Origin: Vulcanimicrobiota bacterium
GTDB taxonomy: Bacteria; Vulcanimicrobiota; Vulcanimicrobiia; Vulcanimicrobiales; Vulcanimicrobiaceae
DNA length: 64,000 nucleotides
Reading direction: 5' to 3'
NCBI GenBank assembly: GCA_963795855.1
Contig: CAWCIZ010000002.1
Span: 384,001 to 448,000, forward strand
The translations under genes were made by a program, and so were the position numbers. Below are positions 1 through 64,000 of this stretch, piece after piece. The notes under the pieces are model-generated. The model did not search any database, was not told the DNA's origin, and saw only the letters and a list, made by a program, of their open reading frames with translations. Position 1 is the first letter of the stretch; each line of letters begins with the position of its first letter.

Positions 1-2
1 GC

Positions 3-164
3 GGGCTGCAGCAGATGGGACTGATCTCGTACAGTCGCGGACACATGACGATTCGCGATCGTCATGGGCTCGAGGAACGCGCGTGTCCGTGCTACGAAAT
101 CGTGCGCAATATCGCCGGCGGTATATTCCCGAGAGAAAACGAGCAACGTAGGGAAGGCGCGTAG
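3..164 (+). CDS. 3' end of Crp/Fnr-family transcriptional regulator (partial)
   Basis: Manual translation [35 protein letters not shown] matches the typical Crp/Fnr C-terminus (LQ..GLI.Y.RG...DR.GLE..AC.CY); TAG at 162-164. Confidence 0.75.
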
Positions 165-405
165 CACATCCCCTAACCGGGCAGGGGTGTTCCAAGTCTT
201 CAGATGCGCGTTTCAAGCCGTGAAACGCGATGCGAGAGCATCGCGAAAACTCTTGTTGCCGCGGGTTCCCTTCGACCTAGGGTTCCAGGGCAGCAAGAGG
301 ACTAGCCCCCTACCCCCTCAAACGGACGTTCGAACTTCCCTTCGGCGTCGCCCAGGATGGCACGCCGGCGGGACTCGCTTTACTGCACTTACCGTAAGGA
401 TTCGC

Positions 406-2541
406 ATGACTTCTGAGAGTGGGATTGGCTCGCTTGTCGCCATTTATTTGGGCTTGGGCGCCGGGGTCGTGGCCATTCTGTATGGCCTGTACCTTATAAG
501 CTGGGTGATGCGGCGCTCCCCGGGCAACGCGCGGATGCAAGAAATTGCCGCAGCGATCCAAGAGGGCGCGATGGCGTTCCTCAAGCGCCAGTACACGACG
601 GTTGCAATCGTGGCAGTCGTGTTGTTCATCGTCATTTGGATCGGCTTAGGTTGGCAGCCCGGCGTGGGCTTTTTGATCGGCGCGGTCCTTTCCGGGGCGG
701 CCGGCTTCATCGGCATGACCGTGTCGGTGCGCGCAAACGTGCGCACGGCAGAGGCGGCGCGCGGCGGATTGAGCCCCGCACTGCACGTTGCCTTTCGCGG
801 CGGCGCGGTAACCGGACTCCTCGTCGTCGGCCTGGGCATTCTCGCGGTCGCAGGCTACTACTGGATTCTCTTGTCAGTGAACGCCGGCACTCCCGATCCG
901 CAAGCTAAATCGCTTGGCGCCATGGTTGGGCTCGCGTTCGGATGCTCGCTGATTTCCGTTTTCGCGCGTTTGGGCGGCGGCATTTACACCAAGGCCGCCG
1001 ACGTCGGCGCAGATTTGGTCGGCAAGGTTGAAGCCGGCATCCCGGAAGACGATCCGCGCAATCCGGCCGTTATTGCGGACAACGTCGGCGATAACGTGGG
1101 CGACTGCGCCGGCATGGCCGCGGACTTGTTCGAAACGTACGTCGTGACGACCGTTGCCGCGATGCTCTTGGGTAATCTCATTCTCGGAAAGATCGCGGGC
1201 GCGACGACGTTTCCGATCGTGCTCGGCGCGGTTTCGATCGTCGCATCGATCATCGGCACGCTCTTCGTCGGCATCGGCAAAGTCGATCGCGCGAAAATCA
1301 TGAACTCGCTCTACGTCGGCCTGGCGATTGCCGGACTGATCTCCGCGGGGGTGTTCTACTGGGTCACCACCAAGCAATTCGGCGGCGGGATTTTCGTCGA
1401 AGGCCGTCACGAAACCGCGGTGGCGATTTGGGGCTGTGCCGCGATCGGTCTCGTGATTACGGGCCTGATCACGTGGATTACGGAGTACTACACCGGCACG
1501 CAGTTCTCGCCGGTGAAACGCATTGCGAACGCATCGATTACCGGACACGCTACGAACATCATAAGCGGGCTTGCGGTGTCGATGCAGGCAACGGCGCTGC
1601 CGGGCCTGGTCATCGTCATCGGCATCCTGTGCTCGTACGCGCTTTCAGGCTTGTACGGCGTGGGCATTGCGGTGATGGCGATGCTGTCGATGGCCGGTAT
1701 CATCGTCGCGATCGATTCCTTCGGACCGATCACCGACAACGCGGGCGGCATCGCGGAAATGGCCGAGCTGCCGCAGGAGGTTCGCAACGTCACCGATCCC
1801 TTGGACGCGGTCGGCAACACCACGAAGGCCGTCACGAAAGGCTATGCGATCGGTTCGGCGGGACTTGCGGCGATCGTGCTGTTCGCGTCGTTCCTTCAGG
1901 AACTGGCGAACCACTGTTCCGCAGCCGGGATGCACTGTCCGGCGAATTTGCAGGGCGAGTTCATCATCAGCAATCCGTTCGTACTCGCCGGATTGCTGAT
2001 CGGCGGCATGCTTCCGTTCTTCTTCTCTTCACTATCGATGGAAGCGGTCGGCCGCGCGGGCGGCAAAGTGGTCGAGAACGTGCGCATGCAGTTCAAGAAC
2101 AATCCGGGCATCATGGCGGGAACTTCGCGTCCCGATTACGCCTCGACCGTCGACATCGTTACGCGGGCGGCGCTGAAAGAAATGATCGTGCCGGCGCTCA
2201 TACCGGTCGGCGTTCCAGTGATCGTCGTGATCTTGGGAGCGATCCACGTGTTTCCGGGAATCGCGGCCGCGCAAATCATGGGCGGCATTCTCGTCGGTGC
2301 AATCGTCACCGGGCTCTTCCTCGCGATCGCGATGACCAGCGGGGGCGGCGCGTGGGACAATGCAAAGAAGTATATCGAAGACGGGCATAACGGCGGCAAA
2401 GGTTCCGACGCGCACAAAGCGGCGGTAACGGGCGACACGGTGGGCGATCCGTACAAAGACACGGCCGGCCCAGCCATCAACCCGATGATTAAGGTGCTCA
2501 ACATCGTTGCGCTTTTGCTCGTGGCCTTTATGATTCACTAG
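406..2541 (+). CDS. hppA: Membrane H+-translocating pyrophosphatase, probably K+-independent type
   Basis: Motifs [44 protein letters not shown] has Lys at the K+-dependence position; start moved to ATG 406 after TAAGGA RBS. Confidence 0.95.
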
Positions 2542-2644
2542 CCGGCGAAACGCCGGTTTCGGCGAGCGATTCGAACGAGCGTTCTCTTGCGAGAGGGCGC
2601 TCGTTTCGTTTTCGTTAGTCTGCGCAGAGAGGAATATATCGCGC

Positions 2645-3553
2645 ATGAACCGCTTCGTCGCCGTGCTCACCGCAGCTGCTCTGGCGTTGGCCTGCGCCGC
2701 GCCAGGGCTTGCGTACACGCAAGAACAGCAGACCGAACTGCAAATCGGGCAGCAAGAGTACCAGCAACTGCAGCAAAAGGGCGAAATCGTCACCAACTCG
2801 CCCTACTATGACGTCCTCAACCCGATCGCGCAGCGGATTGCGCGCGTCGCGGACTCGCAGTACTTCGTTCCATTTCACTTCATCTTGGTGAACGAGACGG
2901 ACCCGAATGCATTCGCGGTCCCGGGCGGCAACGTGTACGTGACGACGGCGATGATGCGTTTCGTGAAGAACAAGGAAGAGTTGGCGGGCGTGCTGTGCCA
3001 CGAGACCTCGCACGACATCCATCACGACGTGTACAACTTATACGTAAAGGATCAGCGGCTCTCGCTGTATGCCACGGGTCTGAGCATTTTGCTGGGCGGA
3101 CGCAGCCAACTCGCCAACACGCTCATCAATTTCGCCGCGAACATTCAGGCGCTTCATTTTTCTCGCAACGTTGAAGAGGACGCGGATCACAAAGGCGCGA
3201 TCACGTGCGCGCAGGCGGGACTGGATCCCTACGGCATGGTCTGGTTGATGCAGGCGTTCCAAAACAGCAACATGGCAAATCCGCCGGAGTTTTTGTCCGA
3301 TCACCCGAGCGACGTCCATCGCGTTCAAGCGCTGCAGAGCGAGTTCGCTGCGGATCCCTCGCTGTTCGGGAATTACAATCCGAACTCCGCGTGCGGCACG
3401 CCGCTGAGTTATTCGGGTTTTTACGATCAATACCGCGGTGGCTGCGGAGCAGTACGGCGTCAATCGAGTGCGGGCCAGGCGCATGCGAGACCCGCTTCGC
3501 CGGCACGACCTGGTGCGAAGCCCACCTGTCCGCCGAATTGGAAGTACTGCTAA
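2645..3553 (+). CDS. Secreted M48-family zinc metalloprotease
   Basis: Signal peptide; PNAFAVPGG, ELAGVLCHETSH (HExxH), FSRNVEEDAD, FLSDHP. Confidence 0.88.
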   Translation: MNRFVAVLTAAALALACAAPGLAYTQEQQTELQIGQQEYQQLQQKGEIVTNSPYYDVLNPIAQRIARVADSQYFVPFHFILVNETDPNAFAVPGGNVYVTTAMMRFVKNKEELAGVLCHETSHDIHHDVYNLYVKDQRLSLYATGLSILLGGRSQLANTLINFAANIQALHFSRNVEEDADHKGAITCAQAGLDPYGMVWLMQAFQNSNMANPPEFLSDHPSDVHRVQALQSEFAADPSLFGNYNPNSACGTPLSYSGFYDQYRGGCGAVRRQSSAGQAHARPASPARPGAKPTCPPNWKYC

Positions 3554-3560
3554 GACCGGC

Positions 3561-4286
3561 CTACCAGCTGCCCGAAGCGCCGCCTCCGCCGAAGCCGATT
3601 CCCGAGAACCCGCCGGAAATTCCACCGCCCGAAAAACCGCCGCCTCCGCCGCCGCCGTACCAGCCGCCACCCAGGCCGGAGCCCCAATACCACATCGAGC
3701 GGCCGCGTCTGCTGAAAAGCGAACCGATGAACAGCATAAATAGCGTGATGGCGATGACTGCGATGATCAGCACGGCGACCGCATCGCTGGAGTTCAGCGT
3801 TTCGGGCGCAGGCGTTGCTTGAGCGTTCGTGCGGTTCTTGAACGACGGCGTGATCGTGAGCAGCATGCCGTTTACGCCGCCGGCGATTGCACCGTCGACG
3901 TCGCCGGCGCGCATCCGCGGCACGATCGTATCGCGAATGATGCGGCTGCTGTCCGCGTCCGTAAGTGACGACTCCAACCCGTATCCGACTTCGATGCGAA
4001 CTTTGTGATCTTGCATGAACGCAAAGAGCACCGCTCCTTTGTCGTTCGCGCCGCGCAGCTTCCATTTCTCGGCCGCGTTGACCGTCCAGTCTTCCAGCGG
4101 CGTATCGCCGGTCGTCCGGTCGACGTAGACGATGATGCGGTTGCCTGTTGCATCGTAATACGATTGCAATTCTTGGGAGATCGATTGGGCGGCAGACGCG
4201 CTGAGCGCGTGCGCATTATCGGTGACGTACTCCTGCGGCGCGGGCGGCACCGCCACCGTCGCGGCGAAAACGAGCGCTGCGATCAT
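3561..4286 (-). CDS. TPM-domain protein with Gly-rich C-terminus (YgcG-like)
   Basis: VTDNAHALS, RIEVGYGLE, FGGGGASGSW; ATG overlaps the upstream TGA. Confidence 0.88.
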   Translation of the reverse strand: MIAALVFAATVAVPPAPQEYVTDNAHALSASAAQSISQELQSYYDATGNRIIVYVDRTTGDTPLEDWTVNAAEKWKLRGANDKGAVLFAFMQDHKVRIEVGYGLESSLTDADSSRIIRDTIVPRMRAGDVDGAIAGGVNGMLLTITPSFKNRTNAQATPAPETLNSSDAVAVLIIAVIAITLFMLFIGSLFSRRGRSMWYWGSGLGGGWYGGGGGGGFSGGGISGGFSGIGFGGGGASGSW

Positions 4287-4666
4287 ACCGTCACCTTCGC
4301 CGGAAAGTGCGCGCGCAACTGATCGCCGACACGAGCGATGCCGAGCTCGAGTGCGGCGGTAGGGTCGCCCTTCGCGAAATAGGGCTGCATCTCGTCGACG
4401 AGCCGCGTCCAAAACTTCTCGCCGACGCGATCGTGAATGGCTTCGTCGCCGAAGACGGAGAAGCGCCGCGCCTTCGGCGCGACGAAAAATACGACGGCGT
4501 TGCGGTGGCGGTGCTCGTGCATATGCGCGGCCGCGAAATGCCGGCGCGCGTCCTCCAGCGCATCTGCGCTGCCGTGGGGGACGATCCGCACGCCGATTCG
4601 GCCCGTGGTTCCGTGCTCGGCGGCGTCGATCGCCTTGCGGATTCGAGCCCCGTCCGGAGGTTTCAC
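4283..4666 (-). CDS. TPM-domain protein (DUF477-like)
   Basis: AIDAAEHGTTGRI, RNAVVFFVA, FGDEAIH; typical lemA-TPM-TPM context. Confidence 0.85.
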   Translation of the reverse strand: MKPPDGARIRKAIDAAEHGTTGRIGVRIVPHGSADALEDARRHFAAAHMHEHRHRNAVVFFVAPKARRFSVFGDEAIHDRVGEKFWTRLVDEMQPYFAKGDPTAALELGIARVGDQLRAHFPAKVTV

Positions 4667-5291
4667 GGGAAGTTCACTTGCGGCGCCGTCTGCGCGCCCG
4701 GCTGCGCTTGGAAGTACGACTTGTCGTTGAAGCGCGCTCCGAAAAAGTTCGCGTACACGTTCGTCGGGAAGGTATTGCGGCGCGTGTTGAACGCTTGCGC
4801 CGCTTCGTTGTACCGGCGGCGTTCGACCGCGATGCGGTTTTCAGTCCCTTCGACTGCGCTTGCAGTGTGAGAAAGTTCTCGTTCGCCTTGAGTTGCGGGT
4901 AATTTTCAACCGTGACGAGCAGCCGGGAAAGCGCACCGCCGAGCGAATCTTGCGCCTGCTGGAACTGCGCCATCGCTCTGGGGTCATTAACGGCGTTTTT
5001 CACCACGTCGGGCGAGAGCTGACCGACGCTCGCCCGTGCTTGCGTCACGGCGATATACGTGCTCTTCTCGAAACTTGCCGCGCCTTTGACGGTTGCAACG
5101 AGGTTGGGAACGAGATCGGCGCGCCGCTGGTACACGTTTTGCACCTGCCCCCATTGGGCATCGACGGCTTGACCGAGACCGACGAGCGCGTTGTACGACG
5201 AGATCATCGTAATAACGATGATGATGCCGACGGCGAGCGCGATCCAGCCTGCGTACGAGCGCCGTTGCGGCTGTATCTGTTGCATGTGCAT
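4663..5291 (-). CDS. lemA: LemA family protein, frameshift near 4853 (probable sequencing indel)
   Basis: YQRRADLVPNLV and ENYPQLKANENF; continues in another frame as EGTENRIAVERRRYNEA...FPTNVYA. Confidence 0.9.
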
Positions 5292-5313
5292 CTCCCCTCG
5301 CGAGCGTTGTACT

Positions 5314-5847
5314 CTAGATGGAACGCGGTTGTTGCATGCCCGTGCTGATTCGGTATTTTTGGTAGATGGCGTAGTATGACGTTATGAGGGCGGCGATGGC
5401 AAAGGCCAGGAGCGCGTCTCCGCCCAGCGCGGCGCCGGACCGCGCCTGCGGCAGGAACGCGCGCAACGCGGCGCGCGCGAGGAACGCCACGAGCCAAATC
5501 CCGATGATGACGGGCGAACTGCGCACGTACATCACGCCTGGGCGGTCGGTGGGTTTGACGTCGCTATGCCGGCCGCGCAGCAGTCCCAGCGGAATGCCGA
5601 GCGCAGCGCCGACGATCATCAGCGCGGCGATCTGCCAGGCGGCAGGCGGAAGCTGTCCGCGCAGCATCGACGCGTACGTGTTCGCCCAAATGCTGAAGCC
5701 CGTGAGGGCGAGCAAGACGATCGGCACGATCCACAAACGCGTGAGGCTCATACGCTGCGGGCGCGCCATACGCCACACGAACAGCGCGATGATGACGACG
5801 TAAAACAGCGCGGTCATGGCGAAGGGCGGCTGATGTTCCGGCTGCAT
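5314..5847 (-). CDS. Membrane protein, CcdC/DUF1453-like
   Basis: About 5 hydrophobic segments; RLWIVP and GLLRG patterns. Confidence 0.55.
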   Translation of the reverse strand: MQPEHQPPFAMTALFYVVIIALFVWRMARPQRMSLTRLWIVPIVLLALTGFSIWANTYASMLRGQLPPAAWQIAALMIVGAALGIPLGLLRGRHSDVKPTDRPGVMYVRSSPVIIGIWLVAFLARAALRAFLPQARSGAALGGDALLAFAIAALITSYYAIYQKYRISTGMQQPRSI

Positions 5848-5925
5848 TCAATAACACTCCGTCGGAAAGCAGAAACGGCGGCCTCCTTACGGAACCCGCC
5901 GTCTACTTTTCTGCGCGAGCCGCCT

Positions 5926-6360
5926 TTACTTCTTTACCATGATGTTTTGATCGGGGCCCTGACCGTCAATTTGGATGACCGACGGGGCCGATCGCGTAAA
6001 GGCGTAATGCCGCACGTTTGCCGGCATCGCAACGAAACTGCCGGGCGGGAACGCGGCGGCCTTGGCTTTATCCAGAGTCGAGCCGACTCCCGCGTAGAAC
6101 ATTCCCGAAATAACCGTCACGTTTTCCTGGCGCGGATGGTAGTGCACGCCGAAAGTCCAGTTCGGCGGCAATTTAAGACGCAGTACGTAAAACCCGGGCT
6201 TTGAGGGGTCGCCGTACAACACGGCCATCGACGATTTGTCCGGCTGCGGCGCCCATGCGATCTGATTCGGCATGACGATCTTCGGGCTAGGACCTGCCCA
6301 TGCCGCGGCGCACAAACCGAGCGCGATGGCGAACGCGAGTACAACACGCATTGTATGCAT
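5926..6360 (-). CDS. Secreted cupin-domain protein (DUF4437-like)
   Basis: Signal peptide; LYGDPSKPGFY, HYHPRQENVTVISG, PANVRHYA. Confidence 0.8.
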   Translation of the reverse strand: MHTMRVVLAFAIALGLCAAAWAGPSPKIVMPNQIAWAPQPDKSSMAVLYGDPSKPGFYVLRLKLPPNWTFGVHYHPRQENVTVISGMFYAGVGSTLDKAKAAAFPPGSFVAMPANVRHYAFTRSAPSVIQIDGQGPDQNIMVKK

Positions 6361-6396
6361 AGCCTGCACCTCCGGCAAAAAGGTAGCACAGCGTCA

Positions 6397-6432
6397 AACA
6401 AAAACCCACCGTGCCATTCGGCCCGGTGGGTG
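6397..6432 (-). terminator. Probable intrinsic terminator of rplJL
   Basis: ACCCACCG/CGGTGGGT stem followed by TTTTGTTT on the - strand. Confidence 0.55.
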
Positions 6433-6434
6433 CA

Positions 6435-6684
6435 TTTTGCGGCAACGCTGGAGCGGCCGGCACGATAACGTTGTAAACGTCTATTTCGCTCGGGCGATCC
6501 GGGGCGCCGAAAGCCGACGTGTGCTACGGCACACGAGGGTTTTCGGCAACGCTGGAGCGGCCAGCACGATAACGGTGTAAACGTCTATTTCGCTCGGGCG
6601 ATCCGAGGCGCCGAACGCCGACGTGTGCTACGGCACACGAGGGTTTTCGGCAACGCTGGAGCGGCCAGCGAAATAACGTTTTTA
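6435..6684. repeat. Tandem 104-bp palindromic element (2 full copies plus 1 partial), MITE/ERIC-like
   Basis: GGCAACGCTGGAGCGGCC at 6441, 6545 and 6649 (period 104); each unit folds into a long hairpin capped by CGTGTGC-TACG-GCACACG. Confidence 0.9.
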
Positions 6685-7059
6685 CTTGATTTCGACTTTT
6701 GCGCCGGCTTCTTCAAGTTTCTTCTTGACCGCCTCCGCCTCGTCTTTGCTCACGCCTTCCTTCACGGCTTTGGGCGCGCTCTCGACGAACGTCTTGGCTT
6801 CGGTCAGACCGAGGCTGGTGAGTTCGCGAACGGCTTTGATGACTTTGATTTTTTCCGGTCCGGCTTCGGCGAGCACGACGTCGAATTCCGTCTTCTCGGC
6901 GACCGGAGCGGCTGCTCCCGCGCCTGCGCCCGGAGCGGCCATCATCATCGCCGGGGCGGCGGCGCTGACGCCATACTTGTCTTCGAGCTGCTTGACGAGA
7001 TCCGCGAGCTCCAGCACGGTGAGCTTATCGATTGAATCGATGATTTCGGCAACTGGCAT
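6682..7059 (-). CDS. rplL: 50S ribosomal protein L7/L12
   Basis: [40 protein letters not shown]. Confidence 0.98.
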
Positions 7060-7184
7060 GATACGTTGAGGTCTCCTTTAAAGAAAAATTCACTGCGCGA
7101 ATTTTTGGCGCTTCATACCGCTTTGCAACGGTGCAGCAAAAACGGTATTGCGCGCCCCGCCCAAACTATCGCGGGCGGGTCCTG

Positions 7185-7718
7185 CTAAGCGTTGGAACCC
7201 GCGGCTTCTTTTTGCTCGCGGATGGCGTTGAGGGCGCGGACGAGACCGCTTTGATTGCCCGAAAGCACGGTGACCAGACCGCGCAGCGGGCTTGCGATGG
7301 AACCGACCATCTTCGCGAGTAATTCTTCGCGCGAAGGCAGCGCCGCGAGCACCTTGACGGCGGCGGCATCGAGCACGCGGCCTTCGACGTATGCGGCTTT
7401 GACTTCGATCGGTTTGACCTCGTCCGAGAATTTCTTGATCGCCTTGGCCGGGCCCACCGGATCTTTTCCGGCGAACACGACGGCGGTCGGGCCGTGGAGA
7501 AACTGCTCGAGTTGCTTGGCGAGTTCGTCGCCGGCGGCAATCGAAAACAGCGTGTTTTTTGCGACCGCGTACGAGCTGCCGTCTTTGCGAAGCTCGCCGC
7601 GCAAGCGCGTGATCTCTTCGACGGTCAGTCCCGCATAGTTCGTGAAGAACAGATTACCGGAACCCGAGATGCGATCTTTGAGTTCCGAAATCGCGGCTTC
7701 TTTTTTTGCGGTTGGCAT
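7185..7718 (-). CDS. rplJ: 50S ribosomal protein L10
   Basis: YAGLTV, VAKNTL, LAALPSREELLA; start MPTAKK with GGGAG RBS. Confidence 0.97.
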   Translation of the reverse strand: MPTAKKEAAISELKDRISGSGNLFFTNYAGLTVEEITRLRGELRKDGSSYAVAKNTLFSIAAGDELAKQLEQFLHGPTAVVFAGKDPVGPAKAIKKFSDEVKPIEVKAAYVEGRVLDAAAVKVLAALPSREELLAKMVGSIASPLRGLVTVLSGNQSGLVRALNAIREQKEAAGSNA

Positions 7719-7737
7719 AAAGCTCCCTAAAAAGAAT

Positions 7738-7884
7738 AAAGCGCTCCATCCGCACCGGAGGAACGCCATTACGCCAGAGCAGACGCGCCGAACTACACGC
7801 TCGGCCGCTCGAAAGCATCAATCACGTCCTCGGTAGGCGTCGCTTGCGACATTAAAGCCCTTGCGGGCGGCCTACGGTCATCGG
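7738..7884 (-). promoter_or_regulatory. Ribosomal protein L10 leader (autoregulatory RNA)
   Basis: - strand CCGATGACCGTAGG...TTAA...CCTACCGAGG is the characteristic L10-leader core, directly upstream of rplJ; 3' boundary approximate. Confidence 0.8.
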
Positions 7885-7972
7885 AGCCGTCCGTCATCAT
7901 AACAAATACCGGGGTGCGCAGCAAGCGCCGACGAAAGTGGCACCCCGGGTCGCCGACAAGGAGGCCAGTTCG

Positions 7973-8647
7973 ATGAACCGCAAGACGTTTCTCATGTCGA
8001 CGTCAGCTTTAGGTGCTGCCTGCGAGTTTCCGATCGCGGCTGGGGCCGCGAACGCGCATGCGGCGATGTCCGCGCCCGAGGCGCTGGCGGCGCTTCTGGA
8101 GGGCAACGCGCGCTTTGCCGCCGGGAATCCGACCTGCCGCCCGCTTATGGAGCGAGTGCGCGAACTGGCGAACGGACAAGCGCCGTTCGCTACGGTCTTG
8201 GGATGCGCGGATTCACGCGTCCCGGTGGAGACGATTTTCGATCGCGAGCCCGGCGACATCTTCGTGATCCGGCTGGCCGGGAATTTCGTCACCGAGGCAG
8301 CGCTCGGCTCGATCGAATACGCCGTGCAAGTGTTGAAATCACCGCTGGTGCTGGTGCTCGGACATACGTCATGCGGCGCGGTGAAGGCGGCGGTCGATTT
8401 CGTCGAAACCGGCGCGACGCTTCCCGGACATATGCAAACCCTGGCCGGGGCGATCGAGCCGGCTGCTAAAGCGGTGCGCGCGGAGGCGGGCGATTGGTGG
8501 CATAACGCCGTGATCGAAAACGTCCGCATGAATGCGGCACACTTGCGCGCGTCGACTCCGATTCTCAGCGAAGCGGTCGCAAAACACGACGTACAGATCA
8601 AAGGCGGCGTGTACGATCTGAGCACCGGGCACGTCACGCTCGTCTAA
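7973..8647 (+). CDS. Beta-class carbonic anhydrase with Tat-like signal
   Basis: LEGNARF, GCADSRV, GHTSCGAV zinc ligands; N-terminus MNRKTFL; AAGGAGG RBS. Confidence 0.92.
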   Translation: MNRKTFLMSTSALGAACEFPIAAGAANAHAAMSAPEALAALLEGNARFAAGNPTCRPLMERVRELANGQAPFATVLGCADSRVPVETIFDREPGDIFVIRLAGNFVTEAALGSIEYAVQVLKSPLVLVLGHTSCGAVKAAVDFVETGATLPGHMQTLAGAIEPAAKAVRAEAGDWWHNAVIENVRMNAAHLRASTPILSEAVAKHDVQIKGGVYDLSTGHVTLV

Positions 8648-8717
8648 CGTTTACGTTTTCGCGGCGTAATCCGTATGGCTCATCCCCTACGCGAAGCGCA
8701 CCGCGAAGGCGTACTTT

Positions 8718-9320
8718 ATGTCTATGCCTATTTCTGCGGTCATGTTTTTCAGATCCGGCGGCAACGCGCGCGCGCTCTACGACGACGTCATCGATGAAAT
8801 GGGCGTGCGCGACAACGCTCCGCGCGGCGCGATCTATCATTGGTGCGCGCCGGTCGAGGGAGGCTTGCGCGCGTGCGACGCGTGGGAGACGCGCGAAGAT
8901 TTCGAACGTTTCGCGCACGATTTCATCGGACCCGCTAGTGTCAAACACGGCTTGGCGGCGCCGGACGTGGACGTGCAAACGATTCACGAACTGATCGTCG
9001 GACGCGAAACGTCGCGCGCGGGAACGGGCGTATTCCTCGACTTTGACGGGGACAGCGACGAGTTGCTTCGCAAGATCGACTCCGTCAACGAGCGTCTACA
9101 CGTCACGGCGCAACCGCCCGAGGGGCTGGCATTTCACTGGTCGGCTCCCTCGGCGAAGGGCGTGCGCGTGATCGATCACTGGCGCTCGCGCGAAGACTTC
9201 GAGCGATTCGTCCAAACGCGGCTCGCCGACGCGCTCGGGCGCGTTAGCGTGCCGCAGCCGCGCATTCAGTACTTCGAGGTGTACAACACGATCGACCGGC
9301 GGGTAGCGGCGCGGTTGTAA
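8718..9320 (+). CDS. Hypothetical protein with internally duplicated domain (ABM/dimeric barrel-like)
   Basis: Two copies of P.G..[YF]HW.AP...G.R..D.W..REDFERF. Confidence 0.7.
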   Translation: MSMPISAVMFFRSGGNARALYDDVIDEMGVRDNAPRGAIYHWCAPVEGGLRACDAWETREDFERFAHDFIGPASVKHGLAAPDVDVQTIHELIVGRETSRAGTGVFLDFDGDSDELLRKIDSVNERLHVTAQPPEGLAFHWSAPSAKGVRVIDHWRSREDFERFVQTRLADALGRVSVPQPRIQYFEVYNTIDRRVAARL

Positions 9321-9344
9321 AGCCGCGCCGCTGCACGGTGCGAG

Positions 9345-10046
9345 TTATGCGTGCGTTTTCACGCGATTCGGATCGACCTTTACGCCGGGTCCCATCGTGC
9401 TGGTCAGCGTAATGCTTCGCAGATACGTGCCCTTGGCAGCGGCCGGCTTGGCGCGAACGATCGCGTCGAGCAGCGTCGCGACGTTTTCTGCGAGCTGCTC
9501 TTCGCCGAAACTTGCCTTTCCGACGATCGTGTGAATGATTCCGCTCTTGTCCAGACGGTACTCGACTTTACCGGCTTTGATGTCGCGAATCGCGCCCGCG
9601 ATGTTCGCGGAAACCGTACCAGCCTTCGGGTTCGGCATTTTCTGCGCGAGAATACGGCCGAGTTCCTTACCAACCCCCGCCATCATGTCGGGCGTCGCAA
9701 CGGCAACGTCGAAGTCGGCGAAGCCGCCCTTCACTTTGTCGATTAGGTCTTGCTCGCCGACGACGTCGGCCCCGGCGGCTTGCGCCGCCTTGGCATTGTC
9801 GCCTTTCGCAAACGCGATGACCCGAACGGTGCGGCCCGTGCCGTGCGGCAGCAAAACGGTGCCGCGCACGTTCTGATCGCTCTTCTTCGGATCCACGCCC
9901 AAGCGGATGTGCGCTTCGACGGTTTCGTCGAATTTCGCGCTTGCGTTCTTCTTCACGATCGCGACGGCTTCGGTCGCGTCGAACAGTTGCTTGCGATCGT
10001 ACGTTCCGGCGACGGCGCGGAAACGCTTACCGTGAAAACGTGCCAT
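9345..10046 (-). CDS. rplA: 50S ribosomal protein L1
   Basis: [36 protein letters not shown]. Confidence 0.98.
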
Positions 10047-10470
10047 TACGCTTCCACCTCCACGCCCATCGAACGCGCCGTTCCGGCAATGATCAGCTTG
10101 GCGGCGTCGATGTCGTTGGCGTTGATGTCGGGCATCTTCACCTTCGCGATCTCCTCGAGCTGCGATTGCGGAGCTTGCCGACTTTGTTGCGGTTCGGCTC
10201 TTTCGAACCGGACTCGATTTTCAACGCCTGCTTGATGAGGAACGACGCCGGCGGCGTCTTCGTAATGAACGTGAACGTGCGATCTTCGAATACTGTAATC
10301 TCGACCGGAATGATCATGCCCGCCTGCGAGGCAGTACGTTCGTTGTACTGCTTGCAAAAGTCCATGATATTCAAACTGTACGGTCCGAGTGCGGGACCGA
10401 TCGGGGGCGCGGGCGTTGCTTTCCCGGCCGGAATTTGCAGGCCGATCTTGCCTACGACTTTCTTCGCCAT
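10046..10470 (-). CDS. rplK: 50S ribosomal protein L11, frameshift near 10170 (probable sequencing indel)
   Basis: N-half [17 protein letters not shown]-half [13 protein letters not shown]...GTARSMG is in a second frame. Confidence 0.95.
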
Positions 10471-10555
10471 TGTTTACCTTTCGTTCCTAAGAACTGCCCC
10501 TACCTAAACTCACGCGCCCGGGGTCGCTGCCGCGTGAGAATCCGTCAGCGAAACG

Positions 10556-11299
10556 CTAGACTTTTTCGATCTGGTAGAACTCGAGTTCGACCGGCGTTTC
10601 GCGCCCGAAGATCGAGATGAGCGCGCGAACCTTTTCCTTTTCGGGCTGAATCTCGTCGACGATACCGGTGAAGTCGAAGAACGGTCCCGACGTAACTTTG
10701 ACGCGGTCGCCTTTCTTGAAGTCGATCTTCAGTTTCGGCGTTTCGATGCCCATCTGCTTGAGGATCGTTTTCACTTCTTTGTCCTGCAGCGGAACGGGCT
10801 TTTCACCCGCGCCCGGACTGCCGACGAACCCGGTAACGCCCGACGTGTTTCGCACGACGTACCATGACTGGTCGTCCATGTCCATCTCGACGAGCACGTA
10901 GCCGGGGAACACTTTCTTCGGCGTGATCTTGCGCTTGCCGTCCTTGAATTCGACTTCGTCTTCCATCGGGACGAGCACGCGGAAAATCTTGTCCTGCATG
11001 TTCATCGAGTGAATGCGGCGCTCGAGATTCGCTTTGACTTTATTTTCGTAACCCGAATACGTATGGATCACGTACCAGTGCTTGCGGTCGTCTTTACCGC
11101 CGCGAGGGCGAGCCTCTTTGCGATCTTCCTGCAGCGTTTCGTCGGCGTCGGGCGACGCTTCGGTTTCGTCGGCGATCGCGGCGGCTTCTGCCAAATCTTC
11201 AGCGTGTGAGGACTCGGCGAGCGCCTGGGACTCGGACTCGTGCGCTTCTTCGGTTATCGCGAAACCGTTGCGTTCTTGTTCCAAAGAAAAATCCGTCAT
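10556..11299 (-). CDS. nusG: Transcription factor NusG with acidic N-terminal extension
   Basis: WYVIHTYSGYENKVK, FPGYVLVEM, SIFGRETPVEL. Confidence 0.97.
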   Translation of the reverse strand: MTDFSLEQERNGFAITEEAHESESQALAESSHAEDLAEAAAIADETEASPDADETLQEDRKEARPRGGKDDRKHWYVIHTYSGYENKVKANLERRIHSMNMQDKIFRVLVPMEDEVEFKDGKRKITPKKVFPGYVLVEMDMDDQSWYVVRNTSGVTGFVGSPGAGEKPVPLQDKEVKTILKQMGIETPKLKIDFKKGDRVKVTSGPFFDFTGIVDEIQPEKEKVRALISIFGRETPVELEFYQIEKV

Positions 11300-11568
11300 T
11301 GTGAAACCGGAGGATGAACCCAAGTGAAGACCCAGCCGAAGAGCTGATCGGCGCCGTACGTGAACAACCCGATGGCGACGACCAAGACGATGGTAAGGAC
11401 GGTCGCGGAAACCCACTCTTCACGCGTGGGCCACGTTACGCGCTTGAGCTCGAGCCACACGCCCCGAACGAACTCTTGCGCGTTCATGTTGTTCGCGGTA
11501 CGCGCGACGGGCGCCGTGCTCGGCTTCTTTTTCCCACCGTCCGGCGTGCCGCCGGGGGCTTTGTTCAT
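11296..11568 (-). CDS. secE: Preprotein translocase subunit SecE
   Basis: ELKRVTWPTREE plus one TM segment; lies between tRNA-Trp and nusG. Confidence 0.95.
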   Translation of the reverse strand: MNKAPGGTPDGGKKKPSTAPVARTANNMNAQEFVRGVWLELKRVTWPTREEWVSATVLTIVLVVAIGLFTYGADQLFGWVFTWVHPPVSQ

Positions 11569-11589
11569 CACGAGGTTTCTCCTGGAGAT

Positions 11590-11665
11590 TGGCAGGGCGG
11601 ACAGGACTCGAACCTGCAACAACTGGTTTTGGAGACCAGGACTCTACCAATTGAGCTACCGCCCT
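11590..11665 (-). tRNA. tRNA-Trp (CCA)
   Basis: Cloverleaf AGGGCGG...CT CCA AA...GGTTCGAGTCC...CGCCCTGCCA. Confidence 0.97.
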
Positions 11666-11696
11666 ATAAATGTGTCCGGCGGCGTCGTTGCCGTTG

Positions 11697-11861
11697 TTAC
11701 TTGGTCTCGCGGTGCGGCTTATGGCTTCGGCAGAAGCGGCAGTACTTGCTCAATTCCAGCCGTTCCGTCGTCTTCTGTTTGTTTTTTTGCGTGTTGTAGT
11801 TCCGGCGCTTGCATTCGGTGCACGCCATGACGACCATCACGCGATTCTCTTTCTTGGCCAC
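11697..11861 (-). CDS. rpmG: 50S ribosomal protein L33 (Zn-ribbon form)
   Basis: Manual translation [54 protein letters not shown]; not in the ORF track. Confidence 0.96.
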
Positions 11862-11915
11862 GTTCCTCTACCACACAACGTAAATAAAACGGACCGGCGG
11901 TCCGTTTGACAACCC

Positions 11916-11945
11916 AGTATAGCACAAGCAAGATTCGAGCTGCAA
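11916..11945 (-). promoter_or_regulatory. Predicted sigma70/sigmaA promoter for the rpmG-secE-nusG operon
   Basis: TTGCAG-18bp-TATACT with extended TG. Confidence 0.55.
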
Positions 11946-11971
11946 CCGCCACTCAAATCGCCGGCCAAAAT

Positions 11972-12045
11972 CGCGCCCGGGCGGAATCGAACCGCCAACC
12001 TCGGCCTTAGGAGTGCCTTGCTCTATCCAATTGAGCTACGGGCGC
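11972..12045 (-). tRNA. tRNA-Arg (CCT), CCA not encoded
   Basis: GCGCCCGTAGCTCAATTGGATAGAGC...CT CCT AA...GGTTCGATTCC...CGGGCGCG; anticodon stem has two A.G mismatches. Confidence 0.85.
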
Positions 12046-13214
12046 GCGACGCCCTGACTTTTACGCGCGCGGGACCCGCTCACCCCTTGCGGGCCGTTCA
12101 CCAACTCGCGGTACAGGCGCGCTAAAGCGACCGCCCGAGCGCGCGGCGCGTGCCGCTGCGCAATCAACTGCGACGCTTGCTCGGTCAAGCGCCGGGCCAA
12201 CTGACGATCGGCCAGCACGCGCTCGAGCGCATCTGCGAGCTCCTGCGGCTCGCGCGGCCGAACCAGCAGCGCGCTCTCTTCGTCGGTAACGATTTCCGGC
12301 GTGCCGCCGGTCGCCGTTGCGACGGCCGGAACTCGGCACGCCATCGCCTCGAGCAGGACGTTCGGCGATCCTTCGCTCAGCGACGGCAGCGCCATCACGT
12401 CGGCGATCGCGTAATACGGCGCCACCGAAGGGACGTGCCCGGTGAACACGACGGGTTCTCCGGCGGCCGCCTCTTCCAGAGCCTTGCGTTCCGGCCCGTC
12501 GCCGGCCAGCAGCAGCCGCGCCTGCGGACGCCGCTGCCGCAAAATGCGAAACGCGCGGACGAGATCGATGTGCGCTTTTTCGTGCGACATGCGGCCCGCA
12601 GCAATGATCACCTCGTCATCGGCGCTGAAACCCAAGCCTCTGCGAACTTCGGCCGCGTCGATCGCTTTAACGCTTTCGATCCATGCCGGATCCACGGCGT
12701 TTTGAAGCACCGTTATTCGCGACGCATCGACACCGCGCCGGATCAACTCCACTTCGAATGCGCGGCTCACCGTAACCAGCCGCAGCGGCCGCCGGAGCGA
12801 CCACCGATCGAGCTCGTTGTAGGCGCGCATCTTGAGGCTTTCCGCCGTGTACCCGTGATGAAACGCCACCCACGGAGAGCGCCGCCACAAACCCGAGAGG
12901 CGCACCAGAAAATGCGACTTCACGGCGTGCGTCTGCAGAACGTGCGGTGAAAGTTCCGCGACGAGCTTTTCGAGCGCGCCGATCACGGCTCGATCGAAGG
13001 CGCCGCGCTCCGGAATCGCCGTAATTGGAATCGATCGCGCACGCGCCGCGCGAAGCAGATCGGTTTCGCCGGACCCGCGCCGATAGGTGGCGAGATGCAT
13101 GTCGATGCCGGGGTCCACCTCGCGTACCGCCGTGCAAAACTCCAGCAGGTTCTTGACGTTGCCCGTGATCGTGGACGCCTCGATGACCGCGAGCACCCGC
13201 ACGCGTTCGTTCAT
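12036..13214 (-). CDS. GT4 family glycosyltransferase
   Basis: GRMSHEKAH, LPSLSEGSPNVLLEAMA; start MNERVRV overlaps the upstream stop. Confidence 0.9.
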   Translation of the reverse strand: MNERVRVLAVIEASTITGNVKNLLEFCTAVREVDPGIDMHLATYRRGSGETDLLRAARARSIPITAIPERGAFDRAVIGALEKLVAELSPHVLQTHAVKSHFLVRLSGLWRRSPWVAFHHGYTAESLKMRAYNELDRWSLRRPLRLVTVSRAFEVELIRRGVDASRITVLQNAVDPAWIESVKAIDAAEVRRGLGFSADDEVIIAAGRMSHEKAHIDLVRAFRILRQRRPQARLLLAGDGPERKALEEAAAGEPVVFTGHVPSVAPYYAIADVMALPSLSEGSPNVLLEAMACRVPAVATATGGTPEIVTDEESALLVRPREPQELADALERVLADRQLARRLTEQASQLIAQRHAPRARAVALARLYRELVNGPQGVSGSRARKSQGVARP

Positions 13215-14431
13215 ACTGCCAATTTCGCCGCCGAAAACCGCGAATAGAACGCGTAAACCTCTTCCCCGATTTGCGACCAGTCGTAGGTCGCGCGTGCGGT
13301 TTCCGCGCCGGCGCGCGCGACGCGTTCGAATGCCGCGTCGTCGCCCGCGAGAAAACGCACTGCGCTCTCGAATTCTTGCGGCGTATCCGCGAGAAGAATG
13401 TCGCGGTTCGGCGTAACTTGCAACCCTTCGGCCCCTAGTCGCGTAGAAATCACCGGCACGCCGGACGCCATCGCCTCCAAAATTTTCAGGCGCGTTCCGC
13501 TTCCGACGCGCAGCGGAACGACCGCTGCGAGCGCATTCCGGTAGTACGGCCGAACGTCGTCGACGGTGCCGGTGACGACAACGCCGGGACGCTTCTCCAG
13601 CGCTCGCACCTCCGGCACCGGGCGCGAGCCGACGATAAGGAAGCGAAGATGCGGAAACGCGTCGTGTATGCGGGGCCAAATCTCGTTCGCGAAATACAGC
13701 GCGCCGTCGATGTTCGCGTGATATTCCATCGATCCGACGAAGACGAGATCGGTGCGTGTGCCGAACGAATCGCTCCGCACGCCCGCGGCTTGAAAGGCGC
13801 AGTCGACGCCCGAAGGCACGGTGACGATATTTGCGTGCGGCGCCCGCCGAAGCAGCAGGTCGCGTTCGCGATCGCTACACACCAAATGCGCGTCGCATTC
13901 CGCCAAGAGCCGGTCTTCCAACCGTTCGAGAAGCCGCGCGGCGCGCGCAGCGTACAGTCGCTTGGGTAAACTCGCCGCGCCATTGGCAGCGTAACGGCGC
14001 ATCAATTCCGACTCCACGTTGTGCCAGTCGCATACCAAACGCGGGCGGCTCTTGGCACTGCGAATCACCGGAATGTACGAGATGAGATGCACGCCTTCCA
14101 TCTGCACGAGATCGAAATCGTTCGCGTCGAGCAGCGTGCGCAGTTCGCGCTCCATGCGCGCGCTTACGAAGTTCAGGACGTTCACCGGCAGCGGCCCTGC
14201 CAAACCGCGCACGATATTCGATGCGGAATACGCCGGTTCGCGGTGCACGAGCACGCTTTCGATCGCATCCGGGCCCTGTTTCCCGCGCCATACCGGCATG
14301 CCGGCGTCTCCAAAGCCGAGGTAGACGACTTCGCCGTGCTGCGCAAACGCTCGAGCCAGATAGTAATCTCGCAAATGCGCACCCGAGGTCGGCGGCCAGC
14401 ATTCACGCGGTGAAACGTACAGAATCCGCAT
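13211..14431 (-). CDS. GT4 family glycosyltransferase
   Basis: MRILYVSP...PPTSGA, FVGSMEYHAN, GSGTRLKILEAMA; GGAGG RBS. Confidence 0.9.
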   Translation of the reverse strand: MRILYVSPRECWPPTSGAHLRDYYLARAFAQHGEVVYLGFGDAGMPVWRGKQGPDAIESVLVHREPAYSASNIVRGLAGPLPVNVLNFVSARMERELRTLLDANDFDLVQMEGVHLISYIPVIRSAKSRPRLVCDWHNVESELMRRYAANGAASLPKRLYAARAARLLERLEDRLLAECDAHLVCSDRERDLLLRRAPHANIVTVPSGVDCAFQAAGVRSDSFGTRTDLVFVGSMEYHANIDGALYFANEIWPRIHDAFPHLRFLIVGSRPVPEVRALEKRPGVVVTGTVDDVRPYYRNALAAVVPLRVGSGTRLKILEAMASGVPVISTRLGAEGLQVTPNRDILLADTPQEFESAVRFLAGDDAAFERVARAGAETARATYDWSQIGEEVYAFYSRFSAAKLAV

Positions 14432-14515
14432 GCATCCTCCCGACTGCTCCTTACCCATGCCGCCGTTGCCGCTCACGACGCGCGCGAAGGCGCTCAGCCT
14501 CTTCGTGCGGTACAA

Positions 14516-15451
14516 ATGGCTACGATGAATGGTCTCGGAGAACTGCCCGCGGGTCCGCCGGATTACGAGCTGCTCGAACGGCAGGCCGCCGCGCTGCTCG
14601 AGAACGTCGACAATTTTCTCGCTAATGCCGCAAACTTTGCCGCGTTCGTGTATTATTCGCTGCCGGATGTGAACTGGGCTGGGTTTTACTTTCCCGACAC
14701 GCGCGGGCTGGTGCTCGGGCCGTTCGGCGGCAAGCCCGCGTGCACGGTGCTTCCGCGCGGCGAGGGCGTCTGCAACCGCGCGTTCGAGACCGCGAGCCCC
14801 GTCATCGTCGAAGACGTGCATGCTTTCGCGGGACACATTGCCTGCGATCCCGCTTCGCGCTCGGAACTCGTGCTGCCGATCTTGCATGACGGCGCGGTCT
14901 ACGGCGTCTTCGATCTGGACAGTCCGCTGCGCGCGCGCTTCGGCGAACGCGACTCCGCCGGACTCCAGCGGCTCGTCGCGCAGTTCGCGGCGCATACGCC
15001 GTTGCCCGAGCGCTTCCGCACGACGCGGATGCCGAGCAACATCAACCAGCGCATCGACGTGCAGACGTGCCGGGATCATCACGTCGTCCTGCGCTATCTC
15101 GTCGAAGAAGTCGGCAACGAGGGACGCGCGGCAAACGTCGCGCCGCTGCTGCGGCGGCTGCGCTCGGTGCTCGTCGCGCATTTGAAGTTGGAAGACGACT
15201 GGCTGTATCCGCGCTTGGAGCAGAGCAGCAACGCCATCGTGCGCGGCAAAGCCGAACGCTACCATCGTGAAGTCGGCGGATTGCGCGCGCAATTCGACGC
15301 ACTCTGGAAGCGCTGGTCGGCTGATGACGCCGTCGCTGCGGACTTTTCGGCATGGCAAACGCAATGGCGCGAATTCCAGCACGCGTTCGAAGCACGGATC
15401 GCGTCCGAAGACGACGATCTGTACCTGGCGGCGGAAGAGGATTTCGCCTAG
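14516..15451 (+). CDS. GAF domain (free Met-R-sulfoxide reductase-like) fused to hemerythrin-like domain
   Basis: NWAGFY, LGPFGGKPAC, GVC, HIACDPASRSELVLP; C-terminal AHLKLEDDWLYP and RIASEDDDLY. Confidence 0.8.
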   Translation: MATMNGLGELPAGPPDYELLERQAAALLENVDNFLANAANFAAFVYYSLPDVNWAGFYFPDTRGLVLGPFGGKPACTVLPRGEGVCNRAFETASPVIVEDVHAFAGHIACDPASRSELVLPILHDGAVYGVFDLDSPLRARFGERDSAGLQRLVAQFAAHTPLPERFRTTRMPSNINQRIDVQTCRDHHVVLRYLVEEVGNEGRAANVAPLLRRLRSVLVAHLKLEDDWLYPRLEQSSNAIVRGKAERYHREVGGLRAQFDALWKRWSADDAVAADFSAWQTQWREFQHAFEARIASEDDDLYLAAEEDFA

Positions 15452-15452
15452 T

Positions 15453-15656
15453 TCAACGCAGCGGCCGGCGCGGAGGATTGCGCCGAATGCGCCAAACCTG
15501 CATCGCCACGAGCAGCGCGAAGATTACCGCGATCGGACCGAGCGAGAACCAGAACGAGAGTAGTTGGATGTGATACGGATGCGCGTTCGTTTGGACGACC
15601 ATTTGCGCGAGCATGTCGCTAGTGTATACCGTCTGGTGTAAAAAAATGTGTCGCAA
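15453..15656 (-). CDS. Small membrane protein (start uncertain)
   Basis: One hydrophobic segment followed by a basic tail; fills an intergenic gap. Confidence 0.35.
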   Translation of the reverse strand: MRHIFLHQTVYTSDMLAQMVVQTNAHPYHIQLLSFWFSLGPIAVIFALLVAMQVWRIRRNPPRRPLR

Positions 15657-15734
15657 GCGCGAATTTTGCGCCGGTCGAGAGATGGCCCGCCCGCCCGCTC
15701 AGGGAACGCGCGGGCGCGGCCGAAAACACTTTGT

Positions 15735-16118
15735 ATGGAGCATCTGCTCGTGCCGGCGGTCGCGTTAGCGATCGTCGCGGCAACGGCTATACTGACGGTC
15801 GCGCGCTACTGCGCCCTTCCGGAACGCATTCCGCTGGGACTGCATTTCAACTCGGACAGCAGCGGGAATGGGCCGCGCTACATGATCGGCTTTTTTCCGT
15901 TCATCCAGATGGGCCTCGCACTCGACGCAATCTCTCAGCCGACCGGCGACGCGCTCTTTTTGACCGCGATGGTGGCGATTCTGTACTTCGCGCAACTGCT
16001 GACCATCGAGCTGTCGATGTACGGCCCCTCGCGCGCGCGCTACGCCCGCTTCTGGGCTTCGTTCGCGGTGCTGATAGCGGCCGGAACGACCGCGGCGTTC
16101 GCGCTGCCGCTCCACTAG
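15735..16118 (+). CDS. Membrane protein, DUF1648-like
   Basis: LPERIP..HF...G pattern after a TM helix; several TM segments. Confidence 0.55.
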   Translation: MEHLLVPAVALAIVAATAILTVARYCALPERIPLGLHFNSDSSGNGPRYMIGFFPFIQMGLALDAISQPTGDALFLTAMVAILYFAQLLTIELSMYGPSRARYARFWASFAVLIAAGTTAAFALPLH

Positions 16119-16148
16119 AAAAGCCCGGCTAACGTGCCGGGCTTTTTA
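16119..16148. terminator. Bidirectional intrinsic terminator
   Basis: AAAAGCCCGGC-loop-GCCGGGCTTTTT between a gene and the convergent tRNA cluster. Confidence 0.8.
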
Positions 16149-16151
16149 CTC

Positions 16152-16226
<75 letters not shown>

Positions 16227-16236
16227 GAAAAACCGT

Positions 16237-16310
16237 TGGAGCGGGCGGCGGGAATCGAACCCGCGCTGTCTGCTTGGAAGGCAGAAGCACTACCACTATG
16301 CAACGCCCGC
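16237..16310 (-). tRNA. tRNA-Gly (TCC)
   Basis: GCGGGCG...CT TCC AA...GGTTCGATTCC...CGCCCGCTCCA. Confidence 0.96.
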
Positions 16311-16315
16311 GCAAC

Positions 16316-16403
16316 TGGTGGGCAGGGCTGGATTCGAACCAGCGTACAGCTTTCGCTGGACAGATTTACAGTCTGTTGCCTTTAACCACTCGGCCACCTA
16401 CCC
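16316..16403 (-). tRNA. tRNA-Tyr (GTA)
   Basis: GGGTAGG...CT GTA AA, long variable arm, ...CCTGCCCACCA. Confidence 0.97.
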
Positions 16404-16591
16404 GCGCACGTCCCGTCTGGGACGACAGCGCACCAGGGTACGATGCGCCCCGGTCCGAGTCCTGTGCCGCGCTTCGGCGCGGCTTCTAATCGCTTTTTCC
16501 GCTTTCTCTCAGAAGCGGCTCATGAAGCGCCCCCTCCCTTGCCGTTATAACCGAATCAAGCACCCCTCTCCGCTAGATTTGGAGCTTCGCA

Positions 16592-17779
16592 ATGAACGTA
16601 CGCACCCCCATGATGGCCGCGCTTTTGCTCGCGTCAGCGACGCTGACGGCGTGCGGCGGCGCCGGCGGATCCGGTTCCTTTACCCCTGCCGGCGCGAACG
16701 GCGGCAACACCGGCGGCAACGGCGCCTCAGTCCAATCCCAAACCGAAGATTCAGTCGACACCGCGAACGCGATCGGCTCGCCGATGAAAGAGATCGGCTC
16801 ATCGAACGAGGCCACGGGTTCGCCGCTGCAAACCGGCGCCCGCACCGCGCAAGCCGTTTCCGTGAAAACGCTGGGTGACGGGAGCTGCAGCAACGGCGTC
16901 GAGTTCTTCTCTCCCGACAAAAAAGGCGATGCAAACTCCACCGAACGCATCGTTTTCTACGACAACGGCTGCACGCAGATGCAGAGCGACGCGGTTCGTG
17001 TGTACACCTCCACCAGTTCGACGTCCGAAACCGTGCAGCGCACTGTGTCGCGCTACCATCTGGGCGCAAGCACACCCTCGTCGGTTCGAACCGAGACCGT
17101 AAGTTACACGAACGCCGCGTTCGATCAGTTCGGTTATCCGATATACAAGAACGGCTTCGATCGCACGCATACCGGTGAACTCGACGTCAACGGCGTGAAG
17201 ACGATCGACGGCGACGGTGAACTGGCGCTGCTCTCGGCGAGCGGTTCTACCTCGACCTTTTGCGGCGATTCCGCCGGCTTCAACGCGACCGGCAACGCAT
17301 CGCTGAACGAAACCTTCGGCTGGGCCGGCGTTATGCCGAGCGGAACGCGCACCGTCAACCCCGACGGCAGCGTCACCTGGAATCTCACGCACGAGGGCAG
17401 CACGTACACCGGTTCGATCGGCGGCCTCTCGATTCAAGCCGGAGCGCAGAATACGAGCTGCCCTATCTCCGCGCCGATGTTCACGCTCGCGGGCGGCACG
17501 CTGAAGGGCCAATACCAGATCCCGATTCAGGCAACGTATCTTGACGGCATTCTGACGAACCTGACCGTCAGCAACGCGTCGCTCTCCAACGGCGACACGC
17601 TCGACATTCAAACCAATAGCGGCATCTCGCCGGGCGACGAGCACTTCATCTCCGGCACGCTTTCCAAGAGCGGCACGACGATTGCCAACTTCAACGTCAA
17701 CGCCTTCGGCGACGGAACGCTGGTCGTGGTCGCGAGCGGCAAGGCGTACGAAATCGAAGATTGGCACGTCGTCAAGTAA
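16592..17779 (+). CDS. Hypothetical lipoprotein, Gly/Ser/Thr-rich
   Basis: Lipobox LTAC followed by a GGAGG linker; GGAG RBS; followed by a terminator. Confidence 0.8.
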   Translation: MNVRTPMMAALLLASATLTACGGAGGSGSFTPAGANGGNTGGNGASVQSQTEDSVDTANAIGSPMKEIGSSNEATGSPLQTGARTAQAVSVKTLGDGSCSNGVEFFSPDKKGDANSTERIVFYDNGCTQMQSDAVRVYTSTSSTSETVQRTVSRYHLGASTPSSVRTETVSYTNAAFDQFGYPIYKNGFDRTHTGELDVNGVKTIDGDGELALLSASGSTSTFCGDSAGFNATGNASLNETFGWAGVMPSGTRTVNPDGSVTWNLTHEGSTYTGSIGGLSIQAGAQNTSCPISAPMFTLAGGTLKGQYQIPIQATYLDGILTNLTVSNASLSNGDTLDIQTNSGISPGDEHFISGTLSKSGTTIANFNVNAFGDGTLVVVASGKAYEIEDWHVVK

Positions 17780-17798
17780 CGCTCAAGGCTTGCGCACT

Positions 17799-17830
17799 AG
17801 AAGAAGGCTCCGCACTCGGGAGCCTTCTTG
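17799..17830. terminator. Intrinsic terminator, probably bidirectional
   Basis: AAGAAGGCTCC-loop-GGAGCCTTCTT between convergent genes. Confidence 0.7.
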
Positions 17831-17856
17831 GCGTTTTGCGTGACCCCGCGGCGCGT

Positions 17857-18294
17857 TTACGTCGCCGTCGAACTTTCTTTCTTCAAGCGACCCTCTTCTA
17901 AGTCTATCAGTTCGGTCCAGGTGTTCACGTAATCGTTTCCGGGATCGATCTTCTCGAGTTCGTCGCAGAAGTGCTCGCGTTCTTCCGGCTTCGGCTCGTT
18001 GTGCAGCACCCACTCGTTCATCTTCACGGTCTTTTCCGGTTCAGGGCGCACGTAATCGCGAATCCACTCCAGTACCGCGTCGTCGTCCGGCGAACGGCGC
18101 ACGGCATCCAAGAACTCGTCCTCGGTGACGCCCAGCGTATTGAACAACTTGAGGTTGAAACGGCAGCCGTAGTAGAGGTACTCGCCGAGTTTGCCTTCGA
18201 GTTGCGCGCGGGCTTTGTCTATCGCGCGCGGAAGCAGCATCATGCCGTCCAATTCTTCGCGCGGGCCGCGCGGATATTCGTGGGTCAGGTCCAT
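17857..18294 (-). CDS. DUF5069-like protein
   Basis: MDLT..YPRGPREELDG...LPRAIDKARA...GEYLYYGC...IDLEEGR. Confidence 0.8.
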   Translation of the reverse strand: MDLTHEYPRGPREELDGMMLLPRAIDKARAQLEGKLGEYLYYGCRFNLKLFNTLGVTEDEFLDAVRRSPDDDAVLEWIRDYVRPEPEKTVKMNEWVLHNEPKPEEREHFCDELEKIDPGNDYVNTWTELIDLEEGRLKKESSTAT

Positions 18295-18326
18295 GCCGCC
18301 AGCTTTCCCAGCATGCGGTCTGCTAA

Positions 18327-18797
18327 TCACTCCAGCGGAGCGTTGTACTTCAAAAAGCGGCCTTCGCGCGTCCAGCCGGCGCGCTCGTACACGCGTTGCG
18401 CGACGGCGTTGTCTTGCGCAGTTTCCAGAAACATGCCGCAAGCGCCGGTCTCACGCGTATGTTCGAGCGCACGAGCCAGCAGCGCGGAGGCGATGCCGGC
18501 CTTGCGATGCCTCGCGTCGACGAACAAATCTTCGAGAATCCACGACGGCGCAAGTTGCACGGTGGAGTACGTGGGAAACAGTTGCATAAATCCCGCGCCT
18601 TCGCCATCCACTTCGGCGATGTATATCTCCGAGGTGCCGTTGCGTAAATGCGATTCGATAAACGCGCGTTCGCGTCGCGCATCGGGCTCGCGGCGATAGA
18701 AAACGCGATAGGCCTGCACGAGCGGCAAAAGCGCGTCTACGTCTTCAATCGTTGCTTCTCGAATGGTCGTTTTCGCGATCGCGACGCTCCAGTCATC
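18327..18797 (-). CDS. GNAT family acetyltransferase (start codon uncertain)
   Basis: IREAT..D, AGFMQLFPTYS, ILEDLFV...RKAGIA, LETAQDN.VAQRVYE. Confidence 0.85.
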   Translation of the reverse strand, partial: DDWSVAIAKTTIREATIEDVDALLPLVQAYRVFYRREPDARRERAFIESHLRNGTSEIYIAEVDGEGAGFMQLFPTYSTVQLAPSWILEDLFVDARHRKAGIASALLARALEHTRETGACGMFLETAQDNAVAQRVYERAGWTREGRFLKYNAPLE

Positions 18798-18848
18798 ACA
18801 AATGTGAGTCGTGCAACACCTGTAAAACCACAGGTATGGCACACGTGC

Positions 18849-18857
18849 AGTATAGCA
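18849..18857 (-). promoter_or_regulatory. Extended -10 promoter element
   Basis: TGCTATACT upstream of the GNAT gene. Confidence 0.45.
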
Positions 18858-19084
18858 TAGACGCACTTCCAGGCCGGCCCTGCGCGCAGTGCCGCAATAT
18901 GGTTGGGTCGGCCAAACGGGGGTTTCGCTCGCGGCGTTGCGTGCTGCCATTCGCTCACGGCAACATTTCGAGGATTAAACGGGGCTAGTAGGCGGCCAAT
19001 GCGCGCGGGACGGCGCGGAAACTTGTAAAATGGCGCCGCGGACGCACAGGACTGCTACCTGTCGCAGCCCAATAGTGAGGCCAC

Positions 19085-19158
19085 GCCGGCGTAGACTCAA
19101 TTGGTAGAGTCCCGCATTTGTAATGCGGTTGTTATCGGTTCGAGTCCGATCGTCGGCT
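19085..19158 (+). tRNA. tRNA-Thr (TGT), CCA not encoded
   Basis: GCCGGCG acceptor stem; CCGCA-TT TGT AA-TGCGG; ATCGG-TTCGAGT-CCGAT; slightly atypical D arm. Confidence 0.9.
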
Positions 19159-19211
19159 AGCGATTTGCGGAGGCATCGTTAAGCGTGCCTCCGCCTCATG
19201 AAACGGATATC

Positions 19212-19622
19212 ATGCAACCAATCAATCCCAAATGGACGAATTCCGGTCTCGTGCTCGTGTGCGAGCGCTGCTTCAAAGAGCGGATTCCCGAAGAAGATCC
19301 GGACAAAGCCGCGGAGATCGGTGATTTCCATTTGCGCGATTGGCTCAAGAAGCGTCTGAAAGAAGACGGCTACTGGGGCAAAGTCCGCGCCGTAAGCACG
19401 AGCTGTATGGACGTTTGCGCCCGACGCCGCGTAACGGTGGTCATCGATCCGAAGATCGAAGGCAAACGCGCGCAGGCGTACGTCGTCGACCCGGTTGCCG
19501 AGAAAGACGCGCTGTACGATCTGATCGTGCGACGCCTGGGCGATACGCGAAGCGACGAAACGACGATGGACCGTCCCGCTCCGGGATTCGAGCGCTACGA
19601 AGACGAGGTAACCGGCCGATAA
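19212..19622 (+). CDS. Thioredoxin-like (2Fe-2S) ferredoxin/metal-binding domain protein
   Basis: VLVCERC ... VSTSCMDVC (CxxC...CxxxC). Confidence 0.55.
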   Translation: MQPINPKWTNSGLVLVCERCFKERIPEEDPDKAAEIGDFHLRDWLKKRLKEDGYWGKVRAVSTSCMDVCARRRVTVVIDPKIEGKRAQAYVVDPVAEKDALYDLIVRRLGDTRSDETTMDRPAPGFERYEDEVTGR

Positions 19623-19632
19623 CCCTTTCAAG

Positions 19633-20124
19633 ATGCTGACGCCCGCACTTCTCTGCGCCGCGCTTCTTCTTCTCGGGTCCACCGCCGTCGCGGCGGATCC
19701 TCAGCGCCCAATTGCAGATGCGCCTGCAGGATGGAGCGCGCACGACGGCGCCGGCGGACTGCACTATTTCACACCCCCCGGCGGATCCGACTCCGACGTT
19801 TACGAAGCGGTGTTCCCCACGCAAAAAATGAACGGCACGCTGGAACAAACCGCGGCGGGGATTTGGCGCGCCATCGTAGGCAACGAACGCATCGTCGATA
19901 CGAAGTCGAAAGCTATCAGCGTACGCGACGGCGCGCCGGCGTACGAAGTGATCGTGGCCTCGCTGGATGCGCGAAATCTCAGTGTGTATCGCGTCTTCAT
20001 CGTCAAGCAATACGGCCGCAGCGTCGCCGCCGGCGAGCTGCGATTCACCGACGTTCAGCGAATCGCAGACATCGGCGAAGCCGCGTTCGCATCGCTCGAA
20101 GGGATGTCCGTGCCGAGAAACTGA
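19633..20124 (+). CDS. Secreted hypothetical protein
   Basis: Signal peptide ending AVA-A; followed by a terminator. Confidence 0.6.
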   Translation: MLTPALLCAALLLLGSTAVAADPQRPIADAPAGWSAHDGAGGLHYFTPPGGSDSDVYEAVFPTQKMNGTLEQTAAGIWRAIVGNERIVDTKSKAISVRDGAPAYEVIVASLDARNLSVYRVFIVKQYGRSVAAGELRFTDVQRIADIGEAAFASLEGMSVPRN

Positions 20125-20152
20125 AAGGGCGCCGAATCGGCGCCCTTCGTTT
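20125..20152. terminator. Intrinsic terminator between convergent genes
   Basis: AAGGGCGCCG-AAT-CGGCGCCCTT. Confidence 0.7.
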
Positions 20153-20154
20153 GC

Positions 20155-20802
20155 TTACGGGAGTTCGATCTCCGAGAGATTCTTTTCGATCTTCCGCTTC
20201 ACGCGCTGCAGCGCGTTGTCGATCGACTTCACGTGCCGTCCCAAATCGCGCGCCATCTCCTGATAGCTCTTGCCTTCAAGGTAGGAGAGCAGCACTTGAG
20301 ATTCGAGTTCCGACAGGTTCTCTTGGATGCGCTCCTTGATATCCTGTGAAACTTCCTGGTTGATCACCAGTTCTTCCGGATCGGAAGTCTTCTGCGATGC
20401 CATCACGTCGAGCAGCGTGCGTTCGCTGTCTTCGTCGTAAATCGGTTTGTTGAGCGAAATGTACTGGTTGAGCGGAATGTGTTTCTGACGCGTCGCCGTC
20501 TTAATCGCGGTGATGATCTGCCGCGTGATACAGAGTTCCGCAAATGCGCGGAAACTCGAAAGCTTGTCGGCTTTGAAATCGCGAACCGCTTTGTAGAGAC
20601 CGATCATGCCTTCCTGGATGATGTCTTCGCGGTCGGCGCCGATCAAAAAGTAACTCTTCGCCTTGATGCGGACGAAGTTTTTGTACTTGTTGAGCAGAAA
20701 TTCCATTGCGAGATTGTCGCCCGATTTGGCGGTCGCAACTAAATCTTCGTCAGCCCGCTCGTGATAGTCGAGTCCATCCGACACAGGATGGGTCATTGCC
20801 AT
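20155..20802 (-). CDS. sigH: RNA polymerase sigma factor SigH (Bacillus sigma-H type)
   Basis: KYKNFVRIKAKSYFLIGADREDIIQEGMIGLYKA, KTATRQKHIPLN, KSIDNALQRVKRK. Confidence 0.95.
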   Translation of the reverse strand: MAMTHPVSDGLDYHERADEDLVATAKSGDNLAMEFLLNKYKNFVRIKAKSYFLIGADREDIIQEGMIGLYKAVRDFKADKLSSFRAFAELCITRQIITAIKTATRQKHIPLNQYISLNKPIYDEDSERTLLDVMASQKTSDPEELVINQEVSQDIKERIQENLSELESQVLLSYLEGKSYQEMARDLGRHVKSIDNALQRVKRKIEKNLSEIELP

Positions 20803-20880
20803 GTCTTTTTCGCCCTCTGGGACACTATGCGCGCAAATCGCAGGCTCCGCGGAACCCGTCGAACGCGACACATCCCGAAC

Positions 20881-20909
20881 AGTATAGGAGGGACCTCCTT
20901 GCGCGTCAA
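20881..20909 (-). promoter_or_regulatory. Predicted sigmaA promoter of sigH
   Basis: TTGACG-17bp-TATACT. Confidence 0.7.
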
Positions 20910-20927
20910 GGACAAGAGAGGCAAGCC

Positions 20928-21697
20928 TTACGAAGCGTTTGCCGGCGCGCGTCGCTGGCGTACAGCTTCATACAAAAGAACGCCCGCTGCAACCGAGGCG
21001 TTGAGCGATCCGACGCGCCCCAACATTGGAATCCGAACCAGGTAGTCACACTCTCGCTTGACCAGATGCGACAGCCCAGGGCCTTCCGCGCCGATGACTA
21101 CGGCTGAGATTTGTTGCGAAATCCGCCTGGGTAAAATCGACGCTTTCCGGTCCTACGTCCGCTCCGGCGACCCAGATACCGGCTTTCTTGATTTTTCGAA
21201 TCGCGTCCGCGACGTTGGACACGCGCGCGATGGGCAGATGAGCGGCCGCTCCCGCTGCCGCCTTTCGAACGGTCGCGTTGACGCCGGCGGCGCGGCGTTC
21301 CGGCAAGACGATCGCGTTCGCGCCTGCGCACTCCGCCGTGCGAATGATCGCGCCCGCGTTATGCGGATCGGTGATGTGGTCGAGCACTACGAGCAACGCC
21401 GGTTCCTCGCGCGGCGCGCCGAGCACTTCTTCCAACGTAACGTACGGAAACGGCGCGCCGAACGCGACGATGCCCTGATTTGCTTTGTACGGAAATTGCG
21501 CGAAGTAGTTCCGGTTCTCGAAGCGCACGCGAACGTTTCGCTCGCCCGCGATCTCGAGGATTTTCCGCACGACCGGATCCCGTTTGCGTTCGTCGGCGAC
21601 GTGCAGCGAGCGCAGTTCTTCACCCGCGCTCAGCGCTTCGTCGACCGCATGCAGACCGTAGATGACGTTGTCGAGATCTTAGCCGGCGACGGTCCAC
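20928..21697 (-). CDS. rlmB: 23S rRNA G2251 2'-O-methyltransferase RlmB, frameshifts near 21105 and 21678
   Basis: [33 protein letters not shown] and SLNASVAAG are in a second frame. Confidence 0.9.
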
Positions 21698-23110
21698 GTG
21701 GTGCCGTCCTTCGAATCTTTGAGCGCCACGCCGCATGCGGAAAGCGCGTCGCGCAGGCGATCCGATTCCGCCCAATTCTTCTCCTTGCGCGCCTGCGCGC
21801 GAGCCGCAATCACGCGTTCGACGGCTTCTTGCGCCGTCGCGCCGTTGAGCGGGAGCGGCGTCTGTCCGATCGAAGATTGAAGCCGCTCCAGAAAATCGGC
21901 CGGCAATTCCCGGCGCGGCGCTTGGAGCCACGCGTCGTTCGGCGTCAGACCCAGCACGTCGAGCCAATACGCGAATTCATGCGAAAGAGCCGCCGCGATA
22001 CGAAAGCAGCTCGGATAGCGCGACCGCCGTGTTCATGTCGTCGTCGAGCGCCGCTTCCATCTTCGCACGCAGATCCCCAGTAGGCGCTTGCGCGGCTCCG
22101 TCATCCGGAGCGCCGGAATGCAGCGCGCGATACGTCTTCTTCAGATTTTCCAACGCGACTGCGGCGCCGGCGATCGATTCTTCGGTGAAGTTCATCACCT
22201 TGCGATAGCCCGTCTGCAGAAACCGCAGCCGGATCGCTTGCGGGTCGTGGCGATCGAGCAATTCGTAGAGCGGCTCGAAGTTGCCGAGCGATTTGCTCAT
22301 CTTTTGGTTGTCGAACAGCAGCAACCCGCCGTGCATCCAAAAGTTCGCCATCGGCGGATGCCCCATCAGCGGCTCGCTTTGCGCGATTTCGTTTTCGTGA
22401 TGCGGAAAGATCAAATCCGCGCCGCCGCCGTGAATGTCGAATCCGGCGCCCTGCGGATCCAGCAGCTCGTGCGACATCGCCGAGCACTCGATGTGCCATC
22501 CCGGCCGCCCCTCGCCCCACGGCGACGGCCAAGTCGGCTCGCCCGGCTTTGCCAATTTCCACAGCGCGAAATCGAGCGGATCTTCCTTCGCCTCGTCGAT
22601 TTCGATACGTGCGCCGGACTCCAGTTCCTCGATATTCCGGTTGGACAGCGCGCCATAGCGCGGGAACTGCGAGACGCGATAATACACGCCGTCTTTCGTT
22701 ACGTACGCGTAGCCCTTTTCCATCAGCTCGCGTATCATTTCGACGATCTGCGGGACGAACTTCGTGGCGTACGGTTCGACGTCCGGCTCCCGAACGCCCA
22801 AGCGCTGCATCGAACGTTTGAACGAGGCGTAATACGCGCTCACGATCTCGTACCAGTCTTCACCGGTCTCTTTCGCGCGGTTGATGCTGCGATCGTCGAT
22901 GTCGGTAACGTTCTGCACGAAGGTCACGGCGTATCCCGCGTGCCGCAGATAGCGGCGTAACACGTCGAAAAAAAGAAACGATCGCGCGTGACCCAGATGC
23001 GCCTCCGCCGACGGCGTCAAGCCGCAGACGTACATCCGAACGGTTCCCGCCTGCAGCGGAGCGAACGCCTCGACGCTGCGCGTGCGCGTATTGTAGATCG
23101 TCAAAGCCAT
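21679..23110 (-). CDS. cysS: Cysteinyl-tRNA synthetase, frameshift near 21990
   Basis: [27 protein letters not shown]-terminal [15 protein letters not shown] is in a second frame. Confidence 0.95.
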
Positions 23111-23117
23111 CGGAAGT

Positions 23118-23795
23118 CTAAATCACCCACGACCAGGCCGTGTCGCCCGTTTCCTCTTGCTCGATCTCGCGCAGCAGATCTTCCAATTGCGCCACGCGCC
23201 GCTGCAGTTTCGCGATTGCGTCGGCCGTCGGATCCGGCATGTCGACTTGGGGGCGATCCGGCACGGCACGAACCGGCACGCCGTTCTGCATAACGATGCG
23301 CGCCGGAACGCCGACGACCGTCGAGTTCGGCGGCACGTCTTTGACGACGACCGATCCGCCTCCGACCTTCGAATTCGCGCCGATGGTTATGGCACCGAGC
23401 ACCGCGGAATTGACTCCGACTGTGACGTTGTTTTCCAGCGTCGGATGGCGTTTGCCGTGTGAAAGGCTCGTACCGCCGAGCGTCACGCCTTGATAGATCG
23501 TGCAGTCGTCGCCGACTATCGCGGTTTCACCGATGACGACGCCCATTCCGTGATCGATGAAGACGCCTTTGCCGATGATGGCGGCGGGATGAATTTCGAT
23601 CCCCGTCAGAAAGCGATTCACGTTTGAAAGCCACCGTGGAAGCAGCGGGATGCGCGCACGATGGAGCGCATGAACGAACCGGTGCAGAAGAATCGCATGA
23701 AATCCGGGATAGGAAAGGACGACGTCCAGCCGGCCGCGCGCGGCAGGATCGCGTTCCAGCGGAGCGTCGAGGTCGGCGAGCAAGGTGCTAAACAT
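23118..23795 (-). CDS. cysE: Serine O-acetyltransferase
   Basis: RDPAA, TGIEIHPAA, FIDHGMGVVIGET, KRHPTL. Confidence 0.96.
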   Translation of the reverse strand: MFSTLLADLDAPLERDPAARGRLDVVLSYPGFHAILLHRFVHALHRARIPLLPRWLSNVNRFLTGIEIHPAAIIGKGVFIDHGMGVVIGETAIVGDDCTIYQGVTLGGTSLSHGKRHPTLENNVTVGVNSAVLGAITIGANSKVGGGSVVVKDVPPNSTVVGVPARIVMQNGVPVRAVPDRPQVDMPDPTADAIAKLQRRVAQLEDLLREIEQEETGDTAWSWVI

Positions 23796-23821
23796 TCTTC
23801 ATCCGCAACAGTGTATACGTT

Positions 23822-24370
23822 CTAGGCATCGGGATGTTTGCCGCGTATGGGTTCGAACGGCTTCCCGCCCGGCCCAAACCGGATCGGTTCCAATCCCCGG
23901 CCGTGGAGCAGTTGCGAGTTCACTGCGCCGATGCGTATGAGGATGCGGTCGTGTCCCAACAGCGCAAACAGCAGTTCCAGCGGCGGCCCGTCCGCCTTTC
24001 CGGTCAGCGCCATGCGGACGGCGTAGCGCGCGTCGTCCTCGCTAATCCCGAATTCGGCTGCCATTTCCGCCAGATCGTGCTCCAAGGGTAACCCGCGCAA
24101 CTCCGTTTGACTATCCACGTACTGCCCTACCGTGTCTAGGAAAAACAGTACCTCTCGCGTTCGCAGGCGTTCCAGTTCGAGCGCCGGTACGATGCACGAT
24201 TCGGCGCGCAAATCCGCAACGATCGGTCGAGCGTCGTCGATCTGCCCGAGGCTGCCGCCGAATGCCTCCAGGAACGTGTCGACCCAGCGCAGGGCGGCCG
24301 GGGGGGCGGGTTCTTCCAAAAATCCCCACCGCTGCATCGCTGCGGCCAAGTCGGTCGCCGTCGTCGTCAC
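23822..24370 (-). CDS. Stand-alone protein resembling the GluRS C-terminal anticodon-binding domain
   Basis: AVRMALTGKADGPPLELLFALLGHDRILIRI resembles the GluRS C-terminal R.ALTG...GP.L......LG motif; occupies the ispF-gltX-cysE slot; no HIGH/KMSKS motifs. Confidence 0.7.
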   Translation of the reverse strand: MTTTATDLAAAMQRWGFLEEPAPPAALRWVDTFLEAFGGSLGQIDDARPIVADLRAESCIVPALELERLRTREVLFFLDTVGQYVDSQTELRGLPLEHDLAEMAAEFGISEDDARYAVRMALTGKADGPPLELLFALLGHDRILIRIGAVNSQLLHGRGLEPIRFGPGGKPFEPIRGKHPDA

Positions 24371-24374
24371 GCCG

Positions 24375-24848
24375 TCACATCGCTTCCAGAAGCGCGACGG
24401 CGTACGCCGCGATGCCGCTCCCGTCTCCGGTGTACCCCATCCCTTCGCTCGTTTTCGCTTTCACGCTCACTTGGGGGAGCGAGAGCCCGAGGCGTCCGGC
24501 GATGTTCTCGCGCATGCGCATCACGTGCGGCGCGAGCTTGGGCTGCTGCACGACGATAGTCGCGTCGATGTTTTGGATTCGGTATCCCTCGCGGCGCACT
24601 TCCGATGCGCAGTGCTGCAGCAGCTCCATCGAATCGGCATTTTTCCAGCGCTCGTCGGTGTCCGGGAAGTGTCCGCCGAGATCGCCTAGCGCCGCCGCTC
24701 CCAAAAGCGCGTCGCTGACGGCATGGGCGAGCACGTCCGCGTCGGAGTGTCCGAGTGCCCCGCGATCGTGCGGCACGTCGACGCCTCCGAGAATCAGTTT
24801 GCGCCCCTCGACCAAACGGTGGGCATCGAAGCCCTGTCCTATCTTCAT
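24375..24848 (-). CDS. ispF: MECDP synthase
   Basis: [35 protein letters not shown]. Confidence 0.96.
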
Positions 24849-25548
24849 CCCTCCTCCTGAACCAGAACGGCGGCGCGAAGCTGCAGCGCTTGCTGTGCGC
24901 GAGCCAGGTCTTCGGGGAGCGTCACTTTGAAATTCTCCGGCGATCCGGGCACCACGTGCACGCGCACTCCGGCGCGTTCGAGGAGCATCGCGTCGTCGGT
25001 TGCCTCGAGTCCATCGCGCAAGCCCGCTTCGTGCGCCCGCATCATGTCGGAATACATTGCAAATTGCGGCGTTTGCGCCGCCCATAAAACGCTGCGCTCG
25101 AGCGTTTGTTCGACGGTCCGCTCGGCGTTCACGACTTTTATCGTGTCGACGATGGGGATCGCGAGCAGCGATGCATGCCCGGCGCGCACGGGCTCGATGC
25201 CGCGCCGCACCTCGTCCGCGGTCACGAGCGGGCGCGCACCGTCGTGAACGAAGACGCCCTCGCACGCACCGCCGCCGGCGCGCAGCGCTTCGTACGTGCT
25301 CGCCTGCCGTGTCGCACCTCCGCCCACCACCGCATACGGCGTCGTCTGCGCCGCATCCGCTGCAGTTTCGCGCACGCGATCGACCCACTCGAGTCCGTCG
25401 CAACGATTACGCGCTCGACGTCCGCCACGCTCGCAAACGTGCGAATCGACCACCAGAGCATCGGTTTGCCGGCGATCTCCACGAGCTGCTTCGGCCGGCC
25501 GAAACGCGTTCCGCGTCCCGCCGCGACGACAATCGCACAGAATCTCAC
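24845..25548 (-). CDS. ispD: MEP cytidylyltransferase, frameshift near 25394
   Basis: [12 protein letters not shown] in one frame; GGATRQ.S, VHDGARP, AQTPQ, NFKVT in the other. Confidence 0.93.
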
Positions 25549-26639
25549 GCCCTTTTCACCTTGGCGAAAATCATTCGTCCCGCCGCGGTCTGCAGCACGC
25601 TCGTCACGACCACGTCGGCGGCTTCGCCGATCAGCCGCCGCCCTTGCTCCACGACGATCATCGTGCCGTCATCGAGATAACCGACGCCTTGGTGGGGCTC
25701 CTTGCCGTCACGGACGATCTGCACGTGCATCTCCTCGCCCGGCAGCACCACCGGTTTGACGGCGTTCGCGAGTTCGTTGATGTTGAGCACTTGCACGCCT
25801 TCGACGTGCGCGACCCGGTTCAAGTTGTAATCGGTCGTCAGCAGTTTGGCGCCCAAGTCCTGCGCCAAACGCACGAGCTTCGCATCCGCCGCGCGCACGT
25901 CGGAATAGTCGCGCTCGCTGACCTCGAGCAGTTCCAATTCCTGCAGGCGCTTGAGCACTTCCAATCCGCGCCGTCCGCGCGAGCGGCGCATGACGTCCGA
26001 CGAATCGGCGATCGTTTGCAGTTCGCGCAAAATGAACCGCGGCAAGATCAGCGGCCCCTCGAGAAAACCGCTCTCCAGAATTTCGACGATGCGCCCGTCC
26101 ACGATGACCGACGTGTCGATCACTTTCGCGGGTGCGGAAAAGCCCGAGACCGCCCCTGCGAGCGGCATGATGTGCATGCGCGCGCCGACCCTCGCGCCCA
26201 GGTACGCGGCAAAAATGCTGATGATGATGTACAGCAGGATTGCGATGTAGCTGCCCGACTGGCCGCTCGTCGAGATGAATTCGAACACGATGCTGCGGAT
26301 CAGAAACGCGATCAGCAAACCGACGATGAGACCGATCGCCCCGCCGGCGAGTTCGACCGGCGCAAGCCGCTCGATCGCATGTTCGACCGCGTTGAGTTCA
26401 TCTTCGAAAAAGGATTGAGCGAGTGGTGCGAGCAGCACGCCGATCAGCGCTCCGACCACCGGCGAGAGAATGTTGAACGTCAGTTGCAGCGGCTCGCTCG
26501 CGAAATGAAGTGAGAACAAATGCACGTACGCCTCGCGGCCGAGCAGGAACCCCGTCACGCCGAAGACCACCGCGAAAATGAAACGCAGCAGCGCCGCTGC
26601 GAGGCCCGGGCCTACGCGAACGTCACGAAAGCCGCGCAT
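25545..26639 (-). CDS. PIN/TRAM domain membrane protein (YacL-like); start uncertain
   Basis: DTSVIVDGRI, RGRRGL, TDYNLN, QGVGYLDDGTMIVVE, LQTAAGRMIFA. Confidence 0.93.
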   Translation of the reverse strand: MRGFRDVRVGPGLAAALLRFIFAVVFGVTGFLLGREAYVHLFSLHFASEPLQLTFNILSPVVGALIGVLLAPLAQSFFEDELNAVEHAIERLAPVELAGGAIGLIVGLLIAFLIRSIVFEFISTSGQSGSYIAILLYIIISIFAAYLGARVGARMHIMPLAGAVSGFSAPAKVIDTSVIVDGRIVEILESGFLEGPLILPRFILRELQTIADSSDVMRRSRGRRGLEVLKRLQELELLEVSERDYSDVRAADAKLVRLAQDLGAKLLTTDYNLNRVAHVEGVQVLNINELANAVKPVVLPGEEMHVQIVRDGKEPHQGVGYLDDGTMIVVEQGRRLIGEAADVVVTSVLQTAAGRMIFAKVKRA

Positions 26640-27742
26640 ACGTCGTTGGCCAGAAAACGCCCGCGCCGCGTCAAGCGCACGTGCGTCGCGTCCGCTTCGA
26701 GCAGCCCGAGCGATTGGTACTGCGCCACGACCGGCGCGTAAAATTGCAGAAAATCCAAATCATAGCGCTCTTTGAACGCGTCCAGACAGACCCCTTGCGC
26801 GGTGCGCAGCGCGAGCATCACCGCCTCGCCGGCGCGTCTGGCGCCCGTCAATTCCTCGGCTTCGCCCGGTATCGCCCGTCCCTGCATCGCGGCATCCACG
26901 TACGTTTCGAGGTCGCGCGTGTGCACGGCGCGCACGCCTCCCCGGTACGACGCAGCTCCGACGCCAAGTCCGACATACTCGCCGTTCGCCCAGTAATTCC
27001 CATTATGCGCGCTTTCATGACGCGGCTTTGCGAAGTTGCTGATTTCGTACTGCCTCAAGCCGGCCGCTTCGAGCTCGTCTATCGCAATGGCATAGAGATC
27101 CGCCTCCCGCGCGTCGTCAAAAAATGCGGACGGTTCTTTCTCCTGCCACCGTTCGTACGGCGTACCGGCTTCAATCGTCAAGCCGTAGGCGGATACGTGA
27201 TCGACTTCGAGCGCGACTGCGGCGCGCAGCGATTGACGCCAACTCTCCGGCGTCTGGCCCGGCACGGCGAAGATCAAGTCGATCCCGACGCTGCGTATTC
27301 GTGCGGAGCGCGCGGCTTGCACGGCACGCTCGATCTGCTCGGTGGTGTGGCGGCGTCCGAGCACTTGAATTTCCGCAGGCACGAATGACTGTACGCCGAT
27401 CGAGATGCGGTTTACGCCCGCGCCGAGATAAGCCTCGGCATCATCCGCGGTGACGAGTTCCGGATTCACCTCGATCGTCGTCTCGCGATCCGCGGGCCCG
27501 GGAAACGCAACGCGCAAACGGTTCAGCAAATCCGCGATATCGGCCGGCGCATACGTGTTCGGCGTTCCACCGCCCAGAAACACGCTCTCGAACGTGCCGC
27601 GCGGCGCAGCCTGCGATTCTATTTCCGCGAAGAGCGCGCAGAGATACCGCGCAGCCGCGCTGCGTTTGTGCGGCCACTTCGCGAAGTCGCAATACGGGCA
27701 GATGTACGGGCAGAACGGGAGATGAACGTAAACGCCGGCCAT
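26612..27742 (-). CDS. hemW: Radical SAM heme chaperone HemW
   Basis: YVHLPFCPYICPYCDF, GGGTP, YEISNF, HNGNYW. Confidence 0.92.
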   Translation of the reverse strand: MAGVYVHLPFCPYICPYCDFAKWPHKRSAAARYLCALFAEIESQAAPRGTFESVFLGGGTPNTYAPADIADLLNRLRVAFPGPADRETTIEVNPELVTADDAEAYLGAGVNRISIGVQSFVPAEIQVLGRRHTTEQIERAVQAARSARIRSVGIDLIFAVPGQTPESWRQSLRAAVALEVDHVSAYGLTIEAGTPYERWQEKEPSAFFDDAREADLYAIAIDELEAAGLRQYEISNFAKPRHESAHNGNYWANGEYVGLGVGAASYRGGVRAVHTRDLETYVDAAMQGRAIPGEAEELTGARRAGEAVMLALRTAQGVCLDAFKERYDLDFLQFYAPVVAQYQSLGLLEADATHVRLTRRGRFLANDVCAAFVTFA

Positions 27743-27833
27743 AAACGGATAAGCGTCAGCGGCTTTTCGCGAAGACCGGCGCGTGTGCGGCTATCGCGTA
27801 GTGCTGACGCCATCCGGAAAGGCACCGGCACCG

Positions 27834-28697
27834 TCATGCGCCGTCCGAATCTTGCGCCGAAAAAATTCCCACGGCGCCCGGGCCGCCGTGCGTTGCGATA
27901 ACCGGCCCGGCTTCGAGAACGTCGAGCATTTGCGGCTCCGCGTCTCCTAGATGCACGCGCACGCGCTCGAGAATGTTCTTCGCCAGCTCCGGAGCATTCG
28001 TGTGCATGACCAGAAAGCGCGCCTTGGAAACGTCGGAGATCGGCTGGAGCGAAAGATCGATCATCGTTTGCTGCGCGCGGCCCATCGTGCGCACCTGCGC
28101 CTCCGCTACGACTTCGCCGCCTTCGAGCGCGATGACCGGAACGATTTTCATCAGCGTACCGATGACCGCGCGCGCTTTTCCGATGCGGCCCGTGCGCACG
28201 ACGTGGGAGAGATCGGGGATGCATGCGTAGAGATGCTGCGTGCGCTTCTCACGCTCGACGGCCTGCAGAATCGTCTCGACGCTCGCCCCGGCTTGCGCGA
28301 GCGCGCACGCGTGCAGCACGTGCATGCCCAAACCTCCCGCGACGCTTTCCGAATCGACGACCGCGATTCTGGCATCGGGGAATTGCTGCGCCGCGGCGCG
28401 CGCCGCATTGATCGTGCCGGAAAGTTTGGCGCTGATCACGATGCAGACGACGTCGCTTCCGGCTTGAACGTGCGGGCGAAATGCATCCTCGAACATCTGC
28501 GCGCTGGGCTGCGAGGTCGTCGGAAGCACCGGTTCGCTTGCGAGCTTTTCGTAGAATTCGCGGCGGGAGAGGTCGACGTAATCCCGGTAACTGCGATCGC
28601 CGAAGACGACGAATAGAGGAACGACCTCGATACCGAGTTCGCGCGCGCGCGCAGGCTCGATGTCCGACGTGCTGTCCGTCACGATGGCGACGGCCAA
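27834..28697 (-). CDS. DegV family fatty acid-binding protein (FakB-like)
   Basis: IVTDSTSD, TTSQPS, ISAKLSGT, GPVIATHGGPG. Confidence 0.93.
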   Translation of the reverse strand: MAVAIVTDSTSDIEPARARELGIEVVPLFVVFGDRSYRDYVDLSRREFYEKLASEPVLPTTSQPSAQMFEDAFRPHVQAGSDVVCIVISAKLSGTINAARAAAQQFPDARIAVVDSESVAGGLGMHVLHACALAQAGASVETILQAVEREKRTQHLYACIPDLSHVVRTGRIGKARAVIGTLMKIVPVIALEGGEVVAEAQVRTMGRAQQTMIDLSLQPISDVSKARFLVMHTNAPELAKNILERVRVHLGDAEPQMLDVLEAGPVIATHGGPGAVGIFSAQDSDGA

Positions 28698-28700
28698 ATG

Positions 28701-29711
28701 CTACGCTTCCTTGGCTAGGTGCGGTTTGACCAGTTCGGTGATTTTGCCGATGACGTCGTTTTGCGCTTCGATCGCGGCCGCGTGGACGGCGTGCTTGATC
28801 GCGTTTCGCGTGGCGCGGCCGTGCGTGACGATGCAGTTTCCGCGCAGGCCGAGCAGCGGCGCGCCGCCGTACGTTTCGTAGTTGAACCTCGCCCGCATCT
28901 TGCGCAGTGCGGGGTAGACGAGCGCCGCGCCGAACCGCGCGACGATGCCGCCGCCGAGCAGCGCGTCCTTGAGCACTTTTTGAAAATCGGAAACGAAGCC
29001 CTCGCCCATCTTCAGCACGACGTTGCCGACGAAACCGTCGACGACCACGACGTCGGCCGGATTGTGAAAGAGATCTTTGCCTTCGACGTTGCCGATGAAA
29101 TGAATCGGCGCCGCGCGCAGCAGCTTCGCCGCCTCGAGCACCTGCGCGTTGCCTTTGGTTTCTTCTTCGCCCACCGAGAGAATCGCGACGCGCGGATTCG
29201 GCAAGTTTAACACCGCTTTCGCATACGCCGTCCCCATCAAACCGAATTGCTCGAGCCACTCGGGCCGGCAATCGACGTTCGCACCGGAGTCCAGCAGCAC
29301 CATCGGTCCGTTCATGACCGGCCACACCGTCGCAATCGCCGGTCGCGCGATACCCGGAATCGTCCGCAGTTTGATCAGCGCAATAGCCAGAAACGCGCCG
29401 CTGTTGCCCGCTGAGACGACCGCGTCCGCTTGCGCGTCCTTCACCATGTTCACGGCAACGCCGAGTGAAGTTTTGTCCGCGACGCGCAGCGCTTGGGATG
29501 CGTGCATGTCCATCGGAACGTTTTCCGGTGCGTGGACGAGCGTGATCTTCTCTGCGCCCGCGCCTTGCAGCAACGGACGCACTTTCGCCTCGTCGCCCAC
29601 GAGTATGAGGTCGCCGTAGTCTTCTCGAGCGGCGAGGATCGCTCCGGCGACGATTTCTTCGGGCGCGTGATCGCCGCCCATGGCGTCGATGACGATGCGC
29701 GGCTTATTCAT
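28701..29711 (-). CDS. plsX: Phosphate acyltransferase PlsX
   Basis: IDAMGGDHAP, SAGNSGA, RPAIA, DGFVGNVVLK, GGAPLLG. Confidence 0.96.
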   Translation of the reverse strand: MNKPRIVIDAMGGDHAPEEIVAGAILAAREDYGDLILVGDEAKVRPLLQGAGAEKITLVHAPENVPMDMHASQALRVADKTSLGVAVNMVKDAQADAVVSAGNSGAFLAIALIKLRTIPGIARPAIATVWPVMNGPMVLLDSGANVDCRPEWLEQFGLMGTAYAKAVLNLPNPRVAILSVGEEETKGNAQVLEAAKLLRAAPIHFIGNVEGKDLFHNPADVVVVDGFVGNVVLKMGEGFVSDFQKVLKDALLGGGIVARFGAALVYPALRKMRARFNYETYGGAPLLGLRGNCIVTHGRATRNAIKHAVHAAAIEAQNDVIGKITELVKPHLAKEA

Positions 29712-31338
29712 CGAGCGACACCCAGTACTCGGCGTTCTTTTGTCCGCCGAAGTAGTAGTCCACGTCGGCAGCGGGGAACGCGCGCCGCAACTCTTCCGCC
29801 AAGCGTTGCGCATCTTTTTCTTTCTGCGCGCCGCCGTAATACACCGTAATCAAGCCTCCGCTACGAGCACCCATCGCTTCCAGCGCCGTTTGCGCCGCAT
29901 CAGTCAGCGTTCCGCCGCCGAACAATCGCGCTTCGTCACCGCGAACGATCGCCGCCGGCTTCCCCTGCGCCACGCTCGTTCCACCCACCGTTGCATCCTT
30001 CCCCGCAAAGAACACTTGGGCGCTGCGCGTGCGGTTCGCCGCCTCCAGCACTTCGGACGTTTCGGGCGTCGCATCGCCGCGGGAGCGAAGCGCGAGCAGG
30101 CCGGCAATCCCGCCGACGACGTCCGCCGTGGGCACGACGTGCACTGCAAGCCCGCCGCCGCTGCGCGCGGCTTGCTCCAGGCGAAGAGCGGCGGCTTCCT
30201 TAGCGGCGAGCGCGATGTTTTTGTCGTTCACGAATAGGAACACGGTGTTCGACATGCATTTGGTGAGGGCCAGCAGCAAGTCGCGAACGCTCGGGTTCTG
30301 CGCAGCCGGCACGGTGACTTCCGCGCCCAGCTCTTTGGCGATGCGCTCGAAGCCGGCGCCCGGCACGACCGCCACCGCGGAGTACGCGGCTTCCGGCCGC
30401 TCGACGACCAGCACGTTGTGCTGCTGCTCCATGTTGTCGACTTTCGCGCGCGTCAGCTCGCCGTGCTTTGCCGCGATCGCCTTCACGCCTTCGGGATTGT
30501 CCGTATGAATGTGCACCTTCAGCGTGGGCGGCGCGCCCGCGACGATGAGTGAGTCGCCTCTTTGCGCGAGCAAATCTCGCAGATCGACGGCCGAGCACCC
30601 CGCCTTTTCCAGAATGAACTCCGTACAGTACTTGTTTTCGCCCACGATCTGCGCCGCCGTGAAAACGCGCTCTTTAATGGGGCGCCTGGGGAATGCGGTG
30701 GACCGCACTTTGATGTCGGGAAGAAAGCGCAGAACGCCTTCGAGAAAATACACGAATCCTGCGCCCCCGGAGTCGACTACGCCCGCTTCTTTCAAAACGG
30801 GGAGTTGATCGGGCGTCCGATCGAGCGCGTCGTTCGCCGAGCGCAGCATGCCGTTCGCGAGCCGGTAAAAATCCGGTTCATGCAATGCTAGCCGGTACGC
30901 GGAGTCCGCGGCCGCCTCGGCGACGGAGATGATCGTGCCGTCGACGACCTGCACGAGTGCTTGCCTTGCCGCCTGCACCCCTTCCCGCATGCCCGTCGCA
31001 AGCATGAAGGTGTCGATTTCCGAACGGTGCCGCACGTGATGCGCGAAGCCGCGCAGCATTTGCGAAATGATGACGCCGGAATTCCCCCGCGCTCCCATCA
31101 GCGCCCCGCGTGCCGCCGCGGCCGCGACCTCGGAGAGCGGATGTCCCGCAACTTTGCCCGCCTCCAGGGCAGCCTGGCGGCAGGTCAGGTACATGTTCGT
31201 CCCCGTGTCCCCGTCCGGCACCGGAAAGACGTTGAGGTCGTTGAGGACGTCGCGGTACTTTCTGAGGAAGTACGAACCCGCCGTAACGAACTTGGCGTAC
31301 GCTCGGCCGTCGAGGACGGTGACATCCATGGGCCGCAC
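29704..31338 (-). CDS. DAK2-domain fatty acid kinase subunit (FakA/YloV-like)
   Basis: LNVFPVPDGDTGTNM, GARGNSGVI, VVDSGG, YCTEF, KVHIHT, GGQ. Confidence 0.93.
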   Translation of the reverse strand: MRPMDVTVLDGRAYAKFVTAGSYFLRKYRDVLNDLNVFPVPDGDTGTNMYLTCRQAALEAGKVAGHPLSEVAAAAARGALMGARGNSGVIISQMLRGFAHHVRHRSEIDTFMLATGMREGVQAARQALVQVVDGTIISVAEAAADSAYRLALHEPDFYRLANGMLRSANDALDRTPDQLPVLKEAGVVDSGGAGFVYFLEGVLRFLPDIKVRSTAFPRRPIKERVFTAAQIVGENKYCTEFILEKAGCSAVDLRDLLAQRGDSLIVAGAPPTLKVHIHTDNPEGVKAIAAKHGELTRAKVDNMEQQHNVLVVERPEAAYSAVAVVPGAGFERIAKELGAEVTVPAAQNPSVRDLLLALTKCMSNTVFLFVNDKNIALAAKEAAALRLEQAARSGGGLAVHVVPTADVVGGIAGLLALRSRGDATPETSEVLEAANRTRSAQVFFAGKDATVGGTSVAQGKPAAIVRGDEARLFGGGTLTDAAQTALEAMGARSGGLITVYYGGAQKEKDAQRLAEELRRAFPAADVDYYFGGQKNAEYWVSLDE

Positions 31339-31374
31339 CGGTTCTAGGCTTGGCGTCCGGTGCCTGTCCGGTGG

Positions 31375-31403
31375 TTGTCAACGCCCGGGCGCCATGGTAA
31401 TCT
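31375..31403 (+). promoter_or_regulatory. Predicted sigmaA promoter of rpmB
   Basis: TTGTCA-17bp-TAATCT with extended TG. Confidence 0.55.
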
Positions 31404-31463
31404 ACCAGGGTTGCCCGGGGTGCATCCGCCCTTGGCTCCGAGCAATTTTCGAAAGGTTTGACG

Positions 31464-31655
31464 ATGGCCAAGCGCTGCGAAGTCTGCAACAAGGGCCCGA
31501 TGGCGGGCAATAACGTCAGTCACGCGATGAACAAGACGAAGCGCCGCTGGCTTCCGAATCTGCAGTCCATTAAGATCAACGACCGCGGAACGGCCCGCAC
31601 TGCGCGCGTCTGCACGTCGTGCCTGCGCGCGAAAAGAGTCACGCGCGCCGTCTGA
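31464..31655 (+). CDS. rpmB: 50S ribosomal protein L28
   Basis: [10 protein letters not shown]...[19 protein letters not shown]...VCTSCLR. Confidence 0.97.
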
Positions 31656-31739
31656 TCTGAATCACCCTTACGCTACCAGCAAACGGCGGCCGGCGAGGCC
31701 GCCGTTTTCATTTGCCTCTAAACCGGGCAACAGCTCGGC

Positions 31740-31898
31740 ATGGAACGACAAGCGGACGAAAAGCACGGCATTTTCGATGACGACGATCTCGACACGGCGA
31801 TCGCGAACGCTGACGACACGGGCATGGTGAGATCGCAGCAGGTCATCGTCGAAGAGCAACTGGAGAACCCGCGGCCGCAAGACGACACTAGTACGTAA
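31740..31898 (+). CDS. Small acidic hypothetical protein (52 aa)
   Basis: Manual translation MERQADEKHGIFDDDDLDTAIA...; below the ORF-track cutoff. Confidence 0.35.
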   Translation: MERQADEKHGIFDDDDLDTAIANADDTGMVRSQQVIVEEQLENPRPQDDTST

Positions 31899-32004
31899 AT
31901 TCACGCTCGGCAGTCTGCGCGGGCCGCACTACGTGTTGTCGTCGCCGATCCGCCGCGGCGGCATACGCGCAGAGCCGAGCAGAACAATCGAGGTAGGGCG
32001 CTGC

Positions 32005-32385
32005 TTATTTTTCCGCGTGCACGCGCAGTTGCGAGAGCTGAAAATGCGTGCGCGCGATGTCCTGCGGCTCGAGCGTGATCAGGTACTCCAGGCGCACGTG
32101 CGAAGCGTCGATCGTCTTGACGAGGATGGCGCAGAGCACCGGCCCGCGCTTTGAGGGCGCGAAGGAGAGCGAGAGCAGTCCCGCGGCAAGCACGAACCCT
32201 TTCGACGGTCCGTTTCCGCTGCTGATTTCCGCCAGGTAGTCGCGCACTTCGAACAGTTCCCACAGCCCAATCGGCATGTCGAAGACCGCATTCACCGGCT
32301 CCGCCTGCGCGCGCACGCGGCAATGCATCAAATCGAGGTCCGCCGGTTCGACCGTATCCGGATGCTCGTATCCGAGCACCTCCAC
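32005..32385 (-). CDS. Hypothetical protein (start uncertain)
   Basis: Plausible globular composition; co-oriented with the upstream operon. Confidence 0.55.
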   Translation of the reverse strand: MEVLGYEHPDTVEPADLDLMHCRVRAQAEPVNAVFDMPIGLWELFEVRDYLAEISSGNGPSKGFVLAAGLLSLSFAPSKRGPVLCAILVKTIDASHVRLEYLITLEPQDIARTHFQLSQLRVHAEK

Positions 32386-32442
32386 TATCAGCTCGCGGCC
32401 CCCGGGCGGCGGGACCGATGGAAATTTCGAGCGGTTGGAACA

Positions 32443-33414
32443 TCAGCCGTAAATAATCTTGTGCTTCGGCGGCGCGAACTTCAAGCGCGGACCGTCGTCC
32501 GCCGTGGCTTTTATCGTCTCGCTTTCCACCATCGAGCGCTCGCAGAACCGCATCGCCTTGTCGTCTTCGACCTGATACCCGAGCGGACGCCACTTTTCGA
32601 GAGCCGCAACCGGATCGATCGTTCCGCCGCCGTATGCGGACGTGTTTGCGACCGATCGAGCGCACAGCGCGGTGGCGAGCAATGCGGCGGCGAACGGCGA
32701 CGCGCCGAGCGCCATGAACGCGCCGATTCCCCCCGCGAACGCATCGCCGGCGCCGTGTGCCGGAAGCGTGGGATAATACGGCGCGGCAATCCGGTGGTAA
32801 CTGTAACCGTTGGTGAAAAGCAGTGTCAGGCGGTGCTTTTCCGCATCGCGTTCGTACGACGTGATGATGACGGCTTGCGGGCCCAGATCGAACATACCGT
32901 TGAGAAACGCGAACTCGGAGGCGTAATGGTCCGGGCCGAAGCCGAGCAGCACTTCCGCTTCGAACCGGTTGGGCGTGACGATTTGCGCGAGCGGCATCAA
33001 TTGGTCACGAATCGCGCGCGCGGTTTCAGAGGTAACGTACAAGCCTTTCTGATAATCGCCGATTACGGGATCCAACAGCACGATGCCGCGGTAATCCGCT
33101 AGCTGCGAAGCGATGATCTCGACCAAGTTCGGGCGCGGCACATAGCCGATCACCAGCACCGCGGGCTGCCGGCTTATCAAGAACGCAACGTCCTTGCGAA
33201 ACGTTTGCGGCTCCGCAGTCCACGTCGCGCGCCCGGGAAAGCCCGCGTGCGCGCTGGCGAACGACGTAGACGCGCAGATTGCGCGCGCGCCGAGTGCGTT
33301 GCAAATCGAGATGACGGCTTGATTGCCGATAAAACCCATACCGACCGTGTTCTGAATGGAACCGATGAGCGGATAATTGGCAACGTCGTCGCGGTTCACT
33401 TCAAATGGTCCCAT
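32443..33414 (-). CDS. pdxK: Pyridoxal kinase-like PfkB-family kinase
   Basis: SIQ..V..GFIGN, IGY, LDPVIGD...LYV, TPNRFE, GAGDAF. Confidence 0.75.
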   Translation of the reverse strand: MGPFEVNRDDVANYPLIGSIQNTVGMGFIGNQAVISICNALGARAICASTSFASAHAGFPGRATWTAEPQTFRKDVAFLISRQPAVLVIGYVPRPNLVEIIASQLADYRGIVLLDPVIGDYQKGLYVTSETARAIRDQLMPLAQIVTPNRFEAEVLLGFGPDHYASEFAFLNGMFDLGPQAVIITSYERDAEKHRLTLLFTNGYSYHRIAAPYYPTLPAHGAGDAFAGGIGAFMALGASPFAAALLATALCARSVANTSAYGGGTIDPVAALEKWRPLGYQVEDDKAMRFCERSMVESETIKATADDGPRLKFAPPKHKIIYG

Positions 33415-34382
33415 CCCGTCGCTGGGAGCGGCTCTTCGCGCCCCGCTTTACGGAAGAACACTCCCCTTCCTTCGCGAATGCGGCCGACGGCGAAAAGCGG
33501 CCGGCCGAACCGCTTGCGGAAACGCGAATTCAAGTATCCGAACGCGCGCGCGTCTATCGCGGCGAGCAGTTCGTAGTCCTCACCGCCCGCGAGCGCGTAG
33601 GCTTGCGAATCTTCGCCCAGCGCGCGCGCCGCCGTCTGCGCACATTTCGCGACGGGCACGTCCTCGACTATCGCCGCGCAGTGCGAGCGCTCGCAAATAC
33701 GCGCGAGATCCGTCGACAGACCGTCGGAGACGTCCATCATCGCGTGAACGTGCGCGCTGGCCGCGAGAAACCGGCCTTCGCGCACGCGCGGCTGGGGCCG
33801 GCGATGCGCTTGCAGCGCGTCCTGACGTTCACGATCCTCGAGGACGATGAGATTATCACCAAGATGCAGTCCGGCCCGGCTCGCGCCGAGCGGTCCGGTC
33901 ACCGCGATGACGTCGCCGCTGCGCGCGCCGCCGCGGCCCTTCACGTGCGCGGCCCGCACTTCGCCGATCGCCGTGATGGCGATGAACCAGCACGGCGAAC
34001 GCGTGAGGTCGCCTCCGGCGATCGCGCATTCGTGCATCGTCGCAACGCCGAGCATTCCGCGATAGAGGTCCGTTATTTCGACCGTTCCGGCGTTCTTTGG
34101 AATGCCGAGTGCAACGGTGGCGAGCACCGGACGCGCGCCCATTGCCGCCAAATCGCTCAGGTTGCTCGCCATCGCGCGCCAGCCCGCGTCCTCCAAACTC
34201 ATCGTGTTCGTGCGAAAGTGCACGCCTTCGACCACAGCGTCGGACGTAACGACGCTGCGGTGCGACCTCGAGGGCTGCCAGAGCGCCGCATCGTCGCCAA
34301 TCTCGTTGCACAGCTTGCGCGCAAGCGGCTGCGCTTCGATCAGATCGCGCAGCTGCGCGACCAGTCGATCTTCGCCGTTCAG
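33396..34382 (-). CDS. thiL: Thiamine-monophosphate kinase (start uncertain)
   Basis: IGDDAA, EGVHF, NLSDLAAMGA, GGDLT, MMDVSDGL, GGEDYELL. Confidence 0.93.
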   Translation of the reverse strand: MNGEDRLVAQLRDLIEAQPLARKLCNEIGDDAALWQPSRSHRSVVTSDAVVEGVHFRTNTMSLEDAGWRAMASNLSDLAAMGARPVLATVALGIPKNAGTVEITDLYRGMLGVATMHECAIAGGDLTRSPCWFIAITAIGEVRAAHVKGRGGARSGDVIAVTGPLGASRAGLHLGDNLIVLEDRERQDALQAHRRPQPRVREGRFLAASAHVHAMMDVSDGLSTDLARICERSHCAAIVEDVPVAKCAQTAARALGEDSQAYALAGGEDYELLAAIDARAFGYLNSRFRKRFGRPLFAVGRIREGRGVFFRKAGREEPLPATGWDHLK

Positions 34383-34384
34383 GT

Positions 34385-35050
34385 TTAGACGCGCTCCGGC
34401 TGCGCCGCGATCCGCACGAATTCGCCGGTCGCCGCGCCGCAATCCGGCGTGTCGAAGATGGCCGACCCCGCGACCAACACATCGGCACCGGCGCGCGCAA
34501 TTTCCGCAGCGTTGCGCAGCGTGACGCCGCCGTCGACTTCCACCTCGCACGCCGAGCCGGCGCGCCGCACGAGCGTTTTCGCCTGTTCGATTTTCTTGAG
34601 CGCGTGCGGAATGAAGGTTTGTCCGCCGAAGCCCGGATTCACGCTCATCACCAAAATCAGATCCACGTCGTCGATGAGATCCTCGAGCATCGCGACGGGC
34701 GTCTGCGGGCAGATCGAAATACCGGCTTTCGCACCGATCGACCGAATATGCGTGAGCAGCCGCTGCGCATGCGGCGTAGCCTCGAGGTGAAAGGTAATGA
34801 TGTCCGCGCCCGCTTCACGAAACGCATCGACGTAGCGCTCCGGTTCGACGATCATCAAATGACAGTCGAACGGCAATCGCGTGTGCTTGCGCAGATCCGC
34901 GACGACTTTTGGGCCCCACGTGATGTTGGGCACGAAGCGTCCGTCCATCACGTCCAAATGCAGATACGACGCGCCCGCCTTTTCGACGGCGCGGACGTCT
35001 TCCATGATACGGCTGAAATCCGCGGAGAGGATCGACGGAGCGATCTTCAC
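34385..35050 (-). CDS. rpe: Ribulose-phosphate 3-epimerase
   Basis: IAPSILSADF, HLDVMDG.FVPN, MSVNPGFGGQ, VDGG. Confidence 0.97.
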   Translation of the reverse strand: MKIAPSILSADFSRIMEDVRAVEKAGASYLHLDVMDGRFVPNITWGPKVVADLRKHTRLPFDCHLMIVEPERYVDAFREAGADIITFHLEATPHAQRLLTHIRSIGAKAGISICPQTPVAMLEDLIDDVDLILVMSVNPGFGGQTFIPHALKKIEQAKTLVRRAGSACEVEVDGGVTLRNAAEIARAGADVLVAGSAIFDTPDCGAATGEFVRIAAQPERV

Positions 35051-36102
35051 TTTCGCGGTGCCTTGCCCGCGGCCGCCCCCGGCCGCTCGTACGCGTTCGG
35101 CGGTTCTTGTCCGACCTTCGTTTCACCCAGCAGCGTGCCGTTCACGAAGAAATAAATCGCGGACGTGCCGATGGTGGTGACGTTGAAATCGAATTTTTGT
35201 CCCGGCTCGCCATAGCCGTTGAAGAGATCGTAACTCCCGGTTGCGTCGCTCACGGAAAAACGGATGCGAAGCGCTTGATTCTGTCCCGGCTCCGCCGGCG
35301 GAACGGCGGCAAGGACGTGTGTTTGATGAATAATGCGTCCGGACTCGTTTTTGCCCGCGCTCACGTCGAGCGAGACCAAATCGTAGGCCCCGATCGTCGT
35401 TCCGGCGGCCGGTTTTTGCAGCACCACTTCCCCGTGCGGCGGCGCCTTTTCTCCCAGCGGCGTCCACACGATCTGTCCGAGTTTGACGTGTTCCGATGCC
35501 GCCAACCCGCGCGCTTGGTCGATCGTCATCCCTTCGAAGTTGGGCACTTTTACCGACGTGACGCCGCCTTTGCTCACCAGCAGCGACACGGCCGTACCTT
35601 GAGTCACACTTACGAGCGGTTCGGGATACTGCGAGATCACATGGTCGGGCGGAATGTCGTCGTTGCGCACGTACGTCGTCTTCGCAACCTGCAAACGCGC
35701 GTGCGACAGGTCCAGATTCGCGTCTCGAAGCGACTGATAGCGCACGTCCGGCATCAGCATGGTTTGCACGCCGTCGCTGACGACGAGCGAAATCTGACGT
35801 CCTCCGCGCACGTGCATGCCGGCCGCCGGCTCCTGATTCATGACGACGCCTTTGGGATACTGGTTGCTCGTCGCATGCCCCGCGACGATCGCCTTGAGCT
35901 TCATGCGCATGATTTCGTTCGTCGCGTCCGGCAGCGCCATGCCGACGAACGAAGGCACGGTGACTGTGTTCGGACCCGGAAGCAGAAACTCTTGAATCGA
36001 GTGGCCGAACCAAACGAGCACGCCGACGAATGCCGCGAAAACGAGCGGGAACACCCAATCGCGCGGAATGTAACGCTCTACTGCAGGGGGCAGGGACGTC
36101 AT
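35047..36102 (-). CDS. Membrane-anchored protein with three PASTA domains, no kinase domain
   Basis: N-terminal TM; VPSFVG, MPDVRY, VPNFEG repeats, each with V..Q.P and V.L.VS. Confidence 0.88.
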   Translation of the reverse strand: MTSLPPAVERYIPRDWVFPLVFAAFVGVLVWFGHSIQEFLLPGPNTVTVPSFVGMALPDATNEIMRMKLKAIVAGHATSNQYPKGVVMNQEPAAGMHVRGGRQISLVVSDGVQTMLMPDVRYQSLRDANLDLSHARLQVAKTTYVRNDDIPPDHVISQYPEPLVSVTQGTAVSLLVSKGGVTSVKVPNFEGMTIDQARGLAASEHVKLGQIVWTPLGEKAPPHGEVVLQKPAAGTTIGAYDLVSLDVSAGKNESGRIIHQTHVLAAVPPAEPGQNQALRIRFSVSDATGSYDLFNGYGEPGQKFDFNVTTIGTSAIYFFVNGTLLGETKVGQEPPNAYERPGAAAGKAPRK

Positions 36103-36847
36103 CTAGGCGAGCGCCTCGAGAGCCGCTTCGCTCACTTCGAGATTCGAAAACACGCGCTGGATGTCTTCATGTTCTTCCAGCGCTTCGAGGAAGCCGAGCA
36201 CTGCGCTCAAATCCGCATCGGACGGCGAGGTCTTCTGCTTCGCACGAACCCCTAAATAGACTTCGGAAATCTTCACGCCGGCGGTGCGCAGCGCATCTCT
36301 GACGCCTGCAAGCGCCGTCGGTTCGGTGTAAATCTCGGCCGGTTCGCCATACTCGAGATCGATGACGCCGTCGACGAGCGCCTTCTCCGTCAACTCGTCT
36401 TCCGTGCGTTCAGCGGGGTCGACGACGACGATGCCGACCGGATCGAACATCCACGCGACGCTGCCGGTTTCACCCATCGTGCCGCCGTTTTTGCTGAAAA
36501 GAAAGCGCAGGCTCGCCGGCCGTTCGATTCCGGTTGTCGGTCGCGGCGTCGACCACGACCGCCACGCCGCCGGGTCCGTATCCCTCGTAGCGGATCTCCT
36601 CGATTTCCTTTTCACCGGTGCCGCCCGCGCCGCGCGCGATGGCGCGCTTGATGTTGTCGTGCGGCATATTGTTTTCGCGCGCCTTTTCCACCGCCATCTT
36701 CAAGCGGTAGTTCGCTTCGGGATCGGGAGAACCGGACCGCGCGGCCAGAATGATTTCCTTGCTGAGTTTGGTGAACAGGGCGCCGCGCTGCGCGTCGACC
36801 TTTCCTTTGCGCAGTTTGATGTTGTGCCATTTGGAATGCCCGGACAT
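36103..36847 (-). CDS. yebC: YebC/PmpR family protein, frameshift near 36517
   Basis: [33 protein letters not shown] and DIQRVFSN are in a second frame. Confidence 0.94.
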
Positions 36848-36902
36848 AGACCCGGTGGGTTCGCCGCGGGCCGTCCCGCATCCTGAAGGCGGCTCCGGCC
36901 GG

Positions 36903-39900
36903 CTAGATCCAGTGACTTCCCAGCCACATGCGCGCGTTCCACGACGCCCAGGGCAGCGGTGTGCCGGACAAGATGGGATAGAACCAGATGAAGGCCAAAA
37001 CCACCGCGCAGACGTAGGCGCCGACGCCGATGCGGGCATAAAGCCGCGCCTCACGCTGCCCGAATTGCCAGTTCCACAGGCGCTGCAAGACGATCACGTT
37101 GCAGAGCACGACGATCGGAATATCGACGTAGAAGTGATACGCGAACGTAATACGCGGCGATTTCGCCCATGGCAGCCATTGCAGCAGATACGCGAGCACC
37201 AACAGCGCGTAGCCTTTGTTCTTCTCGTACCACGCCAAGACTGCGACGAGCGGGACGCAAAGCAAACCGAACCACAAGATGAGCGGGTTGGGCAGCGAGG
37301 TGATCTCCGCGACGCAGCACGCGTTTGGGTTATTCGCGTTCGGACCCGAACGCAGATCTTTCCAGTAGTACGCGATCGGCCGCAGGTCGAGAGGCCACTG
37401 CCACCACGACGACTGGTACGGATGCGTAGCCTTCGAGCTGATCATGATATTCGAACATCGTGTACTGGCGGTACACGAGTTCGCTGACGTTGGCAACGCC
37501 CGTATCGCCCGGCGGCTGCACGTGGCGGACGAGATCAGGTATCCACGCGCACACGTACACCGACATGCTCACGAACACGATCGTCGCCAGCGCGACATCC
37601 AGCCTGAAACCGTACGGATTGCCCCAACGTTTTGCGCGGCCTTCGGCCCAATACCGCTGGAGCCACACGAAGCCGATGACGATGAACGAGACGCCGTACG
37701 CCATGACGCCGTACCACTTGCTCGCGACGAGCGCGCCGAGCAGCAGCGTGAAGGCGACGAGCCACGTCGTACCGTGGCGCCCGTTCTCCGATTCACCGCA
37801 ATCGTCGACCACCGCGCCCGGCGTGTACGTCGCGCTGCCTTCCGGCGTCGCGTACGTCACGGACGCGTCGCGCCGGTACGTGATGCTCGCCTCTTCTTCC
37901 GCAATGGTCAGATCTTTTTTGAACGCGCGGTCGTACGGCGGGTCGATTTGCAAATCCGAACCGGAACGCACCACGCGCGTTCCCTCCGCGTACGTGATGA
38001 AGTCGCCGCGCGTTCCGAGCAGCCGCGGAATGAGCCACAAGCGCAGCAGCAAATACCAGCCCGAAGCAAAGTACGCCGAACCCACGATGAACCCGGCCTT
38101 GTCCGCCTGCCCCGGCGGATTGCCGAACCGGTTGGCGAGATAGCCGGAAATGCATCCGAGTACCAATGCGCCGCCCAACGATATCGCGGCGCGGGTGACG
38201 CTTTGCGGCTCGAACGCGCGGACTGTCGATGCGGAAGCGATCCAGAACCGGTAAAACGCGTACAATGCTGCGAGCGAAAAGACGACGACGATGCCTTCCG
38301 GCGTCGCGATGCGCGATTGCACGAAGTGCATCCCATCCGCGGTGAACATGATTGCCGCCGCCGCCGAAAACAGCGTGGAGCGGGTCAGCCGTTTGGCGAA
38401 CGCGTAGATGACGACGATCGCGACGGCGCCGAATACCACGTCCAGGAAACGCCAGCCGGCGGGATTGTCGCCGTGCGGCATGCCGCCGAACAGCATCGTC
38501 GAGACCGTGATGATCAGTTTGGTGAGCGGCGGATGCGTGTTCTCGTAGATGTATTTGCCGCTCAGGTATTCTTCGGCGGCGCGCGCGAAATAGATCTCGT
38601 CGAAAATCTTCTCATTCGGCAGCCAATAGTTCACGTACGAAACCAAAAATGAAATGACGCCGAACAATCCCGCGAGCAGGTAGTCCAGCGGCCACACCAT
38701 CGATGCCAAGCCTTCGCGCGGATTGAACCACGCCCGCGCTTTTGCAAACGGCGAGAGGCCGGGTGAAGCCGCGGCACGCGGCGCAGCGACGTATTCTTTG
38801 CTTTCCTGTCCCAAAAACAAATACCCGAGCACGAAGAACGTCGCGACGTTCAGCACCGAGAGCGGGTGCGTAACGGCCGGCCACATGTCGCGCGGGTCGA
38901 CGCCGGCTGGGGCTCCCCCCGACACCACGTACAGATACTGCAGCGAATAAAAGAGATTGACGAACAACGTCGCCGAGAATATGAACGCGGCCCAGACGTA
39001 GCGCCGCGCGAACGGCAGACAGACGATCGTGAATGCCAACCCGTCGTAGACGTAACGTTCGTGCATGCGCGTGGCGAGCATGAAGAACGCGAGCGTGAGC
39101 AGCGCCGCCGACTCGAGCAGCGCTTGGTTCGAGCGCGCCTGCAAGTAACGCACCACGGTCAAGACGACCGCCGCAGCAACCAGGATGATGCCCCAGACGT
39201 ACTGCGGAAGGAAGGCGATGCGCTGAGAATCCGCCTGCCAAAAACCGTGCAGAATCGACCACAGGTTGAACGCGTTCACGGAGTTGTACGCGTACACGTT
39301 TTTCGCAAAGGTGTATTTGCCCAGCAGCCAGCCGTACGCGTCGACGGGATTGTACGTCGGATGGAACGGCAGCGTGAGCAGCAAGCCGAAAAGCAGCCCC
39401 GCAATGACGCCCGCCCCGGTCCCGATGGCGCGAGAGCGCGCGCGATCGGGTCGAGTGAACGCAAATGCCAGGAACAGCGGAATGAGCACCGCCGCCTGCG
39501 GCTTGATCAGCAGCGAATACGATAGTGCAACCCATGCAAGCACGATTGGCAGCACCGCGCTGCGCTCATCGCGGTCGTCCGAGCCGAGCAGCAAGTACAC
39601 TGCGAAAAGCGCGAGCCCGCTGGAAATCGAATCGACCTGTCCCCACGCAGCGGAAATGAAGATCATCGCGGGATTCAGGATGAAGAGAGCGGCGGCGCCC
39701 AGCGCCCACCGATCGGCGGCGAAGCGGCGCACGATCGCGTAGACGAGCGCGCCGTCGACCAAATCCATGATGACGGCCGGGAGTTTGACGAGATACTTGA
39801 GCAGATCGTAATTGCCGCCGTGCGGCGAGAGCACTGCGTACACATGGCCGACGAGCCAGAGCACGTAAAAATAGCCCGGCGGATAATCCGCGAAACTCGT

Positions 39901-40110
39901 CGACGCGTAAAACTGCGAGAACGGGTGATGCGCCAGCGTGATCGCCCACGCCTCAAACGACTGCACGTCGTTGCGGAAGCCTTCGTTGCCCATGAACAGC
40001 AGGCGAATGACGAACCCGGCGGCGATCAGCAGCCAGAGCCGCAGCCCGGCGGCGAGCGAACGTTCTTCCGTGCGGGGAGCCGTCTGCAACTCCGCCTTGA
40101 TTGTACGCAT
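36903..40110 (-). CDS. Large GT-C fusion: N-terminal lipid-dependent glycosyltransferase module plus C-terminal protein O-mannosyltransferase (PMT) module; frameshift near 37434
   Basis: DYPP, WGQVDS, IKPQ, MHERY in the N-half; FDEIYF, HPPL, GWRF, SKW in the C-half; [12 protein letters not shown] after the shift. Confidence 0.8.
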
Positions 40111-40123
40111 ATCGGCCTTTACT

Positions 40124-41101
40124 TTATGAAGACGCCAGCTGAAGCGAACTCGACAAAAAGTCGCGAACGCTCGCGACCGGATGACGCTCGACGACCGCGA
40201 GATGTTCGGCAATCGCCGCGTTCGCGGCCTCTCGCGCACCCAGTTCCTCGAGCGCTTCGATGACCGCGGTTACCGTGGCCGCGGTGAGCGCTTCGCCTTG
40301 CGCGTACGCTTTCGCGATGCGGTCGCGCGCGGCGGAGCGCGGCTGCCCCAGCGCCCATACGACGGGGAAGGTCCACTTGCGGCGCGCGATATCGTTGCCC
40401 GTCACTTTGCCGGTGGCGTCGACGCTGCCCCAAATGCCGAGCACGTCGTCGCGGATTTGAAACGCGAGCCCGTACGCGTTGCCGAGTTCGCGATAGCGCA
40501 AGACGCCTTCGTCGCCGCACGGCGCGCACAAAGCACCCAGTTCCGAGGACGCGCCGAAAAGCGCCGCGGTCTTCGCGCCGATCATGCGATGATATTCGGG
40601 AATGTCGACGTGCGTCGCACGTTCGAACGCCAAGTCCATCGACTGCCCGTCGCACATCGTGGCGTGCGCTTCGTGCAGCGCGCGAACCATACGCAGCACG
40701 CGTTCGCCCGGATGACGCTGCGCTGCGTGCATCAGCACGAGAAAACTCAGCGCGCAGAGCGCGTCGCCGGCGTTGAGCGCTTGCGGGATGCCGTAGACGG
40801 ACCACAGCGTTCGTTTCCCATGCCGCAGTTCGTCCCCGTCTTCGATGTCGTCGTGTACGAGCGAATAATTGTGAAGAATTTCGATTGCGGCGGCCGCGTC
40901 GAGCGCGTCTTCCGGCGCGGCTCCTTCTGCGTCCGCCACGGCGAGCAGCAGCCGCGGCCGCAGACGCTTGCCGCGCCGAGCCGGCCCGTAGCCGCCGTAA
41001 CCGAAGTGGTAGCACAGCATATCGGCGACCTGTTCCGATCCCCGATACTCTTTGATCAAGCCCTCGAGATGGACTTCGAAGCGTTCTTTCTGCTCAATCA
41101 C
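40124..41101 (-). CDS. Short-chain polyprenyl diphosphate synthase (FPP/GGPP type)
   Basis: GKRLRP, HNYSLVHDDIED (aromatic at -5), KTA, AFQIRDD. Confidence 0.92.
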   Translation of the reverse strand: MIEQKERFEVHLEGLIKEYRGSEQVADMLCYHFGYGGYGPARRGKRLRPRLLLAVADAEGAAPEDALDAAAAIEILHNYSLVHDDIEDGDELRHGKRTLWSVYGIPQALNAGDALCALSFLVLMHAAQRHPGERVLRMVRALHEAHATMCDGQSMDLAFERATHVDIPEYHRMIGAKTAALFGASSELGALCAPCGDEGVLRYRELGNAYGLAFQIRDDVLGIWGSVDATGKVTGNDIARRKWTFPVVWALGQPRSAARDRIAKAYAQGEALTAATVTAVIEALEELGAREAANAAIAEHLAVVERHPVASVRDFLSSSLQLASS

Positions 41102-41688
41102 TGCGGTGCGGGCAGCGAGCGTATTGCCCGCATTACCTCGTCGGTGAAGTTCGCCATCTCTTCGCGGCTCGCTTTCCGATCCTGCGGCAAACTCAGCGGA
41201 GTTCCGAAGTAGACGCGAAACTGCTCGAACCGTTTGGCGGCGCCCGTTCCGACGACCCGCGCGGGTACGACCGGCGCTTTCCCGAGCGAGGCGAGCAGCG
41301 CGACGCCGCCGCGGGCTTCGGCATTTCCGCTCAAGTTGCGGCCGCCTTCCGGGAAAATGCCGATGGCGCCGCCTCTTCGCAGCACTTCAACGGAGCGCTT
41401 GATCGCCGATGCCGCCGAGCCTTCGCGGTCCACGGGATACGCGCCGACGGCACGAATCAGCGGCCCGAGCACCGGCACGCGAAACAACTCTTGCTTGGCC
41501 ATATACTGAATGCGGCGCGGGCTGGCCGTTCCCAGCGCGGGCGGATCGAAGTACGAGACGTGGTTGCACGCCACGATCACCGGCCCGCTTTTCGGCACGT
41601 GCTCCGTACCGTACGCGCGCATGCGCCACACGGTGCCGAACACGCCCCAGAACGAATACTTGGCGAGATCGTAGAGCAAGGGGTTCAT
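41098..41688 (-). CDS. plsC: 1-acyl-sn-glycerol-3-phosphate acyltransferase
   Basis: NHVSYFDP, MAKQELF, IFPEGGR. Confidence 0.93.
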   Translation of the reverse strand: MNPLLYDLAKYSFWGVFGTVWRMRAYGTEHVPKSGPVIVACNHVSYFDPPALGTASPRRIQYMAKQELFRVPVLGPLIRAVGAYPVDREGSAASAIKRSVEVLRRGGAIGIFPEGGRNLSGNAEARGGVALLASLGKAPVVPARVVGTGAAKRFEQFRVYFGTPLSLPQDRKASREEMANFTDEVMRAIRSLPAPQ

Positions 41689-42359
41689 ACCGCGGCCGCG
41701 CAGATCCGATCGACCACGTCTTCGATGCGCAGCGAACTGGAATCGATGACGACGGCGTCATCCGCTTTGCGAAGCGGCGAAACGGCACGGCTTTCGTCGA
41801 GGCGATCCCGTTCTTCGATCTCCTTGGCGAGTTCGTGCGCGCTGACGTCGACGCCGGCCTCCACCAACTGCGCGCGGCGCCGTTCGACGCGCGCCTGCAC
41901 CGACGCGGTAAGAAATATTTTCACTTGCGCATCCGGCAGCACCACGGTGCCGATGTCGCGTCCCACCATCACGACCGGACCGGCTTGGGCGATGCGCCGC
42001 TGTTCCTCCACCATCGCGGCGCGCACGCGCGCATGCGCGGCAATCGTCGAAACGACGGCCGTGACTTCCGGCGACTCCAAATCGTTTTGCGTGAGTTCGC
42101 GCTCGCCCGCGTAGATGCGAAAGCCGAGGGGCGCACTGCGATCGAGCGCGACTCGCACGCGGTGCTGCGCGCACAAACGCACGAGCGCGTTCTCGTTGTC
42201 GAGATCCGTTTGCGTGTGCAGCGCGGCGTACGCGAGCGCCCGGTACATCGCGCCGGTGTCCAAGTACAGCACCTTCAGGCGCTCGGCGACGCGGCGCGCG
42301 ACCGTCGTTTTTCCGGACGCTGCCGGCCCGTCGATGGCAATCTGCAGGTGGCGTGGCAC
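41685..42359 (-). CDS. cmk: Cytidylate kinase
   Basis: IAIDGPAASGKTT, DTGAMYR, GRDIGTVVLPDA, RDRLD. Confidence 0.96.
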   Translation of the reverse strand: MPRHLQIAIDGPAASGKTTVARRVAERLKVLYLDTGAMYRALAYAALHTQTDLDNENALVRLCAQHRVRVALDRSAPLGFRIYAGERELTQNDLESPEVTAVVSTIAAHARVRAAMVEEQRRIAQAGPVVMVGRDIGTVVLPDAQVKIFLTASVQARVERRRAQLVEAGVDVSAHELAKEIEERDRLDESRAVSPLRKADDAVVIDSSSLRIEDVVDRICAAAV

Positions 42360-42395
42360 GGAGGGCCTCTTTTTGCGCCCGTGAACAGTTGCCTT

Positions 42396-43724
42396 GTGGC
42401 AAAAGCGCGATCGGTCTACTTCTGCTCGGGATGCGGCTTCGAGTCGCCGCGTTGGCTCGGACGCTGTCCGCAGTGCGAAGCGTGGAACACGTTTGACGAA
42501 CGGCCGATGCGCGTCGTGGCGGCGCGCGCCGCGGCGACGGCGCCGCTGCGCAGCGAGTCCGGTCCGGTTTTGCTTCGCGACGTCGACGAAGCGCGCGTCG
42601 AACGCATGCGGACAGGTCTGGACGAATTCGACGCGGTGCTCGGCGGCGGCATCGTGCCCGGAAGTCTGACGCTCGTCGGCGGACCGCCGGGTGCGGGGAA
42701 GTCAACGCTGGTGCTGCAGATCGCGGGTGCGCTCGGCGGCAGCGTCGTGTATTTGTGCGGCGAAGAATCGGCCGCGCAGGTAAAGCTGCGCGCGCAGCGG
42801 CTGGGCGTGGTCGCCGACGTCTTGGTATTCGCCGAAACGAATCTGCGCACGGTGTTGGATCATCTCGAGAAGCATCCGCCGAGCGTGCTGATCGTCGACT
42901 CCATTCAAACGGTGTGGCTGCCCGAATCGGAATCGTACGCCGGAAGCGTGACGCAAGTGCGCGATTGCACGCAAGCCGTCATGGAGTTTTCGAAACGCAC
43001 GGGATGCGCGACGTTCATCGTGGGCCACGTCACGAAAGAAGGCACGATCGCCGGCCCGCGCCTGCTCGAACATCTCGTCGATACGGTGCTGTACTTCGAA
43101 GGCGAAGCGAACGGCGACTACCGCATTTTGCGCGCGTACAAGAACCGGTTCGGCAGCGTCGACGAGATCTGCGTGTTCGCGATGCACGGCGACGGTCTGC
43201 ACGAGGTGGGCAACCCGTCCGAAATTTTCTTGGCGCGGTCGGGACGCAACGACGCGGCGCAACCGTCTCGAACCGGCTCGTGCGTCGTGGCGAGCATCGT
43301 CGGCTCGCGCCCGGTGCTCGTGGAAGTGCAGGCGCTCGTCGGCGAAAGCAGCTACGGAACCCCGCGCCGTCTTGCGAACAACGTCGATCAAGCGCGCCTG
43401 GCGATGATTATCGCGGTGCTGGAGCGCCGCGCCGGTCTGCATCTGGGCGCGCACGACATCTATGCATCCGTCGCGGGCGGCTTGCGCATTCAAGAACCCG
43501 CGGCCGACTTGGGCATCGCGCTCGCAATCGCGTCGTCGTTTCGAAATCGCGCTCTTGCCGCAGACGCGGTCGCATTCGGCGAACTCGGGCTCTCCGGTGA
43601 AGTGCGCGCCGTCAATGCGGCCTCACGCCGTATCGCCGAAGCGAACAAACTCGGCTATCGCACGCTCTACACGCCGCAAAACTGCGCGGACGTCGCACGA
43701 GCGATCGACGCCGCATGCTCTTAG
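42396..43724 (+). CDS. radA: DNA repair protein RadA/Sms
   Basis: CSGCG...GRCPQC Zn finger, GPPGAGKST, KNRFG, FGELGLSGEVR. Confidence 0.96.
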   Translation: MAKARSVYFCSGCGFESPRWLGRCPQCEAWNTFDERPMRVVAARAAATAPLRSESGPVLLRDVDEARVERMRTGLDEFDAVLGGGIVPGSLTLVGGPPGAGKSTLVLQIAGALGGSVVYLCGEESAAQVKLRAQRLGVVADVLVFAETNLRTVLDHLEKHPPSVLIVDSIQTVWLPESESYAGSVTQVRDCTQAVMEFSKRTGCATFIVGHVTKEGTIAGPRLLEHLVDTVLYFEGEANGDYRILRAYKNRFGSVDEICVFAMHGDGLHEVGNPSEIFLARSGRNDAAQPSRTGSCVVASIVGSRPVLVEVQALVGESSYGTPRRLANNVDQARLAMIIAVLERRAGLHLGAHDIYASVAGGLRIQEPAADLGIALAIASSFRNRALAADAVAFGELGLSGEVRAVNAASRRIAEANKLGYRTLYTPQNCADVARAIDAACS

Positions 43725-44575
43725 AGTGCGTTCCGAACATCTCCGAAGGACGCGCGACGGAGACGATCGACCGCTGCGCCGAAGCCGTCAGCGCGAGCGG
43801 CGCGCGCGTCCTGCACCGGACGAGCGACGCCGTTCACAACCGCAGCGTGCTCACCATCGCCGGCGGCTTCGATGAATTGCGTAAGGCCGCGGTTGCGCTG
43901 GCCGCGATCACCATCGAACGCATCGACCTGCGCGCGCACAGCGGCGTTCATCCGCGTATCGGCGCGCTGGACGTGCTGCCCTTCGTCCCGCTGCGCGATG
44001 CGGACATGGCCGACGCCGTCGGTCTCGCGCGCGAAACCGCGGCCGCGATTTGGGAGCGTTTCCGCGTACCTTCCTTCTTATACGGGGAGGCCGCGGCGAC
44101 GCCGTTGCGGCGAAATCTCGCCGCGGTCCGTCAAGGACAGTTCGAAGGCCTCGACGTCCGGTTCGAACTTCCGGACTGGCGGCCGGATTTCGGCGACGTC
44201 GCCAAACATCCGACCGCAGGCGCAATCGCCGTGGGCGCTCGGTCCATTCTCATCGCGTTTAACGTCGAACTCGCAACCGGGGACCTGGGCGTCGCGAAGC
44301 GCATCGCTCGCACCTTGCGCGAGCGAGACGGCGGCCTGCGGACGCTCAAGGCGCTGGGTCTGCGCTTGAGCGACGAGGTGGTCCAAGTCTCGCTCAACGT
44401 CACGGATTACCGCGCCACCCCGCTCTACCGCATCGTGGAACTCATTCGGGGCCTTGCAAGCCAAGCGGGCGTCGGCGTACTGCGTTCGGAATTGATCGGA
44501 TGCATGCCCTACGCCGCCGTGGAAGAATCCGCACTTTATTATCTCGGCGTGAGCCCGATGGAGAACCCGCAATGA
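43715..44575 (+). CDS. ftcD: Glutamate formiminotransferase (stand-alone)
   Basis: LECVPNISEGR, HNRSV, GVHPRIGALDV.PF, HPTAGA, SELIG. Confidence 0.93.
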   Translation: MLLECVPNISEGRATETIDRCAEAVSASGARVLHRTSDAVHNRSVLTIAGGFDELRKAAVALAAITIERIDLRAHSGVHPRIGALDVLPFVPLRDADMADAVGLARETAAAIWERFRVPSFLYGEAAATPLRRNLAAVRQGQFEGLDVRFELPDWRPDFGDVAKHPTAGAIAVGARSILIAFNVELATGDLGVAKRIARTLRERDGGLRTLKALGLRLSDEVVQVSLNVTDYRATPLYRIVELIRGLASQAGVGVLRSELIGCMPYAAVEESALYYLGVSPMENPQ

Positions 44576-45033
44576 CCACTGCGCAGCCTTCGGTTCCTTT
44601 GCCGACGCTCGACATGGAAAACAATCCGCTCGTCGACGACGTCAATGCGATGCACCAAAAGCAGCTCAGCGCGACGGAAAAGATCTGCCGCAAAATCGCG
44701 GACGCCACGGGCGCGCCTGTGTCGCTGCTGCTGGCGATCGTCGTGCAGTTCATTTGGATCGGCCTCGGCGCCGCCACGCATTGGGATCCGTTTCCCTTCG
44801 TCTTCTTGCTGACGTGTTCCAACGTGCTGCAGCTCATCCTCATCTTCGTCATCGCTGTGGCGCAGAAGCAGCAGACGCAGCACGACGAATTGCGCGCCGA
44901 GGCGGATCACGATTCCATTTCGCGCTTGCTCTACCATCAGCAGCTGCAGAACGAACTGCTCGTGCGCATCGCCGAGCGCTGCGGCGCCGACGTGGCCGAT
45001 CTCAAATCCGCAGCGGCGACGCTCGCAGGATGA
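44572..45033 (+). CDS. DUF1003-like membrane protein
   Basis: WDPFPFVFL...I.VAQ..Q pattern. Confidence 0.8.
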   Translation: MTTAQPSVPLPTLDMENNPLVDDVNAMHQKQLSATEKICRKIADATGAPVSLLLAIVVQFIWIGLGAATHWDPFPFVFLLTCSNVLQLILIFVIAVAQKQQTQHDELRAEADHDSISRLLYHQQLQNELLVRIAERCGADVADLKSAAATLAG

Positions 45034-47723
45034 AGCGCTTTTTCGTTTGTCTGTTTGCCGGCTGCGCGCTGCTTTTCGCGCCGCTTGCCGCGCAGTCCCA
45101 ACCGGCCGACGAAGGCATCGGCGATCGCGGCGTCTATCAAACCCGCCTCTCAAACGGCCTGCAGGTGATCGTCGTCGAAGATCGTGCCGCGCCGGTCGTG
45201 CACACGTCGATGTGGTACCGCTTCGGCTCGCTGTATGAGACGCCCGGAAAGACGGGCTTGGCTCACGCGCTGGAGCACATGATGTTCCGCGGAACGCCGA
45301 GCCTGAGCGCGGGAGGGCTCGACGACGTGATCGCGCGCCTGGGCGCGCAGATGAACGGCGAAACGCAGTACGATTACACGTCCTTCCTGTTCGACATGCC
45401 CGCCGATCGCCTCAACGTCGCACTGCAGATCGAGGCGGACCGCATGCAGCATTTGGCGATTCGACCGCAAGACTGGCATGTCGAGCAGCGCGCCGTGCTC
45501 AACGAAATCGACGGCGACGAAAGCTCGCCGTTCTTCAATCTGCTCTCGCGCGTGCGCGCCGCTGCCTATCCGGGCGTGCCCGCGGGCCGTACGCCGACCG
45601 GAGTTCGTTCCGACGTTGCGAACGCGCAAGCGTCGGACATCCGCCGCTATTACGACGAATGGTACGCGCCGAACAATGCTGCGCTCGTCGTCGCCGGCGA
45701 CGTCAAGCACGAGGCGGTGTTCGCGCTGGCGCGGCGGTACTTCGCCGGGATTCACGCGCGGCAGCTCCCGCAGCACGTTTCCCGCCATCCGGTTGCAGCT
45801 ACCGGCAAAACGGTGAACGCGGAATTCCCGTTTCCGTTTGAAGTGCTCGACATGGCGTACGCGATTCCGGGCGATACGGAACGCGGCGAGCCCGCGGTGA
45901 GCACGCTCTCAAACCTCATTCCGAACGAACGTGGGCCCTTCTATCAGGCGCTCGTCGCCGGAAACGTCGCGCTCGCAATCGATGCCAACGCCGACACGCA
46001 GCTGCGCGGCGGACTCATGCATGTTTTCATCGTGCTCAATCCGGGTCACAGCGGCGCGGAGGCGCAGCAGATCTTTCAAAACACGATGAACGCCGCGCTG
46101 GCGCATGGGTTCGACACGGACCTGGTGGCTGCGGCAAAGCGTCAGGCGCTCGCGGAGCGCGCGTACGATGCGGATTCGATCGGCGGATACGGCGACTTGG
46201 TGGGGTATACGTACGCCGTCGTGCACGAACGGGATCGCGATGAAGATGCGCGTCTTGCCGCGCTTACGCCGGCCGACGTGCTCGCAGCAGCGCGGACGTA
46301 TCTCGCGAAACCGAACGTCGTCGGACATCTCACGCCGAACGATCGCCCGGGCGGGTCCTCGCAAAAGAGCAGCGCCGGCGCATCCGACAACTTCAGCGGC
46401 CGCGTTCCGAGCGGGCCGATGGTCGAGCCTGCCTCCATGCGCGCCGAAGTGCAAAAGCCGACCGGTGCGCGAAGCAATTTGGCTCCGGTCGAGTTTACGC
46501 TCGCCAACGGCGTGCGCGTCATCGTGCAAGAGAAGCACGATCGCCCGACCGTGTACATCGGCGGCGCGATAGACTCGTCACCCGCATTCGTCCCGCCGGG
46601 AAAAGAAGGCATCGCGCGATTAGCCGACGCCATGGCCGATTTCGGCAGCGAACATTACGATTTCAACCAATTGCGCAAAGCCACGGACGACATCGGCGCT
46701 TCCGTCTCACTCGGTCAATCGTTCGCGGCGCACGGGTTCGCGAACGATTTCGAAACGCTGCTCGGCATACTCGCCGACAGCGAAGAGCACCCGACATTCC
46801 CGGCGCGATGGCTTACGCTGCAGCAGTCGCAGTCTGCGAACAGCATCGACAGCGAAAACAGCATTTCCGGTGTGCTGGTAGATCGCGCGTACTTGCAGCA
46901 CCTGCTCTCGCCGGAGGATCCCGCCCTTCGCTATGCGACCCAAGGGTCCGTCAACTCCATTACGCGCGACGATCTGCTTGCGTATACGCAGCGCTATTGG
47001 CGTCCGGATCTCACGACGATCGCTATCGTTGGCGACATTACGCCGGAGCGCGCGCGCCGCGCGATGCAAGCCGCATTCGGAAGTTGGAGCAACGACGGCC
47101 CGAAGCCGTCCGTCACGCAGCTCCCGCTGCCCGCGGCGCATACCGGGCATGCCTACATCGGCACCGCCGCCAATCAAGTGTTCATGCAGCTCGGACAGCC
47201 GGCGGTTTCGCGAACCAGTCCCGACTACGACGCGTTTTCGCTGCTGACCGAGATCATCGGCGGCCCGGGCTACTTCGAGTCGCGCTTGTGGCAGGAACTT
47301 CGCCAAAAACGCGGTTTGGTGTACGGCGTGAGCAGCCGGATGAAGGCCGACCGCGATCGCGGCGACTTGGAAATCATGCTCAATGCTTCTCCGCAAAACG
47401 TCGAGCCGTCGATCGGGATCGTACGCGACCAGCTCGAACGGCTGCGCACGCAGCCTGTGTCGCAAACGGAGCTGCAAGACGCGAAAATTCGTCTGGTGTC
47501 GTCCGCGCTTCTGAGCGAAGCGTCGGCGAGCGGTCAGCTCGATCAAATCTCGGAGATCGCGCAAAACGGCTTGCCGCTGGATTATTACCGGACGCTCGCG
47601 CAGCGTTACGCGACAATCACGCCCACGGACATCCAGCGCGTCGCCAAAGCGTATTTGCGCCCCGACCGCTTGATCGAGGTCTTTTCCGGACCCGAGGGGC
47701 CATGGGCGAATCAGGGCCTGTAA
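45030..47723 (+). CDS. M16 family zinc peptidase (secreted, two-module)
   Basis: Signal peptide; TGLAHALEHMMFRGT (HxxEH), WYAPNNA, SRLWQELRQKRGLVY. Confidence 0.93.
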   Translation: MKRFFVCLFAGCALLFAPLAAQSQPADEGIGDRGVYQTRLSNGLQVIVVEDRAAPVVHTSMWYRFGSLYETPGKTGLAHALEHMMFRGTPSLSAGGLDDVIARLGAQMNGETQYDYTSFLFDMPADRLNVALQIEADRMQHLAIRPQDWHVEQRAVLNEIDGDESSPFFNLLSRVRAAAYPGVPAGRTPTGVRSDVANAQASDIRRYYDEWYAPNNAALVVAGDVKHEAVFALARRYFAGIHARQLPQHVSRHPVAATGKTVNAEFPFPFEVLDMAYAIPGDTERGEPAVSTLSNLIPNERGPFYQALVAGNVALAIDANADTQLRGGLMHVFIVLNPGHSGAEAQQIFQNTMNAALAHGFDTDLVAAAKRQALAERAYDADSIGGYGDLVGYTYAVVHERDRDEDARLAALTPADVLAAARTYLAKPNVVGHLTPNDRPGGSSQKSSAGASDNFSGRVPSGPMVEPASMRAEVQKPTGARSNLAPVEFTLANGVRVIVQEKHDRPTVYIGGAIDSSPAFVPPGKEGIARLADAMADFGSEHYDFNQLRKATDDIGASVSLGQSFAAHGFANDFETLLGILADSEEHPTFPARWLTLQQSQSANSIDSENSISGVLVDRAYLQHLLSPEDPALRYATQGSVNSITRDDLLAYTQRYWRPDLTTIAIVGDITPERARRAMQAAFGSWSNDGPKPSVTQLPLPAAHTGHAYIGTAANQVFMQLGQPAVSRTSPDYDAFSLLTEIIGGPGYFESRLWQELRQKRGLVYGVSSRMKADRDRGDLEIMLNASPQNVEPSIGIVRDQLERLRTQPVSQTELQDAKIRLVSSALLSEASASGQLDQISEIAQNGLPLDYYRTLAQRYATITPTDIQRVAKAYLRPDRLIEVFSGPEGPWANQGL

Positions 47724-49090
47724 TCGTCACGATCAACCCGGCGACCGGCGGCGAACTCGAGCGCTTTTCGTACATGAGCGCCGCTGAAATCGACGCGCGG
47801 TTGGACGCGGCACGCGCGGCTTTTCTTTCGTGGCGCCGCGTGCACGTCCCGGATCGCGCGGCGCTCCTGAGTTCGCTTGCAGCCACGCTGCGCGCAAACG
47901 CGGAGCCGCTCGCTCAGACGGCGGTGCGCGAGATGGGCAAGCCAATCGTTCAAGCGCGCGCGGAAGTCGAAAAATGTGCTTGGTGCTGCGAGTTCTTCGC
48001 ACAGCGGGCCCCGTCCATGCTCGCGGATCGCGAGGTGCGCCTCGACGGCGCGCAGAGTTACGTCGCTCTGCGACCGCTCGGGGTCATCTTCGCAATCATG
48101 CCGTGGAACTTTCCGTACTGGCAAGTCTTTCGCGCCGCGGTTCCCGCGCTCGCGGCAGGCAATGCCATCGTGCTCAAGCATGCCGACGGAACGACTCGCT
48201 GCGGTGTGGAGATCGAGCGGATCTTTCGCGAAGCCGGCGCGCCCGAGAATCTGTTTCAGACCCTGCTCATCGACCACGACGCCGCCGATGCGCGAATCTC
48301 GGACGAACGCATTGCCGCGGTTACATTGACGGGAAGCGAGCGCGCGGGCGTTTCCGTCGCATCCGCCGCCGGACAAGCGCTCAAGAAATCGGTTCTGGAG
48401 CTCGGCGGTTCGGATCCGTTCATCGTGCTCGCCGATGCGGACGTCGACCTGGCAGTCGAAAACGCGGTGAAGTCGCGCTTTCAAAACAACGGTCAGAGCT
48501 GCATCGCCGCCAAGCGCTTTATCATCGAAGAGGGCGTTTACGAACGCTTCCTGCGCAACTTCGGGGCGGCGGCGGCGGAGCAGCGCGTGGGCGATCCGCA
48601 AGACGAGCACACGCAAATCGGTCCCGTCGCGCGCGCAGATCTGCGCGATGCGATCTATCGCCAAGTGACGGACACGGTGGTCGACGGAGGCCGCATCGTC
48701 ACCGGCGGCGCGCCGCTCGAACGCGCCGGGTTCTTCTTTCAGCCGACCGTCGTTGCAGACGTCGACCTTTCGTCGCCGATGTTCCGCGAGGAAACGTTCG
48801 GGCCCGCGGCGGCGGTAATGAAAGCGCGGGACGACGAGCACGCGATCGAACTCGCGAACGCGACGGCTTTCGGTCTAGGCGCAAACATTTGGACGCGCGA
48901 CGTTGCGCATGCGGCACGCATGGCGGCGTTGCTCGAAGCCGGCATGGTGTTCGTGAACGGCATGGTCGCAAGCGACCCGCGTCTGCCGTTCGGCGGCGTC
49001 AAACGCAGCGGCTACGGCAGAGAACTCTCCGACCTCGGGCTGCACGAATTCGTCAACGAGCAAACCGTCTGGATTGCAGCCCCGGAGTAG
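47702..49090 (+). CDS. NAD(P)-dependent succinate-semialdehyde dehydrogenase-like aldehyde dehydrogenase
   Basis: [49 protein letters not shown]. Confidence 0.93.
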
Positions 49091-50487
49091 CGGCCGAAAT
49101 TGCGGCGCCGGCCGCCAGCAGCAATCCGGCCCACGTGAGAGCGCGCAGCGCCCACGTAATGGCGCTGCCCGTTGAGAGCGCGCCTTGCACCGCAGCGCGC
49201 CAAGTTGCCTGCGGGTAGAGCGGATCGAGCGGCGCTGCTGCTGCGGCTGCGGCGCGCAAGACGTGCGCGGCATGCGCGTTGAACGCGGGCGCAAAGAAAA
49301 GCAGCGCGCACGCGGCCGCGGCACATACGAACGCGCTCGCCGTGCGCTTGCCGCCGAGTTGCCACACCTCGTAAAACACGACGAGCGCGGCAGTCGCCGG
49401 GAACGCGGCACGCAATCCGCCGTCGAGCACCGTATACCACGGAACCGATAGCAGTACGATGGAAACGAGCAGGATCGCGCGCGTGCGCGTATCGTGCCGA
49501 AATAACAGCAAGGCGAGCGGAAGGGCGGCGAAGACCTCGGTGACGTGCATGAACGTTCCGCCGATAGCCGCGAACGCGGCGGGCACGGCGACCAAAAACG
49601 CGTCGTCGTCAAAACGCTCCGAGAGTATCTTTCCGATCGCAACGCTCGCGCCGATTCCGCCGATATAAGCGATGGCGCCCGCGCGCAGCGCGGCCTGTTC
49701 GGAAACGTTGAAGGCATGCAGCAGCGCAGAAAGGCTGATCTGCGCGTCCGAGGTGAGTTCGGATCGAGCGTGCAGCGGAAGCACCGTGACGGCGTACTCG
49801 ACCGTTTCCCGCCATCCACCGGCAACGACGCATAGTGCGAGCAGCGCGCCGGCGCTCGCGAGTATTGAAACGCGCGCCGAGCGGTTCCAAACGGCCAGCG
49901 CGACGCATATCGGCAATCCGAGGTGCGGTTCGACCAACGTCGCCGCCGCGGCAACGCCGGCCAGGCCCCATTTGCCGCGCTGCGCGCAGAGCGCCGCCGT
50001 GCAGCACGCAGTCTGCAAAGAGCGGAAAGATTTGCCCGAACGCGAGCGACGGCAACATGAGCGATGCTGCGAAGGCGATGAAGACGACGCCAGGCGGCGC
50101 GCCCGTCACGAGCACCGCCGCGATCAACAGCAGTGCGATCGCCGCGCCGAGCAGCGCGCCCCACAGTGATTTCGCCATCGCGAACGGCACGCGCGACAAT
50201 ACCGAGAACGCTGCGATGTCATAAAGCGGCTGAGGCGCCGGAAGCGCGGCGCCCCGCGGCAGCGCGGCATACGTTCCGTCCGTCAGCCGGTGTTCGCACG
50301 CGGAAAGCGGCTCCGCATGATACGGATCGGCGCCGCCGCGCAGCGCGGCTCCGGCGCAGTAAAACGCTTGAAAGTCGTACGCGCCTCGGTGTGCGTCGCC
50401 GAGCAGGACGAAGCCGAGCGCCGCGCCCGCGAGCACCAGCGCAGCCGCAATCGCTCGTCTTTGTGGAAGACGGGTTTTCAAAGGCAC
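49053..50487 (-). CDS. Polytopic membrane protein, GT87/DUF2029-like; frameshift near 50013
   Basis: YDFQAFYCAG...G.DPY in the N-half; GQ and EPHLGLP; many TM segments across two frames. Confidence 0.65.
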
Positions 50488-50572
50488 TTCTCTGGCAATA
50501 TCGGACGTCCGGAAAAACGGCCTTAGGCGCCGTTAGCGGGCGTGTTCCCGTGCCGCTACCCCAAAATCGCCT

Positions 50573-51545
50573 TTTCTGCGAAAACCCAACGCGTCGGGTT
50601 TTGGGAAAAACGGCAAATCACTTGGAACTGAAGAGCAGCGCGTGTTTCTGAGGCGCCGGGGTTGCGTTGCCGCGCTGCTGCTGCTGCTCTATGAGGAGAC
50701 CTGTCCTGCGCCAGCGTGAGGCGACCTCTGAAAAGGGCATTTCTGCGATAACCCAACGCGTCGGGTTTTTGCAAAAAATGCAAAAATGACGTAGGCAGCG
50801 TCGTCAGGCTGAAGCGGTGCGCGATCGCTACGGACTGCCGTGTCCGTGCGAACTTCGTCGGGAGTTGGGATTTATTTTTGGTCGTCGTCGTAATAACCAA
50901 CGCGTTGGCTTTTGCGAAAAACGCCAAATCAGGTTGGAACCGGAGAGCAGCGTGCGTTTCTGAGGCGCAGGCGGTTGCGTTGCCGCGGCTGCTGCTGATA
51001 AGGCCGGTCCTGCGTCAGCGTGAGGCGACCTCTGAAAACGGCATTCCTGCGAAAACCCAACACGTTGGGTTTTGGGAAAAACGGCAAATCACTTGAACTG
51101 GAGAGCACCGCGCGTCTCTGAGGCGACGCGGTTGCGTTACGCGATGCTGCTATGAGGCCGGTCCTGCGCCAGCGTGAGGCGACCTCTGAAAAGGGCATTT
51201 CTGTGAAAACCCAACGCGTTGGGTTCTGCAAAAAATGCAAAATGACGTAGGCAGCGTCGTCAGGCTGAAGCGCCGCACAGATCGGTATGGACTGCCACGT
51301 CCGTGAAAACTCGGTTCGGAGCTTGGATTTACATTAGGGTCGTCGGTCGTGAAACCCAACGCGTTCGGCTTCTTGCAAAAAATGCAAGATGGTGTTGGCG
51401 ATGTGTCGGGTGAAGCGCTGCACGATCGCTGTGGACTGCCGCGTCCGTGCGAACTTCCGTTCGGAGCTGAGGGATTTACATTTGGGTCGTCGTCGTGATA
51501 ACCCAACGCGTCGGGTTTTTCCGAAAAACGCAAAATGACGTAAGG
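50573..51545. repeat. Mosaic array: seven copies of palindrome AAAACCCAACGCGTTGGGTTTT with two recurring linker types
   Basis: Core at about 50584, 50751, 50895, 51055, 51209, 51354 and 51501; linker order A,B,A,A,B,B. Confidence 0.92.
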
Positions 51546-51557
51546 AGGCTCCAGACT

Positions 51558-51971
51558 GTGGAAAAGCCGAAACGTGTACGCTATTCGTATATCACGCGGG
51601 CCACCGCCGCAGCGATGCAGCGTCATCACTCGGCGATCGCCGTACGTGAGGCGAAAGTCGTACGCGGGATGCTCGTTCTGCATATGCGCAACAAGTGCAA
51701 AATCGTGTTCCCTGTGTGCGCCATCAATGAGATTCGCTACGCGCCAAAGGCCGATCTGCGAGAAGTGCAAATCTCAGCGATGCGCGATCGGCTTATCTTT
51801 CCGCGCGTCGGCGCAGAGTTGAGTATAGTCACCTTACTGAAGCGCTTTTTTGGTTCGGCTATTCTCAGCGAAGCAGGGAAAAAGGCCGGCAGTGCTTCGT
51901 CCGAAGCAAAGGCGCAGGCAGCTCGGGCGAACGGCAAAAAGGGCGGAAGACCTTCGAGAAAAACGCCGTAA
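51558..51971 (+). CDS. DUF2442-like protein with basic C-terminal GGRP tail
   Basis: TAAGGAGG RBS then GTG; L.EV.I....L.FP....LS..LL...FG and SEAKAQAARANGKKGGRPSRK. Confidence 0.7.
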   Translation: MEKPKRVRYSYITRATAAAMQRHHSAIAVREAKVVRGMLVLHMRNKCKIVFPVCAINEIRYAPKADLREVQISAMRDRLIFPRVGAELSIVTLLKRFFGSAILSEAGKKAGSASSEAKAQAARANGKKGGRPSRKTP

Positions 51972-51978
51972 CTTGGAG

Positions 51979-53130
51979 TCAGCCCATCGATGGTTCGCGG
52001 CGGCGGGACGAGCGCACGAAGTCTTCGATACGGGTCAAACCTTCGCGAAAACGCTCCGGAGGCGCCACCCACGAAAGGCGAAGCCAGCCGGAGAACGCTT
52101 CGCCGAAAGCGGCACCTGGTATCGCGATGACGTCGTAATCGTCGGCCAAGCGATGCGCGGCTGCAAGCGAATCAACGGCGTCCGGCAGTTGGACGCAAGC
52201 GTAAAACGCGCCGTCAGGCGCGATGAACCGCAGGCCACTCGCATTCAAAGCATCGAGAACCGCGCGCCGCTGTGACGAATACCAATCAGCATGCTCCGAA
52301 ATCCCTCCGGGCGTCGAAAAAATATGAAGTGCGACCTGCTGCGCGAACGTGTCGGCGCACGAGGTCAGCCACGCGTGCACCTTGACGACGTTACGCGCCA
52401 CTTCGACAGGCGCGAGCGCCCAGCCCAATCGCAGCCCAGTCAGCGCATTGCTCTTGCTCACGCTGTTCGTCACGATCGTATGCGGGTAGCATTCCGCGAA
52501 GTATCCCGGATCGTCGACGAATGTTTGCTCCCGGTAGATTTCGTCGTGCAAAACCCAGACCGGATCGCCGCCGCGGTGCAGCAGCGTTTCGCTCAAATGC
52601 GTGACGGCACTCGACGTGATGACCCGCGCGGTGGGATTACATGGCGAACAGATGACGATCATACGCGTTCGGCTGCCGGCGGCCGCGGCTATCAGCTCCG
52701 GATCGAACGCGAAATCGTCCTCTTCGCGCAGCGACACCTTTCGAACACCGACGCCCTCAAGCGCCGCCATCTTCGCGTACGACGGAAACGCCGGCTCGAC
52801 GACCAGTAGCTCGTCGCGCGCCGGATCGAGCACGGCTTTGATGACCGCGTAAGTCGCCTCTTGCGATCCGGTTGTAATGCAAACGTTTTCCGCAGCCGTC
52901 ATACGCGGATAGCGATAATGGGAAGCAATGGCCTCGCGCAAGACCGGATCGCCGGCATTCGTCGTGTAGCGTAATCCGCGCTCCAGCGCGTGACGCATTC
53001 CCGCTTCGAGATGCGCGGGGTTCGGCGCCAGCGACGGCTCGCCCAAGCCCAAGTCGATCGACGTTGCTTTGCGCTTGGCAGCGATTTCACGGATCAGCGA
53101 GCCCGATATGCCGTGGATTCTCGGATTCAT
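51979..53130 (-). CDS. PLP-dependent class I/II aminotransferase (possibly DapC-like)
   Basis: LGLGEP, SPCNPT, DEIY, NSVSKSNALTGLRLGW; overlaps the dapD stop. Confidence 0.9.
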   Translation of the reverse strand: MNPRIHGISGSLIREIAAKRKATSIDLGLGEPSLAPNPAHLEAGMRHALERGLRYTTNAGDPVLREAIASHYRYPRMTAAENVCITTGSQEATYAVIKAVLDPARDELLVVEPAFPSYAKMAALEGVGVRKVSLREEDDFAFDPELIAAAAGSRTRMIVICSPCNPTARVITSSAVTHLSETLLHRGGDPVWVLHDEIYREQTFVDDPGYFAECYPHTIVTNSVSKSNALTGLRLGWALAPVEVARNVVKVHAWLTSCADTFAQQVALHIFSTPGGISEHADWYSSQRRAVLDALNASGLRFIAPDGAFYACVQLPDAVDSLAAAHRLADDYDVIAIPGAAFGEAFSGWLRLSWVAPPERFREGLTRIEDFVRSSRRREPSMG

Positions 53131-53918
53131 ACCGCGACCTCGTAATCGCGCAGCGCCGCGTTTAGCGACGTCTTGCTATCCGTGGCTTCGTTGCGCGTGC
53201 CGATGATCAGCGCGCACGGCACACCGAACGTTCCGGCCGGAAATTCCTTCGGAATCACCCCGGGGATGACGACGCTGCGCGCCGGAACGGATCCCTTCGT
53301 CACCACCGGCTGCGCCCCGCGCGCATCGACGATCGGCGTGCTCGCGGTCAAGACGACGCCCGCGCCGATCACCGCTTCGCGTTCGACGCGAACCCCCTCC
53401 ACCACGATACAACGCGAACCGACGAAGGCGCCGTCTTCCACGATGACCGGCCGTGCCTGCGGCGGTTCGAGCACGCCGCCGATCCCAACGCCGCCCGATA
53501 GATGCACGTTTTTGCCGATTTGCGCGCAGGAGCCGACAGTAGCCCACGTGTCGACCATCGTGCCGTCGTCGACGTATGCGCCGACATTCACGTAGCCGGG
53601 CATCAGAATCGCCCCGCGGCCTAGGAAGCTGCCGTACCGCGCGACTCCGGGCGGGACGCAGCGCGCGCCGAGCCGTTCGTAATTCGTTTTCGTCGGCAGT
53701 TTGTCGTAGTACGTCGGGCCGCTTCCGCCGCCGAACGTGCGCGAGCCCCGCTGCGCGAAGTAGGCCAGGATCGCACGCTTGATCCAAGCGTGCGTTACCC
53801 AGCCTTCAGGGCCGGGTTCGGCAACGCGCAGGCGGCCCTCGTCGAGAGCCGCGATCACCTCGTCGACGGCATTTGCGTCGCCCGCGTCCACTCGCTCCTC
53901 GAGTTCCCGTACGTTCAT
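53127..53918 (-). CDS. dapD: Tetrahydrodipicolinate N-succinyltransferase
   Basis: LDEGRLRVAE, WIKRAIL, MVDTWATVGSCAQIG, GVLEP, KTSLN.ALR. Confidence 0.95.
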   Translation of the reverse strand: MNVRELEERVDAGDANAVDEVIAALDEGRLRVAEPGPEGWVTHAWIKRAILAYFAQRGSRTFGGGSGPTYYDKLPTKTNYERLGARCVPPGVARYGSFLGRGAILMPGYVNVGAYVDDGTMVDTWATVGSCAQIGKNVHLSGGVGIGGVLEPPQARPVIVEDGAFVGSRCIVVEGVRVEREAVIGAGVVLTASTPIVDARGAQPVVTKGSVPARSVVIPGVIPKEFPAGTFGVPCALIIGTRNEATDSKTSLNAALRDYEVAV

Positions 53919-54063
53919 GACCGCGCGGTACGGCGCGGGCCGCCGCTCTTCCCGCACCTGCGCGCCAGGGGGCCGCTCGGCGCCGCGTCTGGAAGCGGGT
54001 AAAAAGCGTTCGTGAGACCGCTGCCCTTAGGGGTGAGCCGCGTCTATTTTCAAAGGAGAACCT

Positions 54064-56064
54064 GTGTCGAACACGCGCGACGACGAGCAACGCATAAACG
54101 CGATTCGTTTTCTTTCGGTGGATGCGGTCCAGAAAGCGAATTCCGGACATCCCGGAATGCCGCTCGGAGCGGCGGCGGCGGCATACACGCTTTGGACGCG
54201 GCACCTGCGTTTCAATCCGAAGGACCCGGCGTGGCCGAACCGCGACCGCTTCATTCTCAGCGCCGGCCACGCATCGATGCTGCTGTATTCGCTGCTGTAT
54301 TTGACGGGGTACGACGTTTCGCTCGAAGATCTCGAATCGTTCCGCCAGCTCGGCAGCAAAACGCCCGGACACCCCGAGGCGCATCACACACCAGGAGTCG
54401 AGGTCACGACGGGCCCGCTCGGACAAGGGTTCGGGAATGCAGTCGGGTTCGCAATCGCCGAAGCGCAGCTCGGCGCGACGTACAACCGCGACCAGACGAT
54501 CGTCGATCATTTCACCTACGTCATGTGCAGCGACGGCGACATGATGGAAGGCGTCAGTTCGGAAGCGGCCTCCATGGCCGGTCACCTGCAGCTCGGCAAA
54601 CTCATCGCGCTCTACGACGACAACAAAGTTTCGCTCGCCGCGAAAACCGAGGTCACGTTCACCGAGGACACCGGCATGCGCTTCGAGGCTTACGGCTGGC
54701 ACGTGCAGCGCGTCGATATCGATCACGGCAACGACGTCGAAACGCTCGATCGTGCGATCGGCGCGGCGAAGAGCGAGACGGGCAAACCGTCGCTCATCAT
54801 CGTACGCACGCACATCGGCTACGGTTCGCCCAAGCAAGACTCGTTCAAGTCGCACGGGGAACCGCTGGGGCCGGATGACGTCAAAGCCACCAAAGAAAAT
54901 CTCGGCTGGCCCCTCCAGCCGGCCTTCTACGTTCCCGACGACGTGCTCGCGTTCTACCGCAAGATCGGCGAGCGCGGCGCGGACCTGCAGACTGAATGGC
55001 AGCGCGCGTACGACGAGTGGAAGGGTGAGAACGCGCAGCTCGCGGCGCAGTGGGAGCGCGTGCTGAACAAGGGCGTCCCGCAAAACGTTCCGTGGCCGGC
55101 GATCACAAAGCAAAACGGCGACAACGTAGCCACGCGCGAGACCGGCGGGACGGTCATGAACGCAATCGCAAGCGCGGTGCCGGAACTGGTGGGCGGATCC
55201 GCAGATCTGGATCCCTCGACCAAGACGTACCTCAAAGATTGCGGCGACTTCCAGCCGGACAACTACGGCGGCCGCAACATTCATTACGGCGTTCGCGAGC
55301 ACGCGATGGCCGCGATCAACAATGGTCTTGCGCTGCATGGCGGGCTGCTGCCGTTCGGCGCGACGTTCCTGAACTTTTTGGATTACATGAAGGGCGCCGT
55401 TCGTTTGGCGTGCATCAATAAAGTGCGCTGCTATTACGTGCTGACGCACGATTCGGTGTTTCTGGGTGAAGACGGCCCGACGCACCAGCCGATCGAGCAT
55501 CTTGCCCACATGCGCGCGACCCCGAACCTGCTGATGATTCGCCCCGCCGACTCGCTGGAAACGCTCGAGGCGTGGAAGGTCATGATTCAGGCTCGCGAAG
55601 GGCCGTTTGCGCTCGTGCTCTCGCGGCAAAAACTGCCGTATCTGGGCGATCGCACCGCCGACGTCGCACGCGGGGCCTACATTCTGGCGGACACGGACGC
55701 AACGCCGGATCTGATCCTCATCGCCACCGGCTCGGAAGTTTCGCTCGCCGTGCAAGCGGCGCAGCTCCTCAAGGCCAAAGGCATGGAAACGCGCGTCGTC
55801 TCGATGCCCTGCTGGGAGCTTTTCCAAGCGCAGCCGCAGTCGTATCGCGATCGAGTGCTGCCGCCGGACGTCACCGCGCGCATGTCGATCGAAGCGGCGT
55901 CGACTTTGGGCTGGGAACGATGGGTCGGGTTGCGCGGGTACAGCTACGGCATCGATCACTTCGGAACGTCCGCACCGGCGGGCGACATCGCCAGGGAATA
56001 CGGGTTCACGCCCGAGCACGTCGCGCAGGTCGCGCAAGAACATTTCGCTACGGTCCGTCGATAG
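54064..56064 (+). CDS. tkt: Transketolase
   Basis: [43 protein letters not shown]. Confidence 0.97.
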
Positions 56065-56076
56065 GGAGTAATCATC

Positions 56077-58921
56077 GTGAGTGGCCATCAACTGCAGCAA
56101 TTACTGGAAGCGGGACAGAGCGTTTGGCTCGACAACCTGCGCCGCGGCATGTTCGCATCGGGCGAGCTGCAGGCGCTGATCGACAAAGGCCTGCGCGGAA
56201 TGACCTCCAACCCGACGATTTTCGAAAAAGCAATCGGCGCGGGAAACGACTACGACGACCAATTGCGCTCGCTCATCGGCAAGCAGCGCGACGCAAGCGC
56301 GCTTTTCTGGGATCTCGCCATTCAGGATATTCAAAGCGCGTGCGACTTGTTCCGTAAGGTGTACGACGAGTCCGGCGGCAACGACGGCTTCGTCAGCCTC
56401 GAGGTCTCCCCGCTGCTCGCTCACGATACGCAAGGCACCATCGACATGGCGAAAGATCTCTGGAAGCGCCTGAACCGCCCGAACCTGATGGTGAAAATTC
56501 CCGGCACGAACGAGGGCGTGCCCGCGATCGAAGAGTGCATCGCCGAAGGCATCAACATCAACGTCACGCTGATCTTTGCCATCGAGATGTACGAGAAAAC
56601 CACTCGCGCCTTCATCCGCGGTCTGCAGCGCCGCATGGACAAAGGCCAGGACGTCTCGAAGGTTCGCTCCGTCAACAGCGTCTTCGTCAGTCGAATCGAC
56701 ACCGCGGTCGACAAGTTGCTCGAAGCCCGCATCGACAAAGGCGAGAAGCAACTGGAGAATCTGCTCGGCAAAGCCGGCACGGCGAATCTAAAACTCACGT
56801 ACCAAAAGTTTCTGGAAATTTGCTCATCCGATGAATGGAAAGCCGTCGCGGCGAAAGGCGCACGCCCGCAACGACCGCTTTGGGCGTCCACGTCGACGAA
56901 AAACCCGAAGTACTTCGATCTCATGTATATCGAACCGGTGGTCGGCCGCGACACCGTCAATACGATGCCGCCGCAAACGCTCGACGCGCTGCTGGATCAC
57001 GGCACCGTCGTCCCGGATACGGTACTCAAAGATTTGGACGAAGCACGGGCCACGGTCAAGCAGACTCGGCGACGCGAACATCTCGCTCTTCGAGGTGACG
57101 TATCAGCTGCAAGTGGAAGGCGTCCGCCTGTTCAGCGACTCGTTCGCCGCGCTGCTCGGCGCCATCGTCTACAAACAGAAACAACTCAGTTCCGGCGCCG
57201 AGCGCGTTTCGCTTTCGCTGGGCCGTTATTCCGACGCGTATTCGAGCGCGCTCAAAGAACTGGCCGACCGCGACTTCCTGAAGAAGCTCTGGGCAAAAGA
57301 CGCGTCGCTTTGGTCAACCGACCCGCAGCACGTGGAGATCATTAAAAAAGCGCTGGGATGGCTGGACGTTCCGCAGCATTTGCTCGAAGAAGTCGCCAAC
57401 CTTCAACGCTTCGCAAAAGAGATCGCGGCGGAATTCGCGCATGTGGTCGTGCTCGGCATGGGCGGCAGCTCGCTCGCTCCCGACATAATGCGTGAAACGT
57501 TCGGCAAAGCCGAAGGCCGCCCGCAGCTTCACGTCCTCGACTCGACCGATCCGCAGCAGATTCGCACGCTGGAATCGCAAATCGAAATCGATCGCACGCT
57601 CTTCATCGTCGCCAGCAAGAGCGGCACGACGACGGAGCCCGATGCGTTCTACCGCTTCTTCTGCGAACGCGTCAGCAAAGCGGTCGGCGCGAACAACTGC
57701 GGAAGGCGTTTCGTCGCGATTACCGATCCGGGAACCGAACTCGAAACCGAGGCCAAATCGCAAGGCTTCCGCGCCTGTTTCCTCAACGATCCGACGATCG
57801 GCGGACGCTACTCCGCGCTCTCGTTTTTCGGCATGGTGCCGGCGGCGCTGGCTGGATACGACGTCAACTTGCTGCTCGATCGCGGGCTCGGGGCAATGCA
57901 CGCGAACGACAAGACGGTGCCGGTTCCGAACGCGCCCGGGGCAAAATTTGGAGCCGCCATCGGAGCGCTCGCGCGGGAAGGCCGCGACAAACTGACGATC
58001 GTCGCGCATCCGTCAATACGCGCCTTCGGAGCGTGGGCGGAACAACTGATCGCCGAGTCCACCGGCAAGATGGGGCGCGGCATCCTGCCGGTCGAAGGTG
58101 AAGCGCTCGGCGATCCCGGCGAATACGGAAACGATCGCGTGTTCGTCTATGTCGGCGCGAATTTGCCGAACCCCGACCGCGGAACCGACGAGAAGCTGCG
58201 CGCGTTGGAAGGTGCGGGTCATCCCGTAATTCGACTGGCGATGAATGACGCGTATGACGTCGGCGAGCAGTTCTACCTCTGGGAGGTAGCGACGGCGGCG
58301 GCGGGATCGCTGATCGGCATCGACGCCTTCGATCAGCCCAACGTGCAAGAATCGAAGGACAACACGAAAGCGCTCCTTGCGCAATACGCCTCGAAGGGCA
58401 GCTTCGAGGAACCGGCCGCGAATCTCGCGACCGACGCATTCGACTTCACCTTCTTGTCCGGCTCGAAGACGATCGCCGGAAAAGACGCGCCCGCCGCATT
58501 AGCAGCGCTGTTCAACGAAGTTCGAGACGGCGACTACGTCGCATTTTGCGCGTACGTCGAACGCAACGGCGAACACGCGCGGCTGCTCGACGACATGCGG
58601 CTGAAGATCCGTGACGCGCGCAAGTGCGCGACGACCCTCGGCTTCGGTCCACGTTTCCTGCATTCGACCGGTCAAGAGCACAAGGGCGGTCCCGATACCG
58701 GCGTTTTCGTACAAATCACGGCCGACTCACCGTTCGATTTGCCGATCCCCGGCATGAACGTGGGCTTCCGCACGTTGATCGCCGCACAGGCGCTCGGCGA
58801 TTTTCAGTCACTCGACAAACGCAGACGCCGCGGCGTTCGCGTTCACGTCAAGGGCGATCTGGAACGCGGTCTGAACGCCTTGAACGCCGCAATCGACGAC
58901 GCGCTGACTGCGAAAGCATAG
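56077..58921 (+). CDS. Bifunctional transaldolase/glucose-6-phosphate isomerase, frameshift near 57063
   Basis: GQSVWLD, TSNPTIF, MVKIPGT, LWASTSTKNP; then LGMGGSSL, SKSGTT, GGRYS, FDQPNVQESK. Confidence 0.92.
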
Positions 58922-58922
58922 C

Positions 58923-59824
58923 ATGCAGATAGGAATGGTCGGGCTCGGACGCATGGGCGCGAACATGACCGAGCGGCTGATGAAGGGCGGCCATAGTGTC
59001 GTCGCCTTCGACCGGAGCGCGGAAGCGGTTGCGCGCGGTGGCAAGTATCGGCGCGACGGCCGCGGGAACGCTTTCCGATCTCGTCGCCAAGCTCGACGGC
59101 AAACCGAAAGTCGTGTGGATCATGGTGCCCGCGGGCAAGCCGACGGACGACACGATCGACGAACTCATCGCGCTGCTCGGAAAAGGCGATGCGATCGTCG
59201 ACGGCGGCAACACGAACTGGAAAGACGGTTTGGCCGCATACGAGCGATGCAAAGCCAAGGGCGTCGAACTGGTCGACGCCGGAACCAGCGGCGGCGTCTG
59301 GGGTCTGAAAGAGGGTTACTGCCTGATGGTCGGCGGCACGGACGCCGCAGTGAAAGCGTGCGAACCGGCATTTCTCACGCTGGCGCCCTCCCGGCGGTTA
59401 CGCTCACGTCGGCCCGCCCGGCGCGGGTCACTTTTCGAAGATGGCGCACAACGGCATCGAATACGGCCTGCTGCAAGCGTACGGCGAGGGATTCGAAATC
59501 CTGCGCACCTCGCCGTTCAAGTACGATCTGCATCAACTCGCCTCGATCTGGCGATACGGCAGCGTGATTCGTTCCTGGCTGCTCGATCTCGCCGTGCTCG
59601 CGTTCGAGCAAGACCCCGATCTCGAGAAGATTCGCGGCTGGGTCGACGATACGGGCGAAGGCCGCTGGACCGTGCAGGCGGCGATCGATCAAAACGTTCC
59701 CGCGCCAGTCATCACTCTCTCGCTGCTGGCTCGTTTCGCGTCGCGTCAGGACGAGTCGTACAGCGCAAAAGTGATCGCGGCGCTGCGCAATCAATTCGGC
59801 GGACACGCCGTGAAGGCGGAATGA
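58923..59824 (+). CDS. gnd: 6-phosphogluconate dehydrogenase (short decarboxylating type), frameshifts near 59035 and 59390
   Basis: GLGRMG, WIMVPAG, DAGTSGG, KMAHNGIEYG, GEGRWT, ALRNQFGGH spread over three frames. Confidence 0.93.
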
Positions 59825-59831
59825 ATCAGGC

Positions 59832-61394
59832 ATGACCACGAGTACTCCGGCGCAGGCCGGCAACGGCGTCGCGCAAATTTCGGTCAACCCGCTGCGCGCG
59901 GGCATCGAGAGCAGCCGCGTTTCCGATCCCTGTACCATCGTGTTTTTCGGCGCAAGCGGCGATTTGTTCAAACGCATGCTTATGCCGGCGATCTATAATC
60001 TGCGCTTGAACGACATCTTGCCAGCGAACTTCGGGCTCATCGGTTTTGCGCGCACGCAGTACACCGACGAGCAGTTTCGCGAGTACTGCAAACAGTGCGT
60101 GGACGAGTTCTCCCGGTCGGGCCCCGTCAAGGACTCGCTCTGGAACGACTTGGCGCAGCGCATCAGTTACATCACGGCAAATTTCGACGACACGTCGCAT
60201 TTCGAAGCGCTCGCCAAACGGCTCGACGAGTACGAGCAGCAGTTCGGCGCGGGACGAAACCGCCTCTATTATCTGTCCACGCCGCCCTCGGTCTTTCCGA
60301 AAATCATCGCGCAGCTCAAACATGCGAAACTGGATCCCGCGAACAATTCGAAGGGCTGGAGCCGCATCATCGTCGAGAAGCCATTCGGAACGGATCTCGC
60401 TTCCGCGCAAGCGCTGCAGGCCGAAGTCGAAAAAGTCTTCAACGAAAATCAGGTCTACCGCATCGATCACTATTTGGGCAAAGAGACCGTGCAGGACATC
60501 ATGGCTCTGCGCTTTGCCAACACCATCTTCGAGCCGATATGGACGAGAAACTACGTGCAGTCGGTCCAAATCACCGCCGCCGAAACGCTCGGCGTCGAAG
60601 GCCGCGGCGGCTATTACGACAACGCCGGCGCGCTGCGCGACATGATTCAGAACCACGTGATGAACCTGCTCGCCCTGGTGGCGATGGAACCGCCGGCAAG
60701 TTCGGACGCCGATGCGATTCGTAACGAAAAGTACAAGGTGTTCTCGGCTATCGAGCCGCCGGCTCCCGAAGAAGTATTCCAGATGGGCGTGCGCGGCCAG
60801 TACGACGCCGGCACCATTGGCGGTCAGGCGGTTCCCGCATATCGCAGCGAACCGGACGTGCGTCCCGATTCGAACACCGAAACGTACGCAGCGCTCAAAT
60901 TGAACATCAACAACTGGCGGTGGGCCGGCGTGCCGTTCTACGTCCGCAGCGGCAAGCGCCTTGCGCGCAAGGTTTCCGAGATCGCGATTACGTTCAGCCA
61001 GATACCGCACCGGCTTTTCGGCGAAAAAAGCGACACCATCGAGCAGAACGTCCTCGTCATAAAAATTCAGCCGGACGAAGGCATCTCCATGCGCTTCAAC
61101 GCGAAGGTTCCCGGTCAAAAAAATCACATTCGCAGCGTGACGATGGACTTCAACTACGGCACCGGCTTCGGCGTGCAGTCTGCGCCCGCGTACGAACGGC
61201 TGATCGCGGACGCGATGCGAGGCGATGCCACGCTCTTCACGCGTTGGGACGCCGTCGAGCGCGCTTGGGAGATCGTCATGCCGGTTCTCGAGGTGTGGCA
61301 GTCCATCAAGGATCGCGCCTTCCCGAACTATGCGGCCGGCAGCGACGGCCCGCAGGCGGCGCACGCGCTGAACGCCGGGTGGCGCCCGCTGTGA
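59832..61394 (+). CDS. zwf: Glucose-6-phosphate 1-dehydrogenase
   Basis: FGASGDL, EKPFG, RIDHYLGKETVQ, RDMIQNH, WAGVPFY.RSGK. Confidence 0.97.
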   Translation: MTTSTPAQAGNGVAQISVNPLRAGIESSRVSDPCTIVFFGASGDLFKRMLMPAIYNLRLNDILPANFGLIGFARTQYTDEQFREYCKQCVDEFSRSGPVKDSLWNDLAQRISYITANFDDTSHFEALAKRLDEYEQQFGAGRNRLYYLSTPPSVFPKIIAQLKHAKLDPANNSKGWSRIIVEKPFGTDLASAQALQAEVEKVFNENQVYRIDHYLGKETVQDIMALRFANTIFEPIWTRNYVQSVQITAAETLGVEGRGGYYDNAGALRDMIQNHVMNLLALVAMEPPASSDADAIRNEKYKVFSAIEPPAPEEVFQMGVRGQYDAGTIGGQAVPAYRSEPDVRPDSNTETYAALKLNINNWRWAGVPFYVRSGKRLARKVSEIAITFSQIPHRLFGEKSDTIEQNVLVIKIQPDEGISMRFNAKVPGQKNHIRSVTMDFNYGTGFGVQSAPAYERLIADAMRGDATLFTRWDAVERAWEIVMPVLEVWQSIKDRAFPNYAAGSDGPQAAHALNAGWRPL

Positions 61395-62367
61395 GCGGAC
61401 CAAGCGTCGACGATCTCCTCGATGCGCTCGCGCGGGAGCGGCGGGATCGCGGCGGCGTCTCGACGACGTCGCTCAACGTCGTCGCGTTCGTCGAAAACAA
61501 CGACGACTTGCTGCGCTGGATGCGCGAGAGCAGCGAGGAGTTCGCGCAAGCGCGCGGGTTCCGCGTCATTCTGCTCGACGGTTCGAGCGCTCCCGCGAGC
61601 CATGCAGTGCGCACGCACTGCCACGTGCAAATCGGCGCGCGCGGCGTCCCCGCGCCAGAACTGCGATCCGTCGTCCACGATCTGCTCGTCGCGAACGTTC
61701 GCAGCGTCATGCTTTGGGCCGGTACTCACGTGCAGGACGATCGCTTCTGCGCACTTGCGGACCTGGCCGAGGCGGTCGTGCTGTTCAGCCCTGCCGGAAA
61801 CGCCGCCGTGCAGTCGCTGCGGGAACTCGCGCAGGCTCGAAAGCTCGCCGATCGCCCCGCGTATCCGCGACCTCGCCTACATGCGTCTGCTGGCGTGGCA
61901 GGACCTCACCGCGCAATTCTTCGACGAGCCCGATCTCGCCGCCGAACTTCCCGCGATTCGCCGCGTCGAGATTGTGAGCGGCTCGGAGCCGGAAGCGTAT
62001 TATCTGGCGGCTTGGCTTGCGAGCCGTTTGGGGTGGGAGCCCTGCGGCAGAGCTGGAGTTCTGCGCCGCCGACGGCAGCGCGATCGAGATCGACTTTCGA
62101 AAGAGCGGCGTACCGCGCCGCGTCGGCGCCATCCGGCTGCACTCCGCGTCGTGCGCCTTCGGCATCGAAATTTCTCCGGATGCTGCCGATCTGATCTGCT
62201 TGACGGTCGAAGGGCGCAAGAAGCGCGCGCCGCGCTGCGTGCCGCTGCACGACGTCGATATCGTGTCGCTCGTGGAACGCGCGATCTTTTCCGCACCGGA
62301 CGGCGGCGTGTATCTCGAAACGCTCGGGTTGCTCCGGCGCTTGTTCGAATTCGCCGGGCCGCGATGA
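61391..62367 (+). CDS. opcA: OpcA G6PDH assembly protein, frameshifts near 61850 and 62050
   Basis: TSLNVV; DLAYMRLLAWQDLTAQFFD; LAAWLASRLGW; lies between zwf and pgl. Confidence 0.85.
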
Positions 62368-63107
62368 ACGAACGCAACGCCGGGGATCTGCGAATCTTTC
62401 CGACGCCGGGGGATTTAGCGGAGGGTCTCGCGGATGCTTTCGTCGAGAACGCGGACGGCGCGATTGCGGAACACGGAGCGTTCTTCGTGGCGCTCGCGGG
62501 AGGTACGACGCCGAAAAACGCCTACGAGTTGCTCGCTCGCGAGCCGCGGCGCAGTCAGGTCGACTGGAATCACGTGTTCGTCTATTTCGGTGACGAACGC
62601 TGCGTGCCGCCGGACGACGGCGAGTCGAACTACAAAATGGCGCGCGATGCGTTTATCACGGCGGTGAACCTGCCCGAGGATCACGTCAACCGCATGCACG
62701 GCGAAGAGGACCCGCTGCAGGCGGCGCGCAGCTATGCCGAGCTTCTGATTCAAACGATGGGGGATCTGCCGCGCTTCGACTTGGTGATGCTCGGCATGGG
62801 CGCGGACGGACACACGGCCTCGCTGTTCCCGGGGACCGATCCCCTTGCCGACAACGACCGGCTCGTGCGCGCGCCTTACGTCGCGAAGCTCGCAACGTAC
62901 CGCATTTCCATCACACCGCTCGTCATCAACAACGCACGACACGTCATCGTCGCGACCGAAGGCCTGCAGAAAGCACCGGCACTCTACGCGGTTCGCGAAG
63001 GGCCTTACGAGCCGGTGACGCATCCGGTTCAGATCGTCTCGCCGTCGAACGGACGTCTGAGCTGGTTCGTCGATCGCGCCGCCGCGGCCGAACTCGCCGA
63101 TCGCTGA
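62364..63107 (+). CDS. pgl: 6-phosphogluconolactonase
   Basis: ALAGGTTP, FGDERCVP, SNY, LGMGADGHTASLFP. Confidence 0.96.
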   Translation: MNERNAGDLRIFPTPGDLAEGLADAFVENADGAIAEHGAFFVALAGGTTPKNAYELLAREPRRSQVDWNHVFVYFGDERCVPPDDGESNYKMARDAFITAVNLPEDHVNRMHGEEDPLQAARSYAELLIQTMGDLPRFDLVMLGMGADGHTASLFPGTDPLADNDRLVRAPYVAKLATYRISITPLVINNARHVIVATEGLQKAPALYAVREGPYEPVTHPVQIVSPSNGRLSWFVDRAAAAELADR

Positions 63108-63111
63108 ACGC

Positions 63112-63912
63112 GTGCGCCGCGAAACATTTGCGCAGGCTTCGCTCGATGCCGCAGCCGCCGCACTCAATCGCGTCTTCGAACAATACGTCGTTCCCGTCGC
63201 GTTCGCGCCGGAACAGCTGCGCTTGCACATGCTCTACAACGACGTCGACGCATCGGCATCGCCGCTTTGGTACGATGACGAAGGCAATCTGATGGCCGCG
63301 GCACTGCTTGCGCTGCGCGGCGTGCGCGCCTGGATCGGCGGATTCGGCGTCGCGCCGGACTTTCGGGGCCGCGGATACGCGAAGGCCCTGGTAAGCACGC
63401 TCGCGGATTGGGCGCGCGAACGCGGCGCGAAGCAGATGCAGCTGGAAGTGCTCGCGCAGAACGATCCCGCGATCGAAGTCTACCGCGGCGCCGGTTTCGA
63501 AACGACCCGAACGCTCCACTCGTTCCAGCGCAGCATCGCGGAGCCGCGCATGCCGCGCGGGTTCGCTCCCAGCGAGGTGGGCGGTTGGCTCGATGCTCAC
63601 GAGATCGGCGAGCCGTGCTGGCAGCGCGAGCGCCGCACGCTGCGCAACGGCGCGGTTACCGCGAGCGTCTCCGACACGGACGGAAATTATGCGCTGTTCC
63701 GCTCGAACGCGCAGACGGCGCAAGTGCTCGAGTTGCATGCAGCAAATCCGGCGGCGCTCGATTGGCTCGCGCTAGCCGTTTCTGCGTACGGCGAATGCGC
63801 CGGCGTGCTCATCCTCAACGAACCGGAAGACAGCCGTATTTCGGCATATGCGCGAACGGCCCGCTGGAGCGAGCCGTTCGTACAGTATGAAATGATACTT
63901 CGATTAAAATGA
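63112..63912 (+). CDS. GNAT family acetyltransferase
   Basis: GVAPDFRGRGYAKAL, LEVLAQN..AI.VY...GF. Confidence 0.88.
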   Translation: MRRETFAQASLDAAAAALNRVFEQYVVPVAFAPEQLRLHMLYNDVDASASPLWYDDEGNLMAAALLALRGVRAWIGGFGVAPDFRGRGYAKALVSTLADWARERGAKQMQLEVLAQNDPAIEVYRGAGFETTRTLHSFQRSIAEPRMPRGFAPSEVGGWLDAHEIGEPCWQRERRTLRNGAVTASVSDTDGNYALFRSNAQTAQVLELHAANPAALDWLALAVSAYGECAGVLILNEPEDSRISAYARTARWSEPFVQYEMILRLK

Positions 63913-63999
63913 CGTGCGCGGCGGGCGCCGGTTCCAGCGTTCCAGTTCCCGCGTGTACAGCACGGCGCTGCGCTCTTGCAGCTTTTGCTGAGAAAGTTT
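63904..63999 (-). CDS. Possible 3' end of a gene running off the window
   Basis: Open frame KLSQQKLQERSAVLYTRELERWNRRPPRTSF* convergent with the GNAT gene. Confidence 0.3.
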   Translation of the reverse strand, partial: KLSQQKLQERSAVLYTRELERWNRRPPRTSF

Positions 64000-64000
64000 G

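Follow-up and report, generated by a model that had tools for sequence, protein, structure and literature searches.

On its minus strand the analysed window, a stretch of 64,000 nucleotides, carries the gene order yacL-ispD-ispF-X-cysE-cysS-rlmB-sigH, an order proposed earlier by a sequence-only reading and confirmed here by profile matches of the neighbours. X is an intact open reading frame of 182 amino acids that starts 4 bp past the ispF stop and ends 26 bp before cysE, and it holds both the motif and the tail that this reading had described. The features of the region are as follows.

20155..20871, minus strand: sigH
20952..21678, minus strand: rlmB, frameshifted, ends approximate
21679..23110, minus strand: cysS, with a frameshift near 21980 in the source assembly
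23118..23795, minus strand: cysE, the downstream neighbour of X
23822..24370, minus strand: X, stand-alone glutamyl-tRNA synthetase (GluRS) domains IV and V plus tail, 182 aa, GTG start
23825..23911, minus strand: C-terminal tail of X, residues 154-182 (about 28 aa), the end of the long last helix followed by a short hairpin, pLDDT 75-80
23930..24019, minus strand: domain V signature helices of X, residues 118-147, including the invariant Arg119 and Gly128
24035..24043, minus strand: residues 110-112 of X, Ser-Glu-Asp, corresponding to positions 426-428 next to the wobble pocket in T. thermophilus
24161..24187, minus strand: linker helix of X, residues 62-70, near-invariant, present only with the tail
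24200..24370, minus strand: domain IV three-helix bundle of X, about residues 1-57, helices 5-15, 24-40 and 44-55
24375..24848, minus strand: ispF, the upstream neighbour of X (TIGR00151, 212 bits)
24845..25548, minus strand: ispD, frameshifted in the source assembly
25545..26639, minus strand: yacL-like PIN/TRAM gene

The frameshifts lie at about 21100 in rlmB, about 21980 in cysS and about 25335-25385 in ispD; all three genes are whole in genome G012, and the frameshifts are probably read errors of the source assembly. Between positions 10000 and 30000 of the window no Rfam element beyond tRNAs was found; at Rfam thresholds a T-box is thus missing in front of cysE-cysS, which differs in this from the Bacillus operon. 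Six tRNA genes lie within the same positions, and a tRNA-Sec gene was called on contig C3 of the source genome (113848-113941). An assembly deletion as the origin of X is excluded by the recurrence of the ispF-X arrangement in relatives: among 46 stand-alone loci that were read directly, ispF lies immediately upstream in 45, mostly overlapping the start of X or ending a few bases away, and both ispF and cysE are found in 42.

The Pfam profile Anticodon_2 (PF19269) matches X with 29 bits (cut-off 23.6), and the gltX_bact model reaches 21 bits against a cut-off of 290, aligning only over its positions 347-464 of 470. No PF00749 catalytic domain was found at the X locus, which confirms the earlier claim that a HIGH/KMSKS domain is missing there, and the HIGH and KMSKS motifs required by gltX_bact are absent. 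An AlphaFold2 model built from a 101-row alignment consists of eight helices with a mean pLDDT of 92, the tail being less certain. By using this model in a structure search, 2cfo was found as the best match (Z 15.6, rmsd 2.9, 159 residues aligned), and every match above Z 8 was a GluRS or a LysRS, none being a ligand-binding fold. The class I LysRS 1irx reached Z 9.1 and unrelated structures at most 5.1; the proposal that X is a class I LysRS C-terminal domain was rejected on that Z value against 15.6 for GluRS, together with 66% identity to a full-length GluRS. In a search of the ESM Atlas with the GluRS families excluded, all matches fell under 0.9. A search of sequencing runs gave no RNA run containing the sequence and one DNA run with 0.07 of its words. 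Fold, profile and synteny agree in placing X in the gltX slot as the C-terminal module of a GluRS, as had been supposed, since it scores above the Pfam cut-off and its best structural matches are GluRS C-termini.

The tail of X, correctly singled out from the sequence as atypical of GluRS, occurs in 44/46 stand-alone rows, the exceptions being G021, which has a frameshift there, and G016. It is already found on 8 of 11 C-terminal domains of uneroded full-length or contig-cut relatives, and therefore did not first arise on the freed gene. The linker helix is present in 46/46 stand-alone, 18/18 eroded and 8/8 tail-bearing rows, and in 0/3 tail-less rows; the tail, with which it goes together, is likewise found in 18/18 eroded rows. 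Near-invariant polar residues cluster in 55-99, 140-158 and the tail, regions that would face away from the wobble pocket, judging by homology and secondary structure; His140, Asp141, His156 and Cys59 are highly conserved. Arg119, the equivalent of the U35-stacking Arg435, is kept in 46/46 stand-alone rows, this assignment having been made by counting on the alignment, from which the domain V numbering also comes, and the domain IV register having been set by motif. The equivalent of Arg358, described for T. thermophilus GluRS as the C36-reading position (PMC12088422), is Ser40 in X and is variable among the stand-alone copies.

Homologues of X are hosted by Ca. Baltobacteraceae, a family of soil bacteria in the phylum Vulcanimicrobiota, and 1071 of them with a length of 100-319 aa were collected. 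An X match was obtained in 155 of the 233 family genomes that are at least 85% complete; 25 of these matches are joined to a GluRS body and six are weak (five tail-less full enzymes and one hit with E 1e-3 in genus g36), so that the tallies imply a stand-alone X in about 124/233 genomes, with 46 plus five loci read directly. When 121 genomes from across the phylum were sampled, Ca. Baltobacteraceae alone gave strong matches; the matches of the sister family, at 40-52% identity, lie inside its syntenic GluRS. The diverged "stand-alone" representatives P0131, P0132, P0134 and P0163 resemble frameshifted copies and were left out of the count of separate families.

For X, the dN/dS ratio (Nei-Gojobori) amounts to 0.12 within the genus (8 members) and to 0.17 within the family (39 members), compared with 0.07-0.10 and 0.15-0.20 for ispF, cysS and cysE, all values being approximate because dS is near saturation. 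The identity of X (0.73) is similar to that of cysE (0.73), ispF (0.72) and cysS (0.76), and synonymous change is even along the gene, at 0.46-0.58 per 15-codon window; X is constrained like these neighbours. Neither X nor its full-length syntenic counterpart was found in 79 genomes that carry the GluRS called C below, comprising 66/69 of g36, 8/8 of g73 and five scattered ones. In three of five X-less genomes that were read, ispF lies less than 250 bp from cysE with no remnant between them, and the remaining two show gaps of roughly 470 and 750 bp in which X is not matched. Since two genera are mostly without X, its function would be accessory.

Three GluRS lineages are distinguished in these genomes: A, the ancestral syntenic enzyme of the ispF-cysE slot; B, a second ancestral paralogue; and C, a Pseudomonas/Chlamydia-type GluRS, nearest to the enzymes of P. 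aeruginosa, Moraxella and Chlamydia. The source genome (86% complete) has a single PF00749 match and no catalytic-only half, the match being a complete C of 484 aa on contig C3 (609982-611436) with its own Anticodon_2 domain. The gltX elsewhere in the genome is thus full length, C-terminal domain included. A single PF00749 match was also found in 21/24 family relatives; each of the 16 genomes from families f2 and f3 has two or more, as have G018 and G019; the full-length A of G018 is 66% identical to X, tail included. Genomes of the sister family (G025, G027, G028, G029) show a third short GluRS-like match in a frame of about 317-335 aa, possibly GluQ-RS, of which none was found in the source genome. 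Two subtypes of C occur in the family, most copies having a C-terminal helix and the others lacking it and carrying an insertion in domain IV. The source genome has the helix-less subtype, as do g28 and g73, and the mixing of subtypes within genera suggests transfer inside the family.

Position 358 has remained Arg in 20/20 rows of C, and B has Arg there as well; A has Glu, Gly or His at this position and Gly at the Thr444 equivalent, which we take to be position 417 of the H. pylori enzyme. A GlnRS domain was found in 0/41 relatives and 0/5 X-less genomes, and gatB in 40/41 relatives and 10/10 further genomes, the source genome having gatC-gatA-gatB. Both of its tRNA-Gln genes have U1:A72, a pair that GluRS2 and the amidotransferase are described as using, in the same source that reports the G417T change in H. 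pylori GluRS2 (PMC2777447). With no GlnRS found, GatCAB present, U1:A72 and no Arg358 in A, it appears from these sequence features that A is a GluRS2 of the tRNA-Gln side and that C would have to charge tRNA-Gln as well as tRNA-Glu.

Among the relatives, A can be followed from an intact GluRS2-like enzyme, through an eroded catalytic body with a conserved C-terminus, to X alone and to loss. In all, 15/238 genomes are clearly without C (11 from the family, 4 from the sister family), and all of them have a full-length A match, with HIGH and KMSKS-type motifs intact in 12 (10 tabulated plus G019 and G028); as for the remaining ones, A of G160 is cut between contigs, and G161 and G162 were not read. 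The C-like matches of G236, G238 and G242 are partial only. Where C is present, A is eroded in 19 genomes, reduced to X in about 124 and not found in 79. In eroded A, the HIGH and KMSKS motifs and the Cys-bearing insert have decayed to differing degrees. The insert has been lost from the syntenic GluRS of g13, where the motifs are intact, and of the eroded g64, g74 and g75 (loci L031, L103 and L084-L102). G178 carries, besides an eroded full-length A, a second X-like match (C16:324-902; C208), which may be a duplicate, a fragment or contamination.

In a tree that was built for 21 genomes on seven neighbouring genes, a C-less genome with an intact, tail-bearing A is basal in each of two clades, and monophyly of all 15 decayed-A genomes was rejected with p-AU 0.00013 (quick tree, LG+G4). 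Therefore, A decayed at least twice independently. As kin are not independent, about two events, and not 220 genomes, underlie the association of C with the decay of A. A quick tree of the domain gave three changes for the stand-alone state, of which the starred branches force only one. The unpublished genomes comprise G153 (intact, tail-bearing), G178 and G237 (eroded), G177 (one stand-alone locus), G014 and G036 (in the GluRS table) and G162, G173, G176, G192 and G230 (in tallies only), and no conclusion hangs on unpublished genomes alone.

The identities of the catalytic part and of domains IV and V are 0.72 and 0.73 in intact tail-bearing A (n=5), and 0.56 and 0.74 in eroded A (n=16); the other GluRS sets (tail-less A, class-level syntenic A, B and C) give 0.65-0.77 and 0.38-0.52. 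The dN/dS of the catalytic part increases from 0.14 in intact A to 0.47 in 14 eroded g75 genes. The C-terminal value of these g75 genes, 0.30, is no lower than that of ordinary GluRS C-termini (0.25-0.30), but their dN is twice as high in the catalytic part as in the C-terminus. Wherever the tail is present, the constraint on domains IV and V predates the loss of catalysis. Many eroded A proteins are likely mis-annotated as enzymes, because they reach or approach the gltX threshold, as exemplified by the eroded P0122 with 316 bits against the cut-off of 290.

The side of the module that reads the anticodon has changed after its release. In T. thermophilus GluRS, Lys426 presumably contacts the tRNA. 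At the equivalents of 426-428, three Lys/Arg residues are found in 7/8 tail-bearing enzymes, zero to two in eroded copies and none in 39/46 stand-alone ones. The T. thermophilus wobble pocket is described as Leu427, Ala431, Leu447 and Phe448 (PMC12088422); in X the 427, 428 and 431 equivalents are variable, only that of 447 is kept, and that of Phe448 is Glu in 38/46 stand-alone copies. Mean net charge is -8.8 versus -5.7, which is counted in favour of the adaptor reading given below. With the wobble-side basic residues and the Arg358-equivalent position now variable, tRNA binding as the new role of X is doubtful. The earlier idea of a freed tRNA-binding domain with a new role is thus sustained as to the freed domain, and a new role fits, but its tRNA-binding part is in doubt after the decay of the basic patch. 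Some RNA binding may persist, since Arg119 and the Gly128-Pro-Pro-Leu of the anticodon site are near-invariant and Arg68, Arg70 and Arg72 are conserved, which counts against a protein-only reading.

Candidate partners were evaluated through their distribution and covariation. When 12 X- or tail-bearing genomes were compared with 7-8 without, no position of GatC and only isolated positions of GatA and GatB separated them. HemA did not track X, being present in 5/5 genomes tested regardless of X, and neither did YqeY, present in 68/69 g36 genomes. The gain of GlnRS as the cause of X loss was rejected, GlnRS having been found in 0/5 X-less genomes. A link between X loss and the loss of the C tail helix appeared in a first sample, where 10/10 X-less genomes were without the helix, and was rejected on wider sampling, in which 10/16 further X-less g36 genomes keep it and the X-bearing G156 lacks it. 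As for CysE, X is kept without syntenic cysE in seven genomes (G009, G235, G240, G241, G245, G248, G251), which argues against it as a partner; in the four of these that were searched, the sole cysE lies elsewhere and is 46-49% identical. In favour of CysE, g73 and G053 lack X or its tail and also the CysE coiled coil, but g36 keeps the coil. The CysE of L162 and L163 (g73) and of L169 (G053) is without most of the C-terminal coiled-coil region, g73 retaining the terminal WVI.

The reading that we prefer, with a probability of roughly 0.5, is that X is a protein-binding adaptor whose second job has outlived the enzyme. X is the surviving C-terminal module of the ancestral A; while A was still an enzyme, this module would have gained the tail and the conserved back face for a second job. 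The arrival of C would have made the catalytic body of A redundant, which was then eroded and deleted at least twice, the module being kept. X would now be a non-catalytic adaptor that binds protein, either itself or a partner, most plausibly within the Glx-tRNA or translation machinery. The surface for this would combine the linker helix and domain V's first long helix with the last helix and the tail, and anticodons would no longer be read. A protein-binding surface is favoured because it best fits the acidic character and the conservation of helix faces. The steps beneath this reading (the origin of X, the lost catalysis, the purifying selection, the earlier constraint and the decay of the basic patch) are together close to certain.

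Other roles for X were weighed against the adaptor. X may be a trans-acting binder that relays tRNA-Gln or Glu-tRNA-Gln between GatCAB and the single GluRS or keeps it away from EF-Tu, as could suit genomes with gatB (40/41) and without GlnRS in the 41 relatives and five X-less genomes. A parent A without Arg358 and with Gly at the Thr444 equivalent, the retention of Arg119 in 46/46 copies and the weak binding described for H. pylori GluRS2 and GatCAB, with a KD of 40 µM (PMC3241645), point the same way. However, the lysine patch is gone, the pocket has gained Glu and position 358 varies, while g36 (66/69) and g73 (8/8) do without X and still have a single GluRS and GatB, GlnRS not being found in the five genomes tested; such a binder is unlikely, yet is the chief rival of the adaptor. 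Similarly improbable is a role in the indirect Gln-tRNA pathway in which the freed GluRS2 module docks on GatCAB or on C and couples mis-glutamylation of tRNA-Gln to amidation. If true, a specificity or channelling subunit would have been born from the repeated dismantling of a synthetase. It is quite unlikely that X binds a small ligand, a metal or a nucleic-acid leader and so regulates the cysE-cysS operon, a role that could explain the conserved His140, Asp141, His156 and Cys59, the lack of a T-box in positions 10000-30000 of the window, the adjacency of X to cysS even where cysE is gone and weak helix-turn-helix matches over residues 98-124 (E 0.2). The start of the putative recognition helix (110-112) is among the most variable parts of X, no ligand-binding fold was matched, and X persists in the seven genomes without syntenic cysE.

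The remaining readings have far less in their favour. As a swappable specificity subunit, X would pair with C and give an Arg358-free site that admits tRNA-Gln; the kin of C in P. aeruginosa, Moraxella and Chlamydia are described as using inter-subunit tRNA sites, with domains IV and V of the other subunit (PMC12088422), and C keeps its Arg at 358 in all 20 rows though no GlnRS was found. This is very improbable, given that the constraint on X is older than C, that C shows no distinguishing conserved change in X-less genomes, that the C of the source genome resembles monomeric enzymes in its domain IV insertion and missing tail helix, and that the apparent link with the C tail helix vanished on wider sampling. 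A split GluRS with its catalytic half elsewhere, one of the possibilities raised from the sequence, has the slot and the domain content on its side and is hardly credible: the sole PF00749 match is the complete enzyme of 484 aa, anticodon domain included, 21/24 family relatives are alike, and although the source genome is 86% complete, single-contig relatives at 92-97% agree. Equally slim are the odds of a decaying remnant, or of a gene kept only through an overlapping DNA/RNA element or translational coupling. The two genera mostly without X could be taken for it, and it is refuted at the protein level by dN/dS of 0.12 and 0.17, neighbour-like identity and even synonymous change.

Compared with bacterial GluRS (PF19269; 2cfo, 8jpv, 1j09), X shares the fold of domains IV and V over residues 1-160, the signature motif and the ispF-cysE slot, and differs by having no catalytic domain or wobble-side basic patch and by its tail and invariant linker helix. 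A resembles the GluRS2 of Helicobacter pylori and Acidithiobacillus in being a second GluRS without Arg358 alongside GatCAB and with no GlnRS found, and in its eroded form it recalls a non-charging paralogue such as the inactive GluRS2 described for Thermotoga maritima (PMC3927822). These three are full-length, whereas progressive deletion has removed the catalytic body in the present case and spared only the C-terminal module. GluQ-RS (YadB) is also described as a half-GluRS with its own job (PMC12088422; PMC7373986), but what it retains is the catalytic half, without this domain, X being its mirror image. The Pseudomonas-type dimeric GluRS, the family of the replacing C, is described as having, like X, a C-terminal extension on domain V (PMC12088422); that extension is a Lys-rich helix, and the tail of X is Gly/Pro-rich and unrelated in sequence. 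None of the freestanding offshoots discussed next comes from the GluRS helical anticodon domain, and X has neither an editing site nor an OB fold. Among them, Trbp111 is a freestanding tRNA binder. HisZ, AlaX and ThrRS-ed, with which Arc1p-type tRNA binders are grouped, are described as synthetase parts retained for a non-charging role (PMC7373986), as X is. A full-text search found neither GluRS anticodon domains standing alone nor the GluRS of Vulcanimicrobiota described in print, a listing in subscription papers or supplements being possible.

X is thus a real, conserved and family-wide freed synthetase part, of a known kind, for which the C-terminal half of GluRS as a free gene was not found described. 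A cultured member of Baltobacteraceae is described (PMC9758169), so that the function of X may be testable. The half-GluRS described so far is the catalytic one; in the present case it is the other half that survives, and it is conserved like its essential neighbours. Living genomes of these bacteria preserve each step of the process, from active enzyme to pseudoenzyme, free domain and loss, at least twice in parallel. In essence, this points to a second function of the bacterial GluRS C-terminus, exposed by selection once a foreign GluRS took over.
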